A DNA stretch of 64,000 nt from Candidatus Nealsonbacteria bacterium (GTDB taxonomy: Bacteria; Patescibacteriota; Minisyncoccia; Minisyncoccales; DAOVPY01): assembly GCA_030628945.1 (NCBI GenBank), contig DAOVPY010000001.1:136124-200123 (forward strand), in the 5' to 3' direction. Numbering within the stretch: the stretch's first letter is position 1; the number at the start of each line of letters is the position of its first letter. Shown here one piece after another: positions 1-64,000 of this stretch. The notes beneath the pieces are model-generated. The model had not been told where the DNA came from, did not search any database, and saw only the letters and a program-made list of their open reading frames with translations. A program made the position numbers and the translations under genes.

Positions 1-2
1 CA

Positions 3-488
3 ATAATTACAAAATTAAATAAATTAATTAAGAATCCAAGGAATTTAAAACTTAGAGAAGAGATAATGTTTAGCGCAACATTAGGAGGAATCGTTATAAC
101 TAATGCCAGAACTGGAGTTATTCATACTATGGCTGCCGCTATAGAGCCTTACTGTCATTTATCTCACGGTGAAGTAGTAGGGAGAATGTTACCCAAAGTA
201 TTAAGATTTTATATTAATCAGGGGAAATGCCGGAAGGAGATGGTAAAGATGTTTCAGTATATATACGGTCAAAAAATAAATAGTCCTGAAGTATTTATAA
301 AAAAAGTTGAAGATTTTATTTTAGATATATTTAAAACAAATAATTTTAAAGATCAAAATATTTCTGAAGATTTAATTGATGAATTTATAAAAAGAGTATT
401 TATGGATAAAGGATTACCTGAGGTTTCACCTATAAATATTAATGTAAAAAATATTCAAAAATTATTTAAAATAGTGCTTTATACTTAA
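3..488 (+). CDS. Iron-containing (group III) alcohol dehydrogenase, C-terminal part; 5' end lies outside the window
   Basis: The reading frame is open from the window edge to the stop at 488, with no stop before the first Met at 66. GVIHTMAAAIEPY-HLSHGEVVGRMLPKVLRF resembles the His-rich metal-site/C-terminal helical region of Fe-ADHs. A substrate such as phosphonoacetaldehyde is inferred only from the neighbouring genes. Confidence 0.55.
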   Translation: MITKLNKLIKNPRNLKLREEIMFSATLGGIVITNARTGVIHTMAAAIEPYCHLSHGEVVGRMLPKVLRFYINQGKCRKEMVKMFQYIYGQKINSPEVFIKKVEDFILDIFKTNNFKDQNISEDLIDEFIKRVFMDKGLPEVSPININVKNIQKLFKIVLYT

Positions 489-502
489 TTTTAATAAAAT
501 TT

Positions 503-1009
503 ATGGAAAATATTTTAACTTCTAAAGAATTTTTTGATGAGTTGATTAGTCAAAAAATAAATTTTTTTTGTGGGGTTCCTTGTTCGGTAATAGACAAATT
601 AATCAAGATTGTGTCTGAAACTGGTTTGACTTATATAAATGCCACCTGTGAAGATGTCGCTGTCGCTGTCGCTGTAGGCGCCTATTTGGCAGGAAAAAAT
701 CCTTGTGTATTGATGCAAAATTCGGGATTTGGAAATGCTGTTGATACTATAATTACTTTAAATCAATTATATAAAACGCCTATTCTATTTGTAATTACTT
801 GGCGGGGTTTTGATGGAACTGACGAGGTTCAGCATTTAGATTGGGGAAAAATTACTCTTCCGCTTTTTAATGTTATTGGATTGCCATATTTTTTAATTTC
901 AAAAGATAATTATAAGGAAAATATAATTAAAGCTATGGATAAAATAAGACATCAGAATAAATCTGTTGCCTTGATTATTCGTAGAGGATATTTAAATGAG
1001 AAGAGATGA
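503..1009 (+). CDS. TPP-dependent sulfopyruvate/phosphonopyruvate decarboxylase, alpha (PYR-domain) subunit
   Basis: 168 aa. FFCGVPCS...MQNSGFGNA fits the pyrimidine-binding half of TPP enzymes. It overlaps the partner subunit gene by 14 nt. Confidence 0.6.
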   Translation: MENILTSKEFFDELISQKINFFCGVPCSVIDKLIKIVSETGLTYINATCEDVAVAVAVGAYLAGKNPCVLMQNSGFGNAVDTIITLNQLYKTPILFVITWRGFDGTDEVQHLDWGKITLPLFNVIGLPYFLISKDNYKENIIKAMDKIRHQNKSVALIIRRGYLNEKR

Positions 1010-1556
1010 AGCTATAAAAAATATATATAAAGCAGTTGATAACAAAAGTGTTTTTATTTTTGCCAATGGCAAAATAAGTAGAGAGGGTTATCTAAAATGT
1101 GATAATAAAAGAAATTTTTATATGTTGGCATCTATGGGTAAAGCATCGTCTATTGGTCTTGGAGTCGCATTAAATAAGCATGACAGAACCGTTATTGTGT
1201 TTGATGGCGATGGAAATATTTTAATGAATTTAGATAATCTTGCGATGATTGGATATTTTCATCCAAAAAATTTGATTCATGTCGTGCTGGATAATAAAAG
1301 TTATGCCACCACTGGTGGACAAAAAACTTTATCAAAAAAAATAGAACTGGATAAAGTTGCTAAGTCTTGTGGCTATAACCGGATTTTCAATGTTAAAACC
1401 AACGAAGAAATTTTAACTGCAACAAAGGAATGCTGTAATTCGAATGGTCCCTATTTTATTTTAGTTAAAATAGATAAAGAGCAAATTGAAGGCACAAAAA
1501 TAATTCCTTATAGTCCTGAAGAAATAAAACAAAGATTTATAGAGTCGCTATATTAG
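996..1556 (+). CDS. TPP-dependent sulfopyruvate/phosphonopyruvate decarboxylase, beta (PP-domain) subunit
   Basis: FDGDGNILMNLDNL matches the GDG...N thiamine-diphosphate/Mg-binding motif. It is translationally coupled to the alpha subunit. Confidence 0.65.
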   Translation: MRRDEAIKNIYKAVDNKSVFIFANGKISREGYLKCDNKRNFYMLASMGKASSIGLGVALNKHDRTVIVFDGDGNILMNLDNLAMIGYFHPKNLIHVVLDNKSYATTGGQKTLSKKIELDKVAKSCGYNRIFNVKTNEEILTATKECCNSNGPYFILVKIDKEQIEGTKIIPYSPEEIKQRFIESLY

Positions 1557-1580
1557 AAAAATATTTATGTTTAGAAATAT

Positions 1581-2630
1581 ATGATACATACATTTAAAAT
1601 AAAAAATAAAATAATTGGAGGAGATAATGCTTGTTTTATAATAGCTGAAATTGGATTGAATCATAATGGAGATATAAAAATTGCCAAGAAGCTCATTGAT
1701 CAAGCGGTGAAGGCTGAAGCTGATTGCGTAAAATTTCAAAAGAGAAATGTAGATACTTTAGCCATTAAAGAAGTTTTAGATGCGGAAGATGATAGATTTC
1801 CTGAGTTTGGAAAAACATATCGAGCAATAAGAGAATATCTTGAATTTTCAGAAAGGCAATATAAAGAAATAAAGGATTATTGTGATAAAAAGAACATTAT
1901 TTTTTTGTGTACTGCTTTTGATATTGAATCTGCTGATTTTTTAGAAAAACTTGGCGTTGAAGCATATAAAATTGCTAGCCATTCCCTAACTAATTTGCCA
2001 TTGATAGAGCATATAGCGAGAAAAGGCAAACCTATGTTTGTTTCAACTGGGATGTGTACGCTGAATGAGATTGATAAGACCGTAAATTTAATAAAAAAAT
2101 ATCATTGTCCTCTTTTATTGTTTCATTGTATATCCGTATATCCTCAATCTCCAAAAGAATCAAATTTAAAAATGATTGATATATTAAATAGAAGATATAA
2201 AGATATACCTATCGGCTATTCGGGACATGAAATTGGTATAACTATATCTTTAGCCGCAATAGCTCTTGGAGCCAAAGCCGTTGAAAGACATTTTACTCTT
2301 AATAGAAATATTGCGGGCTTTGATCATAAATTATCTATTCATCCTGAAGAATTAAAAGAATTAATAACAAAAGGAAGAGAAATTGAGGATGCCTTAGGCT
2401 CTGGCAAAAAGAGTATCCTTGGTAAAGAATGGATCACAAGAAAAAAATATCACGCTTCAATTGTTTCTAAAGTAAACATTCCTAAAGGAACAATAATTAC
2501 TAAAAATATGTTAACTTTTAAAAATCCGGGTATTGGTCTTGAAACCTACTATCTCCCAAAAATAATAGGCAAGAAAGCAGTAATAGACATAAAAGGAGAT
2601 GTGCTTATAACTTTTAATATGATTAAATAA
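1581..2630 (+). CDS. NeuB-family nonulosonic acid (sialic/legionaminic/pseudaminic) synthase
   Basis: The N-terminal signature is FIIAEIGLNHNGD. The C terminus looks like a SAF domain (NIPKGTIITKNMLTFKNPG). Length is 349 aa. Confidence 0.75.
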   Translation: MIHTFKIKNKIIGGDNACFIIAEIGLNHNGDIKIAKKLIDQAVKAEADCVKFQKRNVDTLAIKEVLDAEDDRFPEFGKTYRAIREYLEFSERQYKEIKDYCDKKNIIFLCTAFDIESADFLEKLGVEAYKIASHSLTNLPLIEHIARKGKPMFVSTGMCTLNEIDKTVNLIKKYHCPLLLFHCISVYPQSPKESNLKMIDILNRRYKDIPIGYSGHEIGITISLAAIALGAKAVERHFTLNRNIAGFDHKLSIHPEELKELITKGREIEDALGSGKKSILGKEWITRKKYHASIVSKVNIPKGTIITKNMLTFKNPGIGLETYYLPKIIGKKAVIDIKGDVLITFNMIK

Positions 2631-2644
2631 TATTTGATATAAAG

Positions 2645-4618
2645 ATGAAAACCAAGAAACTTTGTTTATACACAATATTCCATTTGAATTTGGCTTATTC
2701 TTCCATTCCTGAAAAAGATTATCCATTAGTAATAAAGAGGTGTTACGCGCCTCTTTTTGATATCTGCGAGGAAATGGATATTCCGTTGGGGATAGAGGCG
2801 TCAGGATATACCTTAGAGAAAATTAAAGAAATATCACCGGCATTGATTTTAAAATGGAAAAAATTATTAAAAAATAAAAAATGCGAATTGATCGGCTCTG
2901 GCTATGCCCAAATTATTGGCCCCTTGGTACCGGCTGAAGTAAATTTTTACAATTTGAAAATAGGTCATCAGGTTTATCAATCAATTTTAGGAATAAAACC
3001 AAGGGTTGCTTTGGTAAATGAACAGGCATATTCCCAGGGATTAATAGAACATTATCTTAAAGCCGGCTATAAAGCGATTATGATGGAATGGAATAACCCC
3101 AGGCAATATCATCCTGAATGGAATGATTTATGGCGATATTATAAACAGAATGCCATGGGAGCAGACAACCGATGTGTGCCGCTGATATGGGTTGATACAA
3201 TTGCTTTTCAAAAATTTCAAAGATATGTTCATGGAGAATCAGGATTAGATGAATATATTGATTATTTAAAGACCCATTTAGGAAAATCAGATAGGTTTTT
3301 TCCTCTTTACGGAAACGACGCCGAGATATTTGATTACCGCCCTGGTCGGTATGGCAGTGAAGCCGGAATATGCCAAGAAGGAGAATGGAACAGAATAAAT
3401 CTGTTATTTGAATATTTTGCAAAAAATAAGGAATTCAAATTTCTTTTACCCTCCCAAATTATTAAATTACCAAAATGTGAATTTTCAGACAAGAAATTAC
3501 GGTTGGAATCTCCTCAACAGCCCATTTCGGTTAAAAAACAGGAAAAATATAATCTCTACAGATGGGCCCTTACAGGGCGGGACGACCTCGGGATTAACAC
3601 TAAATGTTATCGCATTTACAAATCTTTACTGGAAAGCAAGAATGAAAATCTTGAGGACTGGAAAGAATTGTGTTATTTATGGTCCAGCGATTTCAGGACG
3701 CACATCACAGAAGATAGGTGGACTAAATATCTAAAGCGACTGGATAGATTCTTGGAAAGTAACCTCAAAGCAGATACATCTCTGGCAAAGAAATCTCAAC
3801 GAACAATAAAAACACCTTGCAGTAATAAGCTTTTTCAATGTTTTGAAGACAGGCGGTATTTAACCATTGAGACCGATTCAATAAAATGCGTTTTTGATAA
3901 ATTAAAGGGTTTATCAATAAATTCATTTTGGTTTAAAAATAAATCAAAGAAACCCTTGTTTGGAACCTTGCCGCTTGATTATTACGATGACATATCGTTT
4001 GGCGCGGATTTTTATACCGGACATATGATTATTGAAAAACCTGGAGAACATAAAATTACCGACTTAATTATTTGCGTTCCAGAGCTCTTATTTGACGGCG
4101 AATTTTCGCTAACCGTTAGAACCGAAATTAGCGCCAGGGGCGCTTTCCTTAAAAAGGAATATCATATTAATCTTAAAAAGCCCTGTTTTGAAATTGAGAA
4201 AGAAATTAGTATGCCGGCGAGGGAACTCGGCGTTATACATATTGGCAATATTACTTTTATACCTGCTTCATTTGACAGGACATCTCTCTTTTTCGCGACG
4301 CATAATGGAGGCAAAGAAATGGAAAAATTTAAAATTAAAGACGATATTATTAATCACGCTCAGGGACTTTCTTCCCTTATCTCGGCAAAACACGGCTTGG
4401 GCGCGACTGAAGGAATAGTAGTGGTGGGCGATAAAGAAAAAAAAATAACCATTGAGCATGGTCAAACAATTTCAGCTTTAATTCCGTCTATCCGCTATGA
4501 GCCAATGGCTCACGGGCTATATTTCTTGCGTCTTCAATACTCTGCCAAGGAGATGGATGAAACATTTAGGGAGAGTCGCAAAGAACAGAAACTGAGGTTT
4601 TACTGGAAAATAACATGA
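2645..4618 (+). CDS. GH57-like glycan-processing protein (weak assignment)
   Basis: The N terminus IFHLNLAYSSI...LGIEASGYT resembles the start of GH57 catalytic domains. The remaining ~400 aa are unassigned. Confidence 0.35.
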   Translation: MKTKKLCLYTIFHLNLAYSSIPEKDYPLVIKRCYAPLFDICEEMDIPLGIEASGYTLEKIKEISPALILKWKKLLKNKKCELIGSGYAQIIGPLVPAEVNFYNLKIGHQVYQSILGIKPRVALVNEQAYSQGLIEHYLKAGYKAIMMEWNNPRQYHPEWNDLWRYYKQNAMGADNRCVPLIWVDTIAFQKFQRYVHGESGLDEYIDYLKTHLGKSDRFFPLYGNDAEIFDYRPGRYGSEAGICQEGEWNRINLLFEYFAKNKEFKFLLPSQIIKLPKCEFSDKKLRLESPQQPISVKKQEKYNLYRWALTGRDDLGINTKCYRIYKSLLESKNENLEDWKELCYLWSSDFRTHITEDRWTKYLKRLDRFLESNLKADTSLAKKSQRTIKTPCSNKLFQCFEDRRYLTIETDSIKCVFDKLKGLSINSFWFKNKSKKPLFGTLPLDYYDDISFGADFYTGHMIIEKPGEHKITDLIICVPELLFDGEFSLTVRTEISARGAFLKKEYHINLKKPCFEIEKEISMPARELGVIHIGNITFIPASFDRTSLFFATHNGGKEMEKFKIKDDIINHAQGLSSLISAKHGLGATEGIVVVGDKEKKITIEHGQTISALIPSIRYEPMAHGLYFLRLQYSAKEMDETFRESRKEQKLRFYWKIT

Positions 4619-4633
4619 CAGCCGAATTTGCGC

Positions 4634-5914
4634 TTATTCTTTAGAATATTTTGCCACTATTAATTTCCATTGAGTTAAGCCCAGAGCAATACCGAACAAG
4701 AAGAATATAATTCTGCTCATCACCACCCCGGTCAGACCATAAGGTTTTATAAGAAAGAACAAAGCGATTATTAAAACAATATGAGGTATAATACCCCAGT
4801 AGAGCCAGCTTTTTGGGTAATAAGTTAGTTTAGACTGCTTTGCGGCGCTTAACAAAGAAATGGGCGCCACCAAAGCGATTGTAATGGCGAATAATTGCGA
4901 GAAGAATATGGAATCCAGATATTTGGGAAAAAATATTTTAAATAGATAGGGAGCGAGCAGTATATAAATCAAAGCAACACAGCTGCCTATTAAAAATAAT
5001 TTAACAAGCCGTTTATGTAAAAGAGCGTTAATTTCCTTAAAAGAATGTCGGACAAGTTTAGGCAGGGCAAGGGTCGGGATTTTACTAAATAAATCTCTAA
5101 GTTGCGTCGGAGGAGCGAGAGCAAAAGAATAGATAGCCACCTCTGCGGCGCCAAGATAATGAAAAATAAGCAAGCGGTCCAGATAGATAGTTACTCTGCC
5201 GATAACATTAACAAAACTTAGATGTTTTCCGTAAGAGAGGGTCTTGGAGTCCTCTTTTTTATTTGGCTGAAATTTTATTTTAGTAAGGACATAAAAGAAA
5301 TAATTTAAAGAAGTGCGGGAGATGAGATAAACCGCAATTAACCAAAAAAGATTTTTAGTAAGGAAAAGAGCGATAATCATCGCTCCGACCGAGATAATTT
5401 GGTTGGGAATGTTGTATTTTGTCTGAACCTTAAACAATTTTCTTCCAGCTAAAAAATTTCCGTAAATTCCGGATGCGTGCATTAAGGGCAAAAAGACAGC
5501 CGAGATTAGCAGGGGAATGGGTAAAAGTTCATTTCCCTGAAGCCAATAGTAGCCGGCCAACCCCATGGCGGCTAAACTTCCTAACGCCCCCCATTTTAAT
5601 TTAGTTTTAAAACCGACATAAAAAGAACCTTCCAATCCCCGGGCAACTGATTGAGTAACCGCTGTTTTCATTTCCGTGAGAGTAAAAATCCCTAAAATTC
5701 CAACCAAAGAAAGGATATATTTGTAATTTCCATAAGTGGCGGGATCAAGCAAATTAGCAAAAGCAATAGCCAATAAAAAAGCGGCGGCAGTTGAAACGAG
5801 CTGCTCCGTAGTCAGCCAGAATCCGCCTTTAGCCAAATAGACATTGTCGGTGCCGGTGTATTTTTGAGACCAAATCAGCCAATCGCGGATTTTAATTTTT
5901 AGTTGGCTTAACAT
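4634..5914 (-). CDS. Wzx-like oligosaccharide flippase (MOP superfamily)
   Basis: 426 aa with about 12 hydrophobic helices. The glycan-locus context supports the call. Confidence 0.55.
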   Translation of the reverse strand: MLSQLKIKIRDWLIWSQKYTGTDNVYLAKGGFWLTTEQLVSTAAAFLLAIAFANLLDPATYGNYKYILSLVGILGIFTLTEMKTAVTQSVARGLEGSFYVGFKTKLKWGALGSLAAMGLAGYYWLQGNELLPIPLLISAVFLPLMHASGIYGNFLAGRKLFKVQTKYNIPNQIISVGAMIIALFLTKNLFWLIAVYLISRTSLNYFFYVLTKIKFQPNKKEDSKTLSYGKHLSFVNVIGRVTIYLDRLLIFHYLGAAEVAIYSFALAPPTQLRDLFSKIPTLALPKLVRHSFKEINALLHKRLVKLFLIGSCVALIYILLAPYLFKIFFPKYLDSIFFSQLFAITIALVAPISLLSAAKQSKLTYYPKSWLYWGIIPHIVLIIALFFLIKPYGLTGVVMSRIIFFLFGIALGLTQWKLIVAKYSKE

Positions 5915-5929
5915 AGGTTTAATATGTGT

Positions 5930-7645
5930 TTATCTTATTATATTTAAGAGCCAGATTTTATTCGGAGATGGCTTGATTTGAGTAAACTCCACTGAATTGT
6001 CAGCAATGTTAACTACTTGAGATTGCTCAATGATTTTTTTGCTGAGTTCATCGGAATAACCCAAGATATATCTTATTTCAAATTTTTCAAAAGCGGAATT
6101 TAACTCCCCATTATCTAATAAATCCTTAATGGTTTTTTCCTGAAAGGCAACCAAAGATTTATTGGTCAAATAATTCAGGCGATAGATGTCAGAAGCGCGA
6201 AGGGGACAAGCTATAACTTTTTCGTCAGAAATATTGAGTTCTTCAATTTTTTGGCTGTAGGCCTTGATTCTTAGAGAGTTTTTTTGGTCCTGGTCAAATA
6301 ACGTGTTCCAAGCCGTATGATTAGCCAGAAGCAGGCCATATAGTGTTGTTAAAACTATGACTGCCAGTAAAATCTTGGATTTTATTTGGCTAAAACAAAA
6401 ATGTTCGTTAATGATTTTAACAAGCATTACAATTCCCAAGGTTATCCATAAGGCGAGAATCCAGCCAAAATCCATTAAATGATTTCTTCCGGCTAGGGCT
6501 GCGAAAGAAAGCAAAAAAATAACAGAAAAAATCCAACCCAAAGATAATTGATAAAGCTCTTTATTTTTTCGCCTCAAAGTATAAATTCCCAGAATCATTA
6601 ATAAAGAAACAAAAGGCCCCCCAATGTCTTCTAAAGAAAAGAATCTGGAAAGGTGGTCCAAAGATAAAATTAATCCCACTTTAATTCTTTCTAAAAGGCC
6701 TGGGGTTCTGATTCCAGCATTGGAGGCATTTTTAATTAAACCCTTTTTAACATAGAAATCTATTTTTTTATCGTTTAGCTGATTTTGATGATTTTGAAGA
6801 AATTCTTCTTTATTAAAATGATAGGTGTAGGGATCGGGAAAAAGATGACAATAACGGCCAAAACCAGATGATTTTAGTTCTTCCGGTGCTTCGCTTGTAA
6901 AATGAAGCAGATAAGTATTGCCCCCATTTTTCATCGTTAAAGCATCGGGCAGCCACAAACAGCTGAATAAAATTATAAAAGGAATAAAGATATATAATAG
7001 ATAACGTTTTTGGTTTTTCCACCAAAGAAAAAAGAAAAAGAAAGGAATGAATAAGAAAAAGGTATCTTTTGCCAGACAGGATAAGACCAGGAAAATTCCC
7101 GAGAGCCCTAAATAAATATAGTTGTGTTTTTGCTTGATACCACCAAAATAAAATAAAAAGAAAAGGGAAAAAAACAGCAAAGCAAATTCGTAGTTGCTTA
7201 AAAGATAAGACATTTGCCAATTAAAAGGCAGCAAGATATAGATTAAAGAAAAAATTCCAGATATCTTAAAACCAAATAAATATAAAACAATTAAGGCGAG
7301 AATAACCAGAATAAGAGCATAGAGAGCCATAGACAGCCAAATCAAATTTTTTTCTTTAAGCGGACCCGTTAATTCAAAAAGTTTTCCGTAAAGCGCAACA
7401 GTAAGCTTATTGCGGGAAGATGAAGTGTGTCCCTGTTCTTTAATCAAATTAGAAGATAGGACGACATTAAGGTCGTTTTCCATGCCGTATATCCCGGTTT
7501 GAGCAAGGTTTCGGGACAAAATAAGCGCGCCTCCGATTTGATGGGGAGTATAACCCTTAAGTAAAATAGTGGAATACCAGACAGAAATAGCCAATAAAAA
7601 AACAGCCAATAGAAAGATTGTTATTTTTATGATATTTTTTATCAT
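5930..7645 (-). CDS. Polytopic membrane protein, candidate GT-C (ArnT/PMT-like) glycosyltransferase
   Basis: 571 aa with many hydrophobic segments followed by a soluble C-terminal domain. It overlaps the upstream methyltransferase gene by 4 nt. Confidence 0.4.
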   Translation of the reverse strand: MIKNIIKITIFLLAVFLLAISVWYSTILLKGYTPHQIGGALILSRNLAQTGIYGMENDLNVVLSSNLIKEQGHTSSSRNKLTVALYGKLFELTGPLKEKNLIWLSMALYALILVILALIVLYLFGFKISGIFSLIYILLPFNWQMSYLLSNYEFALLFFSLFFLFYFGGIKQKHNYIYLGLSGIFLVLSCLAKDTFFLFIPFFFFFLWWKNQKRYLLYIFIPFIILFSCLWLPDALTMKNGGNTYLLHFTSEAPEELKSSGFGRYCHLFPDPYTYHFNKEEFLQNHQNQLNDKKIDFYVKKGLIKNASNAGIRTPGLLERIKVGLILSLDHLSRFFSLEDIGGPFVSLLMILGIYTLRRKNKELYQLSLGWIFSVIFLLSFAALAGRNHLMDFGWILALWITLGIVMLVKIINEHFCFSQIKSKILLAVIVLTTLYGLLLANHTAWNTLFDQDQKNSLRIKAYSQKIEELNISDEKVIACPLRASDIYRLNYLTNKSLVAFQEKTIKDLLDNGELNSAFEKFEIRYILGYSDELSKKIIEQSQVVNIADNSVEFTQIKPSPNKIWLLNIIR

Positions 7646-8409
7646 TTTTTAACGCAGATGAATATTCTTCTTAACCCCAGCCAGGGCATTAAAGTTTTTT
7701 CAAATTTTTTTTCAAACCATTTTCCAAATCTGATTAAAAATTTTGGTCCGACCGGAATAAGAATGGTTGTTTTTTCTTTTTTAACCTTTAAGCCGGCCCG
7801 GTTAAACATTTTTAGGATGGTTTTTCTTCGTTGGAAACGATGAGGCCCCTCGCTGTGGTGCAATCCCGTAATTGCCGCTAACCAGTGAACCGGCTCCCAT
7901 AAAACATTGGGGCAGGTGAGCAATAGCTCCCCGTTGGGTTTGAGCACCCGTCCCAGTTCTTTAACAAAGACATCCGGCGGATAGATATGCTCCAATGTTT
8001 CAAAACAGAGGATTGCCTCAAATTCGTTGTCAGGGAAGGGAAGGGGAAATTTTGAAAATAATTTTGTTTCAAAATTTATTTTATTATCGGTTAGATTCTT
8101 CGCGCAAATTTCCTGCATTTTTTCAGTGACGTCGGCGCAGATAACTTTTTTGATTTTGTTTCTTTTGTGAAAATAAACACTGCCGTTGCCGGTTCTGCTG
8201 CAAATATCTAAGATATAGCTTTGGTTTGGAATAGTGCAGAAATTATACCCGTCAATAAACCGTCGGAAATAACTGTATGTTCTTTCGTTGACGTCGTCAT
8301 AATCAGTGGTTTCGTCCCAATGTTGACCGACCTCTTTTAGTGTCCATTTGCTTTTTTTGACGTAATTTATTTCTTTTTTTAAGTTTTGCCAGATTTTTTT
8401 AAAATTCAT
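7642..8409 (-). CDS. Class I SAM-dependent methyltransferase
   Basis: Motif I is ILDICSRTGNGS. LCFETLEHI and LKPNGELLL are post-I motifs. Confidence 0.7.
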   Translation of the reverse strand: MNFKKIWQNLKKEINYVKKSKWTLKEVGQHWDETTDYDDVNERTYSYFRRFIDGYNFCTIPNQSYILDICSRTGNGSVYFHKRNKIKKVICADVTEKMQEICAKNLTDNKINFETKLFSKFPLPFPDNEFEAILCFETLEHIYPPDVFVKELGRVLKPNGELLLTCPNVLWEPVHWLAAITGLHHSEGPHRFQRRKTILKMFNRAGLKVKKEKTTILIPVGPKFLIRFGKWFEKKFEKTLMPWLGLRRIFICVKK

Positions 8410-8411
8410 AT

Positions 8412-9827
8412 TTAATTCATGGTTATAACTTTAAGGCCGGCCCTAACTTTCCTTTTTAATTCAGGCAAGGATTTAATTTGAAGAATTTTTTTGATGATAT
8501 AATTTGGTCTCAAGTAGAATTGTTTATAAGCGTAAATCACTAAGTCCTGAAGTTCTTGGATGGAAAGATTTTCTTCCCAATATTTTGTTTTAAAGTTTGA
8601 GTTGGGATTTTTAGCGAATTCCAACCAATAATCATTAGTAAATATTTTTTGCTCCAATCCTGTTTGATAAATTTTGGTGGCTGGGAAAGGGGTGAAGAGA
8701 GTAATTTGCGCAAAATCAGGGTTGAGTTCTTTGGCGAATTTAATTGTTTGCAAGATATCTTCTCTTGTTTCAGTCGGGCAGCCAATCATAAAATAAGCCA
8801 AAGTGGCAATGCCATTTTTTTTAGTTAATCTAAAAGTTTCTTTTACTTGTTGAAGAGAGATGCCTTTATTCAAGACCTTAAGTATTTTTTCGGTTCCGGC
8901 CTCAACGCCGTAATGGATTCTTGCGCAGCCGGCTTGTTTCAATTTTTTGAGCATTGCTTCGTCAACCGTATCAACCCGGGTTCGGATGTCCCAGCTAAAA
9001 TTCAACTTCCTTTTAGTTATCTCGTCGCAGATATCAAACACCCGTTGGCGAATAACCGAAAAAGTGTCGTCATAAATAAAAATTTCCTGGATGCCCATTT
9101 TGAGGCATTCTTCCATTTCATCAACTACATTTTTCCCTGAACGATAGCGAAAATATCTGCCCATATTTGGTCTGTAGCAAAAAGCGCATTGATAGGGGCA
9201 GCCGCGGCTGGTGAACATAGTGGTAATCGGATTTTTTTTAGCCAAGAGAGAGAAATATTTTTGAAAAGGAATTAAGCGCCTGGGCGGAAAAGGCAGGTCA
9301 TCAAGGTTTTTAATATAGCTTTTTTGTCCCGCGTTTACAATTTCATCGCCGATTTTAAAAACTAATCCTTTGATTTTTCTTAATTTTTTAACATCATCAA
9401 GATTATTGAGCAATTCATAAAAAGTTATTTCTCCTTCGCCCAGAACCACATAATCAACTCCCTGAAGATTGATGGTTTCTTGAGGATAAATCTGGGCATG
9501 GGGTCCGCCCAAAACCACTTTGGTTTTCGGGTTGATTTCTTTAACGATTTTGATGGTTGCCAGAACATCCAGGAGAGTAAAAGTCATAGCCGTGAGCCCG
9601 ACTATATTCGGCTGGTATTTTTCAATTTTTTCTTTCAGTTGTTGGTAGCTTAATTTTTCTACTTGGGCGTCAATAATTTTAAGGTCAAAGCAAGAATATT
9701 TTTCTAAATAACCGGCTAGATACAAAAGGCCCAACGGCGGTTCATAACCCCTTTCTTCTTTGATAATTTGAGGATTGCAGCTAAGAATTTCATTGATAGC
9801 CGGCGGATTAATAAGCAGAACTTTCAT
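8412..9827 (-). CDS. B12-binding-domain radical SAM enzyme
   Basis: The N-terminal region is cobalamin-binding-like. SRGCPYQCAFCY contains the CX3CX2C cluster motif. Confidence 0.8.
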   Translation of the reverse strand: MKVLLINPPAINEILSCNPQIIKEERGYEPPLGLLYLAGYLEKYSCFDLKIIDAQVEKLSYQQLKEKIEKYQPNIVGLTAMTFTLLDVLATIKIVKEINPKTKVVLGGPHAQIYPQETINLQGVDYVVLGEGEITFYELLNNLDDVKKLRKIKGLVFKIGDEIVNAGQKSYIKNLDDLPFPPRRLIPFQKYFSLLAKKNPITTMFTSRGCPYQCAFCYRPNMGRYFRYRSGKNVVDEMEECLKMGIQEIFIYDDTFSVIRQRVFDICDEITKRKLNFSWDIRTRVDTVDEAMLKKLKQAGCARIHYGVEAGTEKILKVLNKGISLQQVKETFRLTKKNGIATLAYFMIGCPTETREDILQTIKFAKELNPDFAQITLFTPFPATKIYQTGLEQKIFTNDYWLEFAKNPNSNFKTKYWEENLSIQELQDLVIYAYKQFYLRPNYIIKKILQIKSLPELKRKVRAGLKVITMN

Positions 9828-9828
9828 T

Positions 9829-10497
9829 TTAATTGGTAAATTTTTTGATTAAAAATTTGTTGATTAAAGGGAAAATCAGTTTTTTAACAGAATTAGGCAG
9901 GAAGTAATAGATTTTTTTGAAAAATCTTTTTATTTTAATTTTTGCTTGAGCCGTTTTTTTAAAATTAAAATTAAATTGGTTGTAACTGATTAGTTCTAAT
10001 GTTTTGAGCTTTCTGGGCGCGGGAGCGGGTGGTTGAACCGGGTAGCCGAGCAGGACATAAGCGATGGGGTTGAAATTTTTAGGAATAGAAAATATTTTTC
10101 TCAAAGTTTTTTTTGGCGGCAAGTGACAAATCCAGCAACCGCCCAATCCCAGGGAATGAGCGGTAAGAAGCATGTTTTGAATAGCGGCGGCAGCGCTTTG
10201 GATATAATCTTGATATTCAAGATTTTCACTTACATCTTCATAAAGAACCAATATACCCATAGGCGCGTATTTGATTGTTGGGGCTCCGCCGGCCGCAACC
10301 ATTTCTTTTTTTATTTGTTCATTTTTAACTACGATAAATCGCCAGGCCTGGGTGTTGCAGTGGCTGGGCGCCCAATGTCCTGCTTCAATTATTTTTTCAA
10401 TTAAAGAATTGTCTATTGACTGGTTAGAAAATTTTCTAATGCTTCTTCTATTTTTGATAGCTTCGTTAAGTTCCATTATATTTGTTTGTTTTAACAA
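9829..10497 (-). CDS. Nitroreductase-family flavoprotein
   Basis: The signature is RRSIRKF...APSHCNTQAWRFIVV. An alternative start lies at 10476 (MELNEAIK). Confidence 0.7.
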   Translation of the reverse strand: MLKQTNIMELNEAIKNRRSIRKFSNQSIDNSLIEKIIEAGHWAPSHCNTQAWRFIVVKNEQIKKEMVAAGGAPTIKYAPMGILVLYEDVSENLEYQDYIQSAAAAIQNMLLTAHSLGLGGCWICHLPPKKTLRKIFSIPKNFNPIAYVLLGYPVQPPAPAPRKLKTLELISYNQFNFNFKKTAQAKIKIKRFFKKIYYFLPNSVKKLIFPLINKFLIKKFTN

Positions 10498-11449
10498 TTA
10501 AATCAGCCAGCATGCCGATAGCTGACATTTGGATAGCCGAAATGAAGAAAATAATGGTGGTGGTGTCCATAATTCGCGGGGTGAAGAAGTAACTATAGAT
10601 AAAAACCCCAAAGCTGAGCAAAAGCAAAATTAAACTGGCTGGAATAAAAATTCTAAGAGGGTTGAAATAGAGCACGGTTCTTAAAATTAATTGGATGAAA
10701 TTGAGGGTATCCTTGATTGGTTTTATTTTTGATTTGCCCTTTCTTTTATAATAATTAATGGGAAAATATTTGACTCGGTAGTTATTGGTTAATAAAGCCA
10801 GGGTGATGGTGGTAGTAAAGGAGAATCCATTAGGCAGGAGATGGATAAATCGGTTAAGAACGTCTTTTTTAATTATTCTTAGTCCGGAATTTAGGTCTGG
10901 AATTTTGCTTTTTGTGAGATAATTGGCTAAGCGATTAAGCGCCCATTTTATTGGTCTGCGAATGAGAGGTATTTGCGCTTTGGGATTTGTTCTGGCTCCG
11001 ACTACCATATCGTAATTATCTTTCTGCTTTATCAACTTAGCGATGTCTTCTATGGGATAGCTGCCGTCAGCGTCAATAATTAAAACATATTCTCCTTGAG
11101 ATTTTTCAATGCCGGATTTAATAGCCGCCCCGTAGCCCCGGTTTTCCAAATGGTTAATGATTTTAATATTAGAATCAGATATTTGTTGCAGTATTGTCTT
11201 TGTTTTATCAGTAGAAGCATCGTTAACCACTATTATTTCACATTCTTGATTGAGATAAATTCTAAGGCCGGCGACTACTTTTTCAATAGAATTTTCTTCG
11301 TTATAGGCTGGGACAATAATTGAAATTTTCACCCCCACACCACAACAAGGACTTCCGTCAAACCCTTTAAGGGTTTGACGGCTTGTGAATTCAGTTTGTG
11401 ATTGTGAATTCGTTTGTCCTTGTTTGGTGTGGGGGTTTATTTGAGACAT
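10466..11449 (-). CDS. GT2 polyprenol-phosphate glycosyltransferase (GtrB/ArnC/DPM1-like)
   Basis: Motifs are IIVPAYNEE and DADGSYP (DxD), with two C-terminal TM helices. The first ~39 codons lie inside a nested inverted repeat, so GTG at 11332 (VKISIIVPAYN) is a plausible true start. Confidence 0.75.
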   Translation of the reverse strand: MSQINPHTKQGQTNSQSQTEFTSRQTLKGFDGSPCCGVGVKISIIVPAYNEENSIEKVVAGLRIYLNQECEIIVVNDASTDKTKTILQQISDSNIKIINHLENRGYGAAIKSGIEKSQGEYVLIIDADGSYPIEDIAKLIKQKDNYDMVVGARTNPKAQIPLIRRPIKWALNRLANYLTKSKIPDLNSGLRIIKKDVLNRFIHLLPNGFSFTTTITLALLTNNYRVKYFPINYYKRKGKSKIKPIKDTLNFIQLILRTVLYFNPLRIFIPASLILLLLSFGVFIYSYFFTPRIMDTTTIIFFISAIQMSAIGMLADLIVKTNKYNGT

Positions 11450-11454
11450 GTTTT

Positions 11455-12771
11455 TTATTCTTTTTTGAAGAATAATTGAAAAGTTCTTAATAGGATTCCT
11501 AAGTCCAGCAACAAACTTCGGTTTTTGAGATAATATAAATCGTATTGGAATTTTTCCTTACTGTCCATTACTGAACGGCCGTACCTGAATTTGAGCTGGG
11601 CCCAGCCCGTAAAGCCGGGCTTTATTAAGTGGCGAATATGATAGTGCGGGATTTCTTTTTCCAATTTTTCCACGAATTCCGGTCTTTCCGGCCTGGGGCC
11701 TACCAAGGAAATTTCGCCCCTTAGAATGTTGAGCATCTGCGGCAGTTCGTCAAAATGGGTTTTCCGTAAAAATTTTCCAACTTTAGTTACCCTTGGGTCT
11801 TGTTTTTCAGCCCAGACCGCGCCGTTTTTTTCAGCGTCTTTTTTCATTGACCTGAATTTGAACAGAGAAAAGCTATTTCTGTTTTTCCCGATTCTTTCCT
11901 GGCGATAAAATATCGGGCCTTTGTCTTCTATTTTAATCGCAAGTCCGATAAACGGCCAAAGGGGCAGGGATAAAATAAAAATAAAAAGAGAGAGAATAAT
12001 ATCCAGCCCTCTTTTTATTTTGTTATAGAATTCTTTTTCTCCCTCTTTGAGGTTTTCCAAAAACCAGGTTTGGCTGATTAAAGAAAGAGGAACTTTATGG
12101 GTAATGGTTTCATACGCTTCCGCAGAATTAATGAAATTTATCTGAAAGGGCAGGCATTGGTAAAGATTTTGAAGCAATTTGGGATTTGTTCCCAAGTTTT
12201 CAGCGATAATTAAGGTGTCAATTTTCTCTTTTTCAATTTTAGAAAGAAAATTATCCTCTGTATGCCAGATACCCGCCAATTTATATCCCAGATAGGGCCG
12301 GGCGTTAATTTCTTCGCTTAATTTTTGAACCGAAGAATTGTTGCCGATAATCGCCACCCTGATAAGAAAATACGAGGAAAACAAGGAATAAAAAAGTTTC
12401 CGCCAGATGAAAATCAGAGCCGTGAAAATTAAAATATTGAGAACTAAATTTGTTTTCGGAGTAATTCCAAACCAAGGGATTAAATAAAAAAATATCATTC
12501 CCATTGCTATGTTTACAGAGGTTGCGCTTAACAGACGGGGATAAAAAAGAAGTTTGGTTTTAACCAAATTAAGGTCGTAAAGGCCGAAAATATAAAAAAC
12601 AATCAGCCAGAAAAAGTATAAAACAGAAAAAGGAAACAAGTGTTCAAGAAAAAGTTTTTGGTCAAATTCTTTAAAAAAACCGAAAAAAACCGTTAGGAAT
12701 AAACAAAAATAAAGCAGAGATACGTCTCCGAAAAGCAAAAGAATTTTTCTAAAATTTAAAACTCTTGACAT
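11455..12771 (-). CDS. Polyprenyl glycosylphosphotransferase (WbaP/CpsE-type initiating sugar transferase)
   Basis: TM helices sit at the N terminus. The C-terminal sugar-transferase domain carries FRSMKKDAE, GPRPERPEF and PGFTGWAQ. Confidence 0.8.
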   Translation of the reverse strand: MSRVLNFRKILLLFGDVSLLYFCLFLTVFFGFFKEFDQKLFLEHLFPFSVLYFFWLIVFYIFGLYDLNLVKTKLLFYPRLLSATSVNIAMGMIFFYLIPWFGITPKTNLVLNILIFTALIFIWRKLFYSLFSSYFLIRVAIIGNNSSVQKLSEEINARPYLGYKLAGIWHTEDNFLSKIEKEKIDTLIIAENLGTNPKLLQNLYQCLPFQINFINSAEAYETITHKVPLSLISQTWFLENLKEGEKEFYNKIKRGLDIILSLFIFILSLPLWPFIGLAIKIEDKGPIFYRQERIGKNRNSFSLFKFRSMKKDAEKNGAVWAEKQDPRVTKVGKFLRKTHFDELPQMLNILRGEISLVGPRPERPEFVEKLEKEIPHYHIRHLIKPGFTGWAQLKFRYGRSVMDSKEKFQYDLYYLKNRSLLLDLGILLRTFQLFFKKE

Positions 12772-12850
12772 TAATCCATTTTAAATTAAAAATCGTAAAA
12801 TTTCAAGGGAAATTTGATTTTTTATTTTATCTGATTTAGAATTATAAAGT

Positions 12851-15106
12851 ATGGGCAAGAAATCAAGAGAAAAACGGGAACGTCGGCTTCAAGATGAATC
12901 AGGGGTTGCGGTCTTTGCGCCCAAGGTTTATTTTGGCTTGGAAAAAATCTGTCTTTTAGTCATACAATTGGGAACATATTTAGTTTTGTTTGCCCCTCTT
13001 TTGGTGATGAAGAGTTCTTTTTTTCCTTTTGTTACGCCCAAAACAATTTTTTTCAATATCCTAATAGAAATTATTCTTGCCGCTTATTTGATTTTAATTA
13101 TTTTCCATCCCGGGTGGCGGCCCCGGCTTACCGGTTTGACAATCGGGGTCGGGCTTTTTTTAATAATCCTTGTTTTGACTTCTTTTGCCGGCATTAATCT
13201 TGAACGGAGTTTTTGGAGCACTTTTGAGCGAATGACCGGACTTTTCACCTTTTTTCATCTTTTCGCTTTTTTTATTGTTTTGAGCGCCGTGTTCAGGAAA
13301 CGGGAAGATTGGGAGAAAATATTAGGCGTTTCAATTTTAACAGGGGTTCTTCTTTCTGTTTATATTTTGCTGGGCGATGAAATTTCCAGCCGGGGCGGCG
13401 GCACCATCGGCAACACCTCTTTTATGGCCGCTTACCTGCTTTTTGATATATTTTTCGCTTTGATTCTTTTTTTGAGCAATTTTTTAACAAAAAGAATTGG
13501 TTGGCAGGTTTATTCCGGAATTGCTTTGGCGATTATGCTTCCGGTTTTATTCACCTCCAGCTGCCGGGCCGGTGTTGCGGCTTTCTGGCTGGGACTTTTC
13601 CTCTTTGGCTTGGGTTATCTGTTTTTTTCCAAAAATAAACTCTTTAAGCGAATTGCTTGGGGAATTGTTTTGATTGTTCTTATTTTTAGCGGTTTTGTTT
13701 TTGTAGTCCAACCTGATTTTGCTAAGAATAAGGTTGATAATTTAATGTATGAAATGAAGCCCAGATTTACTGTTTGGCAAATGGGTTGGCAGGCATGGCA
13801 AGAAAGGCCTTTGCTTGGCTGGGGTTCGGAAAATTTCAATGTCCCGTTTAACAAACATTTTAATCCCTGTTTGTTTTTAAGCGAATGCGGCGGAGAAATC
13901 TGGTTTGACCGTTCTCACAACATTATTTTTGATGTCGGTGTCACTTCCGGTTTGATTGGCCTCTTGAGTTATTTGGCTATTTTCGGCATTGCCATTTACG
14001 GGTTGCTGAGGTATTGCTTAAAAGAGATGACACGGGATATTTTCCTTTTCCTGGGCATGGCCGCGCTTTTAATTGTCTACTTTTTTCAGAATCTCTTTGT
14101 GTTTGATATGATAAATACTTATATGATGTTTTTTCTCTCCCTGGCTTTTATTAATGTTTTAACTAAAAAAGAAGAAGAGGAAGAGGCGTCGAGACCGGCG
14201 AGAAAAATCGGTTCAATTTCAGGGCTTTTAGGAGTAGCAGTTATTGTTCTTGTTTCGTTTATTCTCTGGAAGGGGAATATTCAGCCGGCGCAAAGCGCGT
14301 ATTTTACGGTTAAGATGGTTGGCGCCCGGCAAGCGGAACAAGCCAATGTTTTTTTTCAGAAAGCATTGAATTCCTGGATGGAAAAATATGAGCCAAGAGA
14401 ACATTTCGCCACTAAGATTTCTCAACTCTCTTTTGATTCCAAACAAAATAAGGAGGCAGTGGCGAAAGGGTTTGAGCTGGCTGAAAAAGAAATGGAAAAA
14501 AGCGTTAAAAAGAATTCCCTGGATTTCCGGCCTCATCTTTTCTTGGGCAAGCTTTATAATAGTTCTTCTTTCTTTTTTCAGGACCCCAAAAAATTTGAAC
14601 GGGCTCAAGAGGTTTTGGAGCGCGCCATTGCGCTGAGTCCGTGTAATCAGCAGGGATATTGGTATTTAGCCGAAGTTAAGTTGGCGCAGGGAAGACAGCA
14701 AGAAGCGATTGATTTGCTTCAGAAAGCTATTGATTTGGAGCCGCGCTTGGCGCGGTCTCACTGGTATTTAGCTATGGCTCATAAAATTGGGGGAGAGTAT
14801 CAGTTGGCTCTGGAAAAAATAAAACAAGCCGAACAAATCGGCTATAACTGGAAAGGAAACACAGGAGAACTCAAGAAAGTAATTGAGATTTATCTCGCTC
14901 TGAACGACGATGCTAACTTAGTTCCTCTTTATCAAATAGGTCTGAAGATTGAACCCGGGAATGCTCAGTTCTGGGCCTCTTTGGCGGCAAGTTACGCTAA
15001 TTTGGGTATGTTTGACAATGCCAGGGGAGCGGCCCAAAAACTTTTAGAGATTGATCCCGGGCTTAGTTCTCAAATTGAAGAATTTTTGAAAACATTGCCT
15101 GAATAG
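12851..15106 (+). CDS. O-antigen ligase/polymerase-like (Wzy_C) membrane protein fused to C-terminal TPR repeats
   Basis: About 450 aa are polytopic membrane domain. They are followed by ~250 aa of TPR-like repeats (AIALSPCNQQGYWYLAEVKLAQGRQQEAIDLLQKAIDLEP...). Confidence 0.6.
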   Translation: MGKKSREKRERRLQDESGVAVFAPKVYFGLEKICLLVIQLGTYLVLFAPLLVMKSSFFPFVTPKTIFFNILIEIILAAYLILIIFHPGWRPRLTGLTIGVGLFLIILVLTSFAGINLERSFWSTFERMTGLFTFFHLFAFFIVLSAVFRKREDWEKILGVSILTGVLLSVYILLGDEISSRGGGTIGNTSFMAAYLLFDIFFALILFLSNFLTKRIGWQVYSGIALAIMLPVLFTSSCRAGVAAFWLGLFLFGLGYLFFSKNKLFKRIAWGIVLIVLIFSGFVFVVQPDFAKNKVDNLMYEMKPRFTVWQMGWQAWQERPLLGWGSENFNVPFNKHFNPCLFLSECGGEIWFDRSHNIIFDVGVTSGLIGLLSYLAIFGIAIYGLLRYCLKEMTRDIFLFLGMAALLIVYFFQNLFVFDMINTYMMFFLSLAFINVLTKKEEEEEASRPARKIGSISGLLGVAVIVLVSFILWKGNIQPAQSAYFTVKMVGARQAEQANVFFQKALNSWMEKYEPREHFATKISQLSFDSKQNKEAVAKGFELAEKEMEKSVKKNSLDFRPHLFLGKLYNSSSFFFQDPKKFERAQEVLERAIALSPCNQQGYWYLAEVKLAQGRQQEAIDLLQKAIDLEPRLARSHWYLAMAHKIGGEYQLALEKIKQAEQIGYNWKGNTGELKKVIEIYLALNDDANLVPLYQIGLKIEPGNAQFWASLAASYANLGMFDNARGAAQKLLEIDPGLSSQIEEFLKTLPE

Positions 15107-15125
15107 GGTTAGGGCTTGTGGGGGC

Positions 15126-15153
15126 TTGACAGATTTTTTGATTGGTGTATAAT
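15126..15153 (+). promoter_or_regulatory. Sigma70-type promoter, consensus -35/-10 with extended -10
   Basis: TTGACA (15126-15131), a 16-nt spacer ending in TG, then TATAAT (15148-15153). A GGGG run sits just 5' of the -35. An RBS (AAGGTGA) precedes the ATG at 15208. Confidence 0.55.
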
Positions 15154-15207
15154 TTGGATAGGAGGATTTAAAACAGCATAAAGGAAAAGGAAAAAAGGTG
15201 AGAAAAA

Positions 15208-16506
15208 ATGAGAAAACAAAAAGAAGGTGAAGTAAGAATTGAGGCTGGAGCAGGGGTGAATTCTGGGGATTGGTTTGAAGGCAGAAAAGAGGTGAAAGAA
15301 GTTGTAGGAAATTCGGCGCAAGAGGCACGGGTTTCCAAGGCAAAGGAGAAGCCGAAAGAAGCAGCGGAGTCGGTGAAGGTAGTGGAGATAGAGAAGGTAG
15401 AGGAAGCGGTTGCGCTTCCGGATCTTGGAAAGATAAAGACCAAGAAGCTCACGAAGAAAGATATAGCGGAACAGGAGAAGGAATACCGGAGAAGGAAAGA
15501 ATATAGTGAGCAGGCCGGGAAACGCCTGACGGAAATTGAGGCAGAGATAGCGAAGATCAGCGAGAAATTTCCTGATTGGGAGTTGGTTCCTAAAGTCAGG
15601 GAAGAAATGAAGGGTCTTAAGATAGAGCGCCAGACCATAACCGGAATCGCGGATGAAGGATTGCAGGCCCACATTGGTCTGTCCCAGTATATTGAGGAAA
15701 TCAGGGAAGCAGTGAAAGAGGAAAATATAGACAAGGTAGATTCTCTCGTTGAGAAGGCAGTAGAGCTCGGCAGATACGAGTGGGGGACAGAAGAGAAAAC
15801 AGTAGGTAAGTCCAATAAGATTTACTACCGAAGAGGAGTTTTGATACCCACCTCGGACAGTCCCGCAACCAAGGCAGTGGCGACCGAACTGAGAAAGCTG
15901 GTTGCAGCGTCTAAAGGGTGGCGCAGAGATGTCTACAGAGAAGCAGTAAAGGCGTTGAAGGCAAAACCTGTAGATATGACCGTCAGAGACATAGTTCATC
16001 ACCACCCAACACCTGGAACCGCGCCCGAAGGAATAGTGTATTGTTTCCTGCCCTCTTATGAGAGAAAGGACGATAAGAGCGGCGAAAACAGGAGAGTTTC
16101 AGAGAGCCACTTTTTGGTAGTGTGCGACGGTACAGTGATAAAACCTTTAGAAGCCGCGGGTCGGCTTGAGAAGGTTTTTAAGGAGTGGAAGAGCAAAAAA
16201 CGCTTCTTGCCGGTAAGCTTTCTGCGGAGCGGAAGAGTCAGCGAAACAGTCACAGAAGAAGTCAAAAGCGATCTCATACGATTCCTTGGACTTCTGAGAG
16301 CGGTCTACTGGCGCGAGCAGGAGGAATACAAACTTCAGCAGGAAGCCGCAGTAGCCAGGAAACTCGAAGAGCAAAAGAAAGTCGCGAAGGCCAAGGCAAA
16401 AAAGAAGGTAGTGAAAACTGAGACCGAGGCGCCGATGTCTTTTGAGGAAAAGCTTCTCACGGAGCAGGTACAGATAGGGTTGACAGCCGACCCTATCAAA
16501 ATGTGA
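15208..16506 (+). CDS. Hypothetical Lys/Glu-rich protein, compositional outlier
   Basis: 432-aa ORF with its own promoter, RBS and terminator. The coding strand is purine-rich. I recognise no family motif. Confidence 0.5.
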   Translation: MRKQKEGEVRIEAGAGVNSGDWFEGRKEVKEVVGNSAQEARVSKAKEKPKEAAESVKVVEIEKVEEAVALPDLGKIKTKKLTKKDIAEQEKEYRRRKEYSEQAGKRLTEIEAEIAKISEKFPDWELVPKVREEMKGLKIERQTITGIADEGLQAHIGLSQYIEEIREAVKEENIDKVDSLVEKAVELGRYEWGTEEKTVGKSNKIYYRRGVLIPTSDSPATKAVATELRKLVAASKGWRRDVYREAVKALKAKPVDMTVRDIVHHHPTPGTAPEGIVYCFLPSYERKDDKSGENRRVSESHFLVVCDGTVIKPLEAAGRLEKVFKEWKSKKRFLPVSFLRSGRVSETVTEEVKSDLIRFLGLLRAVYWREQEEYKLQQEAAVARKLEEQKKVAKAKAKKKVVKTETEAPMSFEEKLLTEQVQIGLTADPIKM

Positions 16507-16538
16507 AGTACACCCCATTGCGAAAAAAAACAAGAAAT

Positions 16539-16589
16539 CCCCTTGGTAGTAGAAGAGCAATCTTCTGACTATCAGGGGCTATTTTTTTT
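16539..16589 (+). terminator. Rho-independent terminator
   Basis: Long hairpin CCCCTTGGTAGTAGAAGA-GCAA-TCTTCTGACTATCAGGGG followed by a T run (16583-16589). Confidence 0.6.
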
Positions 16590-16621
16590 GTGTTGTTTTT
16601 TTGAAAAATTTTTGCTAATAT

Positions 16622-18541
16622 ATGTTAATGGCGAATCAAAAAACAAAAAAAGCTCAGGGAATTAAAAATTTAATCAGGAATTTGGCTTCCATTTTTCTTA
16701 TTTTTTTGATTATTTCCGGCATTTTTGCCTTGTTTTCCCAGTCCTTTGAAGAAAAAAACGAAATTTCTTTAACTCAATTAAGGGAAGACATAAATCAAGA
16801 AAAAATTGAAAAAATAATTGTTTCAGGCAGCGACCTTTCTATTGTTTATTTGGACGGAACCGAGGCCGCGTCAAAAAAAGAAGCCGAGATTGCTTTTTCC
16901 GAATGTTTATTGAATTATGGAGTTGAGCGGGAAAAACTTGGTAAAATAGCCGTTGAATTTAAGGAAAAGGGAGGTCTTGCGGTTTGGCTTGGTCCGATTT
17001 CTTTTTTGCTGCTGCCTCTTTTGATTTTCGGACTTTTTTTCTGGATGATTTTTCGCCAGGCGAAAACCGGAGCCATGCAGGCGTTTAATTTCGGCAAAGC
17101 CAGGGCCCGGTTGTTTGGCGCGGAAGGCCAGGACAAAGAAAAAATTACTTTCAAAGACGTTGCCGGCTTAAAAGAAGCCAAAGAAGAATTAAAAGAAGTG
17201 GTTGATTTTTTGAAAAATCCCAAGAAATTTTTAAAAATGGGCGCCAAAATTCCCAGGGGCGTTTTATTGATGGGACCCCCGGGCACGGGAAAGACGCTTT
17301 TGGCAAGAGCGGTTGCCACCGAAGCGAATGTTCCTTTCTTTTCTATTTCCGGCTCAGAATTTATTGAGATGTTTGTCGGTGTTGGCTCAAGCAGAGTTAG
17401 GGATTTATTTTCCACTGCCAAGAAGCAGCAGCCGAGCATAATTTTTATTGATGAACTTGACGCTATTGGCAGGGTGAGGGGAGCGGGAATCGGCGGCGGA
17501 CACGATGAGAGAGAGCAGACCTTAAATCAGATTTTAGTTGAAATGGACGGGTTTGACAGGGATGCCACAACTTTGGTTTTCGCGGCAACGAATCGTCCGG
17601 ATGTCCTTGACCCCGCGCTGCTGCGGCCCGGCAGATTTGACCGCCGGGTGATTTTAGACCTTCCGGATATTAATGAGCGGGAGGCAATTTTGAAAATTCA
17701 CTGCCGCGGCAAACCTCTTGCCCTGGATATTAATTTAAGAGAAATCGCTGAAAGAACTCCGGGATTTTCCGGCGCGGATTTAGCGAATTTAGTCAATGAA
17801 GCCGCTATTTTGGCGGCGCGGAGAAACAAAGAACGAGTTTATCAGGAAGAAATGCTTGAATCAATAGATAAGGTGCTTTTAGGGCCGGAAAGAAAGAGCC
17901 ATATTTTGTCTGAAAAAGAGAAGAAAATTACTTCTTATCATGAGGCGGGCCATGCTTTGGTTTCCAGTTCTTTGCCGAATACCGAGCCAATCAGAAAAAT
18001 TTCCATTGTTGCCCGGGGCCGGGCCGCCGGTTATACCTTAAAACTGCCAACTAAGGAAATACATCTAAAGACAAAATCTCAGTTTTTGGAAGAACTGGCA
18101 ACTTTATTGGGCGGTTATTGCGCGGAGAAGCTTGTTTTTGGAGAAATTACCACTGGCGCGGCAAATGATTTGGAAAAGGCGTCAGATATTGCCAGAAAAT
18201 TAGTAAAGGAATATGGAATGTCTTCCTTGGGACCGATTTCTTTTGGAGAAAAAGAAGAATTTGTTTTTTTGGGAAAAGAAATCAGCGAGCAAAGGAATTA
18301 TTCCGAGAAAGTGGCCACAGAGATTGATAAACAAGTGGCTCAGTTGATTAGAAACGCTGAGAAAACAGCCCAAAAAATTCTCAGGAAAAGAAGAAAATTA
18401 CTGGATAAAATCGCTGAAACTTTAACTGAAAAAGAAACCATTGAGAGAGAAGAATTTGAAGAACTTATTAAACCTCAAAAAAAACAAAAGAAAATACCGA
18501 GAAAAGAGAATAAGGAATTTAGGGTTCACCCTGTTAAATAA
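16622..18541 (+). CDS. ftsH: ATP-dependent zinc metalloprotease FtsH
   Basis: It has two TM segments, Walker A GPPGTGKT, an AAA SRH region and the zinc motif HEAGHA. Confidence 0.95.
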
Positions 18542-18605
18542 TCCCGCTTCCGGCGGGATTGCGCTGAAAGCGCATTTAACAGGGTAAATCCTGTTAAATA
18601 ATTGC

Positions 18606-18679
18606 GCGCGTGTAGCTTAGCTGGTTAAAGCATCCGGCTTATATCCGGAAGATCGTTGGTTCGAATCCAACCACGCGCA
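18606..18679 (+). tRNA. tRNA-Ile, anticodon UAU
   Basis: Hand-folded cloverleaf. Acceptor GCGCGTG/CACGCGC, D stem GCTT/AAGC, anticodon stem TCCGG/CCGGA with loop CTTATAT, T arm GTTGG-TTCGAAT-CCAAC, discriminator A. CCA is not encoded. Confidence 0.85.
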
Positions 18680-18680
18680 C

Positions 18681-18818
18681 ATGAATTTTTGGATACCATT
18701 TTGGTATACAAAAATTCATTTAGGCAGTGGTTCGGGGGCGCTAATTCCCGAATTCCGAACTCCGCTGAAAGCGGAGCGAGGGAATGCCTTCGGGCAACTC
18801 TCCAACCACGCGCACATG
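18681..18818 (+). other. Structured GC-rich insert bounded by an 18-nt duplicate of the tRNA-Ile 3' end
   Basis: TCCAACCACGCGCACATG occurs at 18666-18683 and again at 18801-18818. Between the copies lie a 17/18-bp hairpin (18681-18719) and three stacked hairpins (18730-18802). One of these is TGCC-UUCG-GGCA. Confidence 0.5.
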
Positions 18819-18829
18819 TCTTTCAAAAA

Positions 18830-18903
18830 GGGCGGTTAGCTCATTTGGTTAGAGTGCTTCAGTGACATTGAAGAGGTGACAGGTTCGAATCCTGTACCGC
18901 CCA
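18830..18903 (+). tRNA. tRNA-Val, anticodon GAC
   Basis: Acceptor GGGCGGT/ACCGCCC, anticodon stem CTTCA/TGAAG with loop GTGACAT, T arm ACAGG-TTCGAAT-CCTGT. Confidence 0.9.
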
Positions 18904-18904
18904 C

Positions 18905-19528
18905 ATGGAATTAAAAATTATTTTTGAGGATGATGATTTATTGGTAATTGACAAGCGCGCAGGAAAAAATTCTGACGATTTTGAAAAAAGGGTTCACCGG
19001 TTGGATAAAGATACCTCTGGCATTCTTTTAATCGCCAAAAATAACAAGACGCTTGATTTTTTTCAGAAACAGTTTAAAGATAGAGAAGTAGGCAAAAAAT
19101 ATATTGCGTTAGTAAACGGGAAAATTGAAACAAGCGAAGGAGAAATTAAAACCTTAATAGGCAGAGACAAAAAAAATTACAAAAAGCAAAGAGCGTATTT
19201 GTCAATTGAGCCAGACGCCAAAAGAAGGGGATTGAGAGAGGCGATAACTAAATACAAGGTTTTAGAAAAATTTCAGGATTATACTTTGATTGAAGTTGAA
19301 CCGAAGACCGGCAGAAAACATCAAATCAGATGCCATCTCGCTTATTTGGGACATCCAATTGCTGGCGATAAATTATACGCATTTAAGAATCAACCCTGCC
19401 CCAAGGGTTTAAACAGGCAGTTCCTGCACGCTTTTCAACTGGAAATTAAGATGCCGAATGGAGAGAAAAAAAAGTTTGAAGCAAAATTGCCAAAGGAATT
19501 AAAACAGATATTACAAAATTTATGTTAA
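18905..19528 (+). CDS. RluA-family pseudouridine synthase (no S4 domain)
   Basis: HRLDKDTSG is the catalytic motif. The conserved C-terminal block is HQIRCHLAYLGHPIAGD. Confidence 0.8.
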   Translation: MELKIIFEDDDLLVIDKRAGKNSDDFEKRVHRLDKDTSGILLIAKNNKTLDFFQKQFKDREVGKKYIALVNGKIETSEGEIKTLIGRDKKNYKKQRAYLSIEPDAKRRGLREAITKYKVLEKFQDYTLIEVEPKTGRKHQIRCHLAYLGHPIAGDKLYAFKNQPCPKGLNRQFLHAFQLEIKMPNGEKKKFEAKLPKELKQILQNLC

Positions 19529-19878
19529 CTAAACTTCAAAAATTTATTAAACCTCAGCTTAAAGATGATGTGCCCGACATTAGACCGGGTGATATTGTTC
19601 AGGTTTATCAAAAAATTAAAGAAGGCAAGAAAGAAAAAACTCAAATGTTTAAGGGTTTGGTTTTGGCTCGGAAGCACGGGAAAGGCGCCGGGGCAACCAT
19701 TACCGTAAGAAAAGTAATATCAGAAATCGGGGTAGAAAAAATTTTTCCCATTCACTCTCCGAGCATAGAAAAGATAGAAATAGTTAAACGAAGCAAAGTA
19801 AGGAGGGCAAAGCTTTATTATTTAAGAACCGCAAAAGGAAGAAAGGCGCGGTTGAAGAAAAAAGAGATTAAAAAATGA
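19522..19878 (+). CDS. rplS: 50S ribosomal protein L19
   Basis: PDIRPGDIVQVYQKIKEG...FKGLVLARK...ITVRK...GVEKIFPIHSP is typical of L19. Confidence 0.9.
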   Translation: MLTKLQKFIKPQLKDDVPDIRPGDIVQVYQKIKEGKKEKTQMFKGLVLARKHGKGAGATITVRKVISEIGVEKIFPIHSPSIEKIEIVKRSKVRRAKLYYLRTAKGRKARLKKKEIKK

Positions 19879-19962
19879 GCCCAGGTGGTGGAATTGGTAT
19901 ACACACATGGTTGAGGGCCATGGTTCATTTTGGACGTGCGGGTTCAAGTCCCGCCCTGGGCA
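19879..19962 (+). tRNA. tRNA-Leu, anticodon GAG (type II, long variable arm)
   Basis: Acceptor GCCCAGG/CCTGGGC, anticodon stem CATGG/CCATG with loop TTGAGGG, 15-nt variable arm, T arm GCGGG-TTCAAGT-CCCGC. It starts directly after the rplS stop. Confidence 0.85.
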
Positions 19963-19968
19963 CAAATT

Positions 19969-20042
19969 GGGCGTATAGCTCAGTTGGCTAGAGCGTCTCG
20001 TCTACACCGAGAAGGTCTCCCGTTCAAGTCGGGATACGCCCA
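19969..20042 (+). tRNA. tRNA-Val, anticodon UAC, with C at position 33
   Basis: Acceptor GGGCGTA/TACGCCC, D arm GCTC-AGTTGGCTA-GAGC, anticodon stem TCTCG/CGAGA with loop TCTACAC, T arm TCCCG-TTCAAGT-CGGGA. Confidence 0.75.
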
Positions 20043-20056
20043 CATAAAATTAGGGG

Positions 20057-20085
20057 TTGACAAATTTTTCAAAAAGAGTTATCCT
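20057..20085 (+). promoter_or_regulatory. Sigma70-type promoter candidate
   Basis: GGGG followed by TTGACA (20057-20062), a 17-nt spacer, then TATCCT (20080-20085). Confidence 0.4.
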
Positions 20086-20145
20086 TTATAAAGAAGGAAT
20101 TTGAAAACTTCATATAGGAGAAAAGTAAAAAAAGAGGTGATAGGA

Positions 20146-21615
20146 ATGACAGAAGAAAAAGAAAAGTTTGAGGAACGGATAGAAAAAATCAGGGTTTTAA
20201 GACGCCAGCGCGAATTTTCAAAAGCAAAAAAAGCGCTGGAGAAACTGAAATCCAAATTAAGCCAGGAAGTGCCGAGTGAAGAATATTTCGGCGAGGCTTT
20301 CGTAGGGACCCCTGGAAAATTTCGTTTGATTAAACCGGAGATTCAGCGCAAAATATCGGCCATTATCTACGAAGAGGGCATGATTTGGCAGGAATTAGAG
20401 GATTTCGCCAAAGCAAGAGAACAGTTTGTCACTGCTCTGGAAATGCGGGAGGAAACTCTTCGGAACGCCATTGAAGATAAATCGGCGATTGTGGAGTTTG
20501 CCCTTTCTTCATTCGGGCTTGCCAGAGTGGAGTATTTCAGAATAGGAGCAGTTGACGAGCGTGTATTGTTTTTCTTTAAAATTGCCCGGCAACGAATTAA
20601 AAGAGCCGTGAGAGCCATTGAAGCGTCGGAAAAGGAAGATTTCAATGGCCTGGCAACCCTGTACTATAATCTTTCGTTTATGGAGCAGGCGCGCGGCAAT
20701 TTTAAGAAAGCGATACATGGATATAGACATACCCTGCTATTGCAGAAACAATCTGGCGATGTAAGGGGAGCTTCTTTAGCCCTCGCGGGGATTATTAAAT
20801 CCCTTGATGAGTTTGTTAAAATAGATCCTCTTAGCGCGCTAAGAGTTTTCCAGGAGATAGACCATCTCACATGGATCCCGCAGCAAATAAGAATCATAAA
20901 GGATGCCACCAATGCTTTGAATTGGCAGTTTAGGGAGCAATATCTGGGAGTAAGAGCAGCAATAGACCAAGAAGATTTGTTAGACACATTAGTTGGGATT
21001 GAAACGCCTGATACCTCGGTGGTTCACAGGGAGCCGTCAAGAAGGGCGATAAGCATTCTCAATTTAATGGATAGGAGTATAGAGAGAGCGGAAGAAGCGC
21101 TTTTAGGCCATAATGGAGCGGAGCCGAGCTTGTTGATTTCTTTGCTTGACCAGTCGTTCTTAGAAGAGATAAGACAGGATTATATTGAAGTCAATGATTT
21201 TTTAGAACAACTGGAGCAAAGCGTTCCTGATGTAAGAGAGATGAGCGTTGGCCGTTTGTCCCGGCGAATCAAGAAAGCAATGGCTTTTTTGAAAGAGAGC
21301 GAGTTTACGGGTCAAGAAGAAAGATGCGAATTTGCCCAGGAAGGCATTGATGTAATCCGCCAAATAGTGCTAACTTCAAAGAGCTTAAGTAAAGTAAGAG
21401 AAACGCTCTTGGCGAATTACGGGGTTGATTTAAAGATAGCCCAGCTATGGAAGGATTACCTGGCGAAATCGAATTTTTCAAAAGATTTGGAGCGGCTTGC
21501 GTTAGCGTTCGGGAAAGGATGTAAGTTCGGACCTAAGGACGAGAAATACAACGTTCCTGCAATTAAGAAAACGTTTCAAGAACTCGAAAAAAAACAAAAA
21601 ACAGAGGAAGCCTAA
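20146..21615 (+). CDS. Hypothetical all-helical (TPR-like?) protein, relatively G+C-rich
   Basis: The ATG at 20146 is preceded by GAGGTGA. The TTG start at 20101 in the ORF track is less likely. I recognise no family motif. Confidence 0.5.
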   Translation: MTEEKEKFEERIEKIRVLRRQREFSKAKKALEKLKSKLSQEVPSEEYFGEAFVGTPGKFRLIKPEIQRKISAIIYEEGMIWQELEDFAKAREQFVTALEMREETLRNAIEDKSAIVEFALSSFGLARVEYFRIGAVDERVLFFFKIARQRIKRAVRAIEASEKEDFNGLATLYYNLSFMEQARGNFKKAIHGYRHTLLLQKQSGDVRGASLALAGIIKSLDEFVKIDPLSALRVFQEIDHLTWIPQQIRIIKDATNALNWQFREQYLGVRAAIDQEDLLDTLVGIETPDTSVVHREPSRRAISILNLMDRSIERAEEALLGHNGAEPSLLISLLDQSFLEEIRQDYIEVNDFLEQLEQSVPDVREMSVGRLSRRIKKAMAFLKESEFTGQEERCEFAQEGIDVIRQIVLTSKSLSKVRETLLANYGVDLKIAQLWKDYLAKSNFSKDLERLALAFGKGCKFGPKDEKYNVPAIKKTFQELEKKQKTEEA

Positions 21616-21629
21616 AAAACTTCCTTTTT
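21605..21629 (+). terminator. Terminator candidate
   Basis: AGGAAG-(9 nt)-CTTCCT followed by TTTTT. It overlaps the stop codon. Confidence 0.45.
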
Positions 21630-21681
21630 AATTTGACCAAAATTTGGAAATTAGCTAAACTGAAAATGAACTAAGCAGTAA

Positions 21682-21753
21682 GCCGGGGTAGCTCAGTGGT
21701 AGAGCATTCGCCTGAAAAGCGAAGGGTCGTCAGTCCAATTCTGACCCCCGGCA
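21682..21753 (+). tRNA. tRNA-Phe, anticodon GAA
   Basis: Acceptor GCCGGGG/CCCCGGC, anticodon stem TTCGC/GCGAA with loop CTGAAAA. The T loop reads TCCAATT, which is an unusual C at position 55. Confidence 0.85.
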
Positions 21754-21754
21754 C

Positions 21755-21826
21755 GCGGGAGTAGTTCAGTGGTAGAATGTCTCGTTGCCAACGAGAAGAT
21801 CGCGGGTTCAATCCCCGTCTCCCGCT
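21755..21826 (+). tRNA. tRNA-Gly, anticodon GCC
   Basis: Acceptor GCGGGAG/CTCCCGC, anticodon stem TCTCG/CGAGA with loop TTGCCAA, T arm GCGGG-TTCAATC-CCCGT. It lies 1 nt after tRNA-Phe. Confidence 0.9.
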
Positions 21827-21840
21827 CAAAATAAAAATAT

Positions 21841-24537
21841 ATGAACGGAGGAAATTTTACCCACAAAGCGCAGGAAGCGATAATGCTCGCGCAGAATATG
21901 GCAAGGAAGAGGAATCAGCAGCAGATAGACGCATGCCATCTTCTTTTTGCTTTGCTTTCCCAGGAAGAAAGCCTGGTTTTGACTTTGCTTCAGAAAATGG
22001 GAGTGGATGTTGACGATTTAAAGAAAAAAACGGAAAAGACCTTAGAAGCCATTCCGGTTATTACCACTCCTCAAACCCTTGGCCAATTTTATCTAACCCA
22101 GGATATGGCAAAGATTTTAGACAGAGCCAGGGAAGAATCGGCAAAAATGGGCGACGAATTTATTTCAATAGAGCATTTCTTTTTAGCCCTGCTTGACACG
22201 AAAACCAGGGCAAAAGAAATTTTAGACAAGGCAAATGTTTTACGGTCGGAAGGAGGACCCGCTGTTTTGGAATCCGGGAGTCTGAACTATAACGATGTTT
22301 TGCAAATTTTAGCCAAAATTCGCGGAGGGGCAAGGATTACCGATCCTGAGCCGGAAACAAAATACCAGGTTTTGGAGAAATACGCGCGCAATTTAACCCA
22401 ATTAGCCAGGCAAGGCAAGCTGGACCCGGTGATAGGGCGGGAAAAAGAGATTCGCCGTCTTATGCAGGTTTTGTCCAGAAGAACAAAAAATAATCCGGTT
22501 TTAATCGGCGAAGCCGGAGTTGGAAAAACAGCCGTGGTTGAGGGGTTAGCTCAGAGAATTGTCAGAAGAGAAGTGCCGGAAAGCTTAAAAGACAAAGAAA
22601 TTATTAATTTGGACTTGGGTTCAATTGTTGCCGGAACAAAATACAGGGGAGAGTTTGAAGACAGGATAAAAGCCCTTCTTAAAGAAATTAATCAGTCCAA
22701 GGGAAAATATATTCTCTTTATTGACGAGCTTCATACCCTGGTTGGCGCCGGAGCCGCCGAGGGCGCGATTGACGCGTCCAATCTTTTAAAGCCGGCTTTG
22801 GCGCGCGGCGAGCTAAAAGCAATCGGAGCCACCACTCTGAAAGAATATCAAAAATATATTGAAAGAGATGCGGCATTAGAGAGGAGATTCCAGCCAATTC
22901 ATGTTGCCGAGCCCTCGGTGGAAGACACTGTGGCTATTTTGCGCGGTTTGAAGGGAAAATACGAGCTTCATCACGGCGTTAGGATTAATGATTCAGCCCT
23001 TCTGGCCGCGGCTGAATTGGCTTCACGATATATCACGGACAGGTTTTTGCCGGATAAAGCCGTGGATTTAATGGACGAGGCCGCCTCGGCCTTGCGGCTG
23101 GAACTTGAGTCCGAGCCCGCGGAATTTGACGAGTTCAAAAAACAAATTCAACGTTTAGAAATAGAAAAACAAGCTTTGAAAAATGACGCTTCGCTAAAAA
23201 CCGTCGTGGCAAAGAAAAAAATAAAGGTCTGCGACAGGGCTTTGGGTGATTTGAAAGAAAAAGCAAAAACAATTGAACTCCAATGGAAAACCGAGAAAGA
23301 TTTAATTCAGAGCGTCAGAAATTTAAAAAAAGAGATTGACGGTCTTAGTTTTCAGGCCGAAACCGCGCAAAGAGAAGCCAAGCTTGAAAAAGTGGCTGAA
23401 ATTAAATACGGCAAAATTCCCTTGCTCTTGAAAAAGAAGAAAGCAAAAGAAAAGGAATTAACCCGTTTCCAGAAAAACCGCAAAATTTTGAAAGAAGAGG
23501 TTGGAGAGGAAGAAGTTGCCGACGTTGTTTCTCGCTGGACCGGAATTCCGGTAACTCGGCTTGTAGAAGAGGAAGCCAGAAAATTGGAAAAAATGGAAGC
23601 GCTTATTCAGAAAAGGGTGGTTGGACAAAAACAAGCGATTATTGCGGTTTCCAACGCTATTCGGAGAAGCCGGGCAGGAATTTCCGAGGAGAACAAGCCC
23701 CTGGGTTCGTTTATGTTTTTAGGTCCCACAGGAGTGGGAAAAACCGAATTAGCCCGGGCTTTAGCGGAATTTTTATTTAACGACGAGAACGCTCTGATTA
23801 GATTGGATATGTCGGAATATATGGAAAAACATACTGTTTCCAAAATTATTGGTTCGCCTCCGGGATATGTTGGTTATGAAGAAGGCGGCCAGCTTACCGA
23901 GAAAATCCGACACAGGCCTTACAGCGTTGTTTTGCTTGATGAAGCGGAAAAAGCCCACCCCGAGATTTTTAATATCCTGCTCCAGATTTTTGAGGACGGC
24001 CGTCTTACCGACGCCAAAGGAAGAATGGTTTCTTTCAAAAACGTTATTTTAATTATGACCTCTAATATCGGTTCGGAGCATATTGCTAAAATGAGCACTC
24101 TTGGTTTTATAGGGAGCGAAGACAAAAGAACCAGACAGACATTGGAAGAAAAAGTGCTTGATTCGTTGAGAGAGCGATTTCGTCCGGAATTTTTGAATCG
24201 GATTGACGAAGTTATTATTTTTAATTATCTGGGCAAAACAGAGATAAGAAATATAGTTGATTTAGAATTGGAGAAAGTGATTAAGCGATTAAAAGCCAAA
24301 AATATTGATATAAAAATAAGTCAAACCGCTAGAAAATTTTTAGCGGAGCGGGGTTTTGACCCGAATTTTGGAGCCCGACCCTTGAAAAGAGTTATTCAAA
24401 AATTAGTTCTTGACCCTTTGGCTTTAAAAATCGTTACCAACGAAGTAAAGGAAGACGATAAGGTAACAGTTGATTTCGCAACCGGTCAAATTGTTTTCAA
24501 AGTTTCCAGGGGTTCAACGCGGACCAAAAATCAATAA
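21841..24537 (+). CDS. clpB: Chaperone disaggregase ClpB
   Basis: It has a Clp N-domain and two AAA modules ([18 protein letters not shown]). A long coiled-coil M-domain lies between them. Confidence 0.95.
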
Positions 24538-24541
24538 TCAT

Positions 24542-24577
24542 TTGGGCTGTGCTTAACCGAGTTAAGCACAAGCCCAA
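24542..24577 (+). terminator. Strong hairpin after clpB (terminator candidate, no clear U tract)
   Basis: TTGGGCTGTGCTTAAC-cga-GTTAAGCACAAGCCCAA, 16 bp with one bulge. Confidence 0.4.
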
Positions 24578-24583
24578 TTAGTT

Positions 24584-25321
24584 ATGTTAAACGTGATTTT
24601 TAAAATTTTAGGGATTTTAATTTTAGGCATATTTGGCGGGTTTTTAAGCCAGGCCTTTGTTCTGCCTTATCTTGCCGGACAGCCTTATGCCCAAGATTTT
24701 CAGTTTATCAAGGAGTTTAAAGAAAAGGAGGTGATTATAGAACCAAAGCAGGAGATTATAATTCAGGAAAACACGGCTTTAAAAAAAGCGGTCGCAAAAG
24801 TAAAAAAAGTAGTGGTGGGAATAAAAAGCGAAACAAAGACCGGGAAAATTTTAAAGGGGTCCGGGTTGATTGTGTCTTCCGACGGTTTAGCGATAACGCT
24901 AACAGATATTGCGCCTCCGGGCTCCGAGGTAAGATTGTTTTTAGGCGATGAGGAATTATCCGTTGAGATTTTACAAAGAAAATCCGGCTTGGTCTTGTTA
25001 AAAATTAAGGGAAATAATTTTCCCACCATTGGGTTTGCCGAGTTTGAGAAGATAAAATTAGGGGAAAGAGTTTTTTTAGTCGGAAAGATTTTTCAATTGT
25101 CTAAGGACGAACAAGAGATTACTCAGACAATGGTAAATCAGGGAATTGTTAAATATTATGGACAGGATTCAATTCATACCAACATTTTTGAAAAATATTA
25201 TCTTTGGGGCAGTTCCCTTTTCAATATAAAAGGCAATCTCTTGGGAATAAACACTATTGACCAAGAGGGAAAGGTAATAGCTATCCCAGTTGTTGAAATT
25301 CAAGAATTCCTCGGCTTTTAA
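24584..25321 (+). CDS. Membrane-anchored trypsin/HtrA-like domain protein, catalytic triad not evident
   Basis: GSGLIVSSDGLAITL, LVLLKI and GNLLGINT resemble the S1C protease fold. The His and GNSGGP-type Ser motifs are not conserved. Confidence 0.4.
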   Translation: MLNVIFKILGILILGIFGGFLSQAFVLPYLAGQPYAQDFQFIKEFKEKEVIIEPKQEIIIQENTALKKAVAKVKKVVVGIKSETKTGKILKGSGLIVSSDGLAITLTDIAPPGSEVRLFLGDEELSVEILQRKSGLVLLKIKGNNFPTIGFAEFEKIKLGERVFLVGKIFQLSKDEQEITQTMVNQGIVKYYGQDSIHTNIFEKYYLWGSSLFNIKGNLLGINTIDQEGKVIAIPVVEIQEFLGF

Positions 25322-26889
25322 TGACTTATTCTCAGCTTTTTTTAGGTTTTTGTTTGGCTTTTATCGGAGGTATTTTTTTAAGCTCTGTAATTTATGTTCC
25401 TCAACTTATAATGTTGGGGTTTTTGATTTTAGGAGTTTTTTGGATTTTTGCGTTTTGGAGGCATAAAAAAGTAGTAATTGGCTTTTGTTTATTATTTTTG
25501 ATTTTTGGCGCCTGGCATCATCAGCAGGCAGAATTAAAAACCGTTGAGTTCGGGCCCGGAGACATTGCTTATTACAATAATTTAGAGGCGTTGGTTAGTT
25601 TTCAGGGTCAGGTTGTCAAAGAGCCGGACATAAGAGAAAGCAATATTAAGCTGACCATAATGAGCGCAAAAATATTCATAGAGGACAAGCAAATAACAAC
25701 AACCGGCAAGGTGTTGGTGAGCGTTAATCGCTATCCAAAATATAATTATGGAGATGAATTAAAAATTACTGGCGTCTTGAAAACTCCTTTTACTTTTGAG
25801 GATTTTAATTATAAGAATTATCTGGCTAAAGACGGAATTTATTCAGTGATGTATTATCCCAAAATTGAGAAAAATAAAGGAGGACAGGCCTCCTTTATTT
25901 CTATAATTTATGGCAAGATTTTGGGTTTTAAAAATAAATTAAGGGAATCTGTTTATCAAAATTTATCGCCGCCGCAAAGTTCAATTTTAGGCGCTATTAT
26001 TTTAGGAGATAAACAGAGAATTTCCGCTCAATGGAAGGAGAAGTTTAATATTACCGGCGTGAGGCACGTTACTTGCGTGTCCGGGATGCATATAATAATT
26101 CTCAGCGGGATATTGATGTGGCTGGGGCTTTGGCTGGGCCTCTGGAGGGGCCAGGCGTTTTATTTCGCCATTATTTTACTTTTCCTTTTCATACTTATAG
26201 TTGGAGCGCCGGCCTCGGCAATAAGGGCTGGAATTATGGGCGGCCTTTTTCTTTTTGCCCAAAAGCTCGGGCGGCTGAGGGCGGCTGGAAGGGCGCTCGT
26301 ATTTGCCGCCGCGCTAATGTTAATTCACAATCCCTTGCTTTTAATGTCTGATGTCGGGTTCCAGCTTTCATTTTTAGCCGCTTTGGGAATAATTTATCTG
26401 ATGCCGATTTTTCAATATTGGTTCGCCCCGCGCCAGCCCGTTCCTTTTTGCCCCGCGCCTTTTTTTACGAAAAGGTGCGTGTTTTATATTAAAAAGTTTT
26501 TTTCTCCGGTGAGCGGTCTTCTGGCTATGACTTTCGCGGCTCAGATTTTTACTTTGCCGATTTTAATTTATAATTTCGGTTATATGTCCAGAATCGCGCC
26601 ACTTACCAATATATTGGTTGTCCCTCTTCTGCCCTATATTATGGTGCTGGGTTTTATATTTGCTTTAGCCGGCCTTTTTTCACAGCCCTTGGGTTTGCTC
26701 CTTTCCTTGCCCGCTTGGTTTCTTTTAACCTATATTATTAAGCTCGTTGATTGGTTTTCCGGTTTTTCCTGGGCGTCTTTAACCATAGAGAACATTCACT
26801 GGCTCTGGCTGATAGTCGCTTATCTGGTTTTGGGCTGTCTTACCTATTATCTGACGGAAAAGCAAAGATGGAAATTCTTGGAGTATTAA
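25321..26889 (+). CDS. comEC: ComEC/Rec2 DNA-uptake channel protein (no beta-lactamase domain)
   Basis: It has an N-terminal OB-like region followed by the competence domain. ITGVRHVTCVSGMHIIIL sits within a polytopic membrane region. Confidence 0.8.
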   Translation: MTYSQLFLGFCLAFIGGIFLSSVIYVPQLIMLGFLILGVFWIFAFWRHKKVVIGFCLLFLIFGAWHHQQAELKTVEFGPGDIAYYNNLEALVSFQGQVVKEPDIRESNIKLTIMSAKIFIEDKQITTTGKVLVSVNRYPKYNYGDELKITGVLKTPFTFEDFNYKNYLAKDGIYSVMYYPKIEKNKGGQASFISIIYGKILGFKNKLRESVYQNLSPPQSSILGAIILGDKQRISAQWKEKFNITGVRHVTCVSGMHIIILSGILMWLGLWLGLWRGQAFYFAIILLFLFILIVGAPASAIRAGIMGGLFLFAQKLGRLRAAGRALVFAAALMLIHNPLLLMSDVGFQLSFLAALGIIYLMPIFQYWFAPRQPVPFCPAPFFTKRCVFYIKKFFSPVSGLLAMTFAAQIFTLPILIYNFGYMSRIAPLTNILVVPLLPYIMVLGFIFALAGLFSQPLGLLLSLPAWFLLTYIIKLVDWFSGFSWASLTIENIHWLWLIVAYLVLGCLTYYLTEKQRWKFLEY

Positions 26890-26915
26890 AAAAGGACTGA
26901 GTTTTCTCAATCCCT

Positions 26916-27218
26916 TTAACCGAACATAGGTCCTGTTTTTTCATCTTTTCCTACAAAATCGTCAATCATTTTTCTTAACGCTTTTAATTGTTCTTTTTGT
27001 TTTTTCTTAAATATGACGTGATACGCCTTTTGGGTTTCATCTCGGTAAATAGTGATGAAGAATACTTTTTCTCCATTTTCCTTATCAACGCCCCAAGCTA
27101 CCCATCGGCATTTAATTTTCCTATAATTTTCCCGGAGATTAAATTCTTCTAGTGCATTATCCAAAAAATCTTCTTCTTCTTCGGTAAGTTCTGATTCTTC
27201 TTCTTCGGCTTCGACCAT
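26916..27218 (-). CDS. Hypothetical acidic protein
   Basis: 100-aa ORF with a Glu-rich N terminus. No family was recognised. Confidence 0.4.
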   Translation of the reverse strand: MVEAEEEESELTEEEEDFLDNALEEFNLRENYRKIKCRWVAWGVDKENGEKVFFITIYRDETQKAYHVIFKKKQKEQLKALRKMIDDFVGKDEKTGPMFG

Positions 27219-27303
27219 TTTTCCTTTCCTATTTTTAATGAACCTTGATTATTCTTTTATACTCCAAAATAAAAAATAAGTCAAATTTTTAGGTGTGGGG
27301 GTG

Positions 27304-27331
27304 TTGATTAAAACAAGATTTAGGTTATAAA
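27304..27331 (+). promoter_or_regulatory. Promoter candidate for tRNA-Thr/prfB
   Basis: GGGGG-TG followed by TTGATT (27304-27309), a 16-nt spacer, then TATAAA (27326-27331). Confidence 0.4.
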
Positions 27332-27362
27332 GAGAATAAAGAGCAATCCCGTTTTTTATTAT

Positions 27363-27435
27363 GCCGATGTAGCTCAGCTGGCAGAGCAGACGCTTCGTAA
27401 GCGCCAGGCCGTCGGTTCGACCCCGACCATCGGCT
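27363..27435 (+). tRNA. tRNA-Thr, anticodon CGU
   Basis: Acceptor GCCGATG/CATCGGC, anticodon loop TTCGTAA (stem has one A-C mismatch), T arm GTCGG-TTCGACC-CCGAC. Confidence 0.85.
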
Positions 27436-27471
27436 CTTTTATTTTTAGGAATTTTATGCTATATTTGAAAA

Positions 27472-28582
27472 ATGAAAAGCATTTCTGAGAGAATTAAAGA
27501 TTTACAAACTCATTTCCTCCAAATGGAGGAACGTCTTTGACTTATCCGAGAAGCGAAAAGAAATAAACAGGATAGAAAAAGAAATTCAAAAGCCGGATTT
27601 CTGGCAAAACAAAGAAAAAGCGGCAAAAGCCTCCCGTAGAATAGCCGAATTGAAAGAATTTCAGGAAAGATTTGCCGGTTTCAAAAAGGAGATTGAGGAA
27701 ATACGCGAATTTCAAAAATTAAGAGAGCCGGGACTGGAGAAAGAGATTGAAAAAAAACTTTATGACCTGGAAAAAATGTTTGAGCAGGAAGAGCAAAAAG
27801 TTTTAGCAGAGCGTCTTTCGGGAAAGTATGATAAGGGAAAAGCGATTCTTTCAATATATTCCGGAGCCGGCGGAGCGGACGCGCAGGACTGGGCGACAAT
27901 GCTCTTGCGAATGTACCAGAGATATTCCGAGCGAAAAGGATTCAAAACCAAAATTCTACATCAGTCGTTTGGCCAGCCCGGGGGTCCGGATGGGAGAATC
28001 GGAACAAAATCCGTTACCTTGGAAATTAAAGGGCCATACGCTTACGGTTTCCTGAAAAAAGAAACAGGGGTTCATCGCTTGGTCCGAATTTCTCCCTTTT
28101 CCAGCCAGGATTTACGCCATACTTCCTTTGTTTTGGTGGATCTTCTGCCCGAGATTTCCAAAGTTGAAGAACAGGAAATTGAGGTCAGGCCCGAGGATCT
28201 GAAAATTAATACCTTCAGGGCTTCGGGACCAGGGGGCCAGTATGTCAACCGGAGAGAAACAGCGGTTCGGATTACGCATATTCCCGCGAAAATCAGCGTT
28301 TCCTGCCAAAGCGAGCGGCTTCAGGGATTAAACAAGCAAAGAGCCATGAAACTGCTTTTTGCCAAACTATATCAATTGAAAGAAAGAGAGCGGGAAAAAG
28401 AACTGGCAAAAATAAAAAGCGAAACATCTTCCATTGAGTGGGGAAGTCAAATCAGGTCGTATGTTTTACATCCTTATCAATCGGTCAAAGACCACAGAAC
28501 GGGAGTTGAAACATCAGATGTGGAAAACATCTTAGACGGCGATTTGGATGAATTTATTAATGCGGAACTAAGATATGATTAA
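27472..28582 (+). CDS. prfB: Peptide chain release factor 2, with programmed +1 frameshift (join 27472..27537, 27539..28582)
   Basis: ORF1 reads MKSISERIKDLQTHFLQMEERL and ends at CTT TGA C (27535-27541). An SD-like GGAGG (27525-27529) precedes it. The +1 frame continues DLSEKRKEINRIEKE..., with the SPF motif (RISPFSS) and GGQ (SGPGGQ). Confidence 0.9.
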
Positions 28583-29270
28583 ATTTCAGAATCTTAGCAA
28601 AATTTATTCTTCCAGTTTAGGCCAGAATCCCATTTTTGCCCTAAGAAATGTTTGTTTTGAGATACAAGACAAGGAGTTTATTTCCATTGTGGGGAGGTCA
28701 GGGGCAGGCAAGACCACTTTATTTAGATTGCTTCTTGCCCAGGAAGAGCCAACCCAGGGCAAAATTTTTTTTCAGGACCAGGATGTCCAGGAAATTAAAT
28801 CCAAGCAGATTTTCAATTTGCGAAGAAAGATAGGAATGATTTTCCAAAATTATGAATTATTTCCCACAAGGACAGCTTATGAGAATATTGCTTTTCCAAT
28901 GGAGATAATAGGAGCGAACAGAGGACAAATTGCCAAAGACGTTGCCGAAGTTCTGGAAATTGTCGGGCTTAGCGACAGGAGCCGCAACCTTCCAAAGGAA
29001 CTTTCAGAGGGGGAGAAACAAAGAGTGGCGATTGCCCGGGCTTTAATTCATCGGCCCCAGGTCATTATTGCCGACGAACCCACTGGCAATCTTGACCCCT
29101 GCAATACTCAGGACATAATCAGATTGCTTTATAAAATTTATGAATTTGGAACAACAATGATTTTAGCCACCCACGACAAAGAAGTAATTAACAGTTTGGG
29201 AAAAAGGGTAATAACCCTGGAAGACGGGAGGCTGATTCGCGATGAAGAGAGGGGAAGATTCATACTTTAA
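28575..29270 (+). CDS. ftsE: Cell-division ABC ATPase FtsE
   Basis: Walker A is GRSGAGKTT, the ABC signature is LSEGEKQRVAIARAL and Walker B is IIADEPTGNLD. It is followed by ftsX. Confidence 0.85.
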   Translation: MIKFQNLSKIYSSSLGQNPIFALRNVCFEIQDKEFISIVGRSGAGKTTLFRLLLAQEEPTQGKIFFQDQDVQEIKSKQIFNLRRKIGMIFQNYELFPTRTAYENIAFPMEIIGANRGQIAKDVAEVLEIVGLSDRSRNLPKELSEGEKQRVAIARALIHRPQVIIADEPTGNLDPCNTQDIIRLLYKIYEFGTTMILATHDKEVINSLGKRVITLEDGRLIRDEERGRFIL

Positions 29271-30180
29271 TATGTTTGCTTTACTCAAAAAAATAATTCA
29301 TTACGGCTGGCTGAATTTTCATCGGCAAAGCAGTTTTAGCGTGGTAACCATTTTTATTATGATGGTGGTTATTTTTTTGTTCACCTCTCTTTTTCTTTTT
29401 CAGGGAGCGGTCCAATTTTTAACTTTGAATTTGCAGGAAAAAATTGATATCAGCGTTTATTTCAATCAAGAGTCGTCAGAGCAGGAAATTTTAAAAATTA
29501 AAGAGGAATTAGCAGGAATTCCGCAAGTGGAAGACGTTGAATATGTTTCAAACGAAGACGCTCTGGAAAAATTTACCCTGAGACACCAAAACGATTCAAT
29601 GATAATGGAATCATTGGCTGAAGTCGGCGGCAATCCCTTTTTAGCTTCTTTAAATATCAGGGCGCGGGACTCGGCCCAATATGCCGGTATTTTCAATTTT
29701 ATAACCAATAGTTCTTTCAAGGAAACCATTGCCAAGGTTGACTATATTGAGAAAAAATCGATTATTGAACGACTTTTTTCTTTAACCTCTGATATCAACA
29801 AAGCCGGCATTATTTTTAGTTTGGTTCTGGCTTTCTTCGCTGTTTTGATAGCTTTTAATCAGGTTCGTCTGGCGATTCACAACTCCGGGAAAGAAATTAA
29901 AATTATGCGTTTGGTCGGGGCTCCGGATTTGCTGATTACCGGACCCTTTCTGGTTCAGGGAGTAATTATTGGAATTTTGTCGGTTCTTTTCTGTCTTTTG
30001 ATTTTCTTTCCCGCCTGCTTCTTTTTAAGCCCGAAATTAGAAATAATAATGCCGGGTTTTCATATCTTTCATTATTTTGTCAGCAATTTTTTCTTTATTT
30101 TCTTGATTCAGATGTTGGTCGGCGTGGGCATAGGGGCGTTTTCCAGTTTCATCGCCGTCAGAAAATACCTCAAAATTTAA
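29242..30180 (+). CDS. ftsX: Cell-division permease-like protein FtsX
   Basis: The topology is 4 TM helices with a large first extracytoplasmic loop. IKIMRLVGA is the conserved block. An alternative start lies at 29272. Confidence 0.8.
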   Translation: MKRGEDSYFNMFALLKKIIHYGWLNFHRQSSFSVVTIFIMMVVIFLFTSLFLFQGAVQFLTLNLQEKIDISVYFNQESSEQEILKIKEELAGIPQVEDVEYVSNEDALEKFTLRHQNDSMIMESLAEVGGNPFLASLNIRARDSAQYAGIFNFITNSSFKETIAKVDYIEKKSIIERLFSLTSDINKAGIIFSLVLAFFAVLIAFNQVRLAIHNSGKEIKIMRLVGAPDLLITGPFLVQGVIIGILSVLFCLLIFFPACFFLSPKLEIIMPGFHIFHYFVSNFFFIFLIQMLVGVGIGAFSSFIAVRKYLKI

Positions 30181-30251
30181 TGCCGGGTCGGCTAACGGTA
30201 GGCCAAATGCCCCTGGAGCATTGAATCTTGGTTCGAATCCAAGCCCGGCAG
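30181..30251 (+). tRNA. tRNA-Gln, anticodon CUG, with C at position 33
   Basis: Acceptor TGCCGGG/CCCGGCA (U1-A72) with discriminator G. D stem GGCT/GGCC, anticodon stem AATGC/GCATT with loop CCCTGGA, T arm CTTGG-TTCGAAT-CCAAG. It starts directly after the ftsX stop. Confidence 0.75.
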
Positions 30252-30416
30252 CACTTCGACTTCGCGGAGCGAAGGCGAAGTGCCCTGAGCTTGCCGAAGG
30301 GCAATCTCAGATAGGGCACTTTGATTTATAAAACATCACATTTTCGCTCCGCTACGCTCAGCGCAAGCTCTTCGCCGCGCGTCGAAGTGGGCTGAGTTCG
30401 TCGAAGCCCATTTTTT
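30252..30416 (+). other. GC-rich multi-hairpin element between tRNA-Gln and the GIY-YIG gene
   Basis: Hairpins lie at 30252-30282 (CACTTCG.CTTCGC-GGA-GCGAAG.CGAAGTG) and 30285-30310 (CTGAG.TTGCC-GAAG-GGCAA.CTCAG). A TGGGC...GCCCA+T6 hairpin (30388-30416) ends at the ATG. The element shares GCGGAGCGA and the TGCC-tetraloop-GGCAA hairpin with 18760-18802. Confidence 0.5.
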
Positions 30417-30674
30417 ATGTATTTTGTATATCTTCTACAGTGTGAAGATGGAAGTTTTTACACCGGAGTAACCTCAAATTTTGAAAAAAGATTTGATGAG
30501 CATAAAACAAAAAGTGGGGGTTGGCATACAAAAATTCATAAACCAGTTGAGATTTTATATACGAAAAAGTATCCAACAAAATTAGAGGCGCTCAGACGCG
30601 AAAAACAAATTAAAGGATGGAGGAGAGAAAAGAAGTTAAATCTAATTAAATTCGGCAAACCAATCATTCAATGA
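30417..30674 (+). CDS. GIY-YIG nuclease-family protein (UPF0213-like)
   Basis: The start MYFVYLLQCEDGSFYTGVTSNFEKRFDEH matches GIY...YIG with the conserved downstream R and E. Confidence 0.8.
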   Translation: MYFVYLLQCEDGSFYTGVTSNFEKRFDEHKTKSGGWHTKIHKPVEILYTKKYPTKLEALRREKQIKGWRREKKLNLIKFGKPIIQ

Positions 30675-30775
30675 ATTCAGGGTTATCCTGAACGAGTTTG
30701 AAGGCCAATTCTTAGCGCTCGGCCGGCCCTGAATTTATTGAAGGGTTCTCCCGACCGAGAGGCCTCTATAAATTT

Positions 30776-31096
30776 ATGGAAAAAGAAGATTTTAAAAAAG
30801 CAGAAAAGCTATTTAATGCCACACAAAAAGTAGTAGATTCTAAAATTCTCTCAGAGAAAGAAAAAGAGCCTTTCCAAAAAATAAATGCTCAACTTGCTGG
30901 TGTTCTGCTTAGTTCGTGGCTACCAAGGGATTGGGGACGGAAAATTATAATGTTAATTATTCTCCTCTTAGCTGTTTTTGGTGCCCTTAAGATAGATGTT
31001 TTATTTTTATTACTATTATTAATATTGCCAATTTTTTCGCCGAGAATGATGGGTGGATTAATAATGTTTATTGGTAGAATAATGGGAAATAAATAA
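30776..31096 (+). CDS. Small membrane protein, unknown function
   Basis: 106 aa with a soluble N-terminal half followed by two hydrophobic helices. Confidence 0.45.
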   Translation: MEKEDFKKAEKLFNATQKVVDSKILSEKEKEPFQKINAQLAGVLLSSWLPRDWGRKIIMLIILLLAVFGALKIDVLFLLLLLILPIFSPRMMGGLIMFIGRIMGNK

Positions 31097-31100
31097 ACCT

Positions 31101-31562
31101 ATGTTCGATTTTAAGAAAAAAAATCAAGCCGTTGAAGACGAATTACTCAAAGAATTTTTTCCGCATATTTTTGATAAATTCAAAAATTCTATTAGGGAAT
31201 ATTGGGGCAAGAAAGATAAAGAAAATTGGCAAACTATTTCTGAAAAATTAAAAGAAATAAACATAAAAACCACAGAAAAAACGGCGAAAATGATAGGTGT
31301 TAAGGAAATAAATAAAGAAATTATAGAAAGATTAGACGCCACCGGTAGTATTATAAGCAATATGCTTATCGCTCAGGGAGAGCTTTGTTCCAAAGAATGT
31401 AGTAGAAGAGAAATGACAGATGAAGAGACTAATTTTACACTCTATTTTTTTTGGAAAACTTTGAGCCAAAGGCAATTCATATTTCCGAAAGATATTTCTT
31501 TATTGGAAGAATTTTTTACTTGGTTTTCGTTGAAAAAGGAGAATAAAAAAATTAAAAAATAG
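31101..31562 (+). CDS. Hypothetical protein
   Basis: 153-aa ORF, 4 nt after the previous stop. No motif recognised. Confidence 0.45.
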   Translation: MFDFKKKNQAVEDELLKEFFPHIFDKFKNSIREYWGKKDKENWQTISEKLKEINIKTTEKTAKMIGVKEINKEIIERLDATGSIISNMLIAQGELCSKECSRREMTDEETNFTLYFFWKTLSQRQFIFPKDISLLEEFFTWFSLKKENKKIKK

Positions 31563-31615
31563 GGGATATTGACCCTTATTTTTTAGTTAATTTTGACAAA
31601 ATCAACTGGTGACCA

Positions 31616-31711
31616 ATGAGCGAAGGAGTTTTTTACCGCTTTGGCATTTTAACCGACCGGCTAAAGGGCTTTGAGTCTGAGGAGGATTTACTAAAATTAA
31701 TTGAAAAATAG
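31616..31711 (+). pseudogene. 31-codon ORF/remnant MSEGVFYRFGILTDRLKGFESEEDLLKLIEK, homologous to a start-less remnant at 32318-32410
   Basis: The two copies encode ...LTDRL(K/R)GFESEEDLLKLI.... Several differences between them are synonymous (cta/tta, gag/gaa). Confidence 0.4.
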
Positions 31712-31766
31712 AACTATTTTAAAGAAATATAAAGAATAATTAGATTAGAGAATTAATTTAAAACTT

Positions 31767-32366
31767 ATGATTAAATCAAGAGATGAATATTCAGAAAATC
31801 TTGAAAGCCAATATAGAAGAATGGGAAGAATTTATGAAGAAATTATAAAAGATTTTGAAAGCACGACTTTTTCAAAAAGTTTCCAAGAAAGATTAGATAA
31901 AGTCTATGATTTTTTTTTAATCTGTTACCACCTTAGAGAATGGGTTAAAAAAGATGCTAAGGTTGGTCAGACAATCAAAGATAAATTGCCCACTTTTGAA
32001 AAAGAAGATTCTCCCGTTCACTTCCAAATGTGCAGAGATTTATGTAATAGGTCTAAACATGTCACACTAGAAACGAAAGAACATTATAAACCTAACGATG
32101 TTAATACAAAAATTGTTCCTTGTGGAGGTGGTATTTTTTCGGTCCACAAAAAAGAATTAGAAGAAGCACGAAATAAAAAAGAGACTATTCATCTTAAAGA
32201 AGAAGATGAAATATTTTTAGGTAACTTTTTCGTCACTTTTAGGGGTAGAAATTATGACTTAAAGGGAGTTGTTCAGGCCTGCATGCATGAGTGGAAAGTC
32301 TTTTTTGAAGAAAATGATTTATTATTACCGAGGAGTACCCCTTTTCCTATCTCACCGACCGGTTAA
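31767..32366 (+). CDS. Hypothetical protein
   Basis: 199-aa ORF. FFLICYHLREWVKKD ... LCNRSKHV is faintly reminiscent of HEPN-type helical nuclease families. This resemblance is very weak. Confidence 0.45.
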   Translation: MIKSRDEYSENLESQYRRMGRIYEEIIKDFESTTFSKSFQERLDKVYDFFLICYHLREWVKKDAKVGQTIKDKLPTFEKEDSPVHFQMCRDLCNRSKHVTLETKEHYKPNDVNTKIVPCGGGIFSVHKKELEEARNKKETIHLKEEDEIFLGNFFVTFRGRNYDLKGVVQACMHEWKVFFEENDLLLPRSTPFPISPTG

Positions 32367-32415
32367 GGGGTTTTGAGTCTGAAGAAGATTTATTAAAATT
32401 AATACAATAAATAAA

Positions 32416-33222
32416 ATGTCTTTAAAGCTAATACAATTTAAAAATAAGAAAAGGGACATCATTGTCGTTTTAATAACTTTTATATCAACTATTTTACTTA
32501 ATAGTTTTGTTTTTACTACTAATAAGTTAATCGAAAAAGAATTTTTTACGGATAAAAATTATGAATTCACCATAGAGGATTCTCTGGGTTATTTACCGTT
32601 GATAGAGGGTAATAGGTGGGTTTATGAAGGATACATCGAAGAGCAGGTAGGGCATAAAAATAACGAACCGATAACAGAAAAAGAAGAATTTGATAATTAT
32701 GAGGTCACAGCAAAAGAGGTAATAAAACGTGCGGATGCCTTAGTCGTCTTGATAGAAAATTCATTCTCTATCCTGTCTTTAGAAGAAATAAGAGAGAAGA
32801 AAAGATGTTATGAGTTATGGTTTATAACTGGTGGGAAAATTTATACGATTCAAAACAGCGATTTGGCTATTCATTATTTTCAACAAATAAAAAATAAGGA
32901 AAATGTGGCAATAGATCATTCTTTGGTTGGTTTAAAGTGGGAATTCCCATTTTACGTGGACAAGAAATACGATTTTTTTCAAGAAGGAGGATTTATTTGG
33001 GAATATAATTGGTATAAGAAAAAAATAACTGAAAGTAAAAAGTTAAATATCGCGGGCGTTATATATGATAAAGAATGTTTTAAGATTGAGAACGCTGGCG
33101 TAGGATTTACGCAATCAAGTTGGTTCTGTCCCGGTATGGGCGAAGTCGAGTATGATTATCATCACAACGGTGCTGTAACTAACGTTCACTACATTCTTAA
33201 GAATTCTTTTATTAAGTATTAA
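32416..33222 (+). CDS. N-terminally membrane-anchored hypothetical protein
   Basis: 268 aa with one TM helix (IIVVLITFISTILLNSFVF). Confidence 0.45.
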   Translation: MSLKLIQFKNKKRDIIVVLITFISTILLNSFVFTTNKLIEKEFFTDKNYEFTIEDSLGYLPLIEGNRWVYEGYIEEQVGHKNNEPITEKEEFDNYEVTAKEVIKRADALVVLIENSFSILSLEEIREKKRCYELWFITGGKIYTIQNSDLAIHYFQQIKNKENVAIDHSLVGLKWEFPFYVDKKYDFFQEGGFIWEYNWYKKKITESKKLNIAGVIYDKECFKIENAGVGFTQSSWFCPGMGEVEYDYHHNGAVTNVHYILKNSFIKY

Positions 33223-33247
33223 AAACTAAAATATAAGTTTTATAAAA

Positions 33248-34132
33248 ATGTTCAAAATAACAATTGGGAGAAACATAAATGAAGTAATCAAGAATATTGG
33301 AAAATTGTTGGCTTTTTTAATTTTTCTATATGGTTTAGTTAATGCCATTATTGGACTTCACGGATATTTTAAAGACCTTATTTTTAAAAACAATAATTTA
33401 TATCAGAGGTTGTCTCAAATAAATACATTGGCGAGTGATGGTTATGTAACTGAATTATTCGGAGAGCCATTCTTAATAAGAAAATTACCGGCAGATTATC
33501 AATTTTCTGGAGACTCCGTTGCGAGCATAGAAAATTTAACCGAGAGAATTTATAGTGATGAAAAATTTTATTTACAGACGATAAGTGGAGAAAATAATGA
33601 GGTTGTGGCCTATTCTATTACAACTAGAGATAATGATTTTAATCCGTTAGTTCCTTTGGAGTTATCACGAGGAGTTCAGAATAGTGATGGTTCTTATGGT
33701 GCAAAAAAATTTATATCTGACTTAAAATTAGGAAAATCACATTTCCAAGACTTAAAAGATGAAACTCCTTTAAAAATTAGTTTCAATAGTCCAAATCAAC
33801 ACACCTTTTATTTAGAGGGGCATTATTTTGGTAGGCCCGGTGGTTATAAATATTATTTGTTTGGCATTTCTCCTTATGGAAGTCACGAAGAAAGAGACGA
33901 AATGTATGATTTGGCCCATGCCTTTATGGAGGGAAATAATGTTTTAGATGACGCAGATTTTTTGAGATGGCGTTCGGAACAGAAGTTTAATACATTCGGG
34001 ATAATCGATCTTACATTACTCTCTTTCGACATTTCTACTTCAACAGCAGAGATTAACTCAGATTTATTAGATTACTTCTTTTATCTTGGTTTAGGTCCGA
34101 CAGCAGATGTAATTTATAATTTAAATTGGTAA
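33248..34132 (+). CDS. N-terminally membrane-anchored hypothetical protein
   Basis: 294 aa with one TM helix (LLAFLIFLYGLVNAIIGL). Confidence 0.45.
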   Translation: MFKITIGRNINEVIKNIGKLLAFLIFLYGLVNAIIGLHGYFKDLIFKNNNLYQRLSQINTLASDGYVTELFGEPFLIRKLPADYQFSGDSVASIENLTERIYSDEKFYLQTISGENNEVVAYSITTRDNDFNPLVPLELSRGVQNSDGSYGAKKFISDLKLGKSHFQDLKDETPLKISFNSPNQHTFYLEGHYFGRPGGYKYYLFGISPYGSHEERDEMYDLAHAFMEGNNVLDDADFLRWRSEQKFNTFGIIDLTLLSFDISTSTAEINSDLLDYFFYLGLGPTADVIYNLNW

Positions 34133-34294
34133 CTCGAATTTATTAGTATTATATTTTATATTCACTATTCTTTCCATTGCCGTGGTCCTTTTAAGTGGGA
34201 CACCCTACTGTCCCAAACGGAACACCCCTATTCTGTGTCCCATTTTAACTTCAAAACACCCCTGACCGAGAGGCGTTATTTGTAAAATAATTAG

Positions 34295-34320
34295 AAAATT
34301 CGCCAAACAGGCGAATTTTT
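34295..34320 (+). terminator. Rho-independent terminator (bidirectional shape)
   Basis: AAAATTCGCC-AAACA-GGCGAATTTT followed by a further T. Confidence 0.55.
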
Positions 34321-34337
34321 GCTATAATCAAACAATG
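34320..34337 (+). promoter_or_regulatory. Extended -10 promoter (TGcTATAAT) only 6 nt upstream of the methyltransferase ATG; probable leaderless mRNA
   Basis: TG at 34320-34321, TATAAT at 34323-34328, ATG at 34335. There is no SD sequence. Confidence 0.4.
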
Positions 34338-35138
34338 AAGCCGTACTACCAAAAAGATAATTTTACTTTATATAATGCGGATAGTTTGGAATTTTTGAAA
34401 GAACTTCCTGAAAATTCAGTAGATATGATTTTTGCCGACCCGCCGTATTTACTTTCAAACAACGGATTTACCGTTCATGCCGGCAGGCGAGTGAGTGTAA
34501 ATAAGGGCGAATGGGATAAAAGCAATGGATTTAAAAAAGATTTTGATTTTCATCTGAATTGGATTAAGGCCTGCAAAAGAACCTTAAAGCCGCAGGGGAC
34601 TATTTGGATAAGTGGGACTTATCACTCTATTTATCAATGCGGATTTATTTTACAAAATACTGGATTCCATATCTTAAATGATATTTCATGGTTTAAACCG
34701 AATGGGTCGCCAAATTTAAGTTGTAGATATTTTACCGCAAGCCACGAAACTTTGCTTTGGGCAAAAAAAGATAAAAAGACAAATCATGTTTTTAACTATG
34801 CAAGAATGAAAGTCGGAGATTGGCCAGAGGACTTTCTAAAAAAACCAAATACACAAATGCGTTCGGTTTGGGCTATAAATACTCCAAAACCAATAGAGAA
34901 AAAATTTGGCAAACACCCAACGCAAAAACCAACAGATTTATTGAAGCGAATTGTTCTCGCGAGCACCAATAAAGGCGATTTGATTATAGATCCTTTTACT
35001 GGAAGCTCTACAACAGGACTTGCCGCTTATCTTTTTGACAGGAGATTTATTGGCATTGATAATGAAAAAAAATATTTAGACTTATCAATAAAACGATTTA
35101 AGGAGTTGGATAAAAATTTAAAAAATAAATTAAAATAA
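34335..35138 (+). CDS. Type II DNA methyltransferase, beta-class N6A/N4C (N6_N4_Mtase family)
   Basis: Motif IV is FADPPY near the N terminus. Motif I is DPFTGSSTTG near the C terminus. Confidence 0.85.
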   Translation: MKPYYQKDNFTLYNADSLEFLKELPENSVDMIFADPPYLLSNNGFTVHAGRRVSVNKGEWDKSNGFKKDFDFHLNWIKACKRTLKPQGTIWISGTYHSIYQCGFILQNTGFHILNDISWFKPNGSPNLSCRYFTASHETLLWAKKDKKTNHVFNYARMKVGDWPEDFLKKPNTQMRSVWAINTPKPIEKKFGKHPTQKPTDLLKRIVLASTNKGDLIIDPFTGSSTTGLAAYLFDRRFIGIDNEKKYLDLSIKRFKELDKNLKNKLK

Positions 35139-35142
35139 TTTT

Positions 35143-35670
35143 ATGAAAAAAGGCGGCATAGGCGGAGCTAATACAAAAACAGGACTTTATTTTGAGGGTA
35201 AAGTTGATTTTTTGACTTTCATAGCAAAGCAACAGAATTATAGTGTAAAAGGAAACACAATTTTTTATAATGGTGAAAAAGTTGCCTTGTCTTTTAAGAA
35301 ATATGGACTGTATAAATATTTAGAGAAAAATGGAGTAGATTATAAAAAATTTATTTCCAGCAAACTTTTACCTGATGACGCGATATTTGTTATTACTAAT
35401 AATACTTTTTTTATTCTTGAAATAAAATTTCAGCAAGGTGGCGGCTCTACAGATGAAAAATTACAGACATGCGATTTTAAGATTAAACAATATAGAAAAC
35501 TGTTATCGCAATTAAATGTTGAGGTGGAATATATTTATATTTTGAATAACTGGTTTAAGCAACCTAGATATAAAGATGTTTTAGATTATATTATTTCAAT
35601 AGATGGTTGTTCGTATTATTTTAATTATTTGCCGTTACAAAAAATAGGTTTACCGGTACCGAAGAATTAA
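35143..35670 (+). CDS. Type II restriction endonuclease candidate (PD-(D/E)xK)
   Basis: 175 aa, starting 4 nt after the methyltransferase gene. PDDAIFV...ILEIKFQ fits the D...ExK motif. Confidence 0.6.
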   Translation: MKKGGIGGANTKTGLYFEGKVDFLTFIAKQQNYSVKGNTIFYNGEKVALSFKKYGLYKYLEKNGVDYKKFISSKLLPDDAIFVITNNTFFILEIKFQQGGGSTDEKLQTCDFKIKQYRKLLSQLNVEVEYIYILNNWFKQPRYKDVLDYIISIDGCSYYFNYLPLQKIGLPVPKN

Positions 35671-35716
35671 TTGAAAAATAAAATTATAAATTTAGGAGAA
35701 ATAATTATTTTAATAT

Positions 35717-36325
35717 ATGTTAGATCCCAAAACATTAAATGAATTTACCAATAAAGCTAATCACGCATATCAGCAATTTTGTGTGTGGATGTATGCGAAT
35801 AACGAATTTGTTAAATATCAGGAAGAGTGGAATAAAATTCCAGAATCAAGAAAACTTTTTAAAACAGAGGAGTTTTCTAGAGAAAAATGTTGTAAGTATA
35901 AAAATTTTTGGGATGTTGTGATCACAAGCCTTCAACAGGGTTGGATAATGGGAGTTATTCGACTTTTTGATTCACCTTATTTTTTAAGAGATATAAAAAA
36001 AGAGCACCCGAGACTATCTTTATACTATATATTAGAATTACTAGAAGATAGTGATTTGGAGCAATCCATTAAAGAAGAAGTAGATAGACATAAAAACTTT
36101 ATTGATTCAATCAAAAAACAACGTCCTATTTTAGCCCATAATGAGATAAAGCCAGTTGACAGGAAAATAGAGGCTGGCATCGAAAATTTATTCGAGGCTT
36201 TAGACAATATAATTACAAAGATAAAAAGCCAGAAACCCCATCTTAAGAACTGTAATAATATCGGTCGTGAATATATGGAAAAGTTGTCCAAGTGTGGCGT
36301 TGAGGAAGTTTTTGAGAAATTATAA
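35717..36325 (+). CDS. HEPN-like (AbiU2-type) protein
   Basis: 202-aa helical protein. KKQRPILAHNE contains an R-x4-H HEPN motif near the C-terminal third. Confidence 0.45.
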   Translation: MLDPKTLNEFTNKANHAYQQFCVWMYANNEFVKYQEEWNKIPESRKLFKTEEFSREKCCKYKNFWDVVITSLQQGWIMGVIRLFDSPYFLRDIKKEHPRLSLYYILELLEDSDLEQSIKEEVDRHKNFIDSIKKQRPILAHNEIKPVDRKIEAGIENLFEALDNIITKIKSQKPHLKNCNNIGREYMEKLSKCGVEEVFEKL

Positions 36326-36335
36326 TTAAATTAAA

Positions 36336-36692
36336 ATGACAAATAAAATAAAAAGGAAAATAAAGGATTGTGAGTTAGAAATTAATCTATTTAGGACTTG
36401 TATTACTGATGGCTCTTGGCTTGTTTCTCGTATCGATGTTTTGCATATAAATACGGGTAAAAAGGCGGCTTATGTTTTTGGCACTGATGCCATTGAGGCG
36501 ACTATTTACGAGAAAAATAACCCAACCCAAAAATTGGTCGATTTAGCTATAGACACATTGATAAATCATCTTGAAAAAACTCCGGACGATTTTAAGATCG
36601 GTTTCTTTAGATTTGAATTCGATGGTTGTCAATTTGATTTTTGCGAGCAAGAACCTCGTTGGGCTAATTATGATTGCGGGATAATAGATTAA
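36336..36692 (+). CDS. Hypothetical protein
   Basis: 118-aa ORF, 10 nt after the previous stop. Confidence 0.45.
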   Translation: MTNKIKRKIKDCELEINLFRTCITDGSWLVSRIDVLHINTGKKAAYVFGTDAIEATIYEKNNPTQKLVDLAIDTLINHLEKTPDDFKIGFFRFEFDGCQFDFCEQEPRWANYDCGIID

Positions 36693-36697
36693 AGATT

Positions 36698-37123
36698 ATG
36701 GAAGATAATAAGCCAGAATTAAATATTTCGATAAGCAGAGAACATAAGGAAAATTTAGAAGCGGTAAAGGAAGCTTTTAAGGGTTTTGATGTGCATATAG
36801 ATGCAGGCTACATGAGGTTTTCGGAGGGAGATTTGCCGATGCAAATTTTTATATTTATCTCTAAGGCTTTTATAGTTAGAGCCGCTTGGGATTTATTTAA
36901 AATCGGAATTAAAAAGATTTATGAAAAGTTTCCCAAAGCTCGACTTGTTATAAGGGACAAGGATTCGATTATGTACACGGTCAAGGTAGATTTTACGGTT
37001 AATGTCATAGTCGTGCCGGATAGGTGGAAGGAATTTGAAGATATAAAAACTCTTGATGACGTGATTGAACATCTGAAATCAAAGGATAATATAAATGATG
37101 CCAAGAAAAATGAGACATCTTGA
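36698..37123 (+). CDS. Hypothetical protein
   Basis: The ATG at 36698 (MEDNKPELN) is preferred over the overlapping TTG at 36674. Confidence 0.45.
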   Translation: MEDNKPELNISISREHKENLEAVKEAFKGFDVHIDAGYMRFSEGDLPMQIFIFISKAFIVRAAWDLFKIGIKKIYEKFPKARLVIRDKDSIMYTVKVDFTVNVIVVPDRWKEFEDIKTLDDVIEHLKSKDNINDAKKNETS

Positions 37124-37157
37124 ATTATTCCTAGATATTGTCTCATTTGTCTCATTT
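37109..37157 (+). repeat. Repeat R1, copy 1: hairpin AATGAGACA/TGTCTCATT plus tandem TGTCTCATT x2
   Basis: It spans the stop of the 36698-37123 gene. Copy 2 is at 42849-42898. Confidence 0.6.
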
Positions 37158-37204
37158 CCCGAACAAAACGCTCTGGCTGTGAATTTCTGTGAAACACCGC
37201 TAAA

Positions 37205-37295
37205 GTTCCAAAACGGAACATAGCACTGTTCCATTGGAACACTGCCTTTCTGTGTTCCGTTTGTTCCGTTTTAGTTTCAAAACGTCCCGACCGAG
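37205..37295 (+). repeat. GGAAC-hairpin module, copy 2 (copy 1 at 34195-34272)
   Basis: It contains GTTCC-AAAAC-GGAAC, GTTCC-ATT-GGAAC and GGAACAC-N9-GTGTTCC (37236-37258), then TTCAAAACGTCCCGACCGAG. IG4 carries GGAACAC-N9-GTGTCCC (34219-34241), then TTCAAAACACCCCTGACCGAG. Confidence 0.55.
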
Positions 37296-37360
37296 ACGGG
37301 TCGGTGGGACACCATAAAAACCGCCTAATTTACCCTTAAAACTCGGGTTCCAAAACCGAG
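37286..37360 (+). repeat. Repeat R2, copy 1 (75 nt)
   Basis: The sequence is CCCGACCGAGACGGGTCGGTGGGACACCATAAAAACCGCCTAATTTACCCTTAAAACTCGGGTTCCAAAACCGAG. It shows about 6 differences from the copy at 42923-42996. Confidence 0.7.
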
Positions 37361-37489
37361 TACGGCAGAATCATTATTATCGCAGGGTCAAAAATCCCTG
37401 TTTTTTGTTTCCAAATTTTATCAATTTATGTTATTATTGAATTGTAAAAATCAAATAGCCTAACCCTCGTAGATTTTCTATGAGATATG

Positions 37490-37643
37490 GCACAAAAAAC
37501 CCGCTACAGGATAGAAAGCTCGTCGTCAGAGCACCTGTAGCGGGTCATATCTCGAAAGGGGTATGGGTGGCGCAAGCCATCGCTGGCGGCGAGCTTTGTG
37601 CTTTTCGTTAGAAGGTATAAATAATAAAAAACCCGCTACAGGT
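37490..37643 (+). promoter_or_regulatory. Candidate structured 5' leader (three-element switch/pseudoknot) upstream of the metallophosphoesterase gene
   Basis: ACCCGCTACAGG occurs at 37499-37510 and 37631-37642. Its exact complement is at 37534-37545. AAAGCTCGTCG (37515-37525) is complementary to CGGCGAGCTTT (37587-37597). A GNRA hairpin GGTGGC-GCAA-GCCATC lies at 37566-37581. Confidence 0.35.
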
Positions 37644-38645
37644 ATGCCAAATCAAAATAAACTTTGGAAAACTAATAAACTTATAATTTATTTTTCTGTT
37701 TTGTTAGTAATCTTTTTACTTGGCGGATTGTTTTATAGAATAGGTTTTTATCACCAGATTTTAGATAAAACAGGATTAGATAAATTATTATGTTCATCGC
37801 AATCTGATTACTTATATCCCAATGAGCAAATAAAACAGCCAGAATTATTTAACAAAGACACTGATTATCCTTTTACTTTTATTGTATATGGAGATAGCAG
37901 AGAACCGGCAGGAATTGAAAAACAGATGATAATAGATAAAATTATTAAAGAAAATCCTGATTTTGTAGTTCATACTGGCGATATGGTTTATTACGGGAAC
38001 GAACACCAATGGAACATCTTTGACATTTTTGAGGGACGAATTATTAAAAAAGGTATCCCATTTTATCCGGTATTAGGAAATCACGAATATAATATAATAG
38101 AAAGTTATCATCCGAAAGAAATTGACAAGCAACTCCAGCTTTATTTTAATCGCTTTCCAGAACTTGAAAATAGACAATGGTATTCTTTCATATACGGCAA
38201 TAGCGAGTTTATTATTTTAGACAGCAATTCTCATTTGTTAGATAGTTATCAATATGATTATCTTGTTGAAAAAATGAAGGATAAAAATGGTTTTCTTTTC
38301 ATTTTTTTACACCATCCTTTTTACACGAAAGCAATCGGAAAAATAATATCGCCCGAAAGAAAAAAGGTTGCTAAAATGATTAAAAATACAGATATAGTGT
38401 TTGCCGCAGATATTCATAACTATGAAAGGTATAAAATTGATGGAATAGATTATATCACTACTGCTGGGGGCGGGGCTAATCCAAGACAAATTAACAGAAG
38501 TCAAGATGATTTTTACAATAAAAAAGGAGCAACCTATCATTATTGTAAAATCAAAGTTTTTGAAGGCCATTTTATTTTTCAGATGATACGATTAGATAAA
38601 AATAAATGGATAATATCAGATACTTTTACTAAATATATTAAATAA
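37644..38645 (+). CDS. Membrane-anchored calcineurin-like metallophosphoesterase
   Basis: The start is taken at MPNQNKLW, followed by a TM helix. Motifs are GDSRE, HTGDMVYYG, GNHEY, LHHP and DIHNYER. The 27-codon upstream extension in the ORF track (from 37563) overlaps the structured leader. Confidence 0.75.
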   Translation: MPNQNKLWKTNKLIIYFSVLLVIFLLGGLFYRIGFYHQILDKTGLDKLLCSSQSDYLYPNEQIKQPELFNKDTDYPFTFIVYGDSREPAGIEKQMIIDKIIKENPDFVVHTGDMVYYGNEHQWNIFDIFEGRIIKKGIPFYPVLGNHEYNIIESYHPKEIDKQLQLYFNRFPELENRQWYSFIYGNSEFIILDSNSHLLDSYQYDYLVEKMKDKNGFLFIFLHHPFYTKAIGKIISPERKKVAKMIKNTDIVFAADIHNYERYKIDGIDYITTAGGGANPRQINRSQDDFYNKKGATYHYCKIKVFEGHFIFQMIRLDKNKWIISDTFTKYIK

Positions 38646-38744
38646 AATCAAACAAAGTTTTGAAAAAGATAAAACAAAAAGCCGAAAATTTAATTGAGAA
38701 ATAAAATTGTGGAAAATACTGAGAAAAAAAGTTTTTGGAAAAAT

Positions 38745-38987
38745 ATGAGAAGGGATAGCGGAGAGCTTAGAGTCCTGATTGTTTTTTCCTTTTCGCTTAT
38801 TGCTTTAATGTTTGGGATTTCAGGAGAAAAGATAATAAAAAGTGGCGTTGCCGGAGAGTGGGAGATTGTTTCAAGTTTTAAGGGGTGGACGCTTTATATT
38901 ACTAGCATTTCTCCTGGTTTATTGGTTTTTGTTTTAGCTACTTTAATTCTTTGTTGGGGATTGCCGAGAGTATTAAAAAATCTATGA
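38745..38987 (+). CDS. Small two-TM membrane protein
   Basis: The ATG at 38745 (MRRDSGELRVLIVFSF...) is used here. The ORF track begins at the TTG at 38694. Confidence 0.4.
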   Translation: MRRDSGELRVLIVFSFSLIALMFGISGEKIIKSGVAGEWEIVSSFKGWTLYITSISPGLLVFVLATLILCWGLPRVLKNL

Positions 38988-39010
38988 AAGAAAAAATTAA
39001 GAAATAATCT

Positions 39011-39142
39011 ATGAAATGGATTAAAGATTTTACAAATTGGCTAACCGATGATGATAGCGGGGTAAGAATTATTATCTTTATTATTATCGTAATCTTTTTG
39101 GTTGGCATTTTCCTTACGGGGGGGGTTCAAATTATCTACTGA
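39011..39142 (+). CDS. 43-aa single-TM peptide candidate
   Basis: MKWIKDFTNWLTDDDSGVRIIIFIIIVIFLVGIFLTGGVQIIY. It is not in the ORF track because it is shorter than 60 aa. Confidence 0.3.
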   Translation: MKWIKDFTNWLTDDDSGVRIIIFIIIVIFLVGIFLTGGVQIIY

Positions 39143-39258
39143 GGAGGATAGAACTCTTGATGATTCGGGGTGGCAATCTCCTGGAAATTAAAATTTTCCT
39201 ACTTAAGAAATAGTGAGTGGCAGGGTGAAACAAAATATACTAAATTGAGTTTTTATTT

Positions 39259-39735
39259 ATGAATAAAGAAAAAAGAAAAAAAGTAGAAGTAATAGTGGCG
39301 GCGACAAGATTGGAAAATTGGAATGTCGCGAGGCGAAGAGGGATTGCTTCTCAAGAAGAAGCCGCAGCCGATGCAGATTATATTGCATTTTTTCAGGTTG
39401 GACGAAAAAATGAACCTTCAGCGATTACTCATATTGCAAGGGTAAAAAAAATTAATCATAAGGCGATAGTGGATGAATTTTTTAAAAAAAATCCAGAAAT
39501 TCTTATGCTGTCTCAGAAAGAAAACAAAGGGTGGGAGAACGATATACATCATACAGAATATCAATTAGAAGAGATAAAGGAATTGCCAAGGCCAATTATA
39601 GAAAGAAAAAGAGTGGGCACTAGATGCCAAGTAAGGCTTTATACTAAGTATGAACAAATTAAAAAAGCAAAGTATTTAAGCGACATTAAAACCATCAGTC
39701 AGATTGAGATGAATGAAAAGAAAAAGCACAAATAA
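39259..39735 (+). CDS. Hypothetical protein
   Basis: 158-aa ORF. No motif recognised. Confidence 0.45.
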   Translation: MNKEKRKKVEVIVAATRLENWNVARRRGIASQEEAAADADYIAFFQVGRKNEPSAITHIARVKKINHKAIVDEFFKKNPEILMLSQKENKGWENDIHHTEYQLEEIKELPRPIIERKRVGTRCQVRLYTKYEQIKKAKYLSDIKTISQIEMNEKKKHK

Positions 39736-39744
39736 AAATAAAAA

Positions 39745-39952
39745 ATGATTTCTGAAGAAAGACTGAAAGAATTCAAAAAGATTTATAAAAAAAGTGTTCA
39801 AAAACGCAGAGAAGAAACAAAATAGCAAAAAGGAATCAGAGGAAGCGAAAAATAATTTATTAGGATTTTTTGATTTACTTCTCAAGATTGATAGGAGAGT
39901 AAATCCTCAAAGATATAAATTAAAAAGAGGAGAGACCTGTTGGAATCAGTAA
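39745..39952 (+). pseudogene. Disrupted small ORF, copy 1 (+1 frameshift in an A7 run)
   Basis: It reads MISEERLKEFKKIYKK, then shifts frame and continues VFKNAEKKQNSKKESEEAKNNLLGFFDLLLKIDRRVNPQRYKLKRGETCWNQ. The length 39745-39952 is 3n+1. Confidence 0.5.
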
Positions 39953-39961
39953 AATTATAAA

Positions 39962-40984
39962 ATGGTTAAAATAAAAAGAATTCGTGGCATATTAAGTGAC
40001 AAGCTTCTTAATTTTTTTATAGAACGAAGGATAAATAATCTTGGTGCTTTGCGATTTTTTATTTACATTTACGCTTTATTAACAAAAGGTTTTTATGTAG
40101 GGGGACATAAAAATGCAAATCACCATTTTATCCCAAAGTTTTTACTTAAAAAATTTCGTATTATAAATACCGGAAACATTTTCATGTATATGAGAGGAAA
40201 AAGATCTACTCCAGTTTCTATTAAGAAGGAGGCCGCAGTTGTTCCAAATTTATACTCATTTCGTGATAAAAAAACCAAAGAATTGAGCGACTTTATGGAG
40301 AAACATATTTTTGCACATGTGTTGGAAAAATATGGATCGAGAATAGTCAGCCGTATTTTAAAAACTGACAAAATTGATCTAACGCATTTAGAAGAAAGCG
40401 TTCTTGTAAACTTTATTGCATTTCAATATACACGCACCCCGAGATTCTTTTTTCAATTAGAACGCGTTTTAACTTATCTCGTGAAGGAAAAGAGTGTTAC
40501 GCCAAAAGAAATGGTAAAGCCGAATTTCGCAAGAGATGTATTTATAAATAATAGTTATCAATTGCGACCTCCGGAAATCGCTCAATTTCTACAAAAAACA
40601 TCACTGAGAATTACTGGCGTGAAAAATTTAATGTTGGGTCTATCTGTTCAGATAGCGGATGACATATCGGTAAATATATTTTCCGGTAAGCTGAACTTAT
40701 TGCGCGCTACGGGATCAGAGTTCTTTTTTTTATCAGACAGTCCAGTCGAAATATTTAATTTTGGTAACAATAGATCGGTCGGTCCATTTTTTTGGGAATT
40801 GAACAATGACTTATTAATATATCTCCCTATATCGCCGACACGTTGCATTTATTATACTCATCGGATCAGTCCAGTATATCCAACTATCAACGCTAGTCTG
40901 ATAGAGAAGTTGTCGCTTCAAAGCATCCACGAATTTGCTTATTCGAATAGAAATTCATCAGTTATTGATAACGCATTGAAATAA
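39962..40984 (+). CDS. DUF4238-family protein
   Basis: The N-terminal motif NHHFIPKFLLKKF is the hallmark HxxP.FYL..F motif of DUF4238. Length is 340 aa. Confidence 0.6.
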   Translation: MVKIKRIRGILSDKLLNFFIERRINNLGALRFFIYIYALLTKGFYVGGHKNANHHFIPKFLLKKFRIINTGNIFMYMRGKRSTPVSIKKEAAVVPNLYSFRDKKTKELSDFMEKHIFAHVLEKYGSRIVSRILKTDKIDLTHLEESVLVNFIAFQYTRTPRFFFQLERVLTYLVKEKSVTPKEMVKPNFARDVFINNSYQLRPPEIAQFLQKTSLRITGVKNLMLGLSVQIADDISVNIFSGKLNLLRATGSEFFFLSDSPVEIFNFGNNRSVGPFFWELNNDLLIYLPISPTRCIYYTHRISPVYPTINASLIEKLSLQSIHEFAYSNRNSSVIDNALK

Positions 40985-40989
40985 TAGTT

Positions 40990-41178
40990 ATGCAAATTTC
41001 AGAACAAACCGTTAAAAGACTTCAGGAAATATTTAAATAAGATTACGGCAGAAAATTAAGCGAAAAAGAGGCCTTCGACGCCGCTTATAATTTATTAGGA
41101 TTTTTTGATTTACTTCTCAAAATTGATATGAGAAAAAACCCTCATATATATAAATTAAAAAAGAAAAAGATTTATTAA
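40990..41178 (+). pseudogene. Disrupted small ORF, copy 2 (in-frame TAA at 41038-41040)
   Basis: It reads MQISEQTVKRLQEIFK, then a stop, then DYGRKLSEKEAFDAAYNLLGFFDLLLKIDMRKNPHIYKLKKKKIY. About 50 nt are near-identical to copy 1 (39851-39900 versus 41086-41135). Confidence 0.5.
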
Positions 41179-41202
41179 AGTTATTAAATATAAGAAAATA
41201 AT

Positions 41203-42843
41203 ATGGTTTATCAATCAAGCAGCAAAAAAGGGGATAAAGCTAGGCTACTTTTTGAGGATTGGAACAAATATGTAGAATCAACCCTTGGTACTGAACCATG
41301 GATTATTGTTTACGCATACCATAAGGATAATTATGAAAGAATGGCATACTATTCTGCTTTAATTCCAAGGAGTATGAGAGAACAAGTTCTTAGCAAAAAT
41401 GATTGGGATTTATTACTTGGTTGGGGTCGTCCTGGTCATATTTATTATGGACAAACAAATGAAGAAAAATACTTTAGATTTGGTAACGATGAAGGCATTG
41501 AACCATTAGTTGTTTATCGTAGTTTTCCGGGAACTGGTATGAAAAGCTACGCAGAGGTATCCGAGGAATTTCGCCATTATTTTAGTCTTTATGATGATGC
41601 AAAGCATAAAAAATATATCGCATTTGACGAAGATGGCGAGCCAGAAGATGTTATCGTATTAGATGAAAACGAAATTAAAATAAAACTAAGATATATAAAA
41701 GAATTTCTTACTAATAAAGATATGTATTTGGCTTTGTTTTTTGAGCACGATAGGGATTCTATATACTCTTTAAAAGAATTAGAGCTACCGAAAATATCAA
41801 AAACTATCAAGGGAGAAAATTTTATTTATGACTACTATACAGCTGATCTTGAATTTATTCCCGAAGGAGAAAAAACAAAATCATTTGCTAGAGTAATGGG
41901 GAAGAAAATGATAGAAGGGCTTAAGGATTATAAACCACTAAGTATTTGGTCCACTAACGAAAATAAAAAATATGTCAGTTTTATAATCGATACCGACAAC
42001 GAAGGAAAAGATATTGAATATATTTGTAATCCTAAGAAATTATCTAATTACTTCGGAGCTAATCCTGGCGCTCCTCACTACTTAACCTCCGTATTTTTTA
42101 AAAGAGAAGTCTTAGGTAAGTATTATGCAGATCCAAATAGGTTTTCGGTTGAAGATGGGTATTTACGGGGCAGAGGATTAAGAATAGATAATAATCACGA
42201 AAAATATGTGATAGTATTTTTGGGTGACTTAGGATATCTATCAGAAAAAGAACAACTCTATTGGAAAAGCTATAATGTTCATTCAGATGGTGTCATAAGT
42301 AAGGTTACTTTTAAAAGAGGTTTTTTGGCTCAATTTACTGATCCCGAAAGAGAAGATTTACTTTTCAAATATAAATTTGAAATTTTTAAAAATAAATGGT
42401 TTAAAAAATTCAACTGGTATTTATTTAAACCTTTCTTGGAACAGGATGAGCATTTTTATACTTCCCTTCGCATTCCTTTATCTGAGAATCAATTAGAATT
42501 TGATCAACAAATACTTTCATTGACCAAAACATTGATTGATTCTTTGAACGAAGAAAAAATTTCTGAATCTATCACTAAAAAAGAGAATCAAGGAGGGATT
42601 ACGAAACTAGAAGAATACCTTAAAGCAAGGGGAGTATCTAATGGCAATCAACAAATAATATTTTTGAGAAGATTGCAAGATTTAAGAGATGGAGTTGGGC
42701 ATAGGAAAGGGACAAAATATTTGAGGGGTGCTAGTTATTTTAGATTAGCCGAAAATAATTTTTCTGAGGTTTACGGGGAGATTTTAAATCAAGCTATTCA
42801 ATTATTAGATTTTCTAGAACAACATTTTTTAGACCTTAAATAA
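41203..42843 (+). CDS. Hypothetical 546-aa protein with HEPN-like C-terminal tail
   Basis: LRRLQDLRDGVGHRKG contains R-x4-H within a helical C-terminal region. The N-terminal ~400 aa are unassigned. Confidence 0.45.
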   Translation: MVYQSSSKKGDKARLLFEDWNKYVESTLGTEPWIIVYAYHKDNYERMAYYSALIPRSMREQVLSKNDWDLLLGWGRPGHIYYGQTNEEKYFRFGNDEGIEPLVVYRSFPGTGMKSYAEVSEEFRHYFSLYDDAKHKKYIAFDEDGEPEDVIVLDENEIKIKLRYIKEFLTNKDMYLALFFEHDRDSIYSLKELELPKISKTIKGENFIYDYYTADLEFIPEGEKTKSFARVMGKKMIEGLKDYKPLSIWSTNENKKYVSFIIDTDNEGKDIEYICNPKKLSNYFGANPGAPHYLTSVFFKREVLGKYYADPNRFSVEDGYLRGRGLRIDNNHEKYVIVFLGDLGYLSEKEQLYWKSYNVHSDGVISKVTFKRGFLAQFTDPEREDLLFKYKFEIFKNKWFKKFNWYLFKPFLEQDEHFYTSLRIPLSENQLEFDQQILSLTKTLIDSLNEEKISESITKKENQGGITKLEEYLKARGVSNGNQQIIFLRRLQDLRDGVGHRKGTKYLRGASYFRLAENNFSEVYGEILNQAIQLLDFLEQHFLDLK

Positions 42844-42848
42844 CTGTT

Positions 42849-42898
42849 AAATGAGACACTATAATATACCCCTAAGTAGTGTCTCATTTGTCTCATTT
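42849..42898 (+). repeat. Repeat R1, copy 2
   Basis: A 12-bp hairpin AAATGAGACACT/AGTGTCTCATTT is followed by a second GTCTCATTT. Confidence 0.6.
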
Positions 42899-42922
42899 GT
42901 GCTATAATTTGGCAATAAAGAG

Positions 42923-42996
42923 CCCGACTGAGACGGGTCGGTGGGACACTCTAAAAATCGCCTAATTTACCCTTAAAACTCGGGTTCCAGACCGAG
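42923..42996 (+). repeat. Repeat R2, copy 2 (74 nt)
   Basis: See copy 1 at 37286-37360. Confidence 0.7.
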
Positions 42997-43131
42997 GTTG
43001 CCAGCCACGAAAAGTGGCTTCGCCACCTCGTGGCAAGCCGCTTTGAAGTGAGTCGGGCGATGAATTGCGTAGCAATTCATTTTCATTTTGCGCGATAACT
43101 TAGCGCTCGGTTCTCCCGACCGAGCTACTAC

Positions 43132-43156
43132 AAAATCGCCAAAATGGCGGTTTTTT
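43132..43156 (+). terminator. Rho-independent terminator
   Basis: AAAATCGCC-AAAAT-GGCGGTTTT followed by further T residues. Confidence 0.5.
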
Positions 43157-43297
43157 GTTAGAATAAAGCAAGAAAGAAAAAATTAATTGAGAAATAAACA
43201 TCATGCGCAATAAATATAACACCCTTACAAACTTGAGAATGTAAGGATGTTATAATTGATAAATGTAGATGTGAGGGGAAAAATGGGGTTAGGTCTG

Positions 43298-43328
43298 TTT
43301 TTTTTCGCCAAGAAGGCGGTTTTTTTTG
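43298..43328 (+). terminator. Rho-independent terminator (A-run/T-run flanked, bidirectional shape)
   Basis: T-run, CGCC-AAGAA-GGCG, then G and T8. Confidence 0.5.
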
Positions 43329-43367
43329 ATATAATCAATATTATGTCAAGCATTCTTACTTATCCAC

Positions 43368-43395
43368 TTGACAAGATTTCTTTACACGCTATAAT
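43368..43395 (+). promoter_or_regulatory. Consensus sigma70 promoter of the TA operon; near-leaderless
   Basis: TTGACA (43368-43373), a 16-nt spacer, then TATAAT (43390-43395). The ATG at 43404 is only 8 nt downstream. Confidence 0.55.
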
Positions 43396-43403
43396 AGAAA
43401 TGT

Positions 43404-44183
43404 ATGGTTAAAAATTTACACCAAAAAATTAAACTGTTGAGGCAAAAAAACGATTTCTCGCAGGAGTATATGGCTAAAGCATTGAAAATGTCCCGCCCAA
43501 CCTATATGCAAATTGAGCAGGGTGAGCGTGAACTCACCATAACCGAAGCAAAAAAACTTGCCAGTATTTTTAGTATTTCGTTTGAGGACTTTCTTGCCGG
43601 TAAAGCGCCGAAGTACAAAGTGACTATAGAGCGGAAGAAAACATCCAATAAACCTTCTGATTTTCAAATTCGTGTAACGAAAAAGAATTTAGAGAAATTT
43701 AAGCAAGTATTATTGTATGTACTTGGAAAAGTTGGCAGTAAGCCGAATGTTGGTGAAACTGTTATTCATAAATTGCTTTATTTTATTGATTTTGACTACT
43801 ATGAGAAATTTGAAGAAAGTTTGATGGGAGCCACATATATTAAAAACTATCATGGACCAACTTCAAAAGAGTTGGGGCCAATTCTTGCGGATATGCAGAA
43901 AAAAGGAGAGATTGAGGCAGTAAAAAGTAAGTATTTTAAGTACGAACAAAAAAAATATCTCCCACTCAAGCGGCCAAACCTTGATGTGCTTTCAGCGCGC
44001 GAAATAGAACATATTGATGATGTTTTAGCGCGCCTATCTGATAAAAACGCGCGAGAAATAGAAAATTATTCGCATAACGATATCCCATGGAAGACCGCTG
44101 AAGATGGCAAGCCGCTTTCTTATGAAAGTGTTTTTTATCGTGATGAGCGCTATTCCGTAAGAAATTATGACGATGAACTTTAA
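43404..44183 (+). CDS. HTH-XRE / Panacea (DUF4065, SocA-like) domain antitoxin
   Basis: The N-terminal region LRQKNDFSQEYMAKALKMSRPTYMQIEQGER is an XRE-type HTH. The central region VIHKLLYFIDFDYYEKFEESLMGATYIKNYHGP is typical of DUF4065. Confidence 0.7.
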   Translation: MVKNLHQKIKLLRQKNDFSQEYMAKALKMSRPTYMQIEQGERELTITEAKKLASIFSISFEDFLAGKAPKYKVTIERKKTSNKPSDFQIRVTKKNLEKFKQVLLYVLGKVGSKPNVGETVIHKLLYFIDFDYYEKFEESLMGATYIKNYHGPTSKELGPILADMQKKGEIEAVKSKYFKYEQKKYLPLKRPNLDVLSAREIEHIDDVLARLSDKNAREIENYSHNDIPWKTAEDGKPLSYESVFYRDERYSVRNYDDEL

Positions 44184-44511
44184 TGAGTTGCCAGAGTTCA
44201 CAAAAGAATGTAAGCGGCTTGCAAAAAAGTATAAATCTCTCCCGAATGATTTGCAGGAATTTAGAAAGGTCGTCTCTGTGGCGCCACTCGGCAACAGCAA
44301 ACATTTTAATATCGTCACCCAATCTGAAAGCGTCAAAATAGTTAAGGCGCGCTTTTTTTGTAGATATTTGAAAGGATCATCCCTGCGAATTATTTACGCA
44401 TATATTGAAAGGAAAAAAAGAATTGAGTTTATTGAGATGTATTTCAAAGGAAATAAGGAAAATGAAGATAGAGAAAGAATAAAACAATATTTGAAATCTT
44501 TTGATATTTAA
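44167..44511 (+). CDS. RelE/ParE-superfamily-like toxin partner
   Basis: 114 aa, overlapping the antitoxin gene by 17 nt. The LRIIYAYIERKKRIEFIEMYFKGNKENED pattern is typical of this class. Confidence 0.5.
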   Translation: MTMNFNELPEFTKECKRLAKKYKSLPNDLQEFRKVVSVAPLGNSKHFNIVTQSESVKIVKARFFCRYLKGSSLRIIYAYIERKKRIEFIEMYFKGNKENEDRERIKQYLKSFDI

Positions 44512-44593
44512 CTCTGCCCACCGCCCTTTTAAATCCGCAGATGATTAAAAGATTTCAAGTGTTTAAGATCCGTGCTTAAACATTAGAAAATAA

Positions 44594-44625
44594 CTATTCT
44601 CTTATTCGCGCGAATAAGAGAATAG
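44594..44625. repeat. Perfect 32-bp palindrome
   Basis: CTATTCTCTTATTCGC|GCGAATAAGAGAATAG, two exact 16-nt arms with no spacer. Confidence 0.9.
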
Positions 44626-44653
44626 CAAATGAGAAATGAAGCAGAAATTTTTG

Positions 44654-44682
44654 CCGCTATCTCGCCAAAAAAGCGGTTTTTT
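44654..44682 (+). terminator. Rho-independent terminator
   Basis: CCGCT-(13 nt)-AGCGG followed by T6. Confidence 0.45.
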
Positions 44683-44741
44683 GGTAGAATGGAAACGAAA
44701 GGTCAGACATAAATAAACAATTTTGAATAAAATTAAAAAAT

Positions 44742-44963
44742 ATGGACAACAAAATTTTAAAAAATTTAAGAGAGGATTTGATAGGAGAACTGCAAGCCAT
44801 TAATCAGTATCAGGAGCATATAGACGAAACAAACGATGAAGAAATTAAAAAGGTTTTAGGCCATATCAGAGACGACGAAAAAGAACATTTTGCGGAATTG
44901 ACGAAACTCATCAGAAAAATAGACGAAACCCAGGAACAAAAATTCCAAAAACAGGAACTTTAG
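44742..44963 (+). CDS. Small ferritin-like (half-ferritin/EncFtn-like) protein
   Basis: 73 aa. GELQAINQYQEHI ... DDEKEHFAELTKL gives the E...ExxH metal-ligand pattern of a two-helix ferritin-like unit. No encapsulin gene is adjacent. Confidence 0.45.
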   Translation: MDNKILKNLREDLIGELQAINQYQEHIDETNDEEIKKVLGHIRDDEKEHFAELTKLIRKIDETQEQKFQKQEL

Positions 44964-44971
44964 ATTGGGGG

Positions 44972-45000
44972 TTGACTTATTTTTGTTTTTATACTAAACT
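44972..45000 (+). promoter_or_regulatory. Promoter candidate of the cold-shock gene
   Basis: GGGGG followed by TTGACT (44972-44977), a 17-nt spacer, then TAAACT (44995-45000). The ~110-nt leader ends with the tandem repeat AACTTTATTCTTA x2. Confidence 0.4.
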
Positions 45001-45113
45001 TTTCATTGTATAGTTGCCTATAGAAAAATGTGGTCGGGTTTTCTCGGGAGCTAAATTTTAAGAAAAAATCTTAAAATTATTAATTAACTTTATTCTTAAC
45101 TTTATTCTTATTT

Positions 45114-45314
45114 ATGGAAGGAACAATTAAGAAACTTATCACAGACAAAGGATTCGGTTTTATTACCGTTGACGGAGAGGAAAAAGATTTGTTTTTTCAC
45201 AGCAACGAACTTCAGGGAGTAAGCTTTACAGAGTTGAAAGAGGGAGACAGGGTATCTTTTGAAAAAGCCGATTCTCCGAAAGGAGAAAACGCTGTAAAGG
45301 TATCACGCGTTTAA
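45114..45314 (+). CDS. cspA: Cold-shock domain protein
   Basis: KGFGFI is RNP1 and LFFHSNEL is RNP2-like. Length is 66 aa. Confidence 0.9.
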   Translation: MEGTIKKLITDKGFGFITVDGEEKDLFFHSNELQGVSFTELKEGDRVSFEKADSPKGENAVKVSRV

Positions 45315-45331
45315 CCGATTATTTGAATTGC

Positions 45332-45358
45332 AAAAAATCGCCTAAAAGGCGATTTTTT
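45332..45358 (+). terminator. Rho-independent terminator
   Basis: AAAAAATCGCC-TAAAA-GGCGATTTTTT. Confidence 0.65.
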
Positions 45359-45408
45359 GGTTTCAAGGATTTAAACTTTTTGGAAATTTTTGGTATAATA
45401 AAGACGAA

Positions 45409-46299
45409 ATGATAAAAATTGAAAAATATTCTAAAAATCCAATATTGACCCCGACATTGAAAGACAACAGTTTTGAAAAAGTTTGCGTATATAATCCCGG
45501 AGCAATAGTAAAAAACAATAAAGTTTATTTGCTTTACAGAGCCGAAGCGACATGTGAAGAATATATTTCCCGGATTGGCATGGCTTTCAGCAAAGACGGC
45601 TTTAAATTCAAGAGATATTCTAAAAATCCAATAATCCAGGGCAAGGGAAAATCAGAAAAAAGAGGATGCGAAGATCCCAGGGTGGTAAAAACAGATTGTG
45701 GTTATTTTTTGACCTATACGGCTTATAGCGGGAAACATGTTCGTCTTTGCGGCGCGATTTCCAAGGATTTAATACATTGGAGAAAAATAGGGATATTGGT
45801 TCCGAGAGCGAAAAAGTCGGGAGCAATTATCCGGGATTATAAATATAATGGAAAGTATGTAATGTATTTTGGAGTTGGAAAAAGTTTAAAGCTCGCGGTT
45901 TCCGAAGATTTAAAAAAATGGCAAATTATAGAAAAATCGGTTCTATCGGCGCGAAAGAGATTTTTTGACAGCTGTTTAGTGGAAGCCGGGCCGCCTCCTT
46001 TTGTCGCCAAAGACAAAATTTTTGTAATTTATAATTCCGCCAAAGAAATAAAAAATTATAAAAATGAGAAAGACCGGTTGAGTTATTCTTTGGGATTAGC
46101 CATTTTTGACAAAAATAATCCCGCTAAACTTTTATACAGGTCAGATAAGCCGATATTAAAAGCGACAGAATATTGGGAAATGTATGGAAAAGTGAACAAC
46201 GTAATCTTTGCCACGGGACTTGTCTATTTTAAAAGAAAATGGATTTTATACTATGGGGGAGCGGATAAAAGCATAGGCGCGGCCGTAATTGATTTTTAA
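45409..46299 (+). CDS. GH130-family glycoside phosphorylase/hydrolase (DUF377)
   Basis: NPILTP...VYNPGAIVKNNKVYLLYRAE...GCEDPRVV is typical of GH130. Confidence 0.7.
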   Translation: MIKIEKYSKNPILTPTLKDNSFEKVCVYNPGAIVKNNKVYLLYRAEATCEEYISRIGMAFSKDGFKFKRYSKNPIIQGKGKSEKRGCEDPRVVKTDCGYFLTYTAYSGKHVRLCGAISKDLIHWRKIGILVPRAKKSGAIIRDYKYNGKYVMYFGVGKSLKLAVSEDLKKWQIIEKSVLSARKRFFDSCLVEAGPPPFVAKDKIFVIYNSAKEIKNYKNEKDRLSYSLGLAIFDKNNPAKLLYRSDKPILKATEYWEMYGKVNNVIFATGLVYFKRKWILYYGGADKSIGAAVIDF

Positions 46300-46301
46300 A
46301 T

Positions 46302-47804
46302 ATGAAAAAATTAATATTATCAATAATTATTCTATTGTTTTTGTCTGGAGCAGTAGTTTTTGCCCAAGGCGCTGACCTGCCGTCTCCTGGGTTAACTCCT
46401 GACAGCCCTTTTTATTTTCTTGACACTCTGGGAGAAAAAATAGGAATGTTTTTTGCTTTTTCCGCCGAGAAAAAAGCAGAGAAAGCCATGCAATACGCCG
46501 GAGAAAAACTTATGGAAGTAAAAGCAATGGCAGAGAAAAATAAAATTGACGCTCTGAACAAATCCGGTCAGAAGTATCAGGAGTATTTAATCTTGTTTTT
46601 TAAAAAAGGCGGAGAAGCCTCTGAGGAGGGCAAGGACATTTCAGAGATGGAAAAAGTGTCAAAACTGAAAGCTTTAGATTACTTAAGAATTTTATCAGAT
46701 ACCTATAAAAAAATCACGGAAGAAAAAGTTAAAAATAAGATTGATGAGCTTCGCAATGTAAGTCGGGAAGCTTTTGGAGAAACGATTTGGAGCCAGCATG
46801 AAAAAATAATGAAAGAATTACGAGAAGAAAAAATGAAAGAACAATCAGAAAAAGCAACCAAAATGCTTGAAATCCTTGAAAAAGAGGGAATAAGCGCGGA
46901 AGCGCAGGAGAAGGTGATAGCCCTGATTAACGGCGCGGAGATTACTAAGGATGAATTTATCCAAAAACTCAGGGTTTATATCCTGGGCAACAAATTCCAA
47001 ATTAGCAGGCAAGACGGGATGGGGCAGATGGCTGGCGAAACAGAGGATGAATTTATTCAACGGCTTATGCCTGTTTTTGGCAAGCCCGTTTTTGAGAAGA
47101 TGATTAATGAAATCATTATTCAACAGAAAGCAGAAGAGCAAGATGTAAAAGCAATGCCGGAAGAAATTAATGAAAAGATAGATGAAATAAAAAAGCAATC
47201 CGGCGGCGAAGCAATTTTTAAGCAAAAACTCTCTGAAACCGGCATGACTAGTGAGGAATTGATGCAGCAAGTAGAGGTCCAAATTTTAATAGAAAAACTT
47301 GTTGCCAAACAAGCCGTGATTAGCGAACAAGACATCAAGGATTATTTTTATAGAAACAAAGCCAGATTTGCCAAGCCGGAAGAGGTAAGGGCATCTCATA
47401 TTCTGGTTAGAACAGAACAAGAAGCCAAAGAAGTTTTGAGCCGTTTGAAAGCAGGAGCCGATTTTATTGAATTAGCCATGGAAAAGTCAATAGATCCCGG
47501 AACCAAGGATAAAGGCGGAGATCTCGGCTTTTTTTCTCAAGGCAAGATGACCCCTGCCTTTGAACAAGCGGCTTTCGCCCTTGAATCAGGAGAAATCAGC
47601 GAAGTGGTGAAGACGCCTTATGGATATCATATTATTAAAGTTGAAGAAAAGAAGCCGGCTCAGGAACCCAACCTTGAATTAGCAAGAGAAGAAATTAAAG
47701 AGACCCTTACACAACAGAAAATATGGACTGTTAGGTCTGATTTTCTCCAAAATTTAAGGGAAGAAGCCGAAATTGAAATAAGGCTGTTTGAACTTGGGGA
47801 TTAA
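46302..47804 (+). CDS. Secreted parvulin-type PPIase (PrsA/SurA-like) with DUF5667-like N-terminal module
   Basis: It has a signal peptide and GLTPDSPFYFLDTLGEKIGMFF. The C-terminal PpiC domain reads ASHILV...GGDLGFF...PYGYHIIKVEE. Confidence 0.75.
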   Translation: MKKLILSIIILLFLSGAVVFAQGADLPSPGLTPDSPFYFLDTLGEKIGMFFAFSAEKKAEKAMQYAGEKLMEVKAMAEKNKIDALNKSGQKYQEYLILFFKKGGEASEEGKDISEMEKVSKLKALDYLRILSDTYKKITEEKVKNKIDELRNVSREAFGETIWSQHEKIMKELREEKMKEQSEKATKMLEILEKEGISAEAQEKVIALINGAEITKDEFIQKLRVYILGNKFQISRQDGMGQMAGETEDEFIQRLMPVFGKPVFEKMINEIIIQQKAEEQDVKAMPEEINEKIDEIKKQSGGEAIFKQKLSETGMTSEELMQQVEVQILIEKLVAKQAVISEQDIKDYFYRNKARFAKPEEVRASHILVRTEQEAKEVLSRLKAGADFIELAMEKSIDPGTKDKGGDLGFFSQGKMTPAFEQAAFALESGEISEVVKTPYGYHIIKVEEKKPAQEPNLELAREEIKETLTQQKIWTVRSDFLQNLREEAEIEIRLFELGD

Positions 47805-47809
47805 AAAAT

Positions 47810-49219
47810 ATGTATATAAAAATAGCGTCAATTACTGAAATATTACTGGGATTGGCAATCGGAGGATTTGGAGGATTTGCCCTCTGGGTTTCCAGTCTCA
47901 CTCCCGGACCCGCGGCAATTACGGGTTTTGTGCTTGGCGCGCCGATGATTTTCTTGGGCATTTTTTTGATTATTTTTGGAATAAATTTATGGAGATTCAA
48001 AAAATGGGCATGGATAGCGTCAACGGTGATATTAATAATTGTGATTGCGTTTTTGCTTGCGTTGATTATAGGGTTTAAGGATAACCCTCAGCCAGTCCTT
48101 ATTTTTTCATGCGCAGGCGCTGTTGTTTGTTTAATATTATTAGTATTGGGGAAAAGAAAAATTTTTTCCGTCAGAAAGACAATAATTCCTGCCAAAAAAG
48201 CAATAAAAGGTTTGCAAAAAGTTCAAACAGAAAAGAGAATGAGCGCGCCTTGGAAAAAGATATTAATTATTGCAATTTCAATTCCGATTTTAATTTTAAT
48301 TTCGGTGATAGAGGTACCAAAGGAAATGGTAATGCCGACGGCAGAGGAACCAATTCAACCCAAAATTGCCAGTGATTGCGAAAAAGAAACTTTCATTGAT
48401 AGAAAGGACTGGTGTTACAAAGGGGTGGCGCAAGAAACTAAAAATAGCGGTTTATGCGGAAAAATAATTAATGAAGATACGCAAAATTCATGTTATGCTA
48501 TTGTTATAAAAGACGTTAGCTTTTGCGAGAAACTAACTAACAATTTTAAAAAAGAAATGTGTTACAGCAGTGTTGCAAAAGAAACTAAGGATAGCGCTTT
48601 ATGCGAGAAAATAATTCTCAGTATACACAATCGTGATAATATGGATGGATGTTATGCTGATGTTGCAAAAGAAACTAAAGATACTGGCCTATGCGAAAAG
48701 ATAACTAGAAGTTTCACAAAGGACGGTTGTTACTTTGGTATTGCGATAGAAACTAAAGATGCTAATGTATGCGAAAAAATAATTGCTACCGAAGGTATAT
48801 CCTCCCGCGACAGGTGTTACGATACCATTGCGCGAGAAATTAAAGATGCTAACCTATGTGAAAAGATAAGTTATAGTCTCGCAAAGTATGTATGTTATGC
48901 TTTTGTTACAAACGACGCCAGCATATGTGAAAAAATGGCTGGCGAGGGAAAGGATAGGTGTTACTTTGGTATTGCGACAGACACTGAAGACGCCAGCTTG
49001 TGCGAAAAAATAATAGATACTGCCAGAGAGAGTGGTACGCAAGACCAGTGTTATGAGAACATTGCGCGACATACCAAAGATAGCAGCCTGTGTAAAAGAA
49101 TAATTGGAAGACCCGACAGTCGATGGAGGGATAGATGTTACTTTGAGACTCCGTGCAGAAGTATAGCAGCCTGCGTGAAAAAATTGCTGTTAAGATTGAA
49201 AAAAGGCATTGAGACATAA
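47810..49219 (+). CDS. Polytopic membrane protein with ~10 extracytoplasmic two-Cys tandem repeats
   Basis: About 5 hydrophobic helices lie in the first ~165 aa. The repeat array CEK-x-CY-xx-VA-x-ETKD-x-SL follows. Confidence 0.6.
   Translation: MYIKIASITEILLGLAIGGFGGFALWVSSLTPGPAAITGFVLGAPMIFLGIFLIIFGINLWRFKKWAWIASTVILIIVIAFLLALIIGFKDNPQPVLIFSCAGAVVCLILLVLGKRKIFSVRKTIIPAKKAIKGLQKVQTEKRMSAPWKKILIIAISIPILILISVIEVPKEMVMPTAEEPIQPKIASDCEKETFIDRKDWCYKGVAQETKNSGLCGKIINEDTQNSCYAIVIKDVSFCEKLTNNFKKEMCYSSVAKETKDSALCEKIILSIHNRDNMDGCYADVAKETKDTGLCEKITRSFTKDGCYFGIAIETKDANVCEKIIATEGISSRDRCYDTIAREIKDANLCEKISYSLAKYVCYAFVTNDASICEKMAGEGKDRCYFGIATDTEDASLCEKIIDTARESGTQDQCYENIARHTKDSSLCKRIIGRPDSRWRDRCYFETPCRSIAACVKKLLLRLKKGIET
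48372..49150 (+). repeat. Two-Cys repeat array (coding), ~10 units
   Basis: CEKI/CY..VA.ETKD..L units are visible in translation. Confidence 0.7.
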
Positions 49220-49272
49220 TAAGGTATAATAAAGATGAAAAGTTAATTTATAAATAAGAAGTTAAAATTAAT

Positions 49273-50880
49273 ATGAAAAAATTAATATTATCAATCATTA
49301 TTTTATCACTTTGCCTTGGGACTGGGGTTTTCGCCCAAGGAACAGAACTTCCAAGTCCCGGGCTAACTCCTGACAGCCCTTTTTATTTTCTTGACACTCT
49401 GGGCGAGAAAATTGGAATGTTTTTTGCTTTTGGGGCTGAGAAAAAAGCAGAGAAAGCCATGCAATACGCCGGAGAAAAACTTATGGAAGTCAAAGCAATG
49501 GCAGAAAAGAACAAGCCCAAGGCCATAGAAAAAGCTAACCAGAAATATCAGGAATTTTTAGGCGCGGCTAATCAAAAAACGCAGGAAGCTAAAGAGCAGG
49601 GTAAAGATGTAGAGAGATTGGTCGTTTTGATTTCAGAAAAGACCTTAAAACATCAGGAAATTTTAGCAGAAGTATTTGAGAAAGTTTCGGAACAAGCAAA
49701 AGCCGGAATTGAAAAAGCGATTGAAATGTCGCAAAAAGGCTTTGAAGAAGCGATTAAGGCAGTTTCCGGAGCAAAGAAACAAGAGCTGCAAAAGAGGTTT
49801 GTAGAAATAACCGAAAAGGTCCCGGTTTATCCGGGCGCCTCAGAAGTTGAAGTTCCTTTAAGAATAAAACAAGAAATTCAACGCGATTTATCCCTAAATG
49901 TTGAGATAATAATTCATAGTTCGGACGACTCGCCCGAGAAAGTCGCAGATTGGTATGAATCTCAGCTTGTTAATAGGGGATGGGAGAAAATAATAACAGA
50001 AAAACACGAAATGCCTCAATACAAGAAAGACGAAATCGGTTTAGGGATAGTTGTAATTCTAGGAAAGGAGTTTGAAATAAAGGAGATAGAGGAAGAAAAA
50101 ACAGCAATTCTTCTTGTAAAAGATGAATTTGAGGCTTGGGAAAAATTTTTAGGAATTTCTAAGGAAGAAGGAGCATTAATAACTAAAACTGCTGATGATT
50201 GTGAAAAGATAACCTCCGGAGAAATAAAGGATACATGTTACCTCAACGTTGCATTGGAAACCAAAAATGCTAGTCTATGTGAAAAAACAATTAACAAGGA
50301 TGGGTGTTATGCTTCTATCGCAAGAGAAACTGAAGATGTTAGTCTCTGTGAAAAGGTAATGGACATCATTAACAAGAACGTGTGTTATATAGCTCTTGCC
50401 CAAAGAACTCAAGATAGTAACCTGTGTGAAAAAGCACCTAAGAAGGATATGTGTTACTGGAACCTTGCGCTACATGCTAAGGATAGTAGCTTGTGTGAGA
50501 AGATAATTGACAGTGCTATAAGATATAGCTGTATAGCAGCTAAAGAGGAAGAAATTTTGGCCCGAAATCGGCAGCGGAAGATTGATATAAACCAAATTGT
50601 TGTTGTAATGGAGGTGTATTACAGTGATAACAATCAATATTTTCAGTCCAAAATGATGCCCGCCACTATTAGAGATTATCTTCCAATAGTTCCAAAAGAT
50701 CCTTTAACTGGAAATCCCTATTTTTGGTTAGATAATACTTCGGGTTCTTCTACTGGTTGCGACGCTCAACACTATTGTGTTTGGGCAGAACTTGAGGGGG
50801 GTGGTTTTCAGGCGGCTTCGGAAAAAAGTCCCAGAGTTAAAGAGATAGACGCGCAACCGGCTAAATGTCCTTGTTGGTAA
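49273..50880 (+). CDS. Secreted chimeric protein: DUF5667-like module + two-Cys repeats + type IV pilin-like head domain
   Basis: The N-terminal 81 aa are near-identical to those of 46302-47804. There are 4-5 Cys repeats. The C-terminal ARNRQRKIDINQIVVVMEVYYSDNNQYF...PKDPLTG...C...C resembles the post-helix globular part of pilins/pseudopilins, but the prepilin helix is absent. Confidence 0.6.
   Translation: MKKLILSIIILSLCLGTGVFAQGTELPSPGLTPDSPFYFLDTLGEKIGMFFAFGAEKKAEKAMQYAGEKLMEVKAMAEKNKPKAIEKANQKYQEFLGAANQKTQEAKEQGKDVERLVVLISEKTLKHQEILAEVFEKVSEQAKAGIEKAIEMSQKGFEEAIKAVSGAKKQELQKRFVEITEKVPVYPGASEVEVPLRIKQEIQRDLSLNVEIIIHSSDDSPEKVADWYESQLVNRGWEKIITEKHEMPQYKKDEIGLGIVVILGKEFEIKEIEEEKTAILLVKDEFEAWEKFLGISKEEGALITKTADDCEKITSGEIKDTCYLNVALETKNASLCEKTINKDGCYASIARETEDVSLCEKVMDIINKNVCYIALAQRTQDSNLCEKAPKKDMCYWNLALHAKDSSLCEKIIDSAIRYSCIAAKEEEILARNRQRKIDINQIVVVMEVYYSDNNQYFQSKMMPATIRDYLPIVPKDPLTGNPYFWLDNTSGSSTGCDAQHYCVWAELEGGGFQAASEKSPRVKEIDAQPAKCPCW
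50194..50550 (+). repeat. Two-Cys repeat array (coding), 4-5 units
   Basis: The repeat consensus is the same as at 48372-49150. Confidence 0.65.
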
Positions 50881-50892
50881 AATAATAACCAA

Positions 50893-52068
50893 ATGATTAT
50901 ATCCAAAAAACAATCAGGTTTTGCTCCAATAGTAGTAATTTTAGTAATGGTGGTTTTAATTGTCGCGGGAGGAGGGGGATATTATTTTTATAAAAGTTCA
51001 CAAGAGCAGAAAGAAGCTGAAGGGGTTATACCAATCCAAACCGCAACTGCCAGTGATTGTGAAAAAGTAACTGATAGTTGGACGAAGGGCCATTGTTACC
51101 ATTACGTTGCATTAGAAACTAAAGATGGTAGTCTGTGTGAAAAGAGTTATTGGGCGGAGAAGTGTTACCTTTCGGTTGCAGTGGAAACTAAAGATATTAG
51201 CCTATGTGAAAAAATAATTAGCGGTGTTGACAAGAACAACTGTTACTATGGGATTGCATTAGAAACCAAAGATGCTAGCTTGTGTGAAAAAGTAACTACC
51301 ACGGTCATACCTTTTGGCAGTATAAGTGACAATCCTAGAAAGGACCAGTGTTATCGGGAAGTTGCATTAATAACTAAAAATAGTAGCTTGTGTGAAAAAA
51401 TAACTAACCGGACTGTTGCAAAGGACGAGTGTTATATTGATATTGCACAACAAACCGGAGATATTAGCCTATGTGAAAAAATAACTTATAGCTTGAGAAA
51501 GGGCCGGTGTTACATTGGGTTTGTAATAAAAACTAAAGACAGCAGTCTTTGTGAAAAAATAACTGACAATGTACAAGAACATATATGTTATGCCATCGTT
51601 GCAAACGACGCTAATATATGTGAAAAAAGTAATTCAAAGCTCAAGTGTTACAAAGACCTTGCCCTGGAAACTAAAGATGCCAGCCCCTGTGAAAAAATAA
51701 CTGACAGTTTCGGAAGGGATCAGTGTTATAAATTCGTTGCCCGAGAGGCTAGAGATGGTAGCCTATGCGGAAAAATAAATATCCGAAAATGGAGGGACGA
51801 GTGTTACGGCAACATTGGGCAAGAAACTAAAGATAGCAACCTGTGTGAAAAAATGAGCGCCGGTACTGGAAGGGATTGGTGTTATGGTGATGTTGCAGTA
51901 AAAACTCAAGACGCTAACCTTTGTGAAAAAATACTTAGTGCTAATAGTAAGGATTCATGTTATGTTGACGTTGCGCTAAGAACTAAAGACGCTAACCTTT
52001 GTGAAAAAATAATTGATAATTATAATAAGGAAAGATGTCACCGTGGACTCTTTCTAGAAATAAAATGA
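50893..52068 (+). CDS. Membrane-anchored protein made almost entirely of 13 two-Cys repeats
   Basis: The N-terminal anchor is QSGFAPIVVILVMVVLIVAGGGGYYFY. Thirteen C(E/G)K...CY units follow, giving 26 Cys. Confidence 0.65.
   Translation: MIISKKQSGFAPIVVILVMVVLIVAGGGGYYFYKSSQEQKEAEGVIPIQTATASDCEKVTDSWTKGHCYHYVALETKDGSLCEKSYWAEKCYLSVAVETKDISLCEKIISGVDKNNCYYGIALETKDASLCEKVTTTVIPFGSISDNPRKDQCYREVALITKNSSLCEKITNRTVAKDECYIDIAQQTGDISLCEKITYSLRKGRCYIGFVIKTKDSSLCEKITDNVQEHICYAIVANDANICEKSNSKLKCYKDLALETKDASPCEKITDSFGRDQCYKFVAREARDGSLCGKINIRKWRDECYGNIGQETKDSNLCEKMSAGTGRDWCYGDVAVKTQDANLCEKILSANSKDSCYVDVALRTKDANLCEKIIDNYNKERCHRGLFLEIK
51052..52060 (+). repeat. Two-Cys repeat array (coding), 13 units
   Basis: Counted by hand in the translation. 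Confidence 0.7.
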
Positions 52069-54113
52069 GTCAATCCCAAAAATCCCATGCCAAAATCAAA
52101 GATTTGCCGCAGGGCAGGCAATCAGGTTTTGTTCCTTTAATAGCCATTTTGATAGTTGCGGTTTTAATCGCTGCCGGAGGAACGGGTTATTATTTTTATT
52201 TGTCCCGCGACGAAGTTTTACAGGACAAAACCTCCCAGAAATTAGAAGAAATTGGTGAAGAGGCAGCTGATGAAACCGCGGATTGGAAAGTTTATGAGAA
52301 TGAAAAATATGGATATTTCTTTAAATATCCTTTGGAATGCAGATATGGTTCGTGGACATCCGAGATACCTTCCATAGAACACTTTTGTTTTTTAAGCATT
52401 AAAAATCCAGACGATGTACTTCTTAATATCCGGTATGTTGGCGAAGAAAATAAGCTGGTATCAGCGGCCTTTTCAGTTTGTCATTGTACCGTTTCTTGGG
52501 ATAAAGAGCCAGATTCTCCATGTTCTCCGGCCGACTTTTTGATTCATAATCCTCCTCCCGGTACAGAGCTTGTTAATTGGCTCAAGGAGAATTATAAGGG
52601 GTTAAATGGAGATATTCCGGACAAGCCAAATTTTGAAATTGATGGGATTCAGGCAGTAAAAGTTCTTAATGAGTTCCCGCTTGATTCCCCGAACGAGAGA
52701 ATCTTCTTTATTAAGAACGATAGACTTTTTGATATTACGTTATGGTATGTGGACAAAGAAAGCAATAAAGAATTGTATAATCAAATCCTTTTCACTTTTA
52801 AATTTGTAGAATTAGAAGAGGTTGATGAAGAAGCGCCAAAAGTTAAAGAGAAGCCGTATATTAAAGTAATTTCCCCTAATGGAGGGGAGAAATGGAAAGC
52901 AGGAGAGACCTATGATATTATATGGACAGCTAGTGGAGTTGATAAGGTTGTTATTGATGCAATGGGTTATGGACCAGGTAATGGTGGTGTGGAACTAGGA
53001 AAAATTGATGCTATCCTCGGAAAATTTTTTTGGAAAATTGATCCTAATGTTTCCTATGTGCCAGGAAATAATTTGAAGATAAGAATTACAGAGGCCAGTG
53101 ACTCAGCCTTCTATGATGAAAGCGATAATTATTTTAGTATTATTGAAAGAGAAACCAGTCCTTCTATAAATGAAATAGATATATTTCTGTTTAAAAATTT
53201 CAAAACTTGTATTGTTGGCGATAAATGTACTACTGGCAGCGATAAATGTATTTCTGTAACCAGAAAGGACGATATAGGTTATTTAGAATTTGAAGATAAT
53301 AATAATTTTAAGGCGCTTAAACCAAGCGATTCAACCATTAAGAATTATCAACAGAAAATTTGTTTAAATCCTGTTTTAGATAATACTGAAATAGAATATC
53401 TTAAAAATGAAGTAAATCAGTTTATTTCAGAAGTTAATCAGTGGACTAATGAAAGTATATCTCTTTTTCCGAAATTTATAGAAATTTCAGGCGAAATAAC
53501 AATGAGCAAATGGGGGCAGGGTCTGTATGTCGCTCCTTGGAATGCGGAGCCGTTGATAAAATCATTTATAACAAAAGACACGGATTTTGTTACGGTTTCC
53601 AATGATATGTATGATGACGTCCTTAATATAGTAATTCCGGTCCCTGCCTGCGGCGGTACCCTGGGCAGCGATGTTGGAGTTGGCGGAGCAGGTTATAATT
53701 GGGTTCCGAAAACTCATCCCGGTGTTTGGTTTGAGTGCGCTAACAAAGGTAATTATATGCACGAATGGTTAAATTTAATGGATTGGGTTTTGTTTAATGT
53801 ATCTGGCATAAGTGATATATATAAAGATGGTTATCCTTCCTGCGGGCAAGGAAACCAAGATACTTATTTATGGTTTCCCAGCGCTTCCTATAATTCTACA
53901 AAAGATCCAGATTTTGAAGCTTGTGGACAGAATTGGGGTAATTATTGTGAATCAGTTAAACCTGAGGATTGCAATTTAATATGGCATAAACATATTTTAA
54001 CAGAACACTATAATACGGGTACAAATTTGATTGGTAATTATTGTAGAAACGGAAAACAGGATTTTGATGAAACAGGGATTGATTGTGGAGGGAAATGCGT
54101 TCCTTGTATGTAG
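52065..54113 (+). CDS. Membrane-anchored surface protein with Ig-like module and Cys-rich C-terminal tail
   Basis: The start ATG overlaps the upstream TGA (ATGA). The anchor is QSGFVPLIAILIVAVLIAAGGTGYYFY. An Ig-like segment reads VISPNGGEKWKAGETYDIIWTA. The C terminus is NGKQDFDETGIDCGGKCVPCM. Confidence 0.6.
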   Translation: MSQSQKSHAKIKDLPQGRQSGFVPLIAILIVAVLIAAGGTGYYFYLSRDEVLQDKTSQKLEEIGEEAADETADWKVYENEKYGYFFKYPLECRYGSWTSEIPSIEHFCFLSIKNPDDVLLNIRYVGEENKLVSAAFSVCHCTVSWDKEPDSPCSPADFLIHNPPPGTELVNWLKENYKGLNGDIPDKPNFEIDGIQAVKVLNEFPLDSPNERIFFIKNDRLFDITLWYVDKESNKELYNQILFTFKFVELEEVDEEAPKVKEKPYIKVISPNGGEKWKAGETYDIIWTASGVDKVVIDAMGYGPGNGGVELGKIDAILGKFFWKIDPNVSYVPGNNLKIRITEASDSAFYDESDNYFSIIERETSPSINEIDIFLFKNFKTCIVGDKCTTGSDKCISVTRKDDIGYLEFEDNNNFKALKPSDSTIKNYQQKICLNPVLDNTEIEYLKNEVNQFISEVNQWTNESISLFPKFIEISGEITMSKWGQGLYVAPWNAEPLIKSFITKDTDFVTVSNDMYDDVLNIVIPVPACGGTLGSDVGVGGAGYNWVPKTHPGVWFECANKGNYMHEWLNLMDWVLFNVSGISDIYKDGYPSCGQGNQDTYLWFPSASYNSTKDPDFEACGQNWGNYCESVKPEDCNLIWHKHILTEHYNTGTNLIGNYCRNGKQDFDETGIDCGGKCVPCM

Positions 54114-54186
54114 TACAGGGACGGGCGAATTTTAATAAGAGAAATTTGATCGTAAAAAATAATCATTAAAAAAGTAAAAAAAGTTT

Positions 54187-57100
54187 ATGTTTGATTATTT
54201 CAAAAAATTATCCAAAGAAAAACGTTTTATTTTGATTCTCGTTATAATAGCAATTGTCGGCACCGGTTTTTATTTTTGGCAGAAAGGAGTTCCGACAGAT
54301 GTTAAGCCGGCATATAGCCAGACCTATAGATTAGTGAACGAGAAAATATCCCAATCAGCGGGCATTACGGTTTATTTGCCCGGGGCGATAGACAAATTAA
54401 TTGCCCAAGAAAATACTAAATTTTATCCTGAGATAGAAGGGCAGTGGATAGATTCAGGCAAAGAAAAAATAATTGTTTTTAAACCCGCGGAAAAGTTAAA
54501 ATTAGACAGATATTATTCCGCTCGGTTGGCTATCGCCCAATCAGAAGAAACCATTATCAAAGCGGATTTTTTGGCGGTTGAAGACCCAAAAATAATCGCT
54601 GTTTTTCCCAAAGAGAATTCAGAGGCGCCGGAAAACTCGGAAATTACCATTGTTTTTAACCGGCCCATGGTGCCGCTGACTACACTCGGCTATTTGGAAG
54701 AGCAAGAAGTTCCGGTGAAGATTACTCCCGCTACCAAGGGAAGATTTAAATGGATTACGACCAGAAATTTACAGTTCATTCCGGAAGAACGGTTGGCAAG
54801 GTCCTCTCATTATAAAGTTAAAATAAAATCAGGACTGGTTTCAATGGATGGTTTAGATGTAAAAGCGCAGGAAAAGGAATTTATTACCCGGAAGGCAAGA
54901 TACCTTAATTTAACCCAGGGCGAAATTATTTATAACCAGCCCGTTTCTATCTATTTTAACCAGCCAATGAATTTAGAAAAAACAAAAAGAGAAATATCTT
55001 TAAAAAATAATACCAATGGAAAAGAAATATCTTTTATCGCTAAATACGCGTCTGGCCCGGGTTTGCCAGAAACACAATTAGAAATCCTTGACCGCGGAGA
55101 CGACCGCGGAGAATACGATAAAGAAAAGGACTTGGTTTTCGGAAACATAAACATTGATAAATTATTCGCCGGATTAACCAACGCCTTTGGAATTAATTTG
55201 TGGCCTTTTAAAAATAAAGAAAAAAAGGAAGAGAAAATAAATCAGTCAATTCTCCAAATTTATCCCAAAGAAGACAGATTTGGCAGAGAAAAGTTTTGGG
55301 ACAGCAATAATGACTATTCTTTAACCATTAGCAAGGCGTATCCAGCGGAAGGCGATATTATTTTAGACGAAAGCCGGATTGCCAATATCCGCGCGTCCGG
55401 CATTATTAAATCCCTTATTGCTGAATCAGAAAGAACTAAATACGCGGAACCCGGGTTTTTTGACCCCCAGGGAAAACTCTGGATTAGTTTTTATGAAGAA
55501 ATTAACTTAGATAAAAGTAAAATAACAGCCTTGAAATTAAAAAACATTGGTTATGGGGAAAAATGCAAAGACGAGGAGCAAAGAGTTTCCAGGGACGTGG
55601 AATGCGAGAAAATAGCAGATAAAAAAAGAATTTATATTACTTTTAAAGAAGCGGAAATCGGCTTGCGGGAAACATTAGAGATTAACTTTGAAAAAATTGT
55701 TAATATTGACGGCTTGGCTCTTAATCAAGAGCCGATTTTTAGAGATATTGTTTCTTATCCCGAGTTTAAAATTCTAAGCGTCTTTCCCGGCAATAATTCA
55801 GCAGGCGCCTCGCTTACTCAATTTGTTTTTTGCAGCAATTCTTTGATTTCCGCGCCCGCAAAAGAAGATTTTGGAAAACACTTTGAGGCGAATCTGGACT
55901 ATGAATTATACTCCTGGGGAAATTCCTATAAAGTTAATCATTGGTATTCGGGCGAGAAATGCCGGGTGGGCGAGTTTCACACCAATATCAGGTACGGATT
56001 AATGCCTTTGGCTGATTACGAATTAAAATTTAAATTAGAAGATGTTTTTTCGCAGAAACTTGATTATTCTTCAGGTTTTACTACCGGCTCAATGCCAAGC
56101 AAGCATTTGAATTTTTTTCATTTTCAGGGACCATATAATGTTAGCTCGCCGCAAAAAACCAAATTGACTTACGCAGTCCAGAATATGGAGTATGTTAATA
56201 TGGAAATTTGCAAGCTGAAACCTTTGGATTTCCTTTATGAGATTGAGCAGCGGCCCGGCTCTCATCAATTTTCAGGCAGTATCAGCAATTGTCAAAAAAT
56301 AATCCGGGACAGGATTGAATTGCCAGAAAGATTTTGGCTCAAAAATTATTTTCAAGTGAATATTGAAGATTATTTTCAAGAGCCGATAGGCCATTATATT
56401 TTAACTTTTTCCCATCCAAATTATACAACTTATTTTTGGGAAAAAGGAGTAAAGACATACAGGCAGGCTTATGAGAGAAGCTATCTTACCATTACTAATT
56501 TAGCCGCGGTTGAAAAAAAGATTCAATCTCAATATGCCGGCTATGGCGCGAATGAACCGTTAACAACCGAACAATTGAATAGATTGGACAATCTTTATTG
56601 GATAACTGATATTGCCACATTAGAACCGGTTGAAGGCGCTAAAATAGATCTTTATCAAAAAATCTTGACTCAAAACTTTCGCTTAATTTTTGTTGGTTCT
56701 TTTACCACCAACAAACAGGGACTGGCTTTTACCGATGTAATTCATAATTTAAGAGGAGCAATTATTACCAAGGGCAAAGACAGCGCCATTATTCCGGGCA
56801 GCGAGAGCAAGCTGCAATGGGCAAGTTCGGCTTTTTCAGCCAGAAAAATTTATCTTTACATTGACAAGCCCATTTACCGGCCAAGCCACGAGGTTTTTAT
56901 CAAGGGCATTTATCGTCTCGGTTATGACGGCAATTATGAAATCTTTCAGAATAAAAAAATCAATCTAAAGGTTTTTAATTCCAAAAATGATGAAATTTTA
57001 AGCAAAGATATATCTATTAATGATTTCGGCACCTTTAACGCAAAACTTATTTTAGACAAGGGAGCTCCTCTGGGAATGTACCGAATTTGCGCTGAAAAAC

Positions 57101-60100
57101 ACAGCTGTATCTATTTTGACGTCCAGGAATACGCGCCTGCTCCTTTTGAAGTGAATGTTAAAAGCGACAAAGAAGAATATATTTCCAAAGACATTGCGGA
57201 TTTAGAGGTAGAAGCAAATTATTATTTCGGAGTGGCTCTGGAAAGAGGCGAGGTAAATTACACTATTAGTTCCCAAAATTATTATTTTGACAGATATTCA
57301 GACGGCTATTTCAATTTTGGGCAAAGATGGCATTATTGGTCGCCCTATGATTACGGAGACAAGTTTATTTTAAGAGGCAAAACCTATCTTGACGCCGAGG
57401 GCAAAGCAAAGATTTCTCAATTATTGGATTTCCCCGCTTTATTTAAAAATAAAGAAGACAGGAAAAGCAAACTCATTGTGGTGGATGTGACAGTGAAAAA
57501 TCCCCAGGGCAGGAGTGTTTCATCCCAAAAATCTTTTATTGTCCATAACGGCGAATTTTATTTGGGGCTGGCGCCGGATAAATCATTTTTAGGCAAGAAT
57601 GAGGCAGTGAAGATAAAAGTAAAATCAGTTGATATTACGGGCAAGGAAACCAAAGTAAAAAATATTACTTTAAGTTTGTACAAAATAGATTGGATTCACA
57701 GCAAGCGGCTTGGCGCGGACGGTGGCTATCATTACAAATGGGAAAAGCAAAGAGAATTAGTCAAAGAATATAAATTTAACACGGATAGAAAAGGAAATTA
57801 TGTCCAGGAATTAAAAATAGCAAAAGAGGGGAGTTACGAACTTGAAGCCAGCGCCTCTGATAAAAGAAATAATTTAGTTTGGACCACTTATAATCTCTAT
57901 GTTTACGGCGAGAGAGAAGTGAGCATCAAGCCGACCAAAGACACCAAATTAGAACTAGAAGCGGAAAAAATCAATCTGAACGTTGGCGATGAGGGAAGTA
58001 TTATAATTAAGTCGCCTTTTGCGAGAGCTAAAGCCCTTATTTGTATTGAGCGGGGCAGGATTTTTGATTTTCAAATCAAAGAGATTAAGGGCAATCTTTA
58101 TAATTATAAATTTATAGTTAAGGAAGAATATCTGCCCAATGTTTATGTGTCGGTTTTACTGCTTTCCGACGAGCCGGAAGTAAAGTTTGGAAAGGTTGAA
58201 TTCAAAATCAATACCGAGAGAAAAGAGCTTAATATAGAAGTTGAGACGAATAAAACCCATTATTTGCCGGGCGAGGAAGTAATTTTAGATATTTCCAGCA
58301 AAGATTATCAGGGGAAACCGGTTTCAGCCGAGGTTTCAGTGGCAGTGGTTGATTTGAGCGTTTTAGCCCTAAAAGGCAATCCGAAAAAGAATCCCTTGAT
58401 ATTTTTCTACAGCGGTTTTCCTTTAACTGTTTCCACTGCCAGCAATATAAAAGATATTCTTGTTGAGGTTGAAATTCCCACAAAGGGCGGCGGCGGCGGC
58501 GCTGAAGAAGCGCTGGCAAGAAAAAAGCGCGGCGTTTTCAAGGAGACCGCTTTTTGGCAGGCCGTGATAAGGACCGGCGCAAATGGAAAAGCACAGATTA
58601 AATTTACTTTGCCTGACAATTTGACTACCTGGCAAGCAGAAACAATCGGTTTGACCAAAGACACTAAATTAGGGGTTGCTTATCAGGAGTTTATTACCAG
58701 AAAGGAATTAATGGTTATTCCCTTAAAGCCCCGTTTTGTTGTGCCCGGGGATGTATTTTACATTGGAGCCAAGCTCTTTAATCAGAGCGGGGAAAAACAA
58801 AAATTAACAATAAGTTTTGATAGTTCAACACTAATTTTGAAAGAGAGCAAAAGAGAAAAGAAAATCACAATTAAGCCGGATAAAACCGGTGTAATTTATT
58901 TCCAAGTTCAAGCTCCTGCCCAGTTTGAAACAGGGGAGCATAAATTTACGCTTTCGGCAAAAAGCAAAAAATTAGAAGATACTGTTGAACAATCAATTAA
59001 TATTACCAGAAACAATACCTATGAAGTTGCGGCAACGGCTAATTATACCGCGGAGCCCCTCAGCAAAGAGTATGTTTTTCTGCCTGATAATATAAATAAA
59101 GACAAGGGCTGTCTTTCCATTAAGAGCAGCGCCACTTTGTGCGTTTTCCTTTCCGACGCCTTGAATTATTTATTAGGATTTCCTTACGGGTGTTCAGAGC
59201 AGATTGCCAGCCGTTTAAATGCGATTGCCATTGTAAAAACAGGACTTAATTTGCCGAACATCAGCGATAAATTTCAATTAGAAAAAATTAAATATCAAAA
59301 TAAAGAATATACCATAAGCGAAGTAGCGGAAATCGGTCTTGTAGAACTTTATAATAACCAGAAATATGACGGCGGATTTGCTTATTGGAGAGGAGGCGGA
59401 GAAAAATCCGATTTTTATCTGACCCTGCATATAACAGACACCCTTTATAATCTTTCCTTGGCCGGATTTGATATTAATCAGAATGCTCTGGACAGAGCCG
59501 TTAATTATCTGGAAACAGAAATTAAAAAGGGCAAATCACAATATGAGACAGAAGATATGTATAGAAACAGGCTCATTCTAACAGCTTATACTTTATTTCG
59601 CATTCCTGATTTTCAGAATAACTATTTCCTTAGACAAAAATTAATTCAAATAGCCCGGGACGATTTATTCCTGCAGGAAAAAATAAGCAACAGTTCCCTT
59701 GCCTATTTGGCTATTTCATTAAGCCACGGATTTGATCCAAGTTTGAAAAATAAAATTTTTGATATTCTGGATAATCAAATAGATATTGATTCCCGCGGCG
59801 CTTTTTTGGAAACCAATAAAAACATAATCTGGAGATATTACGAAACCCCGATTAAAAACACGGCCCTCTACTTAAAGGCCTTGGTTGCTGGCAAAAATGA
59901 AAGCCAGATTTTAGACAAGGTTTTAAGATGGCTTTTGAATTCCCGGGCAAAAGACGGGGCCTGGGGTTCAACTCATAATACCATTACAGTGATTGACGCT
60001 TTTACTGATTTTCTTAAATGGAAAAGAGAGACAGAATCAAATTTCCTTTTGGAATTCTTTATTAATGAGGAAATAGAAGGCAGTTTTGATTTTAATCCAG

Positions 60101-60711
60101 AGACGATTTTAGACCAGTTCAGAAAAGAAATTCCTTTGTCTAATTTAGAGTTTAATAAAAATAATACTCTTGAATTCTTAAAAACCAATCGCAATGATTT
60201 GCCTAACAACCTTTATTACGACCTTTCCTTGAAATATTATTTACCAGCAGAACAGATTCCTCCACGCGATGAGGGATTTAGCATTATCAGGGAATTTTAC
60301 GCCTTGGACGATAAGGAAAATAAAAATCCCCTTAAGCAGGCTCAGGTAGGGGATATTTTGCGCGGCCATTTGCAAATAACCGTACCAACAACGCGAAATT
60401 TCGCGATGATTGAGGATTATATTCCAGGGGGAATGGAAATAGTTAATTTGGATTTAGCCACCGAAGAAAAATCCTTGCGCCTGCGGGAAACAGAGTTAAA
60501 AGGCAGAGAACTGCGTCCTGATTTCAAGGAAATACGCGACGACAGGGTCTTTCTGTTCAAGGAAAATTTCAGCCCCGGAGTCTATGAATTTGATTATTAT
60601 GCAAGGGCGCTAATAAAAGGCACGTTTATTCATTTGCCGGCTGTGGTTTCAGAAATGTATTTCCCGGAAAATTTCGGCAGAACAAACGGAGGATATTTTG
60701 AGATTAAATAA
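54187..60711 (+). CDS. Bacterial alpha-2-macroglobulin family protein with intact thioester motif
   Basis: 2174 aa with an N-terminal signal-anchor helix and no lipobox Cys. It has a long run of MG/Ig-like beta domains. GFPYGCSEQIASRL carries the CxEQ thioester site (CSEQ at nt 59191-59202). Confidence 0.85.
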   Translation: MFDYFKKLSKEKRFILILVIIAIVGTGFYFWQKGVPTDVKPAYSQTYRLVNEKISQSAGITVYLPGAIDKLIAQENTKFYPEIEGQWIDSGKEKIIVFKPAEKLKLDRYYSARLAIAQSEETIIKADFLAVEDPKIIAVFPKENSEAPENSEITIVFNRPMVPLTTLGYLEEQEVPVKITPATKGRFKWITTRNLQFIPEERLARSSHYKVKIKSGLVSMDGLDVKAQEKEFITRKARYLNLTQGEIIYNQPVSIYFNQPMNLEKTKREISLKNNTNGKEISFIAKYASGPGLPETQLEILDRGDDRGEYDKEKDLVFGNINIDKLFAGLTNAFGINLWPFKNKEKKEEKINQSILQIYPKEDRFGREKFWDSNNDYSLTISKAYPAEGDIILDESRIANIRASGIIKSLIAESERTKYAEPGFFDPQGKLWISFYEEINLDKSKITALKLKNIGYGEKCKDEEQRVSRDVECEKIADKKRIYITFKEAEIGLRETLEINFEKIVNIDGLALNQEPIFRDIVSYPEFKILSVFPGNNSAGASLTQFVFCSNSLISAPAKEDFGKHFEANLDYELYSWGNSYKVNHWYSGEKCRVGEFHTNIRYGLMPLADYELKFKLEDVFSQKLDYSSGFTTGSMPSKHLNFFHFQGPYNVSSPQKTKLTYAVQNMEYVNMEICKLKPLDFLYEIEQRPGSHQFSGSISNCQKIIRDRIELPERFWLKNYFQVNIEDYFQEPIGHYILTFSHPNYTTYFWEKGVKTYRQAYERSYLTITNLAAVEKKIQSQYAGYGANEPLTTEQLNRLDNLYWITDIATLEPVEGAKIDLYQKILTQNFRLIFVGSFTTNKQGLAFTDVIHNLRGAIITKGKDSAIIPGSESKLQWASSAFSARKIYLYIDKPIYRPSHEVFIKGIYRLGYDGNYEIFQNKKINLKVFNSKNDEILSKDISINDFGTFNAKLILDKGAPLGMYRICAEKHSCIYFDVQEYAPAPFEVNVKSDKEEYISKDIADLEVEANYYFGVALERGEVNYTISSQNYYFDRYSDGYFNFGQRWHYWSPYDYGDKFILRGKTYLDAEGKAKISQLLDFPALFKNKEDRKSKLIVVDVTVKNPQGRSVSSQKSFIVHNGEFYLGLAPDKSFLGKNEAVKIKVKSVDITGKETKVKNITLSLYKIDWIHSKRLGADGGYHYKWEKQRELVKEYKFNTDRKGNYVQELKIAKEGSYELEASASDKRNNLVWTTYNLYVYGEREVSIKPTKDTKLELEAEKINLNVGDEGSIIIKSPFARAKALICIERGRIFDFQIKEIKGNLYNYKFIVKEEYLPNVYVSVLLLSDEPEVKFGKVEFKINTERKELNIEVETNKTHYLPGEEVILDISSKDYQGKPVSAEVSVAVVDLSVLALKGNPKKNPLIFFYSGFPLTVSTASNIKDILVEVEIPTKGGGGGAEEALARKKRGVFKETAFWQAVIRTGANGKAQIKFTLPDNLTTWQAETIGLTKDTKLGVAYQEFITRKELMVIPLKPRFVVPGDVFYIGAKLFNQSGEKQKLTISFDSSTLILKESKREKKITIKPDKTGVIYFQVQAPAQFETGEHKFTLSAKSKKLEDTVEQSINITRNNTYEVAATANYTAEPLSKEYVFLPDNINKDKGCLSIKSSATLCVFLSDALNYLLGFPYGCSEQIASRLNAIAIVKTGLNLPNISDKFQLEKIKYQNKEYTISEVAEIGLVELYNNQKYDGGFAYWRGGGEKSDFYLTLHITDTLYNLSLAGFDINQNALDRAVNYLETEIKKGKSQYETEDMYRNRLILTAYTLFRIPDFQNNYFLRQKLIQIARDDLFLQEKISNSSLAYLAISLSHGFDPSLKNKIFDILDNQIDIDSRGAFLETNKNIIWRYYETPIKNTALYLKALVAGKNESQILDKVLRWLLNSRAKDGAWGSTHNTITVIDAFTDFLKWKRETESNFLLEFFINEEIEGSFDFNPETILDQFRKEIPLSNLEFNKNNTLEFLKTNRNDLPNNLYYDLSLKYYLPAEQIPPRDEGFSIIREFYALDDKENKNPLKQAQVGDILRGHLQITVPTTRNFAMIEDYIPGGMEIVNLDLATEEKSLRLRETELKGRELRPDFKEIRDDRVFLFKENFSPGVYEFDYYARALIKGTFIHLPAVVSEMYFPENFGRTNGGYFEIK

Positions 60712-60721
60712 AATAAAATTT

Positions 60722-62032
60722 ATGAGCCAATCTTTTTCTAAAATTTGGGTTGCGGTTATTGCTGCTGTTTTTATTATCGGAGGAATTTTAGTTTGGCATT
60801 ATGATTGGTTTCCGGAAGAAAAAACTGGAGCGCCAGAGATTAAAGAGTTGAAACTAAATTTAAAAACTACAAAGTTAGCAACAATTCCCATCGGTCTTTA
60901 CGCTGAACATATTACTTTCGGCCCGAACGGTAAAAAAGTCGCGTACGCGGCAGAAAAGGAAGAGAAATGGTATATAATTCTAAATGGAGAAGAGCATGGA
61001 CCTTATGAAAATATCTGTTGGGGAACAGAGCCTACTTTTAGTTCCGATGGCGAGAGATTTGCCTACGGGGCGAAAAGGGAGAGCGAATATTTTATAGTTC
61101 TTGACGGAATAGAGAAAAGAACTTACGATAACGTTTACTGTTTTCATTTTAGCCCCGATGGCGAAAATTATTCTTACAAAGCGAAGAGAGGAGATGAGAT
61201 ATTTATAGTGTTAAACGGAGAAGAGGGTAAACCTTACGATAGAATTTGGCACTCTGCTTTTAGTCCAGATGGTAAAAGTTTTGTTTATAAAGCAAAGCAA
61301 GGCGATAACTTTTTTGTAGTTTTAGATGGAAAAGAAATGGGCCCCTATGATAATATTTTAAGCGAGATACCTGTTTTTAGTTCTAATAGTGAGAAATTAG
61401 CTTACGCAGCAGAAGAAGAAGGCAAACAATTTGTGGTAATTAACGGAAAAAAAGAGAAAGGTTATGATAATATTTGGGATATTACCTTTAGCCCGGACAG
61501 CGAAAATTTGGCTTATGCGGCAAGAAAGGGGAAATTTTCCTTTACAATTTTAAATGGAAAGGAAGGCGAAAGTTATTATGAGAATCTTTGGGGTTTAATT
61601 TTTAGTCCCGATAGCAAAAGATTTGCTTTCAAGGTTCAACAAAAAATCGAAGGGGAACTCAAAGAGTTTGCGGTTTTAGACGGAAAAATAGGCGAGAAGT
61701 ATTCTACCGTTAGTTGGCTTACCTTTGGCCCCGATAGTAGAAAATTTGCTTATCGAGCGGATGAAAGCCGGATTATTATTTTTGATGAGAAAAAAAGCAC
61801 AATTTATGATGGCATGGGAATGCTTGCTTTCAGCCCCGACAGCAACAATTTGGCTTATGCAATGGAAGAAAACTTTAAAAATTTTATAGCCCTTAACGGA
61901 GAGAAAGTCCGGCCTTATGATTTTCTTGCGACAAATCTTACTTTTACTTCTGATAGTAAATATCTTTATTACGGAATTCAAATCAGCAATGAGGTTTGGT
62001 GGATAGTAGATAAAATCGAGAATTTCAAATAA
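60722..62032 (+). CDS. Membrane-anchored PD40/TolB-like beta-propeller repeat protein (~10 repeats)
   Basis: The ATG at 60722 is preferred over the TTG at 60698. The repeat unit is FSPD(G/S)xx(L/F)AYxAxxxxxxFxVLNGxExxxYDxI, about 38-40 aa long. Confidence 0.6.
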   Translation: MSQSFSKIWVAVIAAVFIIGGILVWHYDWFPEEKTGAPEIKELKLNLKTTKLATIPIGLYAEHITFGPNGKKVAYAAEKEEKWYIILNGEEHGPYENICWGTEPTFSSDGERFAYGAKRESEYFIVLDGIEKRTYDNVYCFHFSPDGENYSYKAKRGDEIFIVLNGEEGKPYDRIWHSAFSPDGKSFVYKAKQGDNFFVVLDGKEMGPYDNILSEIPVFSSNSEKLAYAAEEEGKQFVVINGKKEKGYDNIWDITFSPDSENLAYAARKGKFSFTILNGKEGESYYENLWGLIFSPDSKRFAFKVQQKIEGELKEFAVLDGKIGEKYSTVSWLTFGPDSRKFAYRADESRIIIFDEKKSTIYDGMGMLAFSPDSNNLAYAMEENFKNFIALNGEKVRPYDFLATNLTFTSDSKYLYYGIQISNEVWWIVDKIENFK

Positions 62033-62054
62033 TTGAATCTAAATATAAAGAACT

Positions 62055-64000
62055 TCATTGATTGATATAAACAGCGATTATTTCCTGAAAGCCATTATCG
62101 CTTTCGGCTTTTATTTGAAATTGACCGGTTTCAGTTGGAATAAAAATAGCGGTTTTGCTTCTGCTTAAAAATTCATTATTTATAGACCATTTTACATTTT
62201 GTTTGGCTTGTAAAATTATTTTAAAGTTTTTTCCCGAGAGAAAAGCGTCTCCGTCGTGTGGATGAAGAATTAAAGAAACATCTCTCTCTTTCAGGGCGTT
62301 TAGCGAGTGTTCGTAATCATCATCTGGCAAGCCGTATTCTATCCCGCTTTGAGCGGGGTAAAACTCCTTTAAAAGAGCAAATTCAAAAGGAGTTTTTTTA
62401 TTGTATTCTGAGTTTAAAAGCAGTTCCATTGTCTCTGCCCAGATTCTGCCGGCTCCAAGCTGGCCCGAAATTCCGCCCATAGGAGCATTGTCGTGATTGC
62501 CGAGCCAGACCCCGACCAGGAAGTCGGGAGTATAGCCGATTACCCAGCTGTCTCTGAAATCCCGGGAAGTGCCGGTTTTTAAGGCGTAATTTTGCTGGAA
62601 CAAATTGAAATCGCTTTTTAAACCAAATTGTTCAATTCCTGTTTTGCGATCGCTTAGGATTTTATTGATTAGCTGGATATATTTTGGATTGGCAATCTTT
62701 TTCTCAGAACATGGATTTTGAGCATTGTATATTTTCAAATCCTTCAAAATTCCATTATTCGGGAAAATAGTAAAATATCTGGATAAATTTAATAAGTCCA
62801 TCTCTAAAACGCCCAGGGCTATTCCTAATTGGTAATTTTCTAAATTCTGAATCGGTTTAAATTCCAGGTCCTGCTCCAAAAATTTATAAAAATCTTCCAA
62901 TCCGACATATTCCAAAACCTTTACCGCCGGCACATTCAAGCTGTTGCTTAAAGCGTAATGCAAATTTACTTCGCCGCGGTATTTATAATCAAAGTTTTTA
63001 GGATAAAGAGGGAAACCAATGGCAGTGATATATTTATATTCTCTGTCGTCTGCCAAAGTATAAGGCCTTAAATCTTTTTCAAACGCTTTAAGAAAGACAA
63101 AAGGTTTGATGGTTGAGCCAATGGGCCGGGGCTCTAATAACATATTAATTTGGCAGCCCTCTTCAAAAGATTTTGGGTTTGGCGAGCCGACAAGGGTTAA
63201 GATTTCATTTTCCGGCAATTTAATCACTGCTACGGCTCCATTTTTAACGTTTTTCGCCTTTAGGTCTGCGATGTTTCTTTCCACTATTTCTCTTATTTTT
63301 TCAGTGAGTTCCTTGTCAATGGTTAACGAGTGGTCATCGGAGGAATCGTCAATAAAATTTTGAATCTCAAAATATGTATTGCTGGAATGAGAATATTGCC
63401 CCATGGTTTCTTTTACAACACAAGAATCTATCAGAAATAATTCATGGCTTAAGCCCAATCTTTGGGCTAAAGCAAGGGCAATTTCTTTGTTTTTCGCTTT
63501 AGCCGGATTATTTTTGGTTGGGCTGCTGATAGCGGCTAAGAGCTGCAAAATTTGCCCGTCAGCAAGTAAATCCGGCGATAAATTAAAATAAAGCCGGCTG
63601 GCTTCTGTTAATCCCCGGGCTTGATTGCCGAAATAAACAGAATTAACATACATTTTTAAAATCGTTTCTTTGCTTTGAAAAAGTTCCAGACCAAAAGTAT
63701 AAAATGCCTCAACAATTTTATTTTTCAGATTTCTTTCCAGCTCTTTTCCCTTTAAAATCTTTACCAATTGCTGGGTGATGGTGCTTGAAGCTCTTTTGGG
63801 ACAGATATTAAAATATCCCAAGGCGGCTTTATATGTGGTCCAGGGATTAAAGCCAAAATGAAAATAAAAATATTTATCTTCTTTTTTGAGCAAAAGCTTT
63901 TCAAATCCAGAAGGAATTTCATCTGAATATCTTGCCCAAGAGCCATTTTTATCGCGTTCAATAAAAATTATTTTTCCCGTTCTGTCCCTGATTAGCAAAG
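62055..64000 (-). CDS. pbpC: Penicillin-binding protein 1C (bifunctional GT51 transglycosylase/transpeptidase), N terminus outside the window
   Basis: GT51 motifs are EDKYFYFHFG and RASSTITQQLVK. Transpeptidase motifs are STIK, SLN and KTGT. A PBP1C-type C-terminal beta domain is present. The frame runs off the window edge. Confidence 0.85.
   Translation of the reverse strand, partial: LLIRDRTGKIIFIERDKNGSWARYSDEIPSGFEKLLLKKEDKYFYFHFGFNPWTTYKAALGYFNICPKRASSTITQQLVKILKGKELERNLKNKIVEAFYTFGLELFQSKETILKMYVNSVYFGNQARGLTEASRLYFNLSPDLLADGQILQLLAAISSPTKNNPAKAKNKEIALALAQRLGLSHELFLIDSCVVKETMGQYSHSSNTYFEIQNFIDDSSDDHSLTIDKELTEKIREIVERNIADLKAKNVKNGAVAVIKLPENEILTLVGSPNPKSFEEGCQINMLLEPRPIGSTIKPFVFLKAFEKDLRPYTLADDREYKYITAIGFPLYPKNFDYKYRGEVNLHYALSNSLNVPAVKVLEYVGLEDFYKFLEQDLEFKPIQNLENYQLGIALGVLEMDLLNLSRYFTIFPNNGILKDLKIYNAQNPCSEKKIANPKYIQLINKILSDRKTGIEQFGLKSDFNLFQQNYALKTGTSRDFRDSWVIGYTPDFLVGVWLGNHDNAPMGGISGQLGAGRIWAETMELLLNSEYNKKTPFEFALLKEFYPAQSGIEYGLPDDDYEHSLNALKERDVSLILHPHDGDAFLSGKNFKIILQAKQNVKWSINNEFLSRSKTAIFIPTETGQFQIKAESDNGFQEIIAVYINQ

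What the first reader, a model, noticed from the sequence alone, without database searches (positions are those of the whole stretch)
54187..64000. Thioester-competent alpha-2-macroglobulin + PD40 propeller + convergent PBP1C in a CPR-like, TM-anchored format
Bacterial A2M (E. coli YfhM type) and PBP1C are a known linked pair, interpreted as a periplasmic protease-trap/repair module of diderm bacteria.

- Here a 2174-aa A2M retains the CxEQ thioester site (GCSEQ, nt 59191-59202).
- It lacks a lipobox and starts with a signal-anchor helix instead.
- It is followed by a TM-anchored protein with about 10 PD40-like repeats.
- PBP1C is encoded convergently rather than in the same operon.

If the organism is a Patescibacterium, a lineage generally thought to lack an outer membrane, then a membrane-tethered A2M exposed at the cell surface would be a protease shield at a host-symbiont interface. 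The inserted propeller protein would be a lineage-specific third component.
Basis: partly seen in the sequence, partly recalled or inferred. Interest (0 to 1): 0.6.

Follow-up and report, generated by a model that had tools for sequence, protein, structure and literature searches.

The report
Membrane-anchored protease trap beside wall synthase
A tiny symbiotic (Patescibacteria) bacterium carries the known bacterial alpha-2-macroglobulin plus PBP1C gene pair in the membrane-anchored, extra-long form that is standard for its phylum, and the propeller gene lying between the two is a one-off insertion rather than a third partner.

Summary
Window 54187-60711 (+) encodes a 2174-aa bacterial alpha-2-macroglobulin (A2M). 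It has CSEQ at nt 59191-59202, an N-terminal transmembrane anchor and no lipobox. Next comes a TM-anchored protein with ten ~38-aa PD40-like repeats (60698-62032, +). A convergent class A PBP follows (62055 to past the window end, -).

The contig is Patescibacteria, Parcubacteria/Nealsonbacteria-like. Both the A2M relatives and the FtsH encoded in the same window show this.

The A2M-PBP pairing is not special to this genome. Among 70 informative Patescibacteria species, a PBP1C-type gene sits next to the A2M in 59, usually convergent with only 7-30 bp between the stop codons. TM anchoring, a ~500-aa N-terminal extension and the thioester motif are family-wide.

The PD40 gene is absent from every other locus examined, including the closest relatives at 71-80% A2M identity. 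The junction between the two genes holds unrelated cargo in other species. The "third component" idea therefore meets its own refutation criterion.

Most likely function, inferred from homology to E. coli YfhM/PbpC: a surface-tethered, bait-triggered covalent protease trap that works with a peptidoglycan synthase, here in a lineage thought to lack an outer membrane.

Verdict: a new variant of a known kind, of modest interest.

The parts
54187..60711 (+). Alpha-2-macroglobulin gene, class 1 (YfhM/ECAM type), 2174 aa
   Evidence: ORF. Pfam finds Big_5, MG2, bMG6, A2M_BRD, A2M, TED and bMG10. BLASTP is colinear with E. coli YfhM, aa 885-2161 against 385-1638, E = 6e-33. The closest solved structures are ECAM and SaA2M.
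54214..54282 (+). N-terminal signal-anchor (TM) helix, aa ~10-32, after a short Lys-rich cytoplasmic tail; no lipobox
   Evidence: Sequence. AF2 models a helix at residues 10-32. A TM helix is present in 111/115 full-length homologs and a lipobox in 0/115.
54283..56838 (+). N-terminal extension, aa 33-884: about seven beta-sandwich (Ig/MG-like) domains plus a disordered insert at aa 291-349. It is ~500 aa longer than the equivalent part of E. coli YfhM.
   Evidence: AF2 model with pLDDT 80.5, all-beta. Foldseek hits ECAM, SaA2M and the ECAM MG0-NIE-MG1 fragment 4zjg. Pfam finds only Big_5 at aa 132-223. The extension recurs in 110 clusters at E<=1e-30; the full-length hits are mostly 2.1-2.3-kaa proteins with the match at the same N-terminal position, the rest are fragments.
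58363..58527 (+). Putative bait region, aa ~1393-1447: a flexible loop ending in TKGGGGG..ALARKKRG
   Evidence: This is the only long low-confidence loop of the C-terminal half model (aa 1393-1441, pLDDT < 50). It lies at the end of A2M_BRD, just before the A2M domain. It aligns with the ECAM segment GGDGDELKRGGKP. Its C-terminal part varies among homologs.
59191..59202 (+). Thioester motif CSEQ (C1669-Q1672) in FPYGCSEQ
   Evidence: It aligns with YPYGCLEQ of YfhM. The Cys is kept in 109/115 homologous proteins and in 76/84 loci.
59140..60024 (+). Thioester domain (TED), helical, aa ~1652-1946
   Evidence: Pfam TED_complement at aa 1656-1941. AF2 models an alpha-helical block.
60274..60669 (+). 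C-terminal MG10 domain (bMG10), aa 2030-2161, with the invariant EMYFPENF motif just after it (aa 2156-2163)
   Evidence: Pfam bMG10, E = 3.5e-26. Invariant columns in the alignment.
60698..62032 (+). Accessory gene: TM-anchored protein with ten PD40-like repeats. The TTG start at 60698 follows a GGAGG 5 nt upstream and overlaps the A2M stop codon by 14 nt.
   Evidence: ORF and sequence. Repeat count. Pfam PD40. Absent from all other loci. Best homologs elsewhere reach only 33-41% identity in many phyla. GC3 is 0.31 against 0.37-0.38 for its neighbours.
62055..64000 (-). PBP1C-type class A penicillin-binding protein. It is 694 aa in full; the first 47 codons lie beyond the window end. GT51 domain ~63489-63959, transpeptidase ~62523-63236, C-terminal Ig-like domain ~62058-62342.
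   Evidence: Pfam and NCBIfam. Full length from the identical contig. Catalytic motifs are invariant in 51 orthologs. BiPBP_C is found in 33/51 orthologs. The ortholog profile scores E. coli PbpC above MrcA above MrcB.

Best explanation
This is the Patescibacteria version of the known class-1 bacterial alpha-2-macroglobulin / PBP1C pair, with an unrelated accessory gene inserted between the two.

Proposed mechanism, by homology to E. coli YfhM (ECAM) and PbpC:
- The A2M is held on the outer face of the cytoplasmic membrane by an uncleaved N-terminal helix.
- About seven extra Ig/MG-like domains form a long stalk.
- The stalk carries the canonical MG ring, a flexible bait loop (aa ~1393-1447), and a buried Cys1669-Gln1672 thioester in the TED.
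- A foreign protease that cuts the bait triggers a conformational change. The exposed thioester then captures the protease covalently.
- The neighbouring bitopic PBP1C-type enzyme (GT51 + transpeptidase + BiPBP_C-like domain) makes or repairs peptidoglycan in the same zone.
- The lineage is thought to lack an outer membrane, so the pair would guard the exposed wall and membrane surface rather than a periplasm.

The PD40-repeat protein is a genome-specific addition. It became translationally coupled to the A2M, but it is not part of the conserved module.

Shown here: gene identities, motifs, predicted fold, taxonomy, and conservation of synteny.
Inferred: thioester formation, protease trapping, cooperation with the PBP, and surface exposure.
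For: **A2M identity and fold**
- Domain order and thioester motif.
- Colinear alignment to YfhM, including YPYGCLEQ against FPYGCSEQ.
- The AF2 C-terminal half (pLDDT 82) matches the native forms best: ECAM 5a42 (TMq 0.57) and SaA2M 4u48 (0.55). The protease-activated forms score lower: 4ziq (0.40) and 4rtd (0.35).
- There is a single long disordered loop at the bait position.

**Anchoring**
- A TM anchor is family-wide and a lipobox is never present.

**Synteny**
- Of 80 species-level Patescibacteria loci, 70 are informative.
- 42 have an orthologous PBP convergent within 700 bp. 7 have it convergent with a 1.5-7 kb insertion. 4 have it on the same strand and adjacent. 1 has it upstream.
- 5 more divergent loci carry an adjacent same-strand PBP. 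It matches BiPBP_C above Pfam's cut-off in 4 (Peribacteria L079/L081/L083, Magasanikbacteria L070) and below it (21.3 vs 26.8 bits) in L085, whose PBP ORF is cut at the contig start.

**PBP identity**
- Catalytic residues are invariant in 51 orthologs.
- BiPBP_C is found in 33/51 orthologs.
- The ortholog profile scores PbpC at 205 bits, MrcA at 183 and MrcB at 162.

**Literature**
- The class-1 definition (CxEQ plus juxtaposition to PBP1c) and the defence-plus-repair model come from PMC3328433 and PMC4498604.
- The outer membrane is proposed to be absent in CPR bacteria (bioRxiv 10.1101/2025.01.22.634366).

**Taxonomy**
-.
Against: - No biochemical evidence exists for any CPR A2M. Thioester formation cannot be read from the sequence.
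- The N-terminal part of the bait-position loop is unusually conserved (0.89 mean column identity), whereas bait regions are classically variable.
- Several lineages have lost the Cys yet keep the PBP next door (L015, L023, L051, L057). The linkage therefore does not depend strictly on covalent trapping.
- The pair is mostly convergent and so not co-transcribed, unlike the E. coli yfhM-pbpC operon.
- The window's own PBP falls below the NCBIfam PBP_1c cut-off, and it does not match BiPBP_C at E<=0.01 on its own.
- The only cultured relative found, Minisyncoccus archaeiphilus, has a thioester-less A2M with no PBP nearby.
Confidence: 0.7

Rival explanations
1. Three-component module: the TM-anchored PD40 propeller is a lineage-specific partner that works with the A2M and PBP1C, for example as a substrate or host-binding platform.
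For: In this genome the PD40 gene overlaps the A2M stop by 14 nt and has a GGAGG 5 nt before its TTG start. It is therefore probably co-transcribed and translationally coupled. It is also membrane-anchored and extracytoplasmic, like its neighbours.
Against: It is absent from all 84+ other A2M loci, including relatives at 71-80% identity where the PBP abuts the A2M. The junction holds unrelated cargo elsewhere: transposase-like and HTH genes, PGA_cap, OMP decarboxylase plus Band_7. Its homologs are a generic repeat family spread over many phyla at <=41% identity. Its GC3 is lower than that of the conserved neighbours.
Confidence: 0.07
2. The A2M is mainly a structural partner or regulator of PBP1C, a long scaffold that positions or activates the synthase. 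Protease trapping is secondary or dispensable.
For: The linkage is conserved across very divergent Patescibacteria, with A2M identity down to 28-30%. It persists in four lineages whose A2M has lost the thioester Cys. The literature has proposed a direct contact between the A2M C-terminal region and PBP1c (PMC3328433). The C-terminal MG10 motif EMYFPENF is invariant.
Against: The thioester Cys is kept in about 90% of family members, which argues for selection on the trapping chemistry. The predicted fold matches native, trap-competent A2Ms. No interaction data exist.
Confidence: 0.15
3. The surface-tethered thioester protein is a covalent adhesin that fixes the episymbiont to its host cell. This would resemble the thioester adhesins of Gram-positive pathogens (comparison from my own knowledge, not tested here).
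For: The architecture is a long stalk of Ig-like domains on a membrane anchor with a reactive thioester at the distal end. The lifestyle is episymbiotic. Large surface proteins are implicated in host contact in CPR bacteria (PMC8080830).
Against: The architecture is a full A2M with bait region, CUB/TED and MG10, where the thioester is buried until the bait is cleaved. It is not the small exposed TED of the adhesins. The conserved partner is a wall synthase, not adhesion machinery.
Confidence: 0.06

Closest known systems
E. coli YfhM (ECAM) / Salmonella SaA2M with PbpC (class-1 bacterial alpha-2-macroglobulin + PBP1C)
   Same: The MG-BRD-CUB/TED-MG10 order is the same, and the CxEQ thioester sits at the aligned position (YPYGCLEQ against FPYGCSEQ). 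These are the best matches by sequence and by fold. In both cases the neighbouring gene is a PBP1C-type synthase, and the protein is tethered to the cytoplasmic membrane.
   Different: Identity is only 21%. The anchor is a TM helix instead of signal peptide plus lipobox. The N-terminus has ~500 extra residues, about four more beta-sandwich domains. The genes are convergent, 3'-to-3', rather than forming a yfhM-pbpC operon. The host lineage is thought to lack an outer membrane, so no periplasm bounded by an outer membrane is expected.
Class-2 bacterial A2M (YfaS / MagD type, in a multi-lipoprotein operon)
   Same: It belongs to the same superfamily and shares the MG domains. JGI labels many CPR homologs with the COG name 'YfaS (alpha-2-macroglobulin family)'.
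   Different: Class 2 usually lacks CxEQ and sits in an operon with four lipoproteins (PMC3328433). Here CxEQ is present, the partner is PBP1C, and no such operon is seen.
A2M-domain membrane proteins of Vampirococcus lugosii (CPR, Absconditabacteria)
   Same: They are large (1895 and 2368 aa) membrane-localised A2M-domain proteins in a CPR bacterium. [quoted passage not shown]
   Different: That paper makes only a domain-level remark. It does not describe a thioester, a TM anchor, an N-terminal extension or linkage to PBP1C. Orthology to the present family was not tested here.
PD40 / TolB-like beta-propeller repeat proteins; TmcD family
   Same: The ten repeats score as PD40 (PF07676, 62.5 bits against a cut-off of 20.9). 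They also resemble the repeats of NCBIfam TmcD_fam (173.7 bits).
   Different: The scores are far below the equivalog cut-offs: TmcD 440, TolB 343. There is no Tol-Pal or Tmc gene context. The anchor is a single TM helix. No close orthologs were found anywhere.

Membership tests
Class-1 bacterial alpha-2-macroglobulin (YfhM/ECAM type) | MG domains, bait-region domain, CUB/TED and C-terminal MG10, in order | tested here: met
   Pfam domains. AF2 models match ECAM and SaA2M best. Colinear BLASTP to YfhM.
Class-1 bacterial alpha-2-macroglobulin (YfhM/ECAM type) | CxEQ thioester motif in the TED | tested here: met
   CSEQ at aa 1669-1672, nt 59191-59202. Conserved in ~90% of the family.
Class-1 bacterial alpha-2-macroglobulin (YfhM/ECAM type) | Gene juxtaposed to a PBP1C gene | tested here: met
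   The PBP lies 1.3 kb downstream and convergent in the window. It is adjacent in 59/70 informative Patescibacteria species.
Class-1 bacterial alpha-2-macroglobulin (YfhM/ECAM type) | Signal peptide plus lipobox (lipoprotein anchor to the inner membrane) | tested here: not met
   No Cys or lipobox in the N-terminus; a TM helix is present instead. A lipobox occurs in 0/115 homologs. The outcome is the same, tethering to the cytoplasmic membrane, but the means differ.
Class-1 bacterial alpha-2-macroglobulin (YfhM/ECAM type) | A formed thioester and bait-triggered covalent protease trapping | not testable with these tools
   This needs protein biochemistry: methylamine sensitivity, thiol release and protease adducts.
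PBP1C (PbpC) | GT51 glycosyltransferase and transpeptidase domains with catalytic motifs | tested here: met
   Pfam Transgly and Transpeptidase. E87/D88, S342xxK345, S400xN402 and K521TG are invariant in 51 orthologs.
PBP1C (PbpC) | C-terminal BiPBP_C domain (PF06832) | tested here: inconclusive
   The window copy gives no hit at E<=0.01. However, 33/51 orthologs match, best 5.4e-8. Four adjacent PBPs of divergent lineages exceed Pfam's cut-off. A profile of the C-terminus aligns to PbpC 724-765 only weakly.
PBP1C (PbpC) | Score above the NCBIfam equivalog cut-off (TIGR02073, 494 bits) | tested here: not met
   The truncated window copy scores 334 bits. PBP_1c is still the best model, ahead of PBP_1a_fam at 248 bits.
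TolB / PD40 beta-propeller | PD40 repeats | tested here: met
   PF07676 scores 62.5 bits against a cut-off of 20.9, summed over weak repeats. There are ten repeats of 35-41 aa.
TolB / PD40 beta-propeller | TolB equivalog score and Tol-Pal gene context | tested here: not met
   TIGR02800 scores 27 bits against 343. There are no tol/pal neighbours.
Patescibacteria (CPR) origin of the contig | Housekeeping and locus genes most similar to Patescibacteria genomes | tested here: met
   All named FtsH top hits are Parcubacteria, Nealsonbacteria or Paceibacterota at 72-87%. The 80 A2M loci come from Patescibacteria MAGs, apart from a few odd record labels (two 'Gammaproteobacteria', one 'Pacearchaeota'). 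ClpB, FtsH and ComEC lie on the same contig.

The most novel reading that the evidence does not exclude
The A2M-PBP1C partnership does not depend on an outer membrane, and partly not on the thioester either. In Patescibacteria a ~2150-aa membrane-anchored A2M on a long Ig-domain stalk and a PBP1C form an ancient, phylum-wide envelope-integrity unit. Its 3'-to-3' gene arrangement is conserved. The A2M may directly scaffold or regulate the synthase at the symbiont-host interface. [quoted passage not shown]
Probability: 0.15. Interest if true: 0.6.

Novelty: new variant of a known kind. Interest (0 to 1): 0.35.

Why it matters
The class-1 A2M/PBP1C pair has been explained as a periplasmic defence-and-repair system of Gram-negative bacteria. 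Here the pair is conserved in roughly 85% of the informative Patescibacteria species sampled. It appears in a distinct format: TM anchor, +500-aa stalk, and mostly convergent genes whose stop codons nearly touch. This suggests the partnership serves envelope integrity more generally. It also gives a concrete, widely distributed surface protein to test in episymbiont-host interactions.

The practical lesson for this scan is narrower. The genome-specific oddity, the PD40 gene, is accessory cargo at an insertion-prone junction. It is not a new system component.

Tried and rejected
- **NCBIfam on the A2M.** No family at E<=0.01, so it gave no subtype.
- **Promoter and terminator scan of 49000-64000.** Counts are not above shuffled expectation (50 vs 41.2 +/- 7.2; 18 vs 14.4 +/- 4.7). 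No transcription-unit claim rests on it.
- **Homology search with the PD40 protein.** It returned only a generic repeat family at <=41% identity in many phyla and no ortholog.
- **Exact-sequence look-ups for organism names.** They gave none for the window's proteins. For distant N-extension hits they gave almost none. One is labelled Patiriisocius sp. on a 16.8-kb MAG contig, which I treat as uninformative.
- **Budd et al. 2004.** It could not be read. The class definitions come from later papers that cite it.
- **BLASTP of the PBP against E. coli PBPs.** It is ambiguous: PbpC scores 142 bits in one piece, MrcA about 177 bits summed over three.
- **Minisyncoccus archaeiphilus as a cultured test bed.** Its A2M homolog lacks the Cys and has no PBP within 10 kb.
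- **Small antisense ORFs inside the A2M** (58229-58519 and 58407-58664, minus strand). I treat them as chance ORFs.

Full report
**What is there.**

The region holds three long ORFs: 54187-60711 (+, 2174 aa), 60698-62032 (+, 444 aa from TTG) and 62055-63998 (-, running off the window).

The first ORF is a bacterial alpha-2-macroglobulin.
- Pfam finds Big_5 (aa 132-223), MG2 (887-969), bMG6 (1134-1226), A2M_BRD (1255-1395), A2M (1454-1542), TED (1656-1941) and bMG10 (2030-2161).
- The N-terminus has a short Lys-rich tail, one hydrophobic helix and no cysteine, so there is no lipobox.

The second ORF encodes a TM helix followed by exactly ten 35-41-aa PD40-like repeats. Its TTG start follows a GGAGG by 5 nt and overlaps the A2M stop codon by 14 nt.

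The third ORF is a class A PBP with Transgly and Transpeptidase domains. Its best NCBIfam model is PBP_1c. The identical 316-kb metagenomic contig shows it is 694 aa with an N-terminal TM helix.

**Whose genome.**

The A2M has hundreds of full-length relatives of about 2150 aa at 48-72% identity. Wherever a source names them, they are Parcubacteria, Nealsonbacteria or the Patescibacteria group.

A scan of one genome per GTDB species returned 80 loci.
- Almost all are Patescibacteria MAGs: Parcubacteria/Paceibacterota, Nealson-, Moran-, Falkow-, Ryan-, Sung-, Staskawicz-, Magasanik-, Gracili- and Peribacteria.
- A few records carry odd labels: two are called 'Gammaproteobacteria' and one 'Pacearchaeota'.
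- One locus is the cultured Minisyncoccus archaeiphilus.

As an independent marker, the FtsH encoded at 16622-18541 has only Parcubacteria, Nealsonbacteria or Paceibacterota among its named top hits, at 72-87% identity. The contig also carries ClpB and ComEC. An outer membrane is proposed to be absent in this group (bioRxiv 10.1101/2025.01.22.634366).

**What kind of A2M.**

The literature distinguishes two classes (PMC3328433; PMC4498604).
- Class 1 has CxEQ and lies next to PBP1c. E. coli YfhM/ECAM is the example.
- Class 2 usually lacks CxEQ and sits in a lipoprotein operon.

The window protein belongs with class 1.
- It aligns colinearly with E. coli YfhM from aa 885 to 2161 (YfhM 385-1638) at 21% identity, E = 6e-33. 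The alignment pairs FPYGCSEQ with YPYGCLEQ.
- YfhM and the Salmonella A2M are the best solved-structure matches by sequence.

AlphaFold2 models of the two halves, each built from 62 aligned homologs, have mean pLDDT of 80.5 and 82.0.

The C-terminal half:
- It matches native ECAM (5a42, TMq 0.57) and native SaA2M (4u48, 0.55).
- Protease-activated ECAM scores lower (4ziq 0.40, 4rtd 0.35).
- It has a helical TED.
- It has one long disordered loop at aa 1393-1441, at the position of the bait region.
- The loop's C-terminal part, EIPTKGGGGGAEEALARKKRG, varies among homologs. Its N-terminal part is strongly conserved.

The N-terminal half:
- It is a TM helix (residues 10-32) followed by a chain of about nine beta-sandwich domains.
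- It has a disordered insert at aa 291-349.
- It matches ECAM, SaA2M and the ECAM MG0-NIE-MG1 fragment.

Relative to YfhM there are about 500 extra N-terminal residues, roughly four more domains. This extension recurs in 110 clusters at 50% identity (E <= 1e-30). The full-length hits are mostly 2.1-2.3-kaa proteins with the match at the same N-terminal position, and the rest are fragments. It is a hallmark of this A2M family and not of this gene alone.

Across 115 full-length homologs:
- 111 have the TM helix. The other four appear truncated at the called start.
- None has a lipobox.
- 109 keep CxEQ.

**Is the PBP a PBP1C?**

The window copy alone is borderline.
- Its PBP_1c score is 334 bits against a cut-off of 494.
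- It gives no BiPBP_C hit at E <= 0.01.

At the family level the call is much stronger.
- 51 orthologs adjacent to A2Ms share invariant GT51 and transpeptidase motifs (E87/D88, S342xxK345, S400xN402, K521TG).
- 33 of the 51 match the PBP1C-specific BiPBP_C domain, best E = 5.4e-8.
- A profile of the 51 scores E. coli PbpC (205 bits) above MrcA (183) and MrcB (162).
- Four A2M-adjacent PBPs of more divergent lineages, Peribacteria and Magasanikbacteria, exceed Pfam's BiPBP_C cut-off. A fifth, cut at the contig start, falls below it (21.3 vs 26.8 bits).
- A second, non-adjacent class A PBP in one genome lacks the domain.

**How conserved is the arrangement?**

Of the 80 species-level loci, 70 are informative.
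- 42 have the orthologous PBP convergent and within 700 bp of the A2M stop, typically 7-30 bp away.
- 7 have it convergent but separated by 1.5-7 kb.
- 4 have it downstream on the same strand.
- 1 has it upstream.
- 5 of the loci first counted as lacking an ortholog carry an adjacent same-strand PBP (BiPBP_C above Pfam's cut-off in four of them).

The linkage therefore holds in 59 of 70. In E. coli the two genes are co-directional and contiguous.

**The PD40 gene.**

tblastn with its product finds nothing in any locus other than the two copies of this same genome.
- In the closest relatives the PBP abuts the A2M: L007 (72% A2M identity), L056 (74%), L080 (80%), and the contigs carrying P0003 and P0004 (71-72%).
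- In other close relatives the junction holds unrelated genes. The P0005 contig has a PGA_cap gene. The P0002 contig has OMP decarboxylase plus Band_7.
- The seven species with larger gaps carry a transposase-like gene, HTH or defence-like genes, or unknown secreted proteins.
- The PD40 protein's best homologs anywhere reach 33-41% identity and come from many phyla. That pattern fits a generic repeat family.
- Its GC3 (0.31) resembles the genome-private upstream genes (0.29-0.33). It is lower than the A2M (0.38) and the PBP (0.37).

I conclude that the gene is accessory cargo that landed at an insertion-tolerant 3'-3' junction and became coupled to the A2M's translation.

**Mechanism.**

By homology, the most likely function is a membrane-tethered, bait-triggered covalent protease trap held away from the membrane on a long Ig-domain stalk. 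It would work alongside a bitopic peptidoglycan synthase, protecting and repairing the exposed envelope of an episymbiont.

The same defensive idea has already been voiced for A2M-domain membrane proteins of the CPR bacterium Vampirococcus (PMC8080830). It was the only such mention that my literature searches found.

Three observations complicate the simple story.
- Part of the bait-position loop is conserved.
- The genes are not co-transcribed in most species.
- Four lineages have lost the thioester Cys yet keep the PBP next door, while four others have lost both features.

These leave room for a rival reading in which the A2M scaffolds or regulates PBP1C. A covalent-adhesin role is a more remote possibility.

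**Verdict.**

- The sequence observation is confirmed.
- The taxonomic premise is confirmed.
- The A2M/PBP1C reading is confirmed, and it turns out to be phylum-typical rather than special to this window.
- The "third component" is refuted.
- The Patescibacteria format is a real variant of a known system and seems not to have been described as such. It consists of a TM anchor, a +500-aa stalk, conserved convergent pairing and no outer membrane.
- These proteins are nonetheless already annotated as A2M family in public MAGs, and the function is inferred only.
- Interest is modest (0.35).

Noticed in passing
window 47810-49219, 49273-50880, 50893-52068 (+): Three consecutive genes encode membrane-anchored or secreted proteins with roughly 5-12 tandem ~36-aa Cys-rich repeats of the form D.CY..VA.ETKD.SLCEKI. 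No Pfam or NCBIfam family covers the repeat. 49273-50880 also has a DUF5667 N-terminus nearly identical to that of the PrsA-like gene at 46302-47804. Only weak partial tblastn matches to 50893-52068 (24-28% identity) turned up in two of the ~90 related loci; otherwise absent.
   Followed up: partly
window 52035-54113 (+): A 692-aa TM-anchored protein with no family match and a Cys-rich C-terminus ending GIDCGGKCVPCM lies directly upstream of the A2M. It is essentially private to this genome (only short, weak matches in L067).
   Followed up: no
window 37457-37581 (+): Rfam LOOT RNA motif, 90.2 bits against a gathering score of 46.4, immediately before and overlapping the start of ORF 37563-38645.
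   Followed up: no
window 18606-18680 (+): A tRNA-Ile with anticodon UAU lies in a cluster of eight tRNA genes spread over 18.6-30.3 kb.
   Followed up: no
L015, L018, L025, L027, L055, L073, L077, L092, L094 (junction between A2M and PBP): The 3'-3' junction of the convergent A2M and PBP genes is a recurrent insertion site in Patescibacteria. Its cargo is unrelated from one species to the next: transposase-like, HTH or defence-like genes, PGA_cap, OMP decarboxylase plus Band_7, and unknown secreted proteins. In most species the two stop codons are only 7-30 bp apart, so the transcripts probably overlap antisense.
   Followed up: partly
L086 9770-17047 (Minisyncoccus archaeiphilus PMX.108 chromosome): The only cultured relative found has a 2425-aa A2M homolog at 35% identity. 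Its thioester Cys is replaced (YPYLSSEQ), and no PBP1C-type gene lies within 10 kb.
   Followed up: partly
L015, L023, L051, L057: These A2M homologs have lost the thioester Cys (GSEQ or YSEQ) yet still have the PBP1C-type gene as a convergent neighbour.
   Followed up: partly
proteins P0324, P0335, P0340, P0348 (homologs of the window FtsH): Some close homologs of the window's FtsH (unnamed in the sources) are about 1080 aa and carry intein/LAGLIDADG domains (PF14528, PF14890) inserted in the protease.
   Followed up: no
L001 19966-23452, just beyond the window end: Downstream of the PBP on the same contig are a GH38 alpha-mannosidase (873 aa) and a HAD/S6PP-like hydrolase. A GH130/GH32N-like gene lies at window 45409-46299. 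That is unexpected glycan-processing capacity for a reduced genome.
   Followed up: no
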